A DNA stretch of 64,000 bases, taken from assembly GCA_035556715.1 (NCBI GenBank), contig DATMER010000050.1, positions 87,978 through 151,977 of the forward strand, given 5' to 3'. Both the position numbers and the translations under genes were made by a program. Positions 1 to 64,000 of this stretch are shown piece by piece. The notes under the pieces are model-generated. The model was not told the DNA's origin. It ran no database searches and saw nothing but the letters and a program-made list of their open reading frames with translations. Each line of letters begins with the position of its first letter. Positions within the stretch are counted from its first letter, which is position 1. Origin of the DNA: Thermoanaerobaculia bacterium. Lineage in GTDB: Bacteria; Acidobacteriota; Thermoanaerobaculia; Multivoradales; UBA5704.

Positions 1-711
1 GTCTGCCACCAGGCGCTCGACCATTTCGAGGCTCGTCTCGACCCACTGCTCGGCATGGCGGCAGGCGTCCCGGGCCATGACAGGGTACCGCCGCAGGATC
101 TCCAGAGCTGTGTCCGGTTTCTTAAGGAAGGAGACGAAGCTGGCGAACCGCTCCTCGGGAGTGTCTCCCTGAAGCCTTCCTTCGAGACGGCTAGCGTGGA
201 GCTCCAGAGCCAAAGCGCGTTCAGTCGCCCAGCGCAGTCGCGCGAGAAGTGTGGCCAAAAGTCCCGTGGCGACTGCTTCCGGCTCGATTGGGATCGTCGT
301 GATCTGGCGCAATCTCTCGAGTACACAGGCGTGGACGTCGGAGATCAGAGGCCTGAGGAGCTCAAGGATACCGAGCTGGTGACCATCCCCGGAGACGGGC
401 TGCGAAAAGTTCCGCGCCAGCCGCTCAACCCAATCGGGAGGAGCACCTGCCCGGCAATGCAGGACGGAGCAGGGCTCGGCCAGGATACGCGGGAGCCGGT
501 CCACGGTCAGGCCTTCCATGCCGAGACGCTCGGTAAAGAGGGCGTCGTCGAGCAACTCCGACTCGCGTCGCCATCGCTGCACCTTTCTGATGGCGCGCTC
601 CATCCGTTCCAGGGGCGGATTGCCTTCGTCGGACCTCACGAGAGCTGCGCGCTCAGCGACCGTCAGGGCTTCGAGCCAGCCCGGGGCATCTGCGATGTCA
701 TGCATCAGCCA
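1..711 (-). CDS. Class II lanthipeptide synthetase (LanM-like), N-terminal ~237 aa; gene continues beyond the left window edge
   Basis: Hand translation of the minus strand from ATG (RC of cat at 709-711), open to position 1: MHDIADAPGWLEALTVAERAALVRSDEGNPPLERMERAIRKVQRWRRESELLDD...LEGRLQGDTPEERFASFVSFLKKPDTALEILRRYPVMARDACRHAEQWVETSLEMVERLVAD. The segments WLEALTVAER, GDTPEERF and YPVMARD recall N-terminal signatures of LanM dehydratase domains (recognition from memory). Lies 75 bp downstream of a lanthipeptide precursor on the same strand. Not in the ORF track because it is edge-truncated. Confidence 0.55.
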
Positions 712-785
712 GGCGCATCCTCCTGTCCTGAATCAAAAGAGCGGGCGGACCCTGGACCGCCCGCTCCGGAGGCATTCAGTTCGAG

Positions 786-1016
786 TTACGGGCATTGCGT
801 CCCTGGCTGGACGCAGGAACAATCCGGCGTCGAGCAGCATTTGTAGGTTTGGCAGACGTAGGAGCCTGTGCAACCACCCGTAACGCTCCGCAGGATGTCG
901 TCGCTGATCCCCGCTAGGCCAGCAGGATTCTCCGGCAAGCTGGCCCGCTGCTCTGAAGAGAGGCTGTTGCGGTACTCCTCGTCGCGCCAGGCACGGACCA
1001 CGTCGATCTTCCTCAT
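786..1016 (-). CDS. lanA: Class II lanthipeptide precursor peptide (mersacidin / lichenicidin-alpha / haloduracin-alpha type leader, GG cleavage site, Cys/Ser/Thr-rich core)
   Basis: 76 aa: MRKIDVVRAWRDEEYRNSLSSEQRASLPENPAGLAGISDDILRSVTGG | CTGSYVCQTYKCCSTPDCSCVQPGTQCP. The leader aligns with mersacidin MrsA (IIRSWKDPFSRENSTQNPAGNPFSEL...) and lichenicidin Bli-alpha (ILSWKNPMYRTESSYHPAGNILKEL). Double-Gly end. Core has 7 Cys and 7 Ser/Thr in 28 aa. Strong RBS AGGAGG 5 nt upstream of the ATG (RC of 1017-1030). Confidence 0.8.
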   Translation of the reverse strand: MRKIDVVRAWRDEEYRNSLSSEQRASLPENPAGLAGISDDILRSVTGGCTGSYVCQTYKCCSTPDCSCVQPGTQCP

Positions 1017-1111
1017 CGTATCCTCCTCTCGTTGTTATCCTAGACAGCTCGACAGAGCTGCTTAGATAAGCTACTACAGAAGTGCAGGGCGCGGAAGACC
1101 TGATCGTTGTA

Positions 1112-2767
1112 TCAGCGGAGCTCTCCCGCGCGCCACCGACCAAGCACATGGTCCGCCACGCGGAAGCTGTTGGCCAGGATCGTCAGGGTGGGAGCCGCGC
1201 CTCCCGAGGTGGGCATGAAGCTGCCGTCCACCACATAGAGATTGGGGACCTCGTGCGCCCGGCAGTGTTCATCCAGGACCGAGGTGCGGGGATCGCTCCC
1301 CATCCGGCAGGTGCCGTGGACCAAGTAGGCGGAGGTGCCGCCCACGGAGGTCGCCCGCAGGTCTACCGCCCCCAGTCCGTCCAGAATCTCGAAGCCGTGC
1401 TCTAGGAGCCAGCGGCCCGCGATTCGGTGGTGCTCGGGCACGTCCAGATGGATGCGCGCCACCGGCAGACCCCAGCGGTCCTTCACCTCCGGGTCGAGCT
1501 CCACGAACGTCCGGTCGTTGGGCAGGAAGTCGTGGAAGGCCTCGAAGCCGACCGTCCGGTGCTCTTGAAAGTGCTCCCGCAGGCGGCGCTTGAGATCCGC
1601 CCCCCAGGGCACCGGCTCGGACTCACCCATCACCATCTCCGCGGTGGCCAGCGGCACGGTGCCGTCGATGTCGAAGCGCAGCAGTCCCCCTTTGGGGAGA
1701 GCGCTGACCCCTTCGGGGAGGAAGTAGTGGTCCATGAGCGACACACCCAGGAAGGGATGCCAGGCGCTTAGCGGGAGCTCCGGATGATCCCCGATGCGGA
1801 ACCGGCCCTGGCCCATGGTGACGCCGTGGAACTGCAGATGCCTTCCGACCCGGCCGCTGCCGTTCGCCAGACCGTCCGGAAAGCGGGGGGAGCGGGAGAG
1901 CAGCAGCATGCGGGCCGATTCCACGGCCGAGGCGCAGACGAAGACCACCCGCGCCGGTACCTCGTGCTCGCGGCCCTCGCGGTCGAGATAAATACAACCC
2001 GAGGCCCGGCCCTGCCGGTCCACAGTGACCTCCTTCACCATGCACTCCGGACGGACCTCGCAACGCCCGGTGGCCTCGGCGCGGGGAAGCAGGGCCTCGG
2101 CGGTGCTCCCTTTCGCCCCCACCCGGCAGCCGTACCCGGCGCAGGCGCTGCAATAGATGCACGCGGGCCGTCCCTGGTAGGGACGGGAGTTGATCGAGCG
2201 GGGCGTGGGGAAGGGGTGGAGCCCCCGCTTGCGGCAGGCCTCCTCCAGCCAGGGGGCGAGGGGATGGCTGTCGAGCGGCGGCAGGGGGTATGGACCCGAG
2301 CGCGGACCCTCGAAAGGGTTGAGCCCGGCCTGCCCGGCCACACCCACCTCCCGCTCGGCCAGGGTGTAGTACGGCTCCAGCTCTTCGTAGCCGAACGGCC
2401 AATCCGCCAGCTCCTCCACCGGCCCGAAGCGGCTCCGCATGCGGAAGTCGTCGGGATGGAACCGGTAGAGAAAGGCGCCCATGTGGACCGTGCCGCCGCC
2501 GACACAGGTGGCGATCCAGCCCAGCTCGGTGCGGACCGGCCGGGTCGTCTTCGGGGTCACGACGGTGTGAGGCTCGCCGTCCAGGTAGGGGAGGAAGAAG
2601 CGATGCCGCTGGTTCGCCAGCTCGTCGGCCGGGTACTCCTCGGGCCGGTGCCGCGGGCCTTTCTCCAAGACCAGGACGTCGAGGCCCGCCCGGGAGAGAG
2701 CCAGGGCCAGGGGACCTCCCCCTGCGCCGCTGCCGATGATGACCGCGTCGCGGATTCCCGGGGTCAC
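1112..2767 (-). CDS. GMC-family FAD-dependent oxidoreductase (gluconate 2-dehydrogenase flavoprotein-like)
   Basis: 551 aa. N-terminal FAD Rossmann fold VIIGSGAGGGPLALALSRAGLDVLVLEKG. C-terminal GMC signature region (HGTCRMGSDP...VVDGSFMPTSGGAAPTLTI). 4-bp ATGA overlap with the upstream small-subunit gene. Confidence 0.85.
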   Translation of the reverse strand: MTPGIRDAVIIGSGAGGGPLALALSRAGLDVLVLEKGPRHRPEEYPADELANQRHRFFLPYLDGEPHTVVTPKTTRPVRTELGWIATCVGGGTVHMGAFLYRFHPDDFRMRSRFGPVEELADWPFGYEELEPYYTLAEREVGVAGQAGLNPFEGPRSGPYPLPPLDSHPLAPWLEEACRKRGLHPFPTPRSINSRPYQGRPACIYCSACAGYGCRVGAKGSTAEALLPRAEATGRCEVRPECMVKEVTVDRQGRASGCIYLDREGREHEVPARVVFVCASAVESARMLLLSRSPRFPDGLANGSGRVGRHLQFHGVTMGQGRFRIGDHPELPLSAWHPFLGVSLMDHYFLPEGVSALPKGGLLRFDIDGTVPLATAEMVMGESEPVPWGADLKRRLREHFQEHRTVGFEAFHDFLPNDRTFVELDPEVKDRWGLPVARIHLDVPEHHRIAGRWLLEHGFEILDGLGAVDLRATSVGGTSAYLVHGTCRMGSDPRTSVLDEHCRAHEVPNLYVVDGSFMPTSGGAAPTLTILANSFRVADHVLGRWRAGELR

Positions 2768-3195
2768 TCGCCGGTCTTCCCGAGGCAGTGGCCCGTGTGC
2801 ACCTCGGGCACTCCCAGATAGCTCCAGCCCAGGCCGCCGCGGTTGCCGCCGTGGGCCGGATCGCAGAGGAAGCCTTCCAGGGTGAAGGACACGAGCTTGC
2901 GGAAGAAGGCCCGGCGCAGACGGTCCGGCTCCGCCTGGAAGCGGCGCAGGACTTCGTCGCGCTGGTCCGCATCGCAGGAGGGGAAGGGAAGGGCGAAAAG
3001 CTCTTCAGCCAGCTCCTCGAAGCGGCCGAGGCCATCCTCGAAGAGCGGCTGCCAGGAGCGGAAGCCGTCCGTTTCCAGGAGCCGCTCGATGTAGGCCGCC
3101 GCTCCGGTCTCCGCCGCGCCAGGGCCATCATCCGAGGGGAGGATGCGCTCAGCCGCGGCGGCCAGGATCTTCCTCTCCTCGCCGGTCAAAGCCAC
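2764..3195 (-). CDS. Gluconate 2-dehydrogenase subunit 3 family protein (small partner of the GMC oxidoreductase)
   Basis: 143 aa MALTGEERKILAAAAERILPSDDGPGAAETGAAAYIERLL..., typical of the Gluconate_2-dh3 family. Translationally coupled (ATGA) to the GMC gene. Confidence 0.75.
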   Translation of the reverse strand: MALTGEERKILAAAAERILPSDDGPGAAETGAAAYIERLLETDGFRSWQPLFEDGLGRFEELAEELFALPFPSCDADQRDEVLRRFQAEPDRLRRAFFRKLVSFTLEGFLCDPAHGGNRGGLGWSYLGVPEVHTGHCLGKTGE

Positions 3196-3365
3196 GGCGG
3201 TGATTCTACCCGGAATTAAGGGGCGGACCGTGGGGCCCGCCGGGGGAGAGGTCTCAGTAGCATGGACAGGTGGGCAGGGCGTGCAGATGCCGGTCGTGCA
3301 TTGCCCGATGGTCGTGGGGCCGCAGCCGCCGGTGACCGTCTTCAGGATGCATCCTCGAGGAGGCC

Positions 3366-3795
3366 TGACGCGACCGGGGCAATTCTGACGCGACGATGGA
3401 TTCTCCTGACGCGACCCAGCCTATAGTCGCGTCAGCGATAGCTTTCCATGGCGCGACGATAGGCCTGGCTGACGCGATGATAGAATTCTGTGATGCGACT
3501 CAAGACTTGGATGATGCGAAGAAAGATATAGCTGACGCGACGATAGGCTTTGCTGATGCGACTCAAGGCCCAGTCGCGTCACCGAAACCTATAGCCGCAT
3601 CAGCCATCTCTTTCCCTGGAGCGACGAAGGATTCCGCTGGCGCGACGATGGACTGGTCCGCGACGCCGATAGGTTGAGCTGTCGCGACTTGGGCCCAAGT
3701 CGCATCACCGATAGGTTCTGTTGACGCGACTTGAGGCTGAGTCGCGACAGGAAAGGGCTTCTCCTCGCGCGCTGATCCTGTGTCGCGACAACAGG
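3366..3795. repeat. Degenerate ~21-bp tandem repeat array (~20 units; consensus approx CTGACGCGACGATAGGCTTTG), units in both orientations, with embedded perfect palindromes
   Basis: GACGCGAC / GTCGCGTC octamers recur about every 20-22 bp (near 3366, 3386, 3407, 3427, 3453, 3470, 3492, 3512, 3533, 3553, 3572 ... 3783). Perfect palindromes include GCGACTTGGGCCCAAGTCGC (3686-3705) and CTGACGCGAC-N10-GTCGCGTCAG (3405-3436). The 7-aa periodicity in spurious ORF 3396..3677 (ADATIGF/ADATQGP) follows from the 21-bp period. Confidence 0.65.
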
Positions 3796-4049
3796 GTAGT
3801 CCCGCCGCGCGCTGAAAGGTCTGGGGCTGGGCCCCATGTGTGGTGTTGCGGCAGACAAACCCTTTGGCGTGGAGCGGAGTTTCTGTACGCGTCAGGAAGC
3901 AGAGCACTACGGGTGCTGTCCTGCACCTGTACGAACGCGCTGGCGACCTCAAGTACGGCGAACTCGAGGTCGGCCAGGAGACTGTGGTCTTCGACTGATA
4001 GAATCGGGTGGAAGCTCACAAACCCTGGTTTAGCTGAAAGGGGCTCATC

Positions 4050-4607
4050 ATGTTGAATCGCATCGCGGTTCTGGCTTTGGCGTGTTTTGTCTGGGCAGGC
4101 GCTCTCCAGGCGCAGGAGGCCGGCAGCGCAAGCGGTAAGGGGACGATGGAGCGGATCGTCGATCCGAGGACCGGCCAGAGCGAGCAGGTGACGTTCCAGC
4201 CGCGTCATTCGTTCGCCTATTCCGGGACCGTGGCTGGAATGAAGTTCACCTGGCTCGTCCTCACCGACAAGGAGCCCCCGTTGAAGACCTGGGCGGCGGC
4301 AAAGGACCGCGCCGAGGCGCAGCGGCTCTGGTGCGGGACGGAAAAGGCGTCCTTCGTCTCCGTGCAGTTGGATAAGGACTGGAAGGTCTATGCCTACTAC
4401 CTGTGTCCTGCAAACGGCGCCGTGAGCACCCAGATGCTGAGCACCTTTAACGGGCTCGACAGCGTCGTCCTCGATTTCGAGGTCCGCGATGCGAAGAAGC
4501 TGAAGGGCACCCTGCGCACCGGCGACGGCGCCTGTGGGAACGACGAAGAAATGACCTACTGCACGCCGACAGGCGACTACACCTTCGATGCCCCTCTCGT
4601 GAAATGA
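4050..4607 (+). CDS. Hypothetical secreted protein (N-terminal signal peptide)
   Basis: 185 aa with N-terminal hydrophobic signal MLNRIAVLALACFVWAGALQA. RBS GAAAGGGG upstream. Locally lower GC and plausible codon usage. No recognised family. Confidence 0.55.
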   Translation: MLNRIAVLALACFVWAGALQAQEAGSASGKGTMERIVDPRTGQSEQVTFQPRHSFAYSGTVAGMKFTWLVLTDKEPPLKTWAAAKDRAEAQRLWCGTEKASFVSVQLDKDWKVYAYYLCPANGAVSTQMLSTFNGLDSVVLDFEVRDAKKLKGTLRTGDGACGNDEEMTYCTPTGDYTFDAPLVK

Positions 4608-4632
4608 CGGGGAGACGCCCCGCGGGGCGTCT

Positions 4633-6309
4633 CTACGGTGAGGAAACCGCCGCCCGCACATCCCCCCTCAGGGCGGGGAGGTCGAGCGGCACCACGGGCT
4701 CCTGGGCCAGGGCGGCGGCGAGCTTGGCGTCGTGGCCGTAGACGTCCTTGCGGAAGTGGATGGCTCCGTTGTCTTCCACCCAGGCGGTGAAGTAGAGGAT
4801 GTGCACGGGCAGCTTCTTCGGCAGCTTGATGCTCCGCTGCTCGCCCGAGACGATGGCCTCTCGCAACCGGGTGCCGCGCCAGTCGGGGTTGTCCCGGAGC
4901 AGGTACTCGGCGAGCTGCACCGGCCGCTCCAGGCGGACGCAGCCGTGGCTGAAGTCCCGCTCTTCCCGGGAGAAGAGGTGGTCGGCGGGGGAGTCGTGCA
5001 GGTAGACGTCGTGCTCGTTCGGGAACATGAACTTGACCTGGCCGAGCGGGTTGTCCGGGCCGGGGCGCTGGCGGATCCGCTGACTGCCGCCGCTGCTCAC
5101 GAATTCCATGTTGTTGCGCGCCATGTAGCCGGGATCGCTCGCCTGCTTGGGGAGGATCTCCTCCTCGGCGATGCTGGTGGGGATGTTCCACGCCGGGTTC
5201 AGCTCCAGGTACTCCATCTGGTCGCTGAACACAGGTGTCTGGCTCTGCTGCTTGCCCACGACCACGGCCATGTCGAGCGCCTTGCGGCCCCCGTCGATCA
5301 GCTCCATCCGGTACTCGGGGACGTTGACCCAGATGTAGCTGTCGCCCAAGCTGTTCGGCAGCCAGCGCCAGCGCTCCAGGTTGAGCTCGATCTGGCGGAT
5401 GCGGTCCTGCACCGGCACGTTGAGCTCGGCCAGGGTGCCTTCGCCGAGCTTGCCGTCGGGGTCCAGGCCGTGGCGCTGCTGGAAGCGGGCGATCGCCTGG
5501 GCCACGGCGTCGTCGAAGACGGGCGGGGGAGCGGGTTGGCCCTCCTCAGCCGGAGGGACGGCGAGGTCCCCTTCCGCGGCGAGCCGGTTGCGCAGCGCGA
5601 GCACTCCCGCTCCCCGGGCTCCCATCTCGAGGCCCGCGGGCACGGAGGGCCAGCCGCCCTTGGCCGCGATCTCGCGATATCGGGCGAGGGCGTCCCGCAG
5701 CCGGGCATAGCGGGGATTGGGCGGAGCCAGGCTCCGGAGGCTCTCCATGACCGCCCCGTCCTTGTCCTGCAGGGTCGTCTCCAGGCGGGCATCCAGGTCG
5801 ACGTTGCGCGACTGGTCCTCCCAGTGGACGCGGAGCGTCTCGGGCTGCACCCGGCCGATGGCCGTGTGGGCCGCCAGGGTCAGGTAGACGAAGGTCAGCT
5901 CGACGTCGAGGTCGGCAAGCCGGCGCTGAGCCTCCGGCGATTCGAGCGACTCCTGCTCCTTCACCTGGCTGAGCAGGCCCGCGAGCCGGGTGCTGTGATA
6001 GCGGCGCGGGTCGAGCCCTTCGGCGGTGGTGATGGAGCCGAGGGTCTCGACGAGCTGCTCGGCGTGAGGCCGGGGGCCGCCCACTTCCGACCAGGCGGGC
6101 TGGTACTGGCGCTTCTGGTAGAACCGGCGCATCTCGTCCCAGGCGCGCGCCCGCTCCTTCTGCTCCTTGATGGAGACAGGCAGGGTCTCGGATTCCACGG
6201 TGGAGCGGATGATCTGCGCCACCTGGGGCGGCATGATCTTCTCGCGGCACCCGGTAAGAAGGAAAACCCCGGCGAGAACTAGGGAGAGGGGCAGAATTCG
6301 CAATTTCAT
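4633..6309 (-). CDS. L,D-transpeptidase family lipoprotein (YcbB/LdtD-like, peptidoglycan-binding plus YkuD catalytic domain)
   Basis: Catalytic motif region HDSPADHLFSREERDFSHGCVRL (YkuD His/Cys). Lipoprotein signal MKLRILPLSLVLAGVFLLTGC. ORF 4633..6426 trimmed to the internal ATG at 6309, which precedes the signal peptide. Confidence 0.8.
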   Translation of the reverse strand: MKLRILPLSLVLAGVFLLTGCREKIMPPQVAQIIRSTVESETLPVSIKEQKERARAWDEMRRFYQKRQYQPAWSEVGGPRPHAEQLVETLGSITTAEGLDPRRYHSTRLAGLLSQVKEQESLESPEAQRRLADLDVELTFVYLTLAAHTAIGRVQPETLRVHWEDQSRNVDLDARLETTLQDKDGAVMESLRSLAPPNPRYARLRDALARYREIAAKGGWPSVPAGLEMGARGAGVLALRNRLAAEGDLAVPPAEEGQPAPPPVFDDAVAQAIARFQQRHGLDPDGKLGEGTLAELNVPVQDRIRQIELNLERWRWLPNSLGDSYIWVNVPEYRMELIDGGRKALDMAVVVGKQQSQTPVFSDQMEYLELNPAWNIPTSIAEEEILPKQASDPGYMARNNMEFVSSGGSQRIRQRPGPDNPLGQVKFMFPNEHDVYLHDSPADHLFSREERDFSHGCVRLERPVQLAEYLLRDNPDWRGTRLREAIVSGEQRSIKLPKKLPVHILYFTAWVEDNGAIHFRKDVYGHDAKLAAALAQEPVVPLDLPALRGDVRAAVSSP

Positions 6310-6356
6310 CTCGATTCCTCGTCCGGCTGTGGGGGCACCCGCTCGGGGGCGGCCGG

Positions 6357-9044
6357 TCACTTCAACCCCACAGCCTTCTTCATGGCCGCCGTGATCGACT
6401 GATGCTCTTTCAAGAAGTCTGCCCACGGGTCGGCTTCGAGGCTCTCGAGCCTTTCAGGGAGGTTCCGGACGGTGTAGGTGTTGGCCCGCACATCGGTTTC
6501 CAGCTCTTCCCAGAAGAGGGGGGTGGAGACCGGCGCTCCGGGGCGGGCGCGGGTGGAGTAGGCCGCGATGGAGGTGGCGCCACGGCCGTTGCGCAGGTAG
6601 TCGATGAAGATCTTGCCCTTGCGGCTGGCCTTGGGGAGCTTGGAGGTGTAGCGGGTCGGTTCTTCGGCCACGATGCTCTCGACCACGGCCTTGGTGAAGG
6701 CCTTGACCTCGTCCCACTCTCCGCGCCGGGTGATGGGCATGCAGACGTGGAGCCCCTTGCCGCCGGTGGTCTTGAGGAAGGTGCGCAATCCGAGCCCCTC
6801 CAGCCGCTCGCGCACCTTGAGGGTCCCCTCCACCACCCGCTCCCAGGAGAGGCCTTCGTCGGGGTCGAGGTCGAAGACGATGTAGTCGGGCTTCTCGATC
6901 GCGTCCACGTGCGAGCCCCAGATGTGGAGCTCCAGCACGCCCATCTGCACCAGGGAGATCAGGCCGGTCGGCGAGTCCAAGGCGCCATAGGGGACGGCGC
7001 CGCCGCCCTCTTCCACCTGGACTCTCTTGATAGAGGAGGGAAACTGTTCGTTGACGTGCTTCTGGTAGAAGCACTGCTTCCCCTGCCCCGAGGGGCAGCG
7101 CACCAGGGTCAGCGGCCGGTTTTCGAGATGGGGGAGGATCCAGGCCTGGATCCGCTCGTAGAAGAGGGCCAGCTCGCGCTTGGTGAGCCCCTGCTCGGGA
7201 TAGAGGACCCGGTCGGGGTTGGTGATCTTGACCCCGGCGATCTCGGTGATGTCCCCGGGGTCCTTCGCGGGCCCGAGAGGAGGGATGTCCCCTTTCTTTG
7301 CCTTCTTGGATGCGGGCTTCTTCACGGCCTTCTTCGCAGTCTTGGCAGTCTTCGCCGCAAGCGTCCGCGGGGCAGAGGCCTTCTTCTCTGCTTTCTCGAT
7401 CTTTTCGGTGGGCTGTTCGACCTCCCGCACCACCTCGTCCGGGCTCTTGTCCTCGCGCAGCCCCTGGAACGTAGGATGGCGGAGGATGCCGTCCTCGGTC
7501 CACTCGGTGAAGGCGACTTCGGCCACCAGCTTGGGCTCGACCCAGTGGCTGCGCCGGGCCTCGGCGCCCCGGGGAGCCTTCTTGAAGGCCGGGGTCTTGC
7601 GCTCCAGCTTGGCTAGCCGCTTGCGCAGGTCGACCAGGGTGCGGGTATTGAACCCGGTTCCGACCTTGCCGGCGAAGACCAGCTCGCCGCCTTCGTTGAC
7701 GGCGAGGAGGAGAGCGCCGAACCCGGTGCGGGAGCCTTCGGGATCGGTGAAGCCCACGATCACCATCTCCTGCCGCTTGAGGCACTTGACCTTGAGCCAG
7801 TCCTTGCTGCGGCCGGACTGGTAGGGGAGGTCGGCCCGCTTGGAGATCATCCCCTCCAGGGCGTAGCTGCAGGCGTGGCGATAGAACTCGTCCCCGGCCC
7901 CGAGGACGTGGTCGCTGAAGCGGATCGTGCCCTCGGCCGGCTGGTTCGCCAGAAGAGCCGAGAGCGCCTCCTTCCTCTGCAGGAGCGGGACCGGGCGGAT
8001 GTCGTAGCCATCCAGGTGGAGGAGGTCGAAGGCGAAGAAGACGAGGTTCTCCCCTCCTTCGCCGAGCGCGTTCTGCAGGGCCTGGAAGCTGGTGGTCCCA
8101 TTGGGCAGGAGGACCGCGGCCTCGCCGTCGAGGAGCGCCTCTTTCGCCGGAAGAGCCGCGATGGCCTCGGCAATGGGGCCGAAGCGGTCGGTCCAGTCCT
8201 TGCCGTTGCGGGTGATGATGCGGACCTTCCCATCCTTGAGCTCGCAGAGGACCCGGTAGCCATCGAACTTGAGCTCGTGAACCCACTCCGTGCCGCGGGG
8301 AGGGTCCGAGACCAGGGTGGCGAGCTGGGGCGCGGCCTTCGCCGGAAGCTTCGCCTTGCGAGCTCCGGGCAGGGTCGAGAGATCAAAAGCAGATGGCTTG
8401 GGGGCAGCCTTCTTCGCGGCCGGCTTCTTCTTGGTGGAGACCTTCTCCTCGCGGTTCGACTGCCAGACGCGGTCGGGGTTGGCGGCGATCTCCTCCAGGG
8501 TCAGGCCGGTGGTGACGCTCGCCGAGTACTCCTGGACGACGGCATCCCCGCTGCCCGGCACGGCAAACTCGTCGTTGTCCTTGAACAGGAGCCAGTTCTC
8601 CTTGTCCTCGCCCGCTCTGTCACCGTGCAGGCGCACTAGGTGCCAGCCGCCGTGGAGCTTCTCGCCTTCGAGGCGGAACTTGATATGGCCCTTGCGGTAG
8701 GCCTTGACCGGATCGCCTTCAGGATCCCAGGTACCGCGGTCCCAGAGCAGGACAGTGCCGCCGCCGTACTGCCCCTTGGGGATGATTCCCTCGAAGCCGC
8801 CGTAGTCGAGTGGGTGGTCCTCGACGTGGACCGCCAACCGCTTCTCGCCGGGGTCGAGGCTCGGACCCTTGGGCACGGCCCAGGAGCGGAGGACCCCCTC
8901 CATCTCCAGGCGAAAGTCGTAGTGGAGACGGGTGGCCGCGTGCTTCTGGATGACGAACGAGTTGCCTTTGGCGGCGGCGACCTTGCCCGCGGGCTCGGGG
9001 GTCTTCTTGAAGTCGCGCTTGCGCTTGTATTCCTGGAGTGCCAT
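6357..9044 (-). CDS. ligD: Multidomain NHEJ DNA ligase D (phosphoesterase - ATP-dependent ligase - polymerase/primase)
   Basis: 895 aa. N-terminal LigD 3'-phosphoesterase domain (FVIQKHAATRLHYDFRLE). Ligase KxDG adenylation motif (HELKFDGYR). C-terminal LigD polymerase domain. Immediately downstream of ku. Confidence 0.9.
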   Translation of the reverse strand: MALQEYKRKRDFKKTPEPAGKVAAAKGNSFVIQKHAATRLHYDFRLEMEGVLRSWAVPKGPSLDPGEKRLAVHVEDHPLDYGGFEGIIPKGQYGGGTVLLWDRGTWDPEGDPVKAYRKGHIKFRLEGEKLHGGWHLVRLHGDRAGEDKENWLLFKDNDEFAVPGSGDAVVQEYSASVTTGLTLEEIAANPDRVWQSNREEKVSTKKKPAAKKAAPKPSAFDLSTLPGARKAKLPAKAAPQLATLVSDPPRGTEWVHELKFDGYRVLCELKDGKVRIITRNGKDWTDRFGPIAEAIAALPAKEALLDGEAAVLLPNGTTSFQALQNALGEGGENLVFFAFDLLHLDGYDIRPVPLLQRKEALSALLANQPAEGTIRFSDHVLGAGDEFYRHACSYALEGMISKRADLPYQSGRSKDWLKVKCLKRQEMVIVGFTDPEGSRTGFGALLLAVNEGGELVFAGKVGTGFNTRTLVDLRKRLAKLERKTPAFKKAPRGAEARRSHWVEPKLVAEVAFTEWTEDGILRHPTFQGLREDKSPDEVVREVEQPTEKIEKAEKKASAPRTLAAKTAKTAKKAVKKPASKKAKKGDIPPLGPAKDPGDITEIAGVKITNPDRVLYPEQGLTKRELALFYERIQAWILPHLENRPLTLVRCPSGQGKQCFYQKHVNEQFPSSIKRVQVEEGGGAVPYGALDSPTGLISLVQMGVLELHIWGSHVDAIEKPDYIVFDLDPDEGLSWERVVEGTLKVRERLEGLGLRTFLKTTGGKGLHVCMPITRRGEWDEVKAFTKAVVESIVAEEPTRYTSKLPKASRKGKIFIDYLRNGRGATSIAAYSTRARPGAPVSTPLFWEELETDVRANTYTVRNLPERLESLEADPWADFLKEHQSITAAMKKAVGLK

Positions 9045-9050
9045 GGGAGA

Positions 9051-9956
9051 TCAGGCGCTCTTCTTGGCCGGACGCCTGGAAGCGGTCTTCCTCGCCGCCT
9101 TCCTGGCCGCCTTCTTGGCCGGCTTGCGGGCAGTCTTCTTGGCCGCGGATTTCTTCGCTCCTCCCGGACGCTCCTCGACGCTCCTCTTGAGCAGGGCCAT
9201 GAGGTCCACGACCTGGCCACGCTCCGGCTTTTTCGCCTCGGGCGGCGCCTCGGGCGACTCTTCGAGCTGTCCGGCCTCGACCCGCTCCTTGATCAGCTTC
9301 TTGAGGTCCTTGTAGTAGTCGTCGCGGTACTTCTCGGGGTCCCAATCGGAGACCATGCCTTCGACCAGGCGCTCGGCCATGTCGAGCTCCCGCTCCGAGA
9401 CCCCCTCCTTGCCCGAGGGGAGGTCGAGCTCTTTCGGGTCCCGCAGCTCGTGGGCGAAGCGGAGGATGTTGAGCACGATCACCTCGTCCTGGGCCATGAC
9501 CGCGGCCAGGTACTGCTTGGTGCGGATCACCACCTTGGAGATGCCGACCTTCTTGGTGCGGCGCAGGGTCTCGCGCAGGAGGGCGTAGCTCTTGGCCCCC
9601 CTCTTGTCCGGGGCCAGGTAGTAGGGCTTGTCGAAGAAGACCGGACCGATCTCTTCGGCGTCGACGAAATCGAGAATGTCGACGGTCTGGGTCTTCTCGG
9701 GGCTGGCGCGCTGGAGGTCCTCGTCGGAGAGCACGACGTGCTTGCCCCCCTCGATCTCATAGCCGCGGACGGTCTCGTCCCAGGGCACCTCCCGGCCGGT
9801 CTCCTCGTTGACGCGCTTGTACTTGACCCGCGCCATGTTCCGCCGGTCCAGCAGGTGGAAGCTCACGGTCTCCTCCCGTTTCTCCGCCGAGTAGAGCCCC
9901 ACAGGGATGTTGACGAGGCCGAACGTGATGCTCCCTTTCCAGATCGATCGCGCCAT
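9051..9956 (-). CDS. ku: Ku protein (non-homologous end joining)
   Basis: Start trimmed to MARSIWKGSITFGLVNIPVGLYSA (ATG = RC of 9954-9956), the canonical bacterial Ku N-terminus. Lys/Ala-rich C-terminal tail. The upstream 82 codons of the listed ORF are a spurious extension. Confidence 0.9.
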   Translation of the reverse strand: MARSIWKGSITFGLVNIPVGLYSAEKREETVSFHLLDRRNMARVKYKRVNEETGREVPWDETVRGYEIEGGKHVVLSDEDLQRASPEKTQTVDILDFVDAEEIGPVFFDKPYYLAPDKRGAKSYALLRETLRRTKKVGISKVVIRTKQYLAAVMAQDEVIVLNILRFAHELRDPKELDLPSGKEGVSERELDMAERLVEGMVSDWDPEKYRDDYYKDLKKLIKERVEAGQLEESPEAPPEAKKPERGQVVDLMALLKRSVEERPGGAKKSAAKKTARKPAKKAARKAARKTASRRPAKKSA

Positions 9957-10041
9957 ATAACCTCCGGGTGGCCGGGGAACGCAAGATGTATGCCGATTGG
10001 AGATGATTCCGCTCCACGTCCTCCTGTGAGAATCTAGGCGC

Positions 10042-10884
10042 ATGCCGCCGCAGCCCAGGACAGGAAAGACAGGGACCGAGGTCTGGAGGTTCGAGCGGGG
10101 CCGGGGCGAGGCCCGCCCCGACAACGTCGCCACCGAGGAACCGCTGGAGATCCGCCTCCTCTGGGAGGGGGGAGAGCGCACGGTCGCGGTGACCATGCGC
10201 ACCCCGGGAAACGACGAGGAGCTGGCCGCGGGCTTCCTCTACGCCGAAGGGGTGGTGGACCGGCGCGAGCGCATCCTCGCCCTCCGCCACGTGACCGACT
10301 CCGGGGAGACGGAGCCCAATATCATCGAAGTCGAGCTGGGGGAGGGGCCGGACCCCAACCTGCCCACCCTGGAGCGGCATTTCTTCTCCAACAGCTCGTG
10401 CGGAGTCTGCGGCAAGGCCGGGCTGGCCGCGCTCCAGCTTCGCGTCACGAGCGGTGCAGGCCGCCTGCCGCCGGGGCCGGAGGTAGCTCCCGAGATCCTC
10501 TCCTCCCTGCCGGACCGGCTCCGCGAGGCCCAGGGGATCTTCGAGGCGACCGGCGGGCTCCACGCCGCGGCGCTTTTCGACACTTCCGGCGGGCTGCTCG
10601 CCCTGCGCGAGGACGTGGGTCGGCACAACGCCCTGGACAAGCTCTTCGGCTGGGCCTTCCTCCAGGGGCTCCTCCCCCTCCACGACCACCTGGTGCTGGT
10701 CAGCGGCCGGTCCAGCTACGAGATCCTCCAGAAGTGCCTGGTGGCGGGGGTCCCGATCCTCTGCGCGGTGTCCGCGCCGAGCAGTCTCGCCGTCGAGCTG
10801 GCCACCCGCTTCGGCATCACTCTGGTCGGTTTTCTCCGCGGCGACCGCTTCAACGTCTACAGCGGGATCGAGCGGATCTCGTAA
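10042..10884 (+). CDS. fdhD: Formate dehydrogenase accessory sulfurtransferase FdhD
   Basis: 280 aa with FdhD signatures SCGVCG and GRHNALDK. Divergent from ku. Confidence 0.85.
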   Translation: MPPQPRTGKTGTEVWRFERGRGEARPDNVATEEPLEIRLLWEGGERTVAVTMRTPGNDEELAAGFLYAEGVVDRRERILALRHVTDSGETEPNIIEVELGEGPDPNLPTLERHFFSNSSCGVCGKAGLAALQLRVTSGAGRLPPGPEVAPEILSSLPDRLREAQGIFEATGGLHAAALFDTSGGLLALREDVGRHNALDKLFGWAFLQGLLPLHDHLVLVSGRSSYEILQKCLVAGVPILCAVSAPSSLAVELATRFGITLVGFLRGDRFNVYSGIERIS

Positions 10885-11020
10885 ATCTTGCAAGCCCGGA
10901 CCGGGCCGTCCCCTGGAGAGCATCCGTGGCATGGAAGCTGCAATTTCACCGGGTGTGCTCGCCTCCAAAGCGGGCGCAGCCGAGACAGGCCTCAAGGGGC
11001 TTTCGCGGCCCTCCCTGAAC

Positions 11021-11069
11021 GGGGGAGGCGTCCTGATTCGAAACGATCAGTGCGTCTCCCCTCTTTTTC
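11021..11069 (+). terminator. Putative rho-independent terminator downstream of fdhD
   Basis: GGGGGAGGCGTCCTGATTCG-AAA-CGATCAGTGCGTCTCCCC hairpin followed by TCTTTTT. Confidence 0.4.
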
Positions 11070-11092
11070 GAATCTCCAAACGGGAGCCGACC

Positions 11093-11683
11093 ATGAAGAC
11101 GAAGACCTTTCCTCTAGCGTTGGCACTCTGGCTGGTCCTCACGGGCGGCCTTTTGACCGGATGCGATCGCGACGGGCGCGAGGCGGTGGATGCGGAGCGC
11201 GACGCGCAGGGAAACACCGAGATCCACATCGACGGCGATGAGGTCGAGCGCGAGCTCGACCAGGCGGGGGAGCGGGTGGAGCGCGGGCTCGACCAGGCCG
11301 GCGAGCAGCTCGAGCAGGCCGGGGACCAGGTGGCGAAGGGGGCGGAGCAGTTCGCGGAGGGCGCCGAGCAGGTCGGCGCCGCCATCGAGCGCGGGGCCGC
11401 GCAGGTCGAAAAGCAGGTCGGTCCGATCCTGGACGACGCGAGCATCACCGCCCGGGTCAAGGCCAAGCTGATCGCGGACCCCGAGATCAACTCCTTCCAC
11501 ATCGACGTGGACACCGTGGACGGCCGCGTGGCCCTCAACGGCAAGGTCTCCTCGGCCGAGCAGCGCGCCGAGGCCGAGGACCTGGCCCGCGGCACCCAGG
11601 GCGTGCGGCAGGTCGTGAACCTGATCCAGATCGCGGGCCAGGACGTGCCGCTGCAGGTGCCTCCCGCGGGATCGTCCCAGTAA
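11093..11683 (+). CDS. BON-domain lipoprotein (OsmY-like)
   Basis: Start trimmed to MKTKTFPLALALWLVLTGGLLTGC (lipobox). RBS GGGAG upstream of the ATG at 11093. C-terminal BON domain (FHIDVDTVDGRVALNGKVSSAEQRAEAEDLARGTQGVRQVVNLIQI). Confidence 0.75.
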   Translation: MKTKTFPLALALWLVLTGGLLTGCDRDGREAVDAERDAQGNTEIHIDGDEVERELDQAGERVERGLDQAGEQLEQAGDQVAKGAEQFAEGAEQVGAAIERGAAQVEKQVGPILDDASITARVKAKLIADPEINSFHIDVDTVDGRVALNGKVSSAEQRAEAEDLARGTQGVRQVVNLIQIAGQDVPLQVPPAGSSQ

Positions 11684-11753
11684 GCGGAAAAAGGACCAAA
11701 GGACTCAAAGGACAGCAAGGACCTGGCCGCGGTATGCTCACGCGGCCAAGTCC

Positions 11754-12359
11754 ATGAACGCCTATATCGAAAGCTTCCTGCCGCTCTTCGTGGCGATCAA
11801 CGCGCTCGGGGTCATCCCGATCTACCTCGCGGTGACCGAAGGGCTGACCCCCACGGAGCGCCGCAAGCTGACCCTCCAGGCGGTGGTGACCGCGTCGCTG
11901 GTCGCGGTGCTGGTCCTCTTCGCCGGCCAGCTCATCTTCTCCCTGCTCGGGATCACGGTGAACGACCTGCGGGTCGGCGGCGGCCTGATCCTCCTGGTGC
12001 TCAGCACCTCGAACCTGATCTTTGGAGACTTCCGGCGGAGGGACCCGCGTCAGGATGTCGATGAGGCGGAGGGCGCGTCGGTGGGGGTGGTGCCGCTCGG
12101 TATTCCTCTGATCATCGGCCCCGCGGCCATCACATCCGTCCTGGTCTCGCGGGAGGCCTTCGGCTACCTGCCAACGCTGACCTCGCTGGTGCTGAACATG
12201 GTGATCGTCTTCCTGACGCTCGCGTTCAGCCCCTGGCTCGGCCGGATCATGGGGACGGCGGTGAGCCGCGCCGTGGGCAAGGTGGCGAGCCTCTTCCTCG
12301 CGGCCATCTCCGTGGCGTTGATCCGCGCGGGGATCGTGGGGATGATCCAGGCGCTGTAG
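11754..12359 (+). CDS. MarC family (UPF0056) integral membrane protein
   Basis: 201 aa, six predicted TM segments; N-terminal FLPLFVAINALGVIPIYLAVTEGLTP typical of the MarC family. Confidence 0.85.
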   Translation: MNAYIESFLPLFVAINALGVIPIYLAVTEGLTPTERRKLTLQAVVTASLVAVLVLFAGQLIFSLLGITVNDLRVGGGLILLVLSTSNLIFGDFRRRDPRQDVDEAEGASVGVVPLGIPLIIGPAAITSVLVSREAFGYLPTLTSLVLNMVIVFLTLAFSPWLGRIMGTAVSRAVGKVASLFLAAISVALIRAGIVGMIQAL

Positions 12360-12360
12360 G

Positions 12361-12520
12361 CCCTCACCCCCCAACCCCCTCTCCCGGTCCCCCGAACACA
12401 CCCGCCCCGGGAGAGGGGGAGACTTGCTTCGAGTTAGTTGTTTTCTTAGACGGGAGGTGGCGCCCCTTTACCGGGGCGGGTGTGCTTGGGAGGAGCGGGA
12501 GAGGGGACGGGGGTGAGGGC
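12361..12520. repeat. Large imperfect GC-rich palindrome (~57-bp arms around a ~45-bp centre), intergenic; founding copy of a repeat family also found inside NRPS genes
   Basis: Left arm CCCTCACCCCCCAACCCCCTCTCCCGGTCCCCCGAACACACCCGCCCCGGGAGAGGGGG is approximately the reverse complement of right arm CCCCTTTACCGGGGCGGGTGTGCTTGGGAGGAGCGGGAGAGGGGACGGGGGTGAGGG. The right end GGGGGTGAGGGCTCCGGA recurs at 38978-38996 inside the NRPS. Confidence 0.6.
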
Positions 12521-12538
12521 TCCGGATAAGATGGCCGC

Positions 12539-13438
12539 ATGGTGCGGGCTCTCGTCTTTTGTCTTCTGCTTCTGCCGGCCCTCGCCGCGGCCCAACGCCC
12601 CCCCGAGCTGATCATCCAGGCGCCTCCCTCCCTGGAGCGGGCGGCGTCCCGCGTGCGGTCGATCGACACCAGCCGGTTGCTGGAGACCATGCGCCTGGTC
12701 GGCCTGAAGGATCCGGGCCCTCCGATCCAGGTCTTCCTTGGACCGGAAGGGTCCGACCTGGCCCAGGTTCCGCCCTGGGTGTCGGGCTATGCCTTCGGCG
12801 ACGAGGGGGTGATCGTGCTCCTCCCGGCGCGGACGCCTTCCTATCCGGACTCGTCCCTCGAAGAGCTTCTCCGGCACGAGGTGGCGCATGTGCTCGTGGC
12901 CCGGGCCGCGGGTGGACGGCCCCTGCCTCGCTGGTTCCACGAGGGGCTGGCCATGATCGCCGGACTGAGCTGGGGGCTCGACGACCGCTCTCAGCTCACC
13001 CTCGCGATGATCGGGGACCGCGAGGTCTCGCTGGAGAGGCTCGAGAGGGCGTTCGCCGGAGGGCAGGGGGAGGTCCACGGCGCCTATGCGATCGCCGGCG
13101 CCTTCGCCAACGACCTGCTCCGCCGGCATGGCGACGACGTGGCCGGCCGCATCCTCGCCAACGTGGGCCAGGGGCTTTCGTTCGAGGAGGCCTTCCTGCG
13201 CGCCACCGGGATCTCGCTCGCCGATGCCGAGCGCGCTTTCTGGCGGCGGCAGACCTTCTGGTACCGCTGGGTTCCGGTGCTGACCAGCTCGGTCACGCTC
13301 TGGCTCCTGATCACGCTGCTGGCGATCTGGGCGATGGGCAAGAGGAGGGCCCGGGACGCGGCCCTGCGCAGGATTTGGGAGGAGGAGGAAGAAAGGCGGC
13401 TCGCCGAGTCTCAGGACACCGGCGAGCCAATCAACTGA
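12539..13438 (+). CDS. Putative gluzincin-like zinc metallopeptidase, secreted/membrane-anchored (HExxH-X17-E)
   Basis: 299 aa with signal peptide MVRALVFCLLLLPALAAA. HEVAHVLVARAAGGRPLPRWFHEGLA (HExxH followed by a downstream Glu). C-terminal TM helix (WVPVLTSSVTLWLLITLLAIWA). Confidence 0.5.
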   Translation: MVRALVFCLLLLPALAAAQRPPELIIQAPPSLERAASRVRSIDTSRLLETMRLVGLKDPGPPIQVFLGPEGSDLAQVPPWVSGYAFGDEGVIVLLPARTPSYPDSSLEELLRHEVAHVLVARAAGGRPLPRWFHEGLAMIAGLSWGLDDRSQLTLAMIGDREVSLERLERAFAGGQGEVHGAYAIAGAFANDLLRRHGDDVAGRILANVGQGLSFEEAFLRATGISLADAERAFWRRQTFWYRWVPVLTSSVTLWLLITLLAIWAMGKRRARDAALRRIWEEEEERRLAESQDTGEPIN

Positions 13439-13441
13439 GGA

Positions 13442-15487
13442 CTACAGGAAGTAGCCGCTGACGTCGAGCACGAGGTGCGTGCTGCCCGCCGCGCTGTTCT
13501 GCACGCCGAGCCTTGCGGCCCCGTCCGTCGACAGCATCAGGAGGGCGTTGTTGGCCCGGTTCTTCCCGGGGGTGAAGTTGATCGTGCTGGTCCCCAGGGG
13601 GAACGCGTTGCCGGGGAACATCTGGAGGAAGCCGGGAGCGCCCGGAGTGACGGTCGTGACGTTCACCACGACCGCCCTGGCTCCCATCGGCACGCCGCAG
13701 GCGCCGCCGATCGTGAAGGTCCGGACCTGGGATGCGGACAGGGCCGGCGCGTGGGTGCTGCGCGTGTCGATCACCCGGCAGGGATTCAAGGTGTAGAAGT
13801 CCGAGAGAGCGGCCGGCGGCGCGTAGAAGAAGCCGTCGTTGAGGGTCGTGCTCTGGCCGCTCGGATGGTTCATGACCACCACTGCCACCTTGCCCGTGGC
13901 CTTGGCCGGGGTGCGGACGGTGATGCGGGTGGGGCTCACCACGCTCACCGAGGTGCCCTGGGTACCGCCGAAGGTCACCGTGGCTCCGGCCTGGAAGCCG
14001 GTGCCCGTGAGAGTGACCAGGGTGCCGCCCGCGGTCGTGCCCGACTTCGGATTCACCGCGGTGACGATCGGCGGGGGAGAGGGCAGGCTCGCCGGGAAGA
14101 TGCAGGAGCCGACCCGGGCGTTGATCCGGGACGCCAGCAGGGCGATCGAGGTCGGGTGGAAGACCCGGGAGGAGGAGCAGCCCGCCAGCCCCGAGAGGTG
14201 GCAGTAGCTCATCAGCGTGCCGGTCACGTTGGGCACACCGTTGATCGTCTGCGATCCCGGGCAGCTCCTGGCGCCCGCGTAGCACCCGCCCTCGCCGTTG
14301 TAGCAGGTGTCGACCGGCGGGCTGTAGCAGTGGGTGTGCGGCGAGCCGAAGTTGTGGCCGAGCTCGTGCGCCACCACCAGCACGTCATGGGCCGCGGTCG
14401 AGCCCGAGAACTTGAAGACCTGGGTGAAGCTGTAGCCGTGGGTCTTGCTGCACAGCGTGCTGACCCAGGCGACGCCCGAGGACGAGTTGGTGGACAACTG
14501 CTTGCCGGACAGCATCATGGAGAGCGCCCGGGTCACGTTGTTGTGGTTGGCGCTCCAGTAGCTCGTGAACTCGTTGAGCTTGTCCACCGTCGAATGGGCG
14601 ACCGTGGTCGTGTACGGGTCAGCGGTGGTCGAGGGCCGCAGGAACGTGGTCCCCTGCACGAGGCGGATCAGCACGTCCCGCTCGTAGATGACGTTCATCG
14701 CGGCGAACAGCTCCGCCAGGTAGTTCGTGGCCGTGGTGGTGTTGTTGCCGAACTTGAGCGACATGAGCTCGTTGTCGGTCTCCACGGCGATGGTGGCGGT
14801 GTGGAGGCTGGTGATCGCCGCCGTCGCGACCCCCAAGTCGGCCGTCTCCTGGGCCGTCTCCTCCGCCATCATCTGCTGGACAAACTCGGGAAGGGCGCTC
14901 TGCTCCTGGTCGCACTTGGCCTGGGTCTCGACCGCCTCAGCCTGCGCGTCGTCCAGGAAGACGTCCGGAGGGGCGACCATGTGGCGGCGCGAGCCCTGCG
15001 CGGTGCTTTCCATCGGACGGAGCTCGTGGATGCCCTCGGCGGTCAGGGAGAAGCCGCGGATCGTGCTGTCGGAAGGATCGATCGAGACCAGCACCCGGGT
15101 GTCGTCCTCCCCGGAGGCCGGACCCCAGAGGAAGACCCGGCGGGAGCGCGGGACCTCCCTCTGACCCTTCCCCTCGACCACGAAGATCTTCGCGTCGGGA
15201 GCGTAGACCTCGCGGCGGGTGAGACGGACCTCGGCGCGGCGGTCCGGCGCGACCGGCCAGTCGGCGACCGTCACGGTCTCCTCGGGCTCGACGCTCAACA
15301 GCAAGGGAGCCAGATCGGCGCTGAAGCCGACGATCTCCGCCTTCTTCTCCGTCCCGGGGGTGGTGATCAGCTCGCCCGGAGCGGCTGCCCGGATCGGGAG
15401 CCTCTCGGCTGCCAGCAATGGGGACGCGAAGAGGAGGACCGCCAGGAAGCTCGAGCGTCGAAGTGGCATCATGCGAGGACTCTCCAT
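13442..15487 (-). CDS. Secreted metzincin zinc metalloprotease (reprolysin/M12B-like HExxHxxGxxH) with C-terminal IPT/TIG-like beta domains
   Basis: HELGHNFGSPH zinc-binding motif. Signal peptide (MESPR)MMPLRRSSFLAVLLFASPLLAAE. Gly/Thr-rich Ig-like repeats near the C-terminus (GTLVTLTGTGFQAGATVTFGG). Start uncertain: ATG at 15487, 15472 or 15469. Confidence 0.75.
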   Translation of the reverse strand: MESPRMMPLRRSSFLAVLLFASPLLAAERLPIRAAAPGELITTPGTEKKAEIVGFSADLAPLLLSVEPEETVTVADWPVAPDRRAEVRLTRREVYAPDAKIFVVEGKGQREVPRSRRVFLWGPASGEDDTRVLVSIDPSDSTIRGFSLTAEGIHELRPMESTAQGSRRHMVAPPDVFLDDAQAEAVETQAKCDQEQSALPEFVQQMMAEETAQETADLGVATAAITSLHTATIAVETDNELMSLKFGNNTTTATNYLAELFAAMNVIYERDVLIRLVQGTTFLRPSTTADPYTTTVAHSTVDKLNEFTSYWSANHNNVTRALSMMLSGKQLSTNSSSGVAWVSTLCSKTHGYSFTQVFKFSGSTAAHDVLVVAHELGHNFGSPHTHCYSPPVDTCYNGEGGCYAGARSCPGSQTINGVPNVTGTLMSYCHLSGLAGCSSSRVFHPTSIALLASRINARVGSCIFPASLPSPPPIVTAVNPKSGTTAGGTLVTLTGTGFQAGATVTFGGTQGTSVSVVSPTRITVRTPAKATGKVAVVVMNHPSGQSTTLNDGFFYAPPAALSDFYTLNPCRVIDTRSTHAPALSASQVRTFTIGGACGVPMGARAVVVNVTTVTPGAPGFLQMFPGNAFPLGTSTINFTPGKNRANNALLMLSTDGAARLGVQNSAAGSTHLVLDVSGYFL

Positions 15488-15678
15488 GGAAATTGACCCA
15501 TGCTCACCCGTCAATACGTTGATCCACTTGGAGAACACCCTGCTGGCCGACAAACTTCCCGTGGCTCGATCCAGGGGGAAAGGCACGGGACGTGCCAGTC
15601 CTAAGTGATTGAAAACGTGGAGCTTGAATGGGGAGGGAGGACAGTTTGTGTCCACCCGGAGACAGAAATTGTCAGACG

Positions 15679-17940
<2,262 letters not shown>

Positions 17941-17965
17941 GGGTTCGTTGGCTGCAATCGTTGGC

Positions 17966-18304
17966 TCAATCGTCTCGTTCTTCGGCCGGCTCGATGGTGA
18001 GCAGGAGGGGCATGCCGTTCTCCTGGGCTTCGGCCATCACCTCGGCCACCTTGGTCTCGGCGGCGTCCTTGCTCGGGTAGACCCCGGCGACGCCGACCCC
18101 CTTGTGGTGGACCTGGAGCATGACATGGGTCGCTTCCGGAGGGGACTTGTGGAAGTGCGTCACCAGGATGTGCACGACGAACTCCATCGTCGTGTAGTCA
18201 TCGTTGTGGAGGAGCACGTTCCACCGCCGCGGGCGCTTCGTCTTGCGCCGCTTCTCGGAGACGACCTCTGCCTCCTGCTCTGAATCGAACACAAACCGGG
18301 CCAT
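17966..18304 (-). CDS. clpS: ATP-dependent Clp protease adaptor ClpS
   Basis: Conserved ClpS core WNVLLHNDDYTTMEFVVHILVTHFHKSPPEATHVMLQVHHKGVGVAGVY. Directly upstream of clpA. Start at internal MARFVF. Confidence 0.9.
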   Translation of the reverse strand: MARFVFDSEQEAEVVSEKRRKTKRPRRWNVLLHNDDYTTMEFVVHILVTHFHKSPPEATHVMLQVHHKGVGVAGVYPSKDAAETKVAEVMAEAQENGMPLLLTIEPAEERDD

Positions 18305-18328
18305 GCCGGATTCCACGCCCCTCCAGGC

Positions 18329-19699
18329 TCAGTGGCTCTGAAGCCAGCTCAGGATCGGCTGCCAGACCAGCGCCTCGGCGTTGGTGGCGAGGAAGATGTC
18401 CGCGTGGCCGAACTCGGCGAGCTGGGCGGCCGGGGGCTGAAGATCGATGACGAGACTGGTCACGTCCTGGCTCCCGAGGAGCGTGGTCGTGTAGACCCCG
18501 TAGCTGCCGATGCCGCCATTGCCGGCTACGTAAAGGACCGGGACCTTGATGTCGCCCAGGTGGTCGTCGAAGGCGACTTCGGCGATGTCATCGTCGTCGC
18601 AGACCGCCGCGTCGGCGTCGAGCAGCTCCTTCGCGGGCTGGTAGGGGGCGGAGCCCTTCTCCAGGGCCAAGAGAGTCGCCTCCGGCGTGTAGAGGAGACC
18701 GGTGGGCCTGCCCTGGGCGTCGAAGGTGCCGCCAGTGAAGTGGTAGAGCGGGGCGGGTCCCAGGTCCGGCGGGAAGAAGAGGAACGTCATCGACCCGACC
18801 GCCAGGGATGCCTGCCGGTTCGTGAAGCCGGGGAGGATCGGCGAGGCGCCGCCGGGATTGGTCGTCGCCAGTTGCCAGATCGTGGCGACCAGCGTCCCGT
18901 TCCGGTTCTCGTAGGTGCCGGCCTCCCAGGAGGGCAGACTGCTCTCGTAGCGCGTGCAGGCCGCCTCGCGGATCTCCTCGTCGTCGGTCTTCAGATAGAT
19001 GTCCACGGGGATGAAGCCGCGGACCTGCCGCAGCCAGAGCGGAGTCTGGCTCTCGCGATCGAGGTAGGCATGGCCGATCTGGCCGCCGCGGCTCCAACCC
19101 AGGAGGGGCATCTTGCCGAGGCCGTTGCCGGTGGCGAAGCGGATGCCCCGGGCCACGGCGATCGCGACACCCAGGTCGCGGGCATCGCGCTCGATCCCCC
19201 AGTTCTTCATGAACGAGAAGTCGGTGACCGACGCCGGCACCAGGGACCACCCGAAGTCGATCCCCCAGACGTCCACGCCGTTGCGGGCGAGGAACACGGG
19301 CAGGTTGCGGGCCGGATCGGACAGGAAGGCTGCGCGGAAGTTCCAGATGTCCCCGTGAGCCATCATCAGGGACCGGGTGGAGCGGGCCGGAAACCAGGGC
19401 GCAATCTCCTTCACCACCCGATGGATGCCGATGACGTCGTGAGTGCCCTTCCCGACCGGGACCCGGAAGGAGTACTCGACGATGTTGCCGCTGAGGATCC
19501 GGCGCTCGGGCTGGACGGACTCGCAACGGTCCTTGAGCCGGGGCGCGACGAGGGTGCAGACATTCTCGGCAACGATCTGGAAGTTGCCCTTCCGGGTACC
19601 CTCCGCGGCGGAGTTGCGGCCGTCGCGGACGTCCGCGCCAGCCAGGCCCGGGAGGGTGAGGGCAAGAAAGAAGAGGGCAATCTTTTTCATCGAAGACAT
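18329..19699 (-). CDS. Secreted alpha/beta-hydrolase-fold protein (lipase/esterase-like)
   Basis: 456 aa with signal peptide MKKIALFFLALTLPGLAGA. Nucleophile-elbow-like GWSRGGQIG. No closer family recognised by eye. Confidence 0.6.
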   Translation of the reverse strand: MSSMKKIALFFLALTLPGLAGADVRDGRNSAAEGTRKGNFQIVAENVCTLVAPRLKDRCESVQPERRILSGNIVEYSFRVPVGKGTHDVIGIHRVVKEIAPWFPARSTRSLMMAHGDIWNFRAAFLSDPARNLPVFLARNGVDVWGIDFGWSLVPASVTDFSFMKNWGIERDARDLGVAIAVARGIRFATGNGLGKMPLLGWSRGGQIGHAYLDRESQTPLWLRQVRGFIPVDIYLKTDDEEIREAACTRYESSLPSWEAGTYENRNGTLVATIWQLATTNPGGASPILPGFTNRQASLAVGSMTFLFFPPDLGPAPLYHFTGGTFDAQGRPTGLLYTPEATLLALEKGSAPYQPAKELLDADAAVCDDDDIAEVAFDDHLGDIKVPVLYVAGNGGIGSYGVYTTTLLGSQDVTSLVIDLQPPAAQLAEFGHADIFLATNAEALVWQPILSWLQSH

Positions 19700-19762
19700 C
19701 TCCTGCTGTTGGGCCTCCGATCCTACAGGAGGCCGCCCGGGAGCGTCGATCCCTGAAAGGCG

Positions 19763-21352
19763 CTACTGCACCTGTTCCTTGGTCTTGAGGAACCGCACGT
19801 CCGGCCAGTCCTCGCCGGTGCTCTTGAGGTGCCAGGCGTTGCGGGCGAGGAAGACCGGAGAGCCGTTGTGGTCCTCGGCCAGGCTGCCGTATTGGGATTG
19901 GACGAAGCGCTTGAGGGCGAGCGGGTCGTCCGCCTCCACCCAGCGGGCGGTGAAGAGGGTGGTGCCCTCGAGCTGGGCGTCGATGTTGTACTCGGTCCGC
20001 AGGCGGTCGGCCAGCACGTCGAACTGGAGGGCGCCGGCCACGCCTACGATCCAGTCGGTCCCGATGTTCGGCCGGAAGACCTGCGCGGCCCCCTCCTCGG
20101 CGAGCTGGAGGAGGGCCCGGCCCAGGTGCTTGGCGCGCATGGGATCGACCGGCCGCACCTTCTTGAGCAGCTCGGGCGCGAAGCTCGGGATGCCCGTGAA
20201 GCGCAGTTCCTCCCCTTCGGTCAGGGCGTCGCCGATGCGCAGCGTGCCATGGTTCGGGATGCCGATGATGTCCCCGGCCCAGGCCTCCTCGGCCAGCTCG
20301 CGGTCCCGCGCCATGAACAGCACCGGGTTGTGGATCGCCATGGTCTTGCCGGTGCGGATGTGGTGCACCTTCATGCCGCGCTCGAACCGGCCCGAGCAGA
20401 GGCGGACGAACGCGACCCGATCGCGGTGCTTGGGGTCCATGTTTGCCTGGATCTTGAAGACGAAGCCGCTCACCTTGTCTTCGTCGGGCTCGACCAGCCG
20501 GGTGGTCGAGGGCTGCGGCCGCGGCGGCGGCGCCAGCTCGACCAGGCCGCCGAGCAGGTCGCGGACGCCGAAGTTGTTGAGCGCGCTGCCGAAGTAGACC
20601 GGCGTCAGGTGCCCTTCCCGGTACGACTCGAGGTCGAAAGCCGGGCACAGCGCGCGGGCCATCTCCACCTCTTCGCGCAGCCTGGCAAGGGCGTCGGCCG
20701 GCAGGCGCTCGTCGAGCTTCGGGTCGTCCAGCCCGTGAAAGGCCTCGCCCTCGGTCGCAATCGCGTTGCGGCCGCGCTCCAGGAGGAGGAGCCGGTCGCG
20801 GAACAGGTCGTAGCAGCCGAGGAAGCTCGCTCCCATGCCGATCGGCCACGAGGCCGGGGTGACGTTGAGCTGGAGCGAGGTCTCGATCTCGCCCAGCAGC
20901 TCATACGGGTCGCGCCCCTCGCGGTCCATCTTGTTGATGAACGTGATGATGGGGACGTCGCGCAGCCGGCAGACCTCGAACAGCTTGCGCGTCTGGGCCT
21001 CGATGCCCTTGGCCGCGTCGATGACCATGACCGCCGAGTCCACGGCGGTGAGGGTGCGGTAGGTGTCTTCGCTGAAGTCCTCGTGGCCCGGGGTGTCCAG
21101 GAGGTTGAAGGTGCACCCGTCGTAGTCGAAGGTCATCACGGAGGCGGTGACGGAGATGCCGCGCTCGCGCTCGACGTTCATCCAGTCGGAGCGGGCGCGG
21201 CGGGCGTCGCCGCGGGCCTTGACCGCGCCGGCGAGCTGGATGGCGCCGCCGAAGAGCAGCAGCTTCTCGGTGAGCGTGGTCTTCCCCGCGTCGGGGTGCG
21301 AGATGATGGCGAAGGTCCGCCGTTGCGAGACCGGGTCGTTCGGCTTGTGCAT
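19763..21352 (-). CDS. prfC: Peptide chain release factor 3 (GTPase)
   Basis: 529 aa with GTP-binding motifs AIISHPDAGKTT, DTPGHEDF and NKMD, plus PrfC-specific domains. Confidence 0.95.
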   Translation of the reverse strand: MHKPNDPVSQRRTFAIISHPDAGKTTLTEKLLLFGGAIQLAGAVKARGDARRARSDWMNVERERGISVTASVMTFDYDGCTFNLLDTPGHEDFSEDTYRTLTAVDSAVMVIDAAKGIEAQTRKLFEVCRLRDVPIITFINKMDREGRDPYELLGEIETSLQLNVTPASWPIGMGASFLGCYDLFRDRLLLLERGRNAIATEGEAFHGLDDPKLDERLPADALARLREEVEMARALCPAFDLESYREGHLTPVYFGSALNNFGVRDLLGGLVELAPPPRPQPSTTRLVEPDEDKVSGFVFKIQANMDPKHRDRVAFVRLCSGRFERGMKVHHIRTGKTMAIHNPVLFMARDRELAEEAWAGDIIGIPNHGTLRIGDALTEGEELRFTGIPSFAPELLKKVRPVDPMRAKHLGRALLQLAEEGAAQVFRPNIGTDWIVGVAGALQFDVLADRLRTEYNIDAQLEGTTLFTARWVEADDPLALKRFVQSQYGSLAEDHNGSPVFLARNAWHLKSTGEDWPDVRFLKTKEQVQ

Positions 21353-21392
21353 TGCGGTGGTGCTAACGTCTTGGCGGCTCGATTTGTTTCCG

Positions 21393-22739
21393 CTAGAGGC
21401 TCAGCCCCGAGCGCCGGATCAGCTCCGCCAGGTGGTGGTTCGACTGCCGGACGATCTCCCCGAGGTCCAGGTGGGTCAGCCGCCCGTCCTCGACCAGCAC
21501 CCGTCCGGCGACCAGGACGTGGCGGACCGCCGCCCGGGAGGCCCCAAAGGCCACGATGTCGTGGGGATCGGCCTGGGGGGCGGCCCAGAGCTCGGGCCGG
21601 GCCAGAGAGAGGACGGTGAGGTCGGCCGCCTTGCCGGGCTCGATGGTGCCGACTTCGTCCTGGAGGTTGAGCGCCCGCGCTCCCTCGCTGGTGGCGAGGC
21701 GCAAGGCGTCGAGGCCGGAGAAGGCATCCGGGCCGTGCTTGACCTTCTGGAGGAGGGCGGCGAGGCGGACCTCGTCCAGGTTGTCCAGGTGGTTGCAGCA
21801 GGCGGCGCCGTCGCAGCCCAGCCCCACGGGCACCCCGGCCCGGCGGATGGCGACGAGGTCGGCGATCCCCGAGCCGAGCTTGAGGTTGGAGCTGGGGCAA
21901 TGGACCACGCTCCAGCGCGCCGAGCGCGCCCGCTGGAGGTGTTCGGCCGTGAGCCAGACGCCGTGCGCCAGGCGCAGGTCCGTGGCGAGCAGCCCCTGGT
22001 CCGCGAAGTACTCGACCTCGTCCCGGCCGCCCTTGAGTTGGCGCACGGCCACGGTCTCGTCCTGCTGCTCCAGGGCATGGGTGTGGATGGGCCAGCCGTG
22101 CCGCAGGGAGAGGTCGCGGATCCCCTCCCAGAGCGGGTCCGAGCAGGTGAGGATGAAGCGGGGGTTGAGGGCGAAGCGGAGGAGGCCGTTGCTCGTTCCC
22201 TCGAAGCGGGCACCGGTGGACTCGGCATCGGCGAGGGCGCGGTCCGTGTCCTGGAGCATGGCGTCGGGCAGGGTGACGCCGCTGTCCATGAGGCAGGGAC
22301 CGGCAAAGGCTCGGAGGCCGGAGTCGGCGAGGGCGCGGAGGAGCCCCCCGGCGCCGGGGCCGATGCCGATGTCCTGGAGCGTGGTGGTGCCGCTCAGGAG
22401 GCACTCGGCCGCGCCGAGCAATCCACACCAGTAGGCGCTCTCGTCGTCGTGGGCGGCTTCGAGGGGCCAGATGCGCTCGCGCAGCCAGTCGAGGAGCCGC
22501 CGCCCCTCGGCGAGGCCGCGGAAGAAGGTTTGACCCAGATGAAGATGCCCCTGGATCAGACCGGGCAGCACGAGCGAGCCGGAGACGTCGAGCACGCGGG
22601 TGCCCGGCGGCAGGTCGAAGACGGGTCCAATATGGTGGATGCGTCCGCCATCCACGAGGATGTCGGCGCCGGGGAGCACGGTCGCCTGCGCGTCGAGGGT
22701 CAGGACGGTGCCCCCTCGCAGGAGGAGCGGGGAGGTCAT
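21393..22739 (-). CDS. Amidohydrolase-superfamily metal-dependent deaminase/chlorohydrolase-like enzyme (MtaD/SsnA/guanine-deaminase-like)
   Basis: Start trimmed to MTSPLLLRGGTVLTLD (ATG = RC of 22737-22739). HxH metal motif LIQGHLHLGQT. Downstream His/Asp ligand regions (HTHALE, HCPSSN, GLGCDGAA). Confidence 0.85.
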   Translation of the reverse strand: MTSPLLLRGGTVLTLDAQATVLPGADILVDGGRIHHIGPVFDLPPGTRVLDVSGSLVLPGLIQGHLHLGQTFFRGLAEGRRLLDWLRERIWPLEAAHDDESAYWCGLLGAAECLLSGTTTLQDIGIGPGAGGLLRALADSGLRAFAGPCLMDSGVTLPDAMLQDTDRALADAESTGARFEGTSNGLLRFALNPRFILTCSDPLWEGIRDLSLRHGWPIHTHALEQQDETVAVRQLKGGRDEVEYFADQGLLATDLRLAHGVWLTAEHLQRARSARWSVVHCPSSNLKLGSGIADLVAIRRAGVPVGLGCDGAACCNHLDNLDEVRLAALLQKVKHGPDAFSGLDALRLATSEGARALNLQDEVGTIEPGKAADLTVLSLARPELWAAPQADPHDIVAFGASRAAVRHVLVAGRVLVEDGRLTHLDLGEIVRQSNHHLAELIRRSGLSL

Positions 22740-23191
22740 GATGCCGAGGGCTCCTCCCAGGCGACCGCGTCGCCGACGCGGATCTCGCCTCCGTCCAGCA
22801 CCTGGGCGCAGGCACCGGCGCGCCAGTGGGGGCGGAGAGCGGACCGAAGGCCGAGAAAGGCCTCGTCCATCTGCTCGCACGGCGTGCACTCGCTCGAGAT
22901 GCGGAGCCGGCAGTCGCCGACGCGGAGCACCCGTCCGCGGGTGGCCTCCAGGTCGATGCCCGAGACCATGAGGTTGGCCCGCCGGGCGCTCGGCTCGACC
23001 CGCTCGCCGAGATCGGCGAGGGCCTCCGCCCAACCCTCCTCGGAGATCAGGGTAACCTGCCGCCGGCCCCCCTGGTTGGCGTTACCCGTGAGCCCCCGCC
23101 CGGACACGAGCGTAGCGGCCTCGCGCGGGTCCATGGGGCCGCGCTTGAAGCGCTTGAGCCAGATGGCGCTCAGGCGCCCGCCCGGCTTCAC
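22736..23191 (-). CDS. MOSC-domain protein (YiiM-like)
   Basis: C-terminal MOSC signature GDCRLRISSECTPCEQMDEAFLGL. GTG start overlaps the stop of the upstream gene (GTGA). Its stop overlaps the amidohydrolase ATG (ATGA). Confidence 0.7.
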   Translation of the reverse strand: MKPGGRLSAIWLKRFKRGPMDPREAATLVSGRGLTGNANQGGRRQVTLISEEGWAEALADLGERVEPSARRANLMVSGIDLEATRGRVLRVGDCRLRISSECTPCEQMDEAFLGLRSALRPHWRAGACAQVLDGGEIRVGDAVAWEEPSAS

Positions 23192-23955
23192 TTCGCCACC
23201 GGCTCCGGCGACGTGAACACCGTGTCCGGCAGGGTGTCGAAGACCGCGATGTCGGACAGCTCCAGCTTGCGGTCGCCGCCGACCTGGGCGCGGGTGGGGG
23301 CGAGGAGGATCTTCCCGTGCTTCTGCCAGCCCTGCCAGCGCCAGGCGGTCGGCTCGGTGGCCCGGGGCTGGTCCCCCTGCGCCTGGAGGAGGTAGGCCCA
23401 GCGGTCCATCAGGTGCGTGTCGCGGTTGATCCAGGCCCAGTACTCGTCGCCCGGAGTCAGGCCCACATTGCCGAAGGTCAGGTGGAGCTTGTCGTAGGTG
23501 TTGCCTTCGAGTTCCTCCGTCCCCTCGTAGGTGAGGTTCACCCCCGGGTCCTGGAGCTTGTAAGGCATCAGCAGCCAGTAGGTGTCGTTGATCCAGGCGC
23601 CGTAGGCCCGCTCCAGCCACTCCTTGGCTGCATCCCCCTCGGCCTTCTTGCCGTCCAGCCAAGCATCACCCTGCCTGGTGTTCAGGTTGTGGAGGACCAC
23701 GTACTTCTGCCCCTCCGGGGTCTGGCCCTCGACCCGGTGCCGGCCGGACCACTTGTCCCAGTGATGGGTGCGGCGGCCCGCGAAGGTGAAGCGGAGGAAG
23801 CGCGTGGCGTCCCACGCCTCCTTGCCGCCGAGGGCCTGCATCACCTGACCGGCCACGTCTGCGGCCGACGGCTGAGCCATCGCCGGCATGGCCGGCTGAG
23901 CCAGGACGGAGAGGAGGAGGACGGTTCCGGTAGCCAGCAGCGCGCGTTTAGCCAT
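23188..23955 (-). CDS. Hypothetical secreted protein (signal peptide, Trp-rich, no family recognised)
   Basis: Start trimmed to MAKRALLATGTVLLLSVLAQPAMPAMA with RBS AAGGAGA 7 nt upstream. The upstream ~330 codons of the listed ORF are antisense to the esterase gene and spurious. Confidence 0.65.
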   Translation of the reverse strand: MAKRALLATGTVLLLSVLAQPAMPAMAQPSAADVAGQVMQALGGKEAWDATRFLRFTFAGRRTHHWDKWSGRHRVEGQTPEGQKYVVLHNLNTRQGDAWLDGKKAEGDAAKEWLERAYGAWINDTYWLLMPYKLQDPGVNLTYEGTEELEGNTYDKLHLTFGNVGLTPGDEYWAWINRDTHLMDRWAYLLQAQGDQPRATEPTAWRWQGWQKHGKILLAPTRAQVGGDRKLELSDIAVFDTLPDTVFTSPEPVAK

Positions 23956-24048
23956 GACAGGGGTCTCCTTGGTTGGCGCGATGATCCTAATACAGCCCGG
24001 GCCCGCGGGTATGGAGGTGGCGGGGACTTCGCATATCCTTCCCCCGCC

Positions 24049-24717
24049 ATGGATGGGAAGCTCACCTACGCCGCTCACGTCCCCGAGGGGGATGGTCCCT
24101 TCTGCACCGTGATCCTGCTGCACGGTTGGGGCGCCAGCGCGCAGGACCTGCTCAGCTTCGCGCCCTACCTGCACGGTGGGAAGACCCTGGTGCTCTGCCC
24201 GCAGGGACCGGTCTCGATCCCGATCGGCTACGGGATGCGGGGCTATGGCTGGTTCCCGCTGGTCCCGGGGCAGCCCCCGGACGTCGAGGCCTTTCACCGG
24301 GGGGCCGACGCCCTGCGGGCTTTCATCCGGCAGGTGCTGGAGCACTATCCCATCGACCGGGAGCGGATGGTGATCATGGGATTCAGCCAGGGGGGGACGA
24401 TGGCCTACGACATCGCGCTGCGGGACCCCGCTCACTATGCCGGCATGGCGGCGCTGGCCTCCTGGTTCCCGGAGCCGCTCGCCGAGACCCTGCCGAAGCT
24501 GCCCGAGCACGAGGGCTTCCCCGTGCTGGTGATCCACGGCACGCACGACGACCGCATCGCGGTGGAGAAGGCCCGGAAGTCGCGCGAGTCCCTGCGCCCC
24601 TACGGCGTGGCCATGACCTATCGCGAGATCGAAGGCATGGGCCACGAGATCAACCAGGAGTCCCTGCGGATCATCATCAAGTGGCTCGACGAGAAGGCAT
24701 TCGGGCAGCAACGCTAA
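24049..24717 (+). CDS. Phospholipase/carboxylesterase-family alpha/beta hydrolase
   Basis: 222 aa from MDGKLTYAAHVPEGDGPFCTVILLHGWGA. Nucleophile elbow GFSQGG. C-terminal His motif region (VIHGTHDDRI ... EGMGHEI). Confidence 0.8.
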   Translation: MDGKLTYAAHVPEGDGPFCTVILLHGWGASAQDLLSFAPYLHGGKTLVLCPQGPVSIPIGYGMRGYGWFPLVPGQPPDVEAFHRGADALRAFIRQVLEHYPIDRERMVIMGFSQGGTMAYDIALRDPAHYAGMAALASWFPEPLAETLPKLPEHEGFPVLVIHGTHDDRIAVEKARKSRESLRPYGVAMTYREIEGMGHEINQESLRIIIKWLDEKAFGQQR

Positions 24718-24866
24718 ATCATTCATCTGCTGAAGGATAGCTCTCGTTCCCCGGGAGGGGCGGGAAGGATGATCGCATGTCCCGCGTTGGGGTCTGTGGG
24801 GCACCCGGAGATGTGAGGGTGCGTGGCGGGCGCAGGCCGGGTTTTGCGCAGAGTGGGGGCAAAGGG

Positions 24867-24902
24867 AACATCGGTCGGAGTATCGGTCGAAACATCGGGC
24901 CG
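24867..24902 (+). promoter_or_regulatory. Three contiguous 12-bp direct repeats (AACATCGGTCGG / AGTATCGGTCGA / AACATCGGGCCG), 40 bp upstream of the first gene of the NRPS-PKS operon; candidate regulator-binding site
   Basis: Perfectly phased 12-bp tandem units seen directly in the sequence. Position is immediately 5' of the RBS and ATG at 24942. Confidence 0.3.
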
Positions 24903-24941
24903 GTTTGCCGCTCGCCCGACCTCCAACGGAAAGGAGAGGCA

Positions 24942-25640
24942 ATGCAGGATATTACCGAGAGACTCGAGGAGAACCCGCTCCGCAAGGAGCTGATCCATCA
25001 TCCATTCTTCAAGGAGGTCCGTACCTCCGACCTCACCCGCGAGCAGGTCGGCGTGTTCCTGGGCCAGTGGTGGCATCCGCTGCACTACTTCCCGAACTTC
25101 CTGTCCCGCACCATCGACCAGGTGCCGGTGCTGGAGATGAAGACGGCGATCTGTAAGATCCTCTACCAGGAGCTCGGCGAGGGAGACCCGTCCCGAGCAC
25201 ATGAGCGTATGTACATCTCCACCATGAACGATGCGGGCTTCGACCGCGCCACCGTGGCCGAGGCGGCGCCTTTCGAGGAGACCCGCCGGCTGGTTCAGCG
25301 CTACGAGGAGGCCTCGGCCCAGCGCCTGAGCGCGCTCGGCTTCGTCTATGGCACCGAGGTGGCGGACCTCGCCATGGTGGCCGGGATCGGCAACGCCGTC
25401 CGCCGGGTCTCCCGGCTGGAGAACCTGCCCTGGGTGGACATCCACATCCTGCAGGAGCCGGATCACGTGGATCAGGCCAACGAGGCCCTGGAGGCCGGAT
25501 TCACGCCCGAGGAGGTGGAGACGATCGTGGCCAGCGCCGAGGAGATGTGGACCCTCTGGATCGCCTTCTTCAACCGCCTGCGCCAAGTGATGTTCGGAGA
25601 GGTCCCCGTGGAGGCCGAAGAGGTCCCCGTCACCGTGTGA
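24942..25640 (+). CDS. Heme-oxygenase-like fold, iron-containing redox enzyme family protein (HDO / Haem_oxygenas_2-like)
   Basis: 233 aa from MQDITERLEENPLRKELIHHPFFKEV (perfect RBS AAGGAGAGG). Helical protein with ELIHHPFF...LTREQVGVFLGQWWHPLHYFPNFLSR and E/H-containing helices typical of this family (recognition from memory). Confidence 0.6.
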   Translation: MQDITERLEENPLRKELIHHPFFKEVRTSDLTREQVGVFLGQWWHPLHYFPNFLSRTIDQVPVLEMKTAICKILYQELGEGDPSRAHERMYISTMNDAGFDRATVAEAAPFEETRRLVQRYEEASAQRLSALGFVYGTEVADLAMVAGIGNAVRRVSRLENLPWVDIHILQEPDHVDQANEALEAGFTPEEVETIVASAEEMWTLWIAFFNRLRQVMFGEVPVEAEEVPVTV

Positions 25641-25725
25641 ACCTGACAGGAGGGGGACGCCCGCGGGGCTCCCTCTCCTCCCCTGAGCTAGCCATGTCGT
25701 CTTTCCATCCGGAGGAACTCGCCCA

Positions 25726-44372
<18,647 letters not shown>

Positions 44373-44376
<4 letters not shown>

Positions 44377-47300
44377 GTGAGCTGGAAGGAATCGCGATCG
44401 TCGGCATCGCCGCCCGCTTCCCGGGCGCGCGCGACGCGGAAGAGCTGTGGCGCAACCTGCGCGATGGCATCGAGACCGTCTCGTTCTTCAGCGAAGAGGA
44501 GCTCGCCGCGGCCGGGGTCGACCCCGCGCTGCTGGCCGATCCGCGCTATGTACGCGCCAAGGGGTCGCTCGCGGACGCGGACCTCTTCGACGCCGCCTTC
44601 TTCGGCTTCACCCCGCGCGAGGCCGAGGCCATGGATCCGCAGCACCGGGTCTTCCTGGAGTGCGCCTGGGAGGCGCTGGAGGACGCCGGCTACGACCCGG
44701 AGCGGCCCGGCGGCCGCGTCGGCCTCTACGCCGGGTCCGGGATCAGCAGCTACCTGCTGCACAACCTGCTCCCGGACCCCGACCTGCCGGACACGCTCGG
44801 CGCTCTCCAGGCGGTGCTCCTGAACGACCGCGACTTCTTCGCCACCCGCGCCTCCTACAAGCTGAACCTGCGGGGGCCGAGCGTGTCGGTGCAGACCGCC
44901 TGCTCGACCTCGCTCGTGGCCGTCCACATGGCCTCCCAGAGCCTGCTGGGCGGGGAGTGCGACCTGGCGCTCGCGGGCGGGGTTTCGATCAGCTCGCCCC
45001 TGCGCACCGGCTACCTCTACCAGGAGGGGAGCGTGATGTCCCCCGACGGCCACTGCCGCGCCTTCGACGCCCGGGCTGGGGGCTCGGTCGAGGGCAACGG
45101 CTGTGGAGTCGTGGCGCTCAAGCGCCTCGCCGACGCGCTCGCCGACGGCGACCCCATCCACGCCGTGATCCGCGGCTCGGCGGTCAACAATGACGGCTCC
45201 GGCAAGGTCGGCTTCACGGCTCCCAGCGTGGAGGGCCAGGCCGAGGTGATCTCCGAGGCCCTGATGATGGCCGGGGTGGAGCCGGCCACGATCGGCTACG
45301 TCGAGGCCCACGGCAGCGGCACGCCCCTGGGGGACCCGATCGAGGTCGCGGCGCTGTCGCAGGCGTTCGCGGGCGCCGCTCCCGGCTCCTGCGCCCTCGG
45401 CTCCGTCAAGACCTCGATCGGCCACTGCAACACGGCGGCGGGCGTGGCCGGGCTGATCAAGGCGACCCTGGCGCTCGTCCATGAGACCCTGCCCCCCAGT
45501 CTCCACTTCGAGAGCCCCAACCCGGAGATCGCTTTCGACGGCAGCCCCTTCCAGGTCTGCGCGGAGGCCAGGCCCTGGGAGACGAACGGAGCGCCGCGCC
45601 GGGCGGGCGTCAGCTCCTTCGGCTTGGGCGGGACGAACGCCCACGCGGTCCTGGAGCAGGCGCCCGAGCCGGAGCCGGGAGACCCGCCTTCGCGGCCAGC
45701 GCAGCTCCTGGTTCTCTCGGCCCGCACTCCCACGGCCCGGGAAGCCGCGGCGGAGCGGTTGGCCGGCCATCTGGACGCTCACCCGGAGCTCTCCCTCGCG
45801 GACGTGGCCTGGACGCTCCAGGTGGGCCGCAAGGCGTTCGAGCACCGGCAGATCCGGGTGGGAGGCGATTGGATCGTGGGGCGGCGCCAGGAGAAGCCCG
45901 CGGTGGTTTTCCTCTTCCCGGGCCTTGGCGACCAGCACGTGGACATGGCCCGGGAGCTCTATGAGACCGAGCCGTTCTTCCGCGAGCAGGTGGACCTCTG
46001 CGCCGGCAAGCTCGATTTCAACCTCTTGGACGTGCTCTTCTCTCCGGGAGAATGGCGGCCGTCGGAGAAGAAGGCGCCGGACCTGCGCTCCATGCTCCGC
46101 CGCTCCCCGGAGACCACCCCTCTCCACGAGACCGTCTACGCGCAGCCGGCCTGCTTCGTGATCGAGTACGCCCTCGGCCGGCTGCTCATGGATTGGGGGA
46201 TCGAGCCCCAGGCCATGATCGGCTACAGCCTGGGCGAGTACGTGGCCGCCTGCCTCTCCGGAGCGCTTTCCCTGGACGACGCCCTGGAGCTGGTGACGCG
46301 GCGGGCGAAGCTGATCCAGGACCTTCCCGGCGGCGCCATGCTCGCCGTCCCCCTTCCCGAAGAGGAGGTCCGGCCGCTGCTGGTCGACGGCTTGTCCCTC
46401 TCCGCCACGAACGGCCCCCACTTCTGCGTGGTGGGCGGCCCCGCGGAAGCCGTGGAGGCGCTAGATCTGAAGCTGGGAGTGAGCAGCCTCCGGCTACGCA
46501 CCAAGCACGCCTTCCACTCTTCGATGATGGAGCCCGCCGTCGCCCCTTTCGCCGAGATCGCCCGCAAAGTGAGGATGCAGACGCCGCGCATCCCCTTCCT
46601 CTCGAACGTCACCGGGACCTGGATCACCGCGGACGATTTCGCCGACCCTGCGGACCCCGGATACTGGGCCCGGCACATGCGCAGCCCCGTGCGCTTCGCC
46701 GAAGGGATCGGCGAGCTGCTCCAGGACCCCGACCGTGTCTTCCTGGAGGTCGGTCCGGGCGCCACGCTCGGGACTCTGGTCAAGCAGCACCCATCGGCCA
46801 ACGCAAACCGGGTGACCATCCCCACCCTGCGCGAGGGCTCCGACCTGGAGGCGGTGCTGGAAGCCGTGGGCCGTCTCTGGATCGCGGGGGTGGAGATCGA
46901 CTGGCCGCGCTTCCATAACGGCGAGCGGCGGAGGCGCGTGCCGCTGCCGACCTACCCGTTCGAGCGCCAGCGCTTCTGGATCGATCCTCCGAAAGCCGCT
47001 CTGAAAACCTCCTCCGATCTCGCGGACTGGTTCTGGGTTCCATCCTGGAAGCAGGTGCCCCTCAAGGCGGCTGCACCCGAGCCCGGACGCTGGCTGATCT
47101 TCCTCGACGGCTTGGGATTGGGCGAGCGGATCGCGGACCGCCTGCGCCATGACGGACACGAGGTCTTCACCGTGGCGCGGGGGCAGGATTACGACCTTCG
47201 CGAGAGCCAGCCGGACCGGATCCTCCACGTGTGGGGGTTGACCGCGGAAGAGCCCGCCTTCGAGGAGGCCCAGGACGCGGGGCTCGTCAGCCTGACGCTC

Positions 47301-48824
47301 CTGACCCAGGCGCTGGCGGCGGTCGACAAGCCGATCCGGCTCTTAGTGGTCGCCAATGGCCTGCACGAGCTGGTGGATGGCGATCCCATCCACCCCGGCA
47401 AGGCCACCATCCTCGGCGCGCTCAAGGTCATGCACCAGGAGCTGCCGCGCCTGACCTGCGGCAGCGTGGACGTGACGCTCGCGCCCGGTCTTGAAGACCG
47501 CCTCCTCGCCGAATTCTCCACCCCCGTGGAAACCGCGGTGGCCCTGCGCGGCCGGCAGCGCTGGGTCCGCAGCTTCGAGCGCCTGCGCCTGCCCGAGGAA
47601 GACTCCCTGCTCGCGGAAGGGGCCGTCTACCTGATCGCCGACGCCGCGCACGGCCCCGGCATGGCCATCGCCGATCACCTGGTCCGCCGCCTGGACGCCC
47701 GGGTGGCGCTCGTCCTGCCGCCGGAATTCCCTCCGCGCGAGCGGTGGGAGACCTGGAAGGCGCTGCCGGAGGTGCCGCCCGGGCAGGACGTCATCGGCGC
47801 CGCCATCCTCCGGCTGCTCACCCTGGAGCGCGAGGTGGGGCTCGACCGCGTCCTCCTCTCCCGCGACCTGCGCTCGGCGTTCGCCGAAACGCGCGCCCGC
47901 TTCGGTCCTGTCCACGGCGCCTTCTACACCGGCGGCACCTTCGCGGGCGGCCTGCTCCAGCTCAAGAAGCCGGAGACCCTGCACGCCGTCCTGGACCCGG
48001 TGGCCCGGGGGGCGGAGGCGCTCCTGGAATCGGTCGACGCCGAGCCCGAGCCTCCGGCGTTCGTCCTGCTCTCCTCGACGAGCACCGCGGTCACGGGCGG
48101 CCTCGGGCAACTCGACGTGGCCGCGGCCGGCGGATACCTGGAAGCCCTGGCCGTGCGCCGCGAGGCGGAAGGGAAGGCCCACACCCTTTCCGTGCAGTGG
48201 GACCCCTACCACTGGGGAGCCTGGCTCGTGCTCGGCGTGGCCAGCGGCATGTCCGGGGTGGCGACGGAGGAGGTCCAGGCCAACCTGATGGCCCACGGCG
48301 TCACCGAGGAGAAGAGCGCGGACGCGCTCCGCCGTCTCCTCGCGAGCCCGCTCCCCCGTGTGGTCGTCTCCGGGCAGGACCTCCACGCCCTCATCGCGGA
48401 GACGGACAGCGTCACCGCCGACACCCTGCTGGCCCAGATCGCACCGGTCCGCCGCGGCGCCAAGGCGCAGCGCCCCGGTCTCGCGAGACCCTACGAGCCG
48501 CCGCGGGACGAGTTGGAGGAGAAGCTCGCCGCCATCTGGCAAGACCTCTTCGGCATCGAATCCATCGGCCGGGACGACGACTTCCTGGAGCTGGGAGGCC
48601 ACTCCCTCCTGGCGATCCAGGTGACCACGCAGGTCCATTCCCTCCTGCAGGCCGACCTGCCCGTCACCGCGCTCTTCGAGTCGCCCAACATCGCGGAGCT
48701 GGCCAAGGCCGTTCGCCGGGCGCGAGGAGAGGAGGACCCCGAGGAGCTGGAAGCCCTGCTGGCCATAATCGAAGGCCTCTCTCCGGAAGAGGCTGCGGCC
48801 CGGCTCGCGGAGCTGGAGGTGTAG
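44373..48824 (+). CDS. Type I polyketide synthase module KS-AT(malonyl)-KR-T
   Basis: ATGA-coupled to the NRPS. KS active-site motifs TACSTS, HGSGT, GHCNTAAG. AT with GYSLGE and the malonyl-type HAFH motif (KHAFHSSMM). KR-like domain with catalytic region SSTSTAV...AAAGGYLEAL. C-terminal carrier GGHSLLAIQV. Confidence 0.9.
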
Positions 48825-48851
48825 GGCTCGCTCGCGCCTATACTCCAACCT

Positions 48852-49082
48852 ATGAAGGCACTGCTTGTAGAAGTGGACGATGAGCTGGCGGGCCGCTTGG
48901 AGCGGATTGCTCCGGCGCGTTCTCGCCATCGGTCGGAGTTCATCCGAGCGGCCATCCTGAAGGCGCTCTGGGAGGCTGAAGAGCGGGCCACGGCTGAGGC
49001 GTACGCGCGCCATCCGGACAGTGCCGATTCAGCGTTCGATGCGGCCGTCTGGGAGCACCAAGGTTTCCCGGAGAAGAAGTGA
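48852..49082 (+). CDS. Ribbon-helix-helix (CopG/MazE-like) antitoxin family protein
   Basis: 76 aa MKALLVEVDDELAGRLERIAPARSRHRSEFIRAAILKAL..., an RHH DNA-binding fold pattern. Its stop overlaps the start of a MazF-like remnant. Confidence 0.55.
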   Translation: MKALLVEVDDELAGRLERIAPARSRHRSEFIRAAILKALWEAEERATAEAYARHPDSADSAFDAAVWEHQGFPEKK

Positions 49083-49268
49083 GGCAATACGAGATCTGGT
49101 GGGCAGACCTTCCAGCTCCGGTGGGACGGCAGCCTGTACTGCTGCTGACGCGTTGTTGCGAAGCACCTCCTGTCCTCCCGGGTTGGTGTGCTTTCAGCAG
49201 GACGAGAACGTGAAGTGAAGCGGGCGCTCGGGTATTCGCTCGACTGGGCGGAGCTCAAAATCCTGTAG
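49079..49268 (+). pseudogene. Decayed PemK/MazF-family toxin remnant (N- and C-terminal fragments in different frames; middle missing)
   Basis: GTG-initiated VRQYEIWWADLPAPVGRQPVLLLTR (MazF/PemK N-terminal consensus), then a frame change. A +2-frame fragment RVVAKHLLSSRVGVLSAGREREVKRALGYSLDWAELKIL resembles a toxin C-terminus. Total length is far below the ~110 aa of an intact toxin. Confidence 0.4.
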
Positions 49269-49404
49269 TTGAAGAACAGCAGATCAGGCTCCGGGCTCCC
49301 CACCTCGCCCTTTATGCGAAGTGGGAGGGGAAACACTTCGAGGGCATGCACCCTCTCTCCCGGCCTTCCCCCGGAGCCCGGCTGCCTCCCTCCCCGCGTC
49401 TCCG

Positions 49405-49856
49405 GCGAGCCGTTGCCGGCCGTCCGCAGTTCCTCCGAGCCCTCCGTACTACATCCGCAGCCTCCCGGAAGACCCTACGGACGGTTCGGGACGCGGCCCG
49501 AGCCTCTCGGACTGCGGTACGGACGGCTCGGGCGGCTGTACGGACGGTTGGGAGCCAGGGGCGAGCCGTTCAGACTGAGGTCCGAGCCGTCCGTACCAGC
49601 GTCCGAACCGTCCGTATCGCGGGTGGAACCGTCCGTATCGCTGCCCAAGCTGTCCGTACCGCGGTGCGAGCCATCCGTACAGCATCACGAGCCGCCCGAA
49701 TGAAGGTGCGAGCGGTTCGTCCAGGAGGGTGAACCGTTCGTACCGCCATCGGAGCCTTCCATACCGCCGTCCGAGCGGTCCGTACGGCGGTCCAGACCGT
49801 TCGCACCGCGGCACGAGCCGGCCGGAGCCCAGTCGGAGCCATCCCTGGCGCGTCCG
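49405..49856. repeat. 21-bp tandem repeat array (consensus GAGCCGTCCGTACCGCGGTCC); 14 contiguous head-to-tail units at 49563-49856, plus upstream copies in both orientations
   Basis: Units GAGCCGTTCAGACTGAGGTCC, GAGCCGTCCGTACCAGCGTCC, GAACCGTCCGTATCGCGGGTG ... through 49856. Inverted copies TACGGACGG at 49487, 49518 and 49539. All six frames lack long stop-free runs, but no single frame stays open across the array. Confidence 0.75.
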
Positions 49857-49968
49857 CAGTCGTCCGGGCCCCTGGGTCAAAAGGGCGGCGGGGTTAGCGG
49901 TATAGTTCGATTGCTATGGGTGCTCCGCTTTCTCCCTCCGGCTGCTCCAGGTCGACGAAGCCCTCCCG

Positions 49969-51395
49969 ATGAGCGTCGTGGACCGTCTCTCCGCCCTGAG
50001 CCCGGAGCAGCGGGCCCTGTTCGAGAAGCTGCGGCAGCAGAAGCCGTCCCGGCCGCGCGTGCCTCCTCCGGTGCGCCCGGTCTCCGGACCCACGGGCGTG
50101 GGCGACTGGCCCCTCTCCTTCGACCAGGAGCGGATCTGGCAGATGCACCGGGACGACCCCGGCCTGGTCTCCTGGAACGTGGACGCCGGCAGCCGTGTGC
50201 AGGGGGAGCTGGACATCCCCCGGTTCCTCGCGGCGTTCCGCGAGCTGATCCGGCGGCATGCGGCTTGGCGCACCACCTTTCCGATTGTCGAGGGCCGGCC
50301 CGTGCAGCGGGTCCACCCCTGGATCGAACCCGAGGTCTCGGTGATCGATGTCAGCGCCCTGCCCGCGGAGGCCCGGGAGAGCGTCGGGCACGCAGCCATC
50401 TACGACCACACGCGCCAGCCGTTCGACCTGGAGAACGGTCCGCTGCTGCGCATCGCCCTGGTGCGGCTCGCCACGCGGGAGCACCTCTACCTGCTCACGA
50501 TCCACCACATCGCCACGGACTGGATCACCTTTCAGGTCTTCTTCCAGGAGCTGATCGCGGTGTATGAGGGCGCCCCCCTGCCGCCCGTGCCCGTGCAGTA
50601 TCCGGACTATGTGCTCTGGGAACGCGAGTGGCTGCAAGAAGAAGTCCTGGAGGAGGAGGCCCGCTTCTGGCGCTCGGAGCTGGAGGGCTTCCCCCTGGTC
50701 CTGGATCTCCCGGCGGACCGGCCGCGGCCAGCCGTCCAGAGCCAGCGGGGAGGGCTCTGCCGCATCCGCTTCGGCGCCGGGCGCACCGACCGGCTGCGCG
50801 CACTCGCCCGGGGGGAAGGGGCGACGATGTTCATGGCCGTGATGGCCGTCCTGTACGCGCTGATCCGGCGCCTCACGGGGCGGGAGAGGATCGTGGTCGG
50901 CTCGAACAGCGCCAACCGCGCCCGGCCCGAGCTGCAGACCGTGGCCGGCTTCTTCCTCACGCAGGTTCCGTTCGCCGCCGACCTCTCGGGAGATCCGACC
51001 TTCCGCGAGGTCCTCGCTCGTACGAAGAAAACGGCACTGTCGGCCTATGCCCACCAGAGCTTTCCGTTCAGCAAGCTGATCGAGGCCCTGGGGGTGACGC
51101 CGGACCCTGGCCGCTATCCCGTGGTGCAGGTCCTCCTTCTGGTCCTGGAGGGGAAGAGCTATGGCAGCGCCGGTAGCCTGGATTTCGAGCCCGTGGGGCT
51201 CTACGACGGCAACTCGCGGTGGGACCTGATGTTCGGGATGTATGACTACCACGACGCCGGCCTGACCGGCTCCCTGGAGTACAACGCCGACCTCTTCGAT
51301 CCGGCCACGGCCGAGAGCCTGCTGGAGACGCTCTACCGGATGACCGACGCGGTGACCGCGGACCCCGAGGTCCGCCTGTCGGCCCTGGAGGAAAG

Positions 51396-51399
<4 letters not shown>
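49969..51399 (+). CDS. Stand-alone NRPS condensation-domain protein with N-terminal docking helix
   Basis: 476 aa. N-terminal MSVVDRLSALSPEQRALFEKLR (docking motif shared with the next two NRPS). C-domain core LLTIHHIATDWITF (HHxxxDW variant). ATGA overlap with the downstream NRPS. ~55-60% identical by eye to the first C domain of the next gene. Confidence 0.85.
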
Positions 51400-58954
<7,555 letters not shown>

Positions 58955-58958
<4 letters not shown>

Positions 58959-61900
58959 GCGTTCCCGGCCCTCAGGACCGGCTTGCCGGGCTTTCCCGCG
59001 AGCAGCGGGCCGCTCTCTTCGAGCAGCTCCGCAAGCGCAAGGAACGAGCTGATACTCCGCCGGACCGCATCCCCCGCCGGCCTCCGGGGCTGGACCCCGT
59101 CCCGGCCTCCTATGCCCAGGAGCGCCTCTGGTTCCTCGACCGCCTGGCGCCGGGCAACGCGGCCTACAACATCCCTCTTTCCCTGGGTATCCGGGGAGAC
59201 ATCTCAATGGCCCGGCTGGAGGCGGTCCTGGGCCAGGTCGTCCGCCGGCACGACACCCTGCGCACGACCTTCGGCGAGCGCGAAGGACAGCCGGTGCAGG
59301 TCATCACCCCGCCGGGTCCCTGGACCCTGCCGCTGGTGGATCTGACGGCGCTCTCCGGGGCGGCTCGGGAGGCCGAGTCGCGCCGCCTGGCCCAGGAGGA
59401 GGCGGACCTGCCCTTCGACCTCCAGCGCGGGCCGCTCCTGCGCGCCGTGCTGCTGCGCCTCGGCGGGTCGGAGCACGCCCTGCTGCTCACCCTGCACCAC
59501 ATCGTGGCCGACGGCTGGTCCCTGGGCGTGCTCGTCCGCGATATCACGGCGCTCTACAGCCGCGCGGCCCTGCCAGAGCTTCCGGTCCAGTACGCCGACT
59601 TCGCGGTCTGGCAGCGGGGCTGGCTCACGGGGGACGTCCTGGAGCGGCAGGTCTCCTACTGGCGGGAGCGGCTGGCCGGAGCGCCGGCCCAGCTCGACCT
59701 TCCCACGGATCGTCCGCGCCCCGCGGCCCAGACCTACCGCGGCGCGCAGAGGAGCGTCCCCTTCGGCCCCGGCTTCGATCGCGAGCTCTCACAGGTCGCC
59801 CGGCGCTTCGAGGCGACTCCGTTCATGGTCCTCCTCGCCGGCTTCCAGACCCTCCTCGGCCGCCTCTCCGGCCAGGAAGACCTCTCCGTGGGCTCCCCCA
59901 TCGCGAACCGCAACCGCGCCGAGATCGAGCCCCTGATCGGCTTCTTCGTCAACACCCTCGTGATGCGGGGGGACCTGAGCGACGACCCGGCCTTCGGCGA
60001 GCTGCTCGGCCGGGTCCGCAAGAGCACGCTGGAGGCCTACGCCCACCAGGACCTTCCCTTCGAGCATCTGGTGCAGAAGCTGCGGCCGGAGCGGCACCTG
60101 GCGGTCACACCCCTCTTCCAGGTCGTCTGCGCCATGCAGAACGCGCCCGTGGGCCGCGTGGACCTCCCCGGGATCTCCCTCGCGCCCGTGGACCTCGTGG
60201 CCAACACCACCCGCTTCGACCTGGAGCTGCACGGCTGGGAGGTCGAGGACGGGTTGCTCGCCCAGGTCTTCTACAGCACCGAGCTGTTCGACGATCCCAC
60301 GGTCCTGCGCTTGGTCCGACATCTGGAGACCCTGCTGCGCGCCGCCATGGCCGACCCCGGAACACGGCTGTCGGATCTTCCCCTGCTCGCCGGCGCCGAG
60401 CGGCACCAACTCCTGCGGGAGTGGAACGACTCCGCCGCGGAGCCCTCCGAAATGGGGATCGTCGATCTCGTCGTGGCAAGGGCCATCGCCGCGCCCGAGG
60501 CTCCGGCCGTCGTGGCCGGCGCCACGGTGCTCACCTACGCCGAGCTGCTGGATCGGGCCTCCAGGCTCGCGGGCGAGCTGCGCTCGGTCGACCTCGATAG
60601 GCCGGTCGGCTTGTGCGTGGAGCGCTCGCCGGAGCTGGTGATCGGGGCGCTCGCGGTCCTGCTGGCCGGTGGCGCGTATCTGCCGCTCGACCCCTCCTAC
60701 CCCGAGGATCGGCTGGCCTTCATCGTCCGGGAGAGCCGCATGCCCGCGCTCCTCGTCCGCGGGGACGGGATTCCGTCGTGGGCTGGGGACGCGCGCGTGC
60801 TCCGGCTGGACCAGCCCTCCGCTTCCGCTCCCGCCGAGCCAATCCCCACAGACCCCGAGAGTCTCGCCTACGTCATCTACACCTCGGGGTCCACTGGCCG
60901 GCCCAAGGGAGTGCAGGTCCCTCACGGCGGACTGATGAGCCTGGTCCTCTGGCATTTGCAGACCTACGGCGTGACCGCGGAAGACCGGGCCACGCTCGTA
61001 GCCTCGCCGGCCTTCGACGCCTCGGTCTGGGAGATCTGGCCCTGTCTCGCGGCGGGCGCGAGCCTCCACGTCCCGGACGAGGAGACCCGGCTGGACCCCG
61101 GCCTGCTCCTGGAGTGGATGGCTGCCGAGAGGATCACGCTCTCCTTCCTGCCCACTCCCCTGGCCGAGCAGGTGGTGGAGACCGCGATCCCCGGAAATCT
61201 GCGCCTCCGCGCCCTCCTCACCGGCGGCGACCGCCTTCAGAAGGCTCCGCGCAAGTCGCTCCCTTTCACTCTCGTAAACCACTATGGACCGACTGAAAGC
61301 AGCGTGGTGGCGACCTGCGCCGTTGTCGAGCTCGGGTCCGCGCGGCCCCCGTCCATCGGCAGACCGATCGACGGCACCCGTGCCTTCGTAGTGGACGCGC
61401 GGCTCGACCCGGTGCCCATCGGCACTCCCGGCGAGCTGCTGCTGGGCGGGACCAGCCTGGCCCGCGGCTATCTGGGCCGGCCGGACCTGACCGCGGAGCG
61501 CTTCGTCCCCGCTTCCCATGGCCAGCGTCTTTATCGGACCGGCGACCTCGTTCGCCTGCTGCCGGATGGTGAGCTGGACTTCCTCGGTCGGGTCGACACC
61601 CAAGTGAAGCTCCGCGGCTTCCGTATCGAGCTGGGGGAGATCGAGAGCGTGCTGTTGCGCCATCCCGCGGTGCGCGAGGCCGTGGTGGCGCTGCGCGGCG
61701 ACCGACTGGCCGCCTACGTGGTCTGCCATCCCGATGCCGGCACCGGAGAGGTCTCGGAGCACGTGGCCCAGTGGCAGACCCTCTACGACGAGACCTACGC
61801 CCGCAGTCAGGCGGCCGACGCGACCTTCGACATCGAGGGCTGGAACAGCAGCTACACCGGCCAGCCCATCCCCGCGCAGGAGATGCGCGAGTGGGTGGAG

Positions 61901-64000
61901 GGCACGGTGGAGCGGATTCTGGCCCTGAATCCCCGCCACGTCGTGGAGATCGGCTGCGGCACCGGCCTGCTCCTCTTCCGCGTGGCGCCGCGCACCGAGC
62001 GTTACATTGGCTCCGACTTCTCCCGGGTCGCGCTCGACGGCATCCGCCGCCGGCTGGACGGGCTCCCCCAGGTCTCGCTGAGGCAGGCCGAAGCGGATGA
62101 CTGGACCGGCATCAAGCCCGGCGAGGCCGACCTCGTGGTCCTCAACTCCGTGGTCCAGTATTTCCCGGGAATCGACTACCTGGCGCGAGTGTTGGAGCGG
62201 GCCGTGCGCGCCGTAAGCTCGGGGGGAGCGGTCTTTGTGGGAGACGTGCGCAGCCGTCCCCTGCTGGAAGCCTTCGCCACCTCCGTCGAGCTGTTCCAGT
62301 CGCCTCCCTCGCGGAGCCTGGAAGAGCTGCGGCACCGGGTGCGGAGGAGGGTCGCGGACGAGGAAGAGCTGGTCATCGATCCCGTCTTCTTCCTGGCCCT
62401 GGCGAAGCGGATTCCCGGCGTCCGTCGCGTCGATCTCCGCATCCGGAGAGGCCGCTGGCACAACGAGCTGACCCGCTTTCGCTACGACGCCATCCTCCAC
62501 GTTAGGGAGGGGGCACCCTCTCCTGCGAAGCAGGGGAGGGACGGGGAGGAGTCTTCTCGCGCCGACATCGAGCGCTTTCTCGCGGATGCCCCGGAGACCC
62601 TCATCCTCGCCAACCTCCCCAACGCCCGTCTCGCCAACGAGACCGCCGCTTTGGACCTCCTCGGCTCCGATCTCGCGACTGTCGAAGACCTCCGCCGCTC
62701 AATGGTCATCCAAACCGCCCTCGATCCCGAAGACCTCTACAACCTGGGAGACCGTCTCGGCTACGACGTGGAGCTGACCCTCGATCCCGCCAGCCCCTTC
62801 CGCTTCGGCGCGTTGCTGCGGAAGCGGGGGAGCGCGGCAGCCTTCCCCGAGGCCCGTTTGCCGGACGTGCCCGACCTCCCCTGGAGCGCCTTCGCCAATG
62901 ATCCCCTCGCCGCGAAGACGGCCCGCCGCCTGGCTCCGGAGCTACGCCGCTTCCTCCAATCCCAGCTGCCGGACTACATGGTGCCCTCGGCCTTCGTCGT
63001 GCTCGAAAACCTGCCGGTCACCACCCACGGCAAGGTGGACCGCGCGGCCCTGCCGGAGCCGGAGCCGCCGCGCAGCGACGCCGGAACCCCACCGCGCACG
63101 GCCGCCGAGACCCGGATGGCCAGCCTCTGGAAAGAGGTGCTCGGCGTGGAGGAGGTCCACTTGGAAGACAACTTCTTCGGGTTGGGCGGCCACTCCCTCC
63201 TCGCCACCCAGCTCGTCTCCCGCGTGCGCTCGGCCTTCGGCATCGACCTCCCCCTGCGCCGCCTCTTCGAGCGGCCGACCCTGGGAGAGCTGACGGCGAT
63301 TCTAGAGACCGAGACCCCGACTGCAGCGCTGGTAGAGAAGCGCGAGCGGAGGACCGAGGCACCCATCTCCCTCGCCCAGGAGCGCTTCTGGGTCCTCGGC
63401 CGGGACAGCACGGCCTTCAACGCGCCGTCCCCTCTCCGCATCCGGGGGCCGCTCGATGCAGGTGTTCTGGAGCGTTGCTTCCAGGAGGTCCTCCGCCGCC
63501 AGGGCTCCTTGCGCACCCGGTTCGTGGAGAGGGACGGCGACCTCCCCCTCCAGGTAGTCGATCCACCCGGTCCCTGGACGCTGCCTCGAATCGACCTCCG
63601 GGCCCTGCCCGAGCCCCTCCGCGAGGAAGAATCCCTGCGGCTGCTCCTCGCGGATGCCGATCGGCCGTTCGACCTTGCCCGCGGACCGGTGGTGCGCATG
63701 GCCTTGGTCCGGCTCGCGGCGGACGATCACCTGCTGCTCCTGACCTGCCACCACATCGTGATCGACGGCTGGTCCATGGGTGTCCTGGTTGGCGAGCTGC
63801 TGCACCTCTACCCGGCCTTTGCCGCCAGCCGGCCCTCGCCTCTGCCCGAGCTGCCGTTCCAGTACCTGGACTTGGCCGTCCGGCAGCGAGAGCGGCTGTC
63901 CGGCCCCGAGCATCAAGCTCGGATCGACTGGTGGAAGAGAGAGCTGGAGGGGGCCCCGCGGCTGTGGAGTTTCCCCACGGACCGTCCGCGGCAGGCGAAT
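58955..64000 (+). CDS. Nonribosomal peptide synthetase (partial, continues past the right edge): C-A(N-methyltransferase inserted A8-A9)-T-C...
   Basis: GTG start overlapping the previous stop (GTGA). VSVPGPQDRLAGLSREQRAALFEQLRKRK docking motif. HHIVADGWS. LAYVIYTSGSTGRPKG. N-MT VVEIGCGTGLLLF inserted after A8 (AAYVVCHPDAG). PCP GGHSLLATQLV. Next C domain HHIVIDGWS near 63750. Not in the ORF track because it is edge-truncated. Confidence 0.9.
62495..62560 (+). repeat. Copy of the element inside the N-methyltransferase domain of the last NRPS
   Basis: TTAGGGAGGGGGCACCCTCTCCTGCGAAGCAGGGGAGGGACGGGGAGG, encoding REGAPSPAKQGRDGEESS, in frame. Confidence 0.6.

Follow-up and report, generated by a model that had tools for sequence, protein, structure and literature searches.

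Thiazoles in RiPPs are usually produced by a YcaO cyclodehydratase together with an FMN dehydrogenase. GMC-type thiazole formation was first reported in February 2026 in a Nature paper, which described two examples from lanthipeptide clusters of Thermoanaerobaculia: the GMC enzymes ThaO and TheO, which convert the Gly-Cys of a GGC motif to a thiazole (PMC13083261). The 'tha' cluster comprises ThaA, ThaM and ThaO and was found in MAG48 of the coral-associated 'Ca. Moanaiibacterium opulentum'; its product contains a thiazole and nested lanthionines, and formation of the thiazole from Gly-1 and Cys1 by ThaO was shown by NMR, isotope labelling and a C1A mutant. ThaA, which has a serine at position +2, is only modified when ThaM is present, and makes two rings from five cysteines. 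The 'the' cluster, TheN-TheB-TheO-TheA-TheM, stems from the soil Thermoanaerobaculia MAG GCA_035278895.1. TheO causes a mass shift of -20.02 Da near the GGC motif and is impaired by the substitutions G-1A and G2A in TheA, whereas TheB produced no mass shift in E. coli; TheA combined with TheM shows a single dehydration (Extended Data Fig. 9 legend). No clear conserved neighborhood architecture was seen for these enzymes (all PMC13083261). A thioaldehyde route to the thiazole is chemically plausible (PMC13638132).

Here, we describe a related locus in a 64,000-nucleotide stretch of DNA from a Thermoanaerobaculia bacterium (GCA_035556715.1, DATMER010000050.1:87978-151977), referred to as the window. 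The minus strand of positions 1-3195 very likely carries a four-gene operon, consisting of a theB-like gene, a theO-like gene, lanA and lanM, which has its orthologs in the 'tha' and 'the' clusters of Thermoanaerobaculia. The encoded proteins share 85-86% sequence identity with TheO, 68% with TheB, 68-70% with TheM and 57% with TheA; the published 'the' cluster is contig DATEIO010000468.1 (locus L018). Since the GMC enzyme of the window is 85% identical to an enzyme shown in 2026 to make a thiazole from Gly-Cys, the locus adds to a newly described family and does not constitute a new system; as a find of a genome scan, it is an expected homolog of a published one. Gene content, orthology and the conserved elements of the operon are established at the level of sequence, and the modification steps are inferred from the characterized homologs.

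As in the 'the' cluster, the genes share one strand and follow the order theB-theO-theA-theM, a similar spacer of around 95 nt lies in front of the precursor gene and the same hairpin behind it, and the precursors share the leader family, the GGC motif and the core tail S-C-V-x-P-G-x-x-C-P. In contrast, no homolog of the GNAT protein TheN was found in the window or in L001, a contig of 99.2% identity, and the spacer sequence is not conserved. Furthermore, the core has 28 amino acids and seven cysteines compared to 34 amino acids and five cysteines in TheA, and the junction reads GG-C-T-G instead of GG-C-G-I, so that handling of the substrate may differ, given that G2A impaired TheO. With the 'tha' cluster, the locus has in common a class II LanM, a GMC oxidoreductase, a mersacidin-type precursor and a GG-C-(S/T)-G junction, in which a dehydratable residue directly follows Cys1. 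However, ThaO is only 62% identical to the GMC enzyme of the window, thaO lies downstream of thaM, the 'tha' cluster additionally contains regulators, an ABC transporter and a C39 peptidase, and the 16-amino acid core of ThaA, CSGICTYGGWPTCFCC, is unrelated in sequence to that of the window. By sequence, the operon is thus an additional theB-theO-theA-theM ortholog with a new seven-cysteine core and a ThaA-like junction, which adds a third, distinct and unusually cysteine-rich substrate. With its pairing of a TheO-like enzyme and a ThaA-like junction, the locus is a natural case in which to examine what makes the synthetase necessary or dispensable.

The precursor gene lanA (786..1016, minus strand) starts with ATG and encodes a peptide of 76 amino acids, found with exactly the sequence given in the first-pass annotation, which had also correctly described its AGGAGG ribosome-binding site; this lies at 1022-1027, with the ATG 5 nt further on. 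Its status as a real gene is supported by 95 full-length homologs, and the assignment to LanA also draws on the alignment and on the identity to TheA and to ThaA (51% over the leader). The leader comprises residues 1-48 (1016..873) and the core 28 residues (789-872), and the GGC motif spans the junction ...SVTGG-CTGS... at 870-878. The proposed relationship to the mersacidin/lichenicidin leaders was borne out by the NCBIfam model TIGR03898, which matched residues 5-48 with 69.8 bits (E 1.3e-19; curated cut-off 23.5 bits); a Pfam search with the 76-amino acid peptide gave no family, and the leader model is present in NCBIfam only. The core, CTGSYVCQTYKCCSTPDCSCVQPGTQCP, contains seven cysteines, three serines and four threonines in 28 residues. 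It lacks the lipid II-binding motif CTxTxEC, as noted before, and so do all aligned relatives; membership of the mersacidin type holds for the leader only. Up to seven rings had been suggested for this core, which is a loose upper bound considering the two rings made from five cysteines in ThaA and the single dehydration of TheA by TheM. The core, which had been described as novel, does not stand alone: its tail, S-C-V-x-P-G-x-Q-C-P, recurs across a sub-family from Thermoanaerobaculia, and the identical peptide already carries a name in NCBI.

The precursor gene adjoins the synthetase gene, ending 80 nt before lanM. The first-pass annotation had recognized a LanM N-terminus of 237 amino acids at 711..1; the protein family and the quoted motifs were correct, but 711 lies two codons (W, L) ahead of the start, and an in-frame TGA is found just upstream. 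The gene starts at the ATG at 705 (MHDIA...), 13 nt beyond an AGGAGG ribosome-binding site at 719-724, and the window holds the first 235 of 1061 codons (1..705, minus strand). This fragment matches positions 2-121 of the 932 positions of TIGR03897 (E 1.9e-21). The reported truncation is one of the window edge only, and early termination of the frame, named as a check by the first-pass annotation, was not borne out, since L001 and a second contig, L002, which is 100% identical to window positions 1-1319, both continue past the edge. The complete LanM of L001 has 1061 amino acids and scores 886.6 bits over positions 2-932 of TIGR03897 (cut-off 304 bits); the L002 protein is identical, PF13575 and PF05147 are on record for the complete protein, and TheM is its characterized counterpart. 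The N-terminal domain contains SDRHAGG, VVYKPR, DFHYEN and PIDLE and the C-terminal domain WCHG, SLCHG and GHGTAG, which we take to be dehydratase active-site residues and the zinc ligands of the cyclase (Cys, Cys-His), respectively. With an apparently bifunctional LanM (DUF4135 dehydratase and LanC-like cyclase) and an adjoining precursor, the locus is a class II lanthipeptide locus as judged from its sequence. The plus-strand ORF 55..846 does exist as annotated; its reading as an antisense shadow rests on the LanM match of the opposite strand, and codon-position GC does not tell it from lanM. GC3 is lower in lanA and lanM (0.75-0.78) than in the GMC pair (0.86-0.88); we considered a separate origin of lanA/lanM, but the argument is weak, as the gap is absent in the loci L016 and L125.

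Directly upstream of lanA, the theO-like gene (1112..2767, minus strand) encodes a GMC-family FAD oxidoreductase of 551 amino acids (Pfam GMC_oxred_N/C), which is predicted to form a thiazole based on its identity to TheO (85.2% over 547 amino acids for L018, 86.4% for the published protein) and ThaO (62.4%). Its start overlaps by 4 nt (GTGA) with the stop of the theB-like gene (2764..3195, minus strand), which encodes a small subunit of 143 amino acids belonging to the Gluconate_2-dh3 family (PF13618, E 5.8e-27). The closest solved relatives of the GMC protein are the homologous large subunits of the Gluconobacter fructose dehydrogenase (7w2j, 8xcn) and the Burkholderia cepacia FAD-glucose dehydrogenase gamma-alpha complex (6a2u), with E values of about 1e-55 (PDB sequence search: 8xcn_A, 1.8e-56; 6a2u_B, 1.7e-54); a PDB sequence search with the small subunit gave no match at E up to 1. 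The cysteine-rich region of the window enzyme aligns with the Fe-S site of these FAD/3Fe-4S dehydrogenases, the role of which has been described (PMC9727119), and these enzymes likewise possess a small subunit of the Gluconate_2-dh3 family with a cysteine near the C-terminus. However, the cysteine pattern is CxxCxxCxxxxC (residues 203-214) instead of CCx4Cx3C, with C203, C206, C209 and C214 invariant in 33 orthologs, and the predicted substrate is a peptide cysteine instead of a sugar. In the small-subunit gene, translation from the first start codon past the upstream stop begins with MALTGEERK..., without a twin-arginine signal, and the operon contains no third, heme-binding (cytochrome c) subunit, its remaining genes being lanA and lanM; the pair is therefore predicted to be cytoplasmic, unlike the FAD/3Fe-4S dehydrogenases. 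Going by this homology, the GMC enzyme of the window probably binds an Fe-S cluster and forms a cytoplasmic pair with the small subunit. It is tempting to speculate, at a little short of an even chance, that the thiazole-forming GMC enzymes in general, TheO, ThaO and the window ortholog, might be cytoplasmic two-subunit FAD/Fe-S dehydrogenases derived from periplasmic sugar dehydrogenase complexes instead of simple flavin oxidases. In these, CxxCxxCxxxxC would pass electrons on from FAD, and the small subunit, although dispensable in E. coli, would be important in vivo. A GMC paralog adjoins a lasso-peptide-like cluster with a cysteine-rich precursor (L127), and the enzyme family may thus decorate other RiPP classes as well.

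The GMC pair had been taken for a mere neighbor of the lanthipeptide genes; the neighborhoods of its orthologs and the published work (PMC13083261) instead identify it as a part of the cluster and as the TheO/TheB ortholog. Fifteen distinct loci, which represent at least three gene orders, have a GMC ortholog next to LanM and LanA, and in L125 and L126 the start of the small-subunit gene overlaps the stop of LanT. All 22 mersacidin-leader peptides of these 15 loci possess the GG-C junction, compared to only 3 of 20 sister loci without the GMC gene. The pair is missing from about 20 sister loci and from L003, which encodes the closest LanM relative (72-74%); taken as a whole, the peptide family can do without it. 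On the basis of these absences, inherited synteny was favored at first as the sole reason for the proximity, but this was rejected after the reciprocal neighborhood test and in light of the literature: five of six arbitrarily sampled GMC orthologs (62-74% identity) sit in LanM clusters that differ in gene order. Judged from these sequences, the association of the GMC family with GG-C precursors is tight and specific in Acidobacteriota and beyond.

These data also bear on another explanation, that of the first-pass annotation, according to which the locus makes an ordinary mersacidin-like class II lantibiotic, with GG-C as a normal cleavage site, Cys1 engaged in a thioether ring and the GMC pair acting as an unrelated sugar or alcohol dehydrogenase. 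The mersacidin core contains C-T-x-T, which the C-T-x-S at the start of the window core recalls. Furthermore, the leader passes the mersacidin/lichenicidin model, a single LanM-type synthetase is present as for mersacidin, lichenicidin-alpha and haloduracin-alpha, the nearest solved relatives of the GMC enzyme are sugar dehydrogenases, and the LanA/LanM genes of the sister loci do without a GMC gene. We nevertheless regard this explanation as very improbable, because GMC orthologs recur in LanM clusters with varied gene orders, their presence goes along with GG-C in 15 of 15 loci, an enzyme with 85% identity has been shown experimentally to modify a peptide by forming a thiazole, the Tat signal used by periplasmic sugar dehydrogenases is missing from the small subunit and the CTxTxEC motif is absent. 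The locus differs from the mersacidin group in further respects: it has no LanT or LanFEG nearby, contains an extra GMC tailoring module and comes from a host of the phylum Acidobacteriota, not Bacillota. In view of the absence of a LanD decarboxylase and the Cys-Pro C-terminus, no aminovinyl-cysteine is expected.

Extrapolating from the characterized homologs, the 76-amino acid precursor would be bound via its mersacidin-type leader, and LanM would dehydrate some of the serines and threonines of the core and form a small number of (methyl)lanthionine rings. Cys49, the core Cys1, would be oxidized by the GMC flavoenzyme and would then cyclize onto the carbonyl of Gly48 and lose water, thereby producing a thiazole at the GG-C junction with a net change of -20 Da. 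The outcome predicted for the window resembles that of the YcaO route, a thiazole formed from X-Cys in a leader-bearing ribosomal peptide; however, the locus encodes neither a YcaO protein nor an ATP-binding enzyme or separate azoline dehydrogenase, and oxidation by the GMC enzyme is proposed to come first, yielding a thioaldehyde, and cyclization second. GMC-type formation is an ATP-independent, single-enzyme placement of a thiazole in a ribosomal peptide. TheO requires glycine on both sides of the modified cysteine, whereas the window precursor has Thr at +2. As this residue is akin to Ser2 of ThaA and unlike Gly2 of TheA, thiazole formation is predicted to require LanM in the way described for ThaO; since G2A impaired TheO, the nearest homolog of the window enzyme, this substrate may be a poor one for the latter or be accepted only once LanM has modified it.

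The same threonine could be cited in favor of a different activity of the pair within the cluster, such as oxidation of a Ser/Thr hydroxyl, of cysteines to a disulfide or of an exported product. Alcohols are indeed typical GMC substrates, the seven core cysteines exceed the rings formed by homologs, and the published mechanism requires neither an Fe-S cluster nor a partner subunit. Yet the enzyme is 85% identical to TheO, its substrate has kept the GG-C motif, ThaA with its serine at +2 still becomes a thiazole, and the GG-C correlation over 22 peptides marks that site as the substrate, which leaves little to speak for another oxidation; of the explanations considered here, we give it the least credence. 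We therefore retain thiazole formation as the predicted activity. Condensation of an N-terminal cysteine with an aldehyde made by the GMC enzyme, which would yield a thiazolidine, was also considered and set aside in view of the published thiazole chemistry. The first-pass annotation had regarded GG-C as a plain cleavage site and Cys1 as free for ring formation, whereas the homologs turn Gly-1/Cys1 into a thiazole, which uses up the amide bond between the two residues. As a corollary of the FAD/Fe-S reading of the GMC enzymes, the thiazole would consume the Gly-1/Cys1 amide bond, so that the canonical double-glycine site could not be the point of leader removal. This loss of the canonical cleavage bond, the GG-C linkage and the invariant four-cysteine motif with its usual small-subunit partner are leads that go beyond the published work (PMC13083261) and bear on the use of GMC enzymes as biocatalysts.

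No transporter (LanT or another ABC-signature ORF), protease (LanP) or immunity gene was found in the 64-kb window. The lanT/lanFEG genes that the first-pass annotation had looked to beyond lanM did not turn up either: an 80-amino acid ORF and restriction/helicase genes come after lanM in the sister strain. The cluster may consequently be incomplete or silent, a remnant whose four genes are intact but which, for want of transporter, protease and immunity, yields no exported product in its host. Fuller clusters do exist, with a C39-ABC LanT and an HlyD-like gene present in both L125 and L126, and a scan of positions 1-4200 for sigma-70-type promoters, which may not apply to Acidobacteriota, found none. 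However, all four reading frames are intact and have good ribosome-binding sites, one pair is translationally coupled, and the same minimal, transporter-less layout is shared by L016, L009 and the 'the' cluster L018, which is functional. In addition, two strains with 19 base differences over 2256 positions have identical LanA and 99.5% identical GMC proteins, and a transporter may be encoded elsewhere in the genome. A remnant is therefore improbable, though somewhat less so than an ordinary lantibiotic; for a working operon, export and leader removal would have to be encoded elsewhere in the genome.

Just past the lanA stop codon, a terminator scan located an RNA stem-loop (738..767, minus strand) of 11 bp, nine of them G-C pairs, with an 8-nt loop followed by UUUU. 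Its predicted folding energy is -30.3 kcal/mol (z -3.96), and it is present in 29 loci of the family with compensatory changes at 7 of the 11 pairs, plus G-U pairs; an Rfam scan of positions 1-4300 at E up to 0.1 gave no match. The hairpin is probably an attenuator or 3' stabilizer that sets the ratio of lanA to lanM transcript, and would probably keep lanA transcript in excess over lanM. The 95-nt spacer between the GMC gene and lanA (1017..1111, minus strand) contains, besides the lanA ribosome-binding site, the palindrome that had been placed at 1044-1059; it is real but lies at 1045-1060. No conservation of it was found in orthologous spacers, including that of the 'the' cluster, the window contains 31 equivalent palindromes (222 with loops of 3-8 nt) and the fold of the spacer is unremarkable (z -1.6); the palindrome occurs at chance frequency. 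Upstream of the operon, a non-coding stretch (3367..3789) contains a cluster of 10 GTCGCG(A/T)C sites; 13 of the 17 matches in the window fall within 420 bp, and tandem repetition with periods of 21 and 42 nt was detected there. No such cluster was found in any related locus, and its assignment to the operon is putative; it is possibly regulatory.

The operon at the left edge of the window (1-3195, minus strand) is best regarded as a further, uncharacterised representative of the tha/the family of thiazole lanthipeptides, which was published in 2026. The first-pass annotation had described a class II lanthipeptide locus with a GMC oxidoreductase pair as its neighbour; the finding is real and its central call is right. 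The proposed precursor gene lanA is listed at 786..1016 (minus) with exactly the sequence claimed for its 76-aa product, and the ribosome-binding site AGGAGG (1022-1027, minus) lies 5 nt before its ATG. No Pfam model matches the LanA peptide; in profile searches, it matches the mersacidin/lichenicidin leader model NCBIfam TIGR03898, as do TheA and ThaA, the precursors of the two published clusters. A database search with LanA retrieved 95 proteins, most of which show 99-100 % query coverage and 52-72 % identity. In the alignment of this peptide family (A1), the leader is nearly invariant, the front half of the core is variable, and the core tail (S/T)-T-x-x-x-S-C-V-x-P-G-x-Q-C-P, which window LanA shares, is conserved. 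Mersacidin-type leaders with unrelated cores are also found in Chloroflexota, Myxococcota, Cyanobacteria and others. Odd low-complexity cores follow such leaders in three of the loci fetched for comparison (L036, ~9986-10310; L047, ~2442-2850; L043, ~5124-5430), among them long (S-x)n repeats, e.g. SYSRSNSRSYSRSQS, SSN repeats in a row, and, in Thermosporothrix hazakensis, stretches rich in His (HHHHHHHRHHRH).

The minus-strand frame at the window edge had been correctly recognised as a LanM fragment; however, it comprises 235 rather than 237 amino acids, since lanM starts at ATG 705 (minus; the protein begins MHDIADAPGWLEALTVAER...) with an in-frame TGA just upstream. The fragment aligns with positions 2-121 of the 932 positions of the LanM model TIGR03897 (E 1.9e-21). 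Two further contigs were found through an exact-sequence look-up of the LanA peptide: L002, which is 100 % identical to window 1-1319, and L001 from a sister strain (99.2 % over 2256 nt). Both extend further left, and the truncation of lanM is caused by the window edge only. L001 encodes a whole LanM of 1061 aa with DUF4135 and LANC_like on record, which covers the entire TIGR03897 model with 886.6 bits (cut-off 304) and in which the dehydratase and zinc-ligand motifs typical of LanM are readable. Its gene is followed by an 80-aa ORF without a Pfam match and then, on the opposite strand, by genes for MmeI-type restriction-modification and a helicase; lanT or lanFEG, thought to be worth seeking beyond the edge, are absent 3' of lanM in L001. 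The latter two genes (L001 5259-11471), encoding a methyltransferase/restriction enzyme of 1305 aa and an SNF2/DEAD helicase of 1134 aa, form a defence island adjoining the peptide operon. In L003, the closest relative lacking the GMC pair, lanM is broken into two ORFs of 439 and 618 aa (4142-7353), through a frameshift or an error in the assembly, and the flanks carry two BlaI/BlaR-like pairs and a MacB/FtsX-type ABC transporter.

Upstream of lanA lie the genes for the GMC oxidoreductase (1112..2767, minus; Pfam GMC_oxred_N and GMC_oxred_C) and a small subunit of the Gluconate_2-dh3 family (2764..3195, minus; Pfam E 5.8e-27), whose reading frames overlap by 4 nt. In an initial look at the neighbourhoods, L007/L008 and L009 had this pair directly 5' of lanA; L003 and L005 did not. 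When the window proteins were compared by tblastn with loci drawn from GTDB species genomes (39) and from metagenomes (74), the pair was found in L009, L010, L016, L018, L029, L052, L057, L065 and L070. Some 20 Thermoanaerobaculia-type loci lacked it, among them L003, which has the most closely related LanM (72-74 %). These GMC-less loci made it possible that the pair is inherited synteny, a reading overturned by the reciprocal test. The window GMC protein has more than 120 homologue clusters at 61 % identity or above, six of which, on long contigs, were sampled; homologues with E <= 1e-100 number 3158. The gene order is LanM, peptide, small subunit, GMC in L123 and L124; C39-ABC LanT, small subunit, GMC, LanA(s), LanM in L125 and L126, where the LanT stop overlaps the small-subunit start; and GMC, LanM, peptide in L128. 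In L127, the GMC gene adjoins a lasso-peptide-like cluster. The linkage to LanM and peptide survives gene rearrangement, which points to a functional tie; the pair is part of the cluster, across several gene orders, rather than a mere neighbour of lanA. The precursors differ at the leader/core junction: Cys directly follows GG in 22/22 mersacidin-leader peptides from 15 distinct GMC-linked loci, but in only 3/20 GMC-less sister loci, two of which (L050, L060) lie on contigs that end downstream of lanM and are GMC-less as far as these reach.

This correlation is explained by chemistry described in PMC13083261 (Nature 2026), which reports the cluster tha from a coral-associated Thermoanaerobaculia MAG and the cluster the from a soil MAG. 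ThaM carries out two dehydrations and forms two DL-(methyl)lanthionines, one linking Ser2 with Cys16 and the other Thr6 with Cys13, after which the GMC oxidoreductase ThaO removes 20.03 Da and converts Gly-1/Cys1 into a thiazole, as supported by isotope labelling, a C1A mutant and NMR (PMC13083261). ThaO is active only when ThaM is present, whereas TheO acts on TheA by itself, is impaired by G-1A and G2A but not by G-2A, and accepts cores down to 8 residues (PMC13083261). In the proposed route, FAD serves to oxidise Cys to a thioaldehyde, which undergoes thioenolisation and attacks the carbonyl of the preceding amide, and water is lost (PMC13083261); a later chemistry paper judged the thioaldehyde route feasible (PMC13638132). 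Locus L018 (contig DATEIO010000468.1) is the published the cluster. The window GMC enzyme shares 85-86 % identity with TheO and 62 % with the first 399 aa of ThaO, and the small subunit, LanM and LanA are 68 %, 68-70 % and 57 % identical to TheB, TheM and TheA, respectively; no TheN homologue was found in the window. At the level of sequence, the window operon is thus shown to be the orthologue of theB-theO-theA-theM, with intact reading frames and ribosome-binding sites. Third-position GC is lower in lanA/lanM (0.75-0.78) than in the GMC and small-subunit genes (0.86-0.88; window 1-1016, L001 1552-4737), a gap that narrows in the the cluster and disappears in L016 and L125. The L127 paralogue (5738-13650; GCA_977880245.1, the tha genome) is 55 % identical to ThaO and 60 % to TheO and has neither a small subunit nor a LanM nearby; its setting of Asn_synthase, Transglut_core3, PqqD, an ABC transporter accompanied by an HlyD-like protein, and a precursor of 40 aa, MKTYETPEIFELGDAITETRSCSCKCSDGCCGKKSGGEDE, suggests that lasso peptides may be further substrates of the enzyme family.

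Among solved structures, the GMC enzyme is closest to fructose dehydrogenase and Burkholderia FAD-glucose dehydrogenase, in each case to the large subunit (E about 1e-55). Their Cys-rich region, which holds a 3Fe-4S cluster taking electrons from FAD (PMC9727119), aligns with the stretch C-I-Y-C-S-A-C-A-G-Y-G-C, whose four Cys are invariant among 33 orthologues, and the GMC enzyme is predicted to carry an Fe-S site. In these dehydrogenases, a disulfide bond ties the small subunit, a Tat hitch-hiker, to the catalytic one (PMC9727119); in contrast, the window small subunit has no Tat signal and the operon no cytochrome subunit. A cytoplasmic location is therefore predicted for the GMC pair, consistent with its acting on the leader-bearing precursor.

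In the window, LanM would introduce a limited number of thioether rings into LanA, and the GMC enzyme would turn Gly48-Cys49 into a thiazole. The junction GG-C-T-G is closer to that of ThaA (GG-C-S-G, with Ser2 dehydrated) than to that of TheA (GG-C-G-I), although the enzyme is nearest to TheO; because of this resemblance, thiazole formation is predicted, by analogy, to depend on LanM. The seven rings previously considered possible stand as an upper bound, of which ThaA (two rings from five Cys) and TheA (one dehydration with TheM) fall far short (PMC13083261). In the conserved core tail, rings are predicted to join Thr15 and Ser19 with Cys20 and Cys27. Since the thiazole would take in the carbonyl of Gly-1 together with the nitrogen of Cys1, the bond between these residues would be gone from the modified peptide, so that GG/C, assumed earlier to be the leader/core boundary, could not serve as cleavage site. 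This loss follows from the thiazole chemistry and is not addressed in the available part of PMC13083261. Export, protease and immunity genes were sought across the 64-kb window and none was found. The remaining interest of the locus lies in the core with its 7 Cys, in the pairing of a TheO-like enzyme and a ThaA-like junction, and in the questions of the Fe-S site with its small subunit and of leader cleavage.

Downstream of the lanA stop, a stem-loop (738-767, minus) of 11 bp, including 9 G-C pairs, is followed by UUUU and folds with -30.3 kcal/mol (z -3.96). It occurs at the same position in essentially all family loci, and compensatory double changes in 7 of the 11 stem pairs, together with G-U pairs (29-locus alignment), suggest that the element works as sense-strand RNA. 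Since most copies lack the U-tract, the hairpin, rather than being an efficient terminator, may act as an attenuator or keep the lanA transcript stable. The palindrome CAGCTCTGTCGAGCTG, noted earlier between the GMC pair and lanA, does exist, at 1045-1060 instead of 1044-1059; it is one of 31 in the window with 6-bp arms and a 4-nt loop, is not conserved in orthologous spacers, the one in the the cluster included, and was given no weight. Six GMC-linked loci (L009, L010, L016, L052, L057, L065) share a different motif, GCGGAG-GGGGACC-TGCCGC...GTGGTCCC-GCAAC, in the ~80 nt before lanA, ahead of the ribosome-binding site; within it, GGGACC might base-pair with GGTCCC across a variable insert, and a structured 5' UTR and an operator are both conceivable roles. 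It is missing from the spacers of the window and the the cluster.

The non-coding region 5' of the operon (3367-3789) contains ten GTCGCG(A/T)C sites, several of them inside ATCGTCGCGTCAG-like units spaced roughly 21 or 42 nt. This 420-bp stretch holds 13 of the 17 matches in the window (~0.09 expected). The cluster, which has no counterpart in any related locus, may be an array of regulator-binding sites or the remains of a decayed repeat. The genes for LigD (895 aa) and Ku, the bacterial non-homologous end-joining system, lie within a few kb of the operon (6357-10238, minus). A gene for a haem-oxygenase-like iron enzyme (24741-25640) precedes a second, unrelated biosynthetic cluster (25687-64000, plus), a hybrid NRPS-PKS with ORFs of 6229, 1724, 2570 and >1699 aa, which comprises repeated Condensation/AMP-binding/PP-binding modules and one KS-AT-KR-ACP module and continues past the right window edge.

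Follow-up and report, generated by a model that had tools for sequence, protein, structure and literature searches.

What is the long imperfect palindrome that fills the spacer downstream of a MarC-family gene in this Thermoanaerobaculia genome: a signal for that gene, a new mobile element, or a copy of something already described? The element, denoted E1, lies at positions 12361–12520 of the window, that is, of the whole 64-kb stretch of DNA that was analyzed. As the initial annotation stated, it directly follows the MarC gene (11754–12359, plus strand), starting one base past the TAG stop codon (12357–12359), and it consists of two near-reverse-complementary arms around a center. The arms are two inverted units of ~59 nt (12361–12419 and 12463–12520) that, as reverse complements, match at 49 of 59 positions in a gapped alignment and over 51 nt at 71% identity without gaps; the center (12420–12462) is 43 nt long. 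The downstream gene (12539–13438, plus strand), whose orthologues are Peptidase_MA_2 proteins, starts with an ATG at 12539, 13–19 nt after the 3' end of E1. Because E1 starts one base past one gene and ends 13–19 nt before the next one, it makes up nearly the whole of the 179-nt spacer.

Below, a C-unit is a unit in the orientation that has its blocks in the order CCCTCACCCCC, CCCCTCTCCCG, CGGGAGAGGGG, and a G-unit is its reverse complement. The left arm of E1, on the plus strand, is a C-unit, as indicated by the alignment, by a perfect 13-bp hairpin of its own (12375–12387 / 12407–12419) and by the triplex rule described below; it comprises the third-strand block CCCTCACCCCCC, a spacer of 2–4 nt, CCCCCTCTCCCGG, a 19-nt loop and CCGGGAGAGGGGG. 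The right arm, on the same strand, is a G-unit according to the arm alignment and the recurrence of its terminal 18-mer, and comprises a degenerate CCCCTTTACCG, a 22-nt loop, CGGGAGAGGGG, AC and GGGGGTGAGGG. Directly 3' of it is the sequence CTCCGGA (to 12526), which is also found at the ends of a related composite element, E2. The center, to which no strand was assigned, has a G+C content of 49% (vs 70% for the window) and is not shared with E2. RNA folding of the element, suggested by the initial annotation, yielded −126.1 kcal/mol for 12355–12530 compared to −82.5 ± 4.9 kcal/mol for 200 dinucleotide shuffles (z −8.9), and the minus strand behaves in the same way (z −8.8).

Related sequences are present, all on the plus strand, inside a non-ribosomal peptide synthetase (NRPS) gene (25726–44376, plus strand), an 18.6-kb ORF of 6216 aa that is open throughout. 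E2 (38845–38997) consists of a C-unit, a 26-nt center and a G-unit and is in frame within adenylation (A) domain 4; its 153 nt correspond to 51 codons, the only one of the three plus-strand frames that is open across it is the frame in use, and it lies directly upstream of the A3 motif LAYVVYTSGSTGRPKG. Its RNA fold (−125.6 kcal/mol, z −6.9) is about as stable as that of E1. The other three segments are single units of a short variant: S1 (27412–27464), in frame in the segment that links the N-terminal acyl-AMP ligase domain to its carrier domain; S2 (29461–29513), in frame in the A2–A3 loop of A domain 1; and S3 (32567–32619), in the A2–A3 loop of A domain 2. Thus, S2, S3 and E2 are located just upstream of the A3 motifs (LAYxxYTSGSTGxPKG) of A domains 1, 2 and 4; no unit precedes the A3 motif of A domain 3. 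The S units share the order GGGCGGGGGCK-CCCTCTCCCGC-loop-GCGGGGGAGGG-NN-GGGGAGGGGG, which in S1 takes the form GGGCGGGGGCG-CCCTCTCCCGC-GGA-GCGGGGGAGGG-AA-GGGGAGGGGG.

The relationship of these NRPS-internal sequences to E1, proposed in the initial annotation, is borne out by an uninterrupted stretch of 26 identical bases (and the adjacent CCGGAG) common to the right arm of E1 and the left arm of E2, and by the S cores, which are 81–87% identical to one another, with flanks at the background level (~45–60%). The right end of E1, the 18-mer GGGGGTGAGGGCTCCGGA, was said to recur at 38978; there is indeed an exact second copy, the position of which is 38980–38997, and also an inverted copy with 2 mismatches at 38845–38862. 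The “five further in-frame NRPS copies” of the same annotation are only roughly right and really correspond to the composite E2 and the single units S1, S2 and S3.

How did these segments come to reside in a protein-coding gene? In 104 homologous A domains, the A2-to-A3 spacing ranges from 50 to 85 aa (median 68); the corresponding values for the window NRPS are 69, 69 and 66 aa, and 103 aa in the E2-bearing domain. The nearest relatives of the window NRPS likewise come from Thermoanaerobaculia, and orthologues with 69% and 77% identity have no unit at the E2 site; another orthologue contains a different in-frame repeat, KDIKDLRDIKDSKDSKD, and the contig encoding an 87% identical orthologue begins exactly at the right edge of E2. 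In an AlphaFold2 model of the 500-aa A-domain segment that contains E2 (mean pLDDT 87), the E2-encoded residues 133–169 are coil with pLDDT below 50. Given the extended spacing, the orthologues without the unit and the low-pLDDT coil, E2 is an insertion that is specific to this lineage and occupies a permissive loop; its peptide is predicted by the model to form a disordered loop in an otherwise confidently modeled A domain.

For the NRPS-internal copies, a different origin could be envisaged, namely, Pro/Gly-rich flexible loops selected at the protein level, or module duplication, with a purely compositional resemblance to E1. S2 (translated as GRGLPLLHRGGGQGRGS) and S3 (translated as APSPAERGRVGEGV) do occupy homologous positions of two modules without lengthening the loop (69 aa vs the family median of 68), and the unit-encoded peptides are rich in Gly, Pro and Arg. 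However, the reading frame of S3 differs from that used in S1 and S2, which indicates that the conserved entity is the DNA rather than the peptide. Furthermore, S1 is 87% identical to S2 and S3 despite its non-homologous linker position, with the flanks at background; no such peptide was detected in 120 homologous A domains; the short variant is common in contexts that are unrelated and, for the most part, not NRPS genes (at least 120 stretches of metagenomes); and the 26 identical bases link E2 to the intergenic E1. Together, these observations make a protein-level or duplication origin very improbable.

All seven units of the window (two each in E1 and E2, and the three S units) can be described by the architecture CCCTCACCC / CCCTCTCCC-loop-GGGAGAGGG, and the alignment of the arms yields a common unit consisting of CCCTCACCCCC, 2–6 nt, CCCCTCTCCCG, a loop and CGGGAGAGGGG. 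Under the triplex rule, a pyrimidine block, a purine block and a mirror-purine block follow one another on the same strand, with G.G, A.A or T.A triads formed by the third block and no more than one mismatch per pairing. Six of the seven units follow this three-block rule, with blocks of 9–13 nt, compared to 0 of 1400 shuffles. The Watson-Crick pairing between the pyrimidine and purine blocks includes 12/12 positions in the left unit of E1, 11/11 and 13/13 in the left and right units of E2, 9/10 in S1 and S3, and 8/9 in S2, and the mirror pairing of the third strand includes 11/12, 10/11, 12/13, 9/10 (S1), 8/9 (S2) and 9/10 (S3) positions, respectively. With 2 mismatches in its pyrimidine block, the right unit of E1 fails the strict rule. 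In the S variant, the change in the purine block is accompanied by a change in the third one (GGGGGAGGG with GGGGAGGGGG), so that the mirror symmetry required for a triplex is preserved.

This three-block organization is that of a known repeat. The motif 5'-CCCTCNCCC-N3-6-GGGNGAGGG-N3-GGGNGAGGG-3', named TM_ECO by Holder et al. (2015, PMC4666352), was known before under two other names, BoxC (Bachellier, 1990s) and PIT element (Hoyne and Maher 2000). According to CD and NMR in vitro, the G-rich single strand of TM_ECO folds back twice into a purine-motif intrastrand triplex; the triplex was detected neither in duplex DNA nor by in vivo DMS footprinting. Escherichia coli K-12 carries 23 copies, all intergenic, with inverted pairs at five loci; no connection with transposons, phages or plasmids was found, and the loci that bear the motif are more rearranged between E. 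coli strains, which links it to genome instability (PMC4666352). None of the window units strictly matches the published spacing and blocks. The first loops in E1 and E2 are 18–22 nt long and the second loops 2–4 nt, and in the S units, with loops of 5 and 3 nt, the third block GGGGAGGGGG does not fit GGGNGAGGG; on account of these long loops and off-pattern third blocks, we regard the window units as variants within a wider class of G/C-rich triplex motifs. Given the 18–22-nt first loops and the degenerate pyrimidine block of the right unit of E1, the triplex-forming capacity of E1 and E2 is less certain than their hairpin-forming capacity. A search of Rfam with permissive thresholds detected no family at its gathering score, only hairpins resembling miRNA precursors (41 bits vs a threshold of 197).

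Thus, judged by its sequence, E1 is a pair of inverted copies, in variant form, of the already described BoxC/PIT/TM_ECO motif class, from which it departs in the long first loops, the Acidobacteriota host and the existence of in-frame copies in NRPS loops and linkers. The view of E1 as a member of a “MITE/REP-like mobile palindromic element family” was accurate insofar as this is a repeated palindromic family, but the family is neither new nor genome-specific.

Could the units act in a different structural form, as four-stranded DNA or RNA serving as a structural or regulatory signal, be it a G-quadruplex of the GGG-AGA-GGGG-NN-GGGGG-TGA-GGG strand or an i-motif of the C-strand? Every unit contains four G-tracts of at least 3 nt separated by loops of at most 3–7 nt, which is the canonical quadruplex pattern, and there are reviews of bacterial G4 that contain the motif words. 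However, the CD and NMR data on the E. coli unit point to a triplex (PMC4666352), and a quadruplex has no need of the strictly conserved complementary C-rich block or of the mirror symmetry of the G blocks, which the concerted change in the S variant preserves, as a triplex requires. We consider a quadruplex or i-motif signal decidedly improbable.

In a genome with 70% G+C, runs of G and C might also generate such patterns by chance, and the S-unit hairpins, in particular, are no more stable than shuffled sequences (z about −1), while the short pattern CACACCCGCCCCGG occurs in the window at the chance level. A solitary GGGAGAGGGG at 31068, which lacks partner blocks, is probably a chance occurrence. 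The concern that the similarity between E1 and the NRPS-internal units reflected nothing but G/C runs is nevertheless dispelled by the shuffled controls, which are exceeded by the folds of E1 and E2, the recurrence of the 18-mer, the three-block rule, and the number of CGGGAGAGGGG occurrences in the window (6 vs 0.31 expected; none of 100 shuffles reached 6). Moreover, a third part of the motif that our collection search did not require is present in 78% of the matches listed. Chance can therefore be dismissed almost completely.

Does E1 then serve the gene that it abuts? The initial annotation suggested that it might terminate the MarC transcript; more broadly, it could be a functional RNA hairpin that serves as an intrinsic terminator, as an attenuator separating MarC from the peptidase gene, or as a REP-like 3' stabilizer. 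The position of E1, one base past the stop codon and occupying almost the entire spacer, and the extreme stability of its RNA fold are compatible with such a role, and REP-type hairpins, which stabilize upstream mRNA, provide a precedent. However, a scan for intrinsic terminators identified no sites, and the stem is followed not by a U-tract or T-run but by CTCCGGATAAGATGG. A hairpin of equal stability, E2, sits within the intact 18.6-kb ORF of the NRPS, and the E. coli members of the family have neither terminator nor promoter activity (PMC4666352, citing Maher's group).

The comparison with relatives points in the same direction. The MarC protein is 100% identical to that of a Thermoanaerobaculia metagenome-assembled genome (MAG). 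Only one short contig with MarC was found, and it breaks inside E1; a search for an exact match to the protein encoded downstream had no hits. In Thermoanaerobaculia relatives with 90–92% identical MarC, the gene order is the same (Ku, FdhD, BON, MarC, Peptidase_MA_2, Reprolysin), but the MarC-peptidase spacer is 586–600 nt long compared to 179 nt in the window, and E1 is absent from it. Instead, these spacers contain a small minus-strand gene for a peptide that is rich in Cys and has a GG-type leader, together with a 22-nt tandem array and another long palindrome; in one of the relatives, tandem repeats accompany an ISAZ013 transposase. The only part common to the right end of E1 and the spacers of the relatives is GGGAGAGGG-TCCGGATAAGATG beside the peptidase start; in all three related spacers, a G-rich block is present at the end, just upstream of that start, and this block might matter for translation of the peptidase. 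The orthologous spacers, being longer and full of other repeats, do not offer a clean “empty site” for E1. Because the spacers of the relatives hold quite different repeats and no E1, we conclude that the MarC-peptidase spacer is a hot spot for repeats in which E1 is lineage-specific. With no U-tract, inactive family members in E. coli, an equally stable copy within an ORF and no conservation, the terminator reading is unsupported and was rejected, and any functional RNA hairpin of the MarC transcript appears unlikely.

We then asked how widely the motif occurs. Scanning a collection with one genome per species using the pattern CCCTCACCCCC-N1-8-CCCCTCTCCC yielded matches in at least 120 stretches of bacterial genomes from many phyla, compared to ~2 expected by chance (a rough estimate that assumes uniform base composition). 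Among the matches listed are Chloroflexota, Planctomycetota, Acidobacteriota, Cyanobacteria, Melainabacteria, Armatimonadota, Nitrospirota, Gemmatimonadota and others, along with Alpha-, Beta- and Gammaproteobacteria and Geobacterales. The complementary purine arm, the part that the pattern did not require, is found within 45 nt in 115 of the 147 matches listed, as GGGAGAGGGG in 83 and as the mismatch form GGGCGAGGGG, the same mismatch as in the “A mm” type of E. coli, in 30. The median first loop among these matches is 6 nt, and only 9 have loops of 15 nt or longer, including Holophagales and Thermoanaerobaculia MAGs with loops like those of E1. Inverted pairs among the matches listed are arranged as C-unit then G-unit in 25 cases and in the opposite order in 7; two Thermoanaerobaculia loci contain composites like E1, with ~45-nt centers of lower G+C content. 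The long variant was also detected in at least 120 stretches of IMG/VR viral contigs. Because spanning-ORF statistics were considered a poor guide to whether a unit is genic or intergenic in high-GC DNA, only Pfam-confirmed cases were used, one being a plant-type asparaginase with a single in-frame unit. A mismatch variant, CCCTCGCCC opposite GGGAGAGGG, recurs across phyla. Such exact cross-phylum conservation, this variant included, suggests sequence-specific recognition by some factor, so that a host function of the motif remains conceivable.

A clue to the spread of the family emerged from the contexts of the units. In a betaproteobacterial methionyl-tRNA synthetase (MetRS) and in the leucyl-tRNA synthetase (LeuRS) of Panacagrimonas, an in-frame insert consists of one or more G-units, a DUF559 domain (Pfam E-values 1e-32 and 3e-34) and a C-unit. 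The fetched loci (1.5 Mb) include six DUF559 genes, each of them within about 550 nt of a unit, a distance that covers 17% of the sequence (p about 2e-5). We also analyzed the predicted termini of homologues of the LeuRS-borne DUF559 protein using a broad, orientation-aware peptide pattern and a control set, given that a strict pattern under-counted (9/120). Unit-encoded peptides were identified in 59 of 119 homologues, with a strong polarity: G-unit peptides are upstream in 31 and downstream in 2 cases, whereas C-unit peptides are downstream in 51 and upstream in 1; in the control proteins, the same patterns had no matches in 84,056 residues.

Several loci show how closely the units and DUF559 are associated. 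On two contigs, a DUF559 module lies exactly between lolE-like and lolD-like genes, overlapping their stop and start codons; at one of these sites (locus L373), the module is bordered by a perfect 12-nt direct repeat, ATGAGTGAACTC, which we read as a target duplication and which includes the lolD start codon, and the module also provides a Shine-Dalgarno-like TAAGGAAGG for lolD. In Roseateles, E1-like composites are located on both sides of a DUF559 gene. The E. coli DUF559 gene ycjD has a unit-like hairpin at its end, followed by the truncated 3' end of a second DUF559 gene and TM_ECO #9. About 2000 of 5426 E. coli genomes lack the ycjD block; precise excision of ycjD together with the motif was considered and rejected because the block is replaced by a TetR/RND block, with the breakpoint ~30 nt from the unit. 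The association has its bounds: no DUF559 gene is present in the window, the viral loci contain many units and no DUF559 gene, and most units, including all those on viral contigs, have no DUF559 nearby. The DUF559 modules run from a G-unit through the gene to a C-unit, opposite to the arrangement in E1 and E2. DUF559 belongs to a Vsr-like branch that includes a proven EDxHD homing endonuclease, I-Bth0305I (PMC3239194, PMC3384342, PMC3424549, PMC9403480). The only close relative with a solved structure is the uncharacterized 3HRL, and our literature search found no paper that links DUF559 with BoxC or TM motifs.

The DUF559 association suggests how the family moves. We tentatively propose, as a plausible possibility, that the units are the termini and, in far greater numbers, the solo or paired remnants of pan-bacterial selfish elements, the autonomous members of which encode DUF559, with E1 and E2 being non-autonomous derivatives. 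DUF559 modules would insert where they do the least harm, either in frame within genes (as in MetRS and LeuRS and, without the gene, in the NRPS loop occupied by E2) or in translational coupling at gene junctions. Should this be the case, a mobilizing enzyme could be assigned to BoxC, which has been an orphan among repeats for about 30 years, and endonuclease elements would include a class, distinct from introns and inteins, through which the ribosome reads.

Overall, we find it probable that E1 is a composite copy of the BoxC/PIT/triplex motif residing in a hypervariable spacer, selfish, structure-prone DNA rather than a signal for MarC; because the terminator idea fails on the four counts given above, effects on the host would be incidental at most. 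During replication or repair, the units and the hairpin or cruciform of ~60 bp that a pair can form might stall or mislead polymerases, so that the family would spread and decay through slippage and repair-templated copying. Copies would survive only where they are harmless, in tiny intergenic spacers or, in frame and free of stops, in NRPS linkers and surface loops. At the RNA level, E1 could form nothing but the long hairpin, a possible side effect of which is protection of the 3' end of the MarC mRNA or hindrance of read-through. The mover would probably be a DUF559 (Vsr/EDxHD-like) endonuclease supplied by autonomous relatives elsewhere. Inspection of E1 and E2 revealed no clear target-site duplication (the flanks of E2, CCGGGA / TCCGGA, are possibly part of an inverted repeat), and hence we infer their movement from distribution only.

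For the window, this analysis removes a false lead, since E1 is neither a MarC terminator nor a new class of elements, and it reveals four repeat-derived peptide segments in the NRPS that are relevant to product prediction or expression. More generally, the known range of the repeat family, so far the spacers of enterobacteria and proteobacteria, now takes in many phyla and viral contigs, as well as coding sequences, where it can persist in frame, and the DUF559 endonuclease modules become a candidate engine of its spread.

Comparison with other repeat systems helps place the family. Like REP/BIME/REPIN, its members are short, GC-rich imperfect palindromes that occur singly or in inverted pairs in the intergenic spacers of operons, and the copies far outnumber the gene of the presumed mover. 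The window units, however, lack the GTAG head of REP (the GTAG before E1 belongs to the context of the MarC stop codon), the associated gene encodes DUF559, the fold of which differs from that of the IS200/IS605-like RAYT, and, whereas REP sequences are species-specific, the motif of the E1 family is nearly identical across phyla. E1 and E2 resemble MITEs such as Correia, ERIC and Nezha in their length of about 150 bp, terminal inverted repeats, strong hairpin and occasional in-frame insertion, but no clear target-site duplication was recognized for them, no transposase with these ends was observed, and their arms are autonomous repeat units that are also found singly. Rickettsia palindromic elements (RPE), which Ogata et al. 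reportedly described in 2000, are said to be 100–150 bp long and to lie in frame in protein-coding genes at sites that tolerate the extra peptide, in an AT-rich host and a single genus, with no triplex architecture described; they share with E1 and E2 the persistence of palindromic repeats in frame in genes but are unrelated in sequence. The unit-flanked DUF559 proteins fall in the same Vsr-like branch as the EDxHD homing endonucleases (PF04480; PMC3424549, PMC9403480), proven members of which are found in introns, in inteins and as free-standing genes (PMC3239194, PMC3384342); the DUF559 modules differ in being neither introns nor inteins and in lying, in frame or translationally coupled, between units.

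The closest counterpart is BoxC/PIT/TM_ECO itself, which has three blocks with nearly the same letters as the E1 family (CCCTCNCCC, GGGNGAGGG, GGGNGAGGG) and the same recurrent mismatch variant, occurs as single units and inverted pairs, and occupies, as E1 does, short spacers beside unrelated genes in locally variable DNA. The window units differ in their longer G/C runs and 2–4-nt second loop; the first loops of E1 and E2, at 18–22 nt, are such that the published search, which allowed loops of 1–6 nt, would miss both. Furthermore, the host is an acidobacterium (Thermoanaerobaculia), whereas the TM_ECO pattern was reported in proteobacteria; the pairs of the window are ordered C-unit then G-unit, opposite to four of the five E. 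coli pairs; and five of the seven window units are in-frame parts of a gene, whereas all 23 copies in E. coli K-12 are intergenic.

Two comparison contigs end at or close to the positions of the elements. Contig L244 (1-30), which carries an NRPS orthologue of 87% identity, begins only a few nucleotides from the site corresponding to the right edge of E2, the composite copy that lies in frame in adenylation domain 4 of the NRPS, and Logan contig L001 ends inside E1, the pair of inverted units in the MarC-peptidase gene spacer. Short-read assemblies seem to break at elements of the E1/E2 type.

In relatives, the MarC-peptidase spacer holds other features. Two of these spacers contain a small gene, on the minus strand in each case (L247, 2620-2790; L248, 2640-2815), for a Cys-rich peptide with a Lys-rich leader (MKKKDKKKLTLNRETLVSLEENLPLVAGG...CEYSGYQTCATCGQTCGTNLC), which looks like a modified-peptide precursor; this gene is absent from the window. 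The other repeats in this spacer (L248, 2880-3150; L245, 2610-3000; L247, 2890-3170) include a 22-nt tandem repeat in ~13 copies, ~16-nt “cttagatc”-type repeats forming a long array that adjoins an ISAZ013 transposase, and an unrelated palindrome of ~280 nt. On the other side of MarC, the BON-MarC spacer of the window (11684-11725) is filled by a second small repeat, AAGGAC, with a period of 7-8 nt. In the related NRPS P0002, the A2-A3 loop contains a repeat of this kind that is read in frame (KDIKDLRDIKDSKDSKD), and another adjoins an S-type unit, the short variant, in metagenome contig L156.

In the window NRPS, the region before the fifth A3 motif (42040-42980, amino acids ~5440-5750) appears to contain a methyltransferase-like segment (…GGVLLVADVP…) in place of the usual A1-A2 region, with 313 aa separating this A3 from the nearest A2-like motif. 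In some Chloroflexota contigs, units form head-to-tail arrays (4 in 280 nt), and one viral contig carries five units in 12 kb (L057, 470-750; L119, 1-165; L299).

At some loci, triplex-motif units also accompany genes and domains of the DUF559 (Vsr/EDxHD-like) endonuclease family. The genes for a methionyl-tRNA synthetase (L005, 1746-4420, minus strand) and a leucyl-tRNA synthetase (L117, 620-3688, plus strand) each contain an in-frame insert, in which an endonuclease-like DUF559 domain is preceded by one or more units and followed by an inverted unit; the synthetase ORF is uninterrupted across the insert. Between lolE-like and lolD-like genes, a unit-flanked DUF559 gene (L373, 1334-1826; L371, 1501-1985) is joined to both neighbours by overlapping stop and start codons. 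Identical 12-nt direct repeats, ATGAGTGAACTC (1334 and 1815), bound the L373 module, which itself supplies the TAAGGAAGG upstream of lolD. In the fabI-ycjD-sapF locus of E. coli K-12 (L122, 1500-2400), a unit-like hairpin forms the end of ycjD, a DUF559 gene, and is followed by a truncated copy of a DUF559 3'-end and by TM_ECO #9; in ~2000 of the 5426 E. coli genomes, the entire ycjD block is missing, and a TetR/RND efflux block occupies its place.
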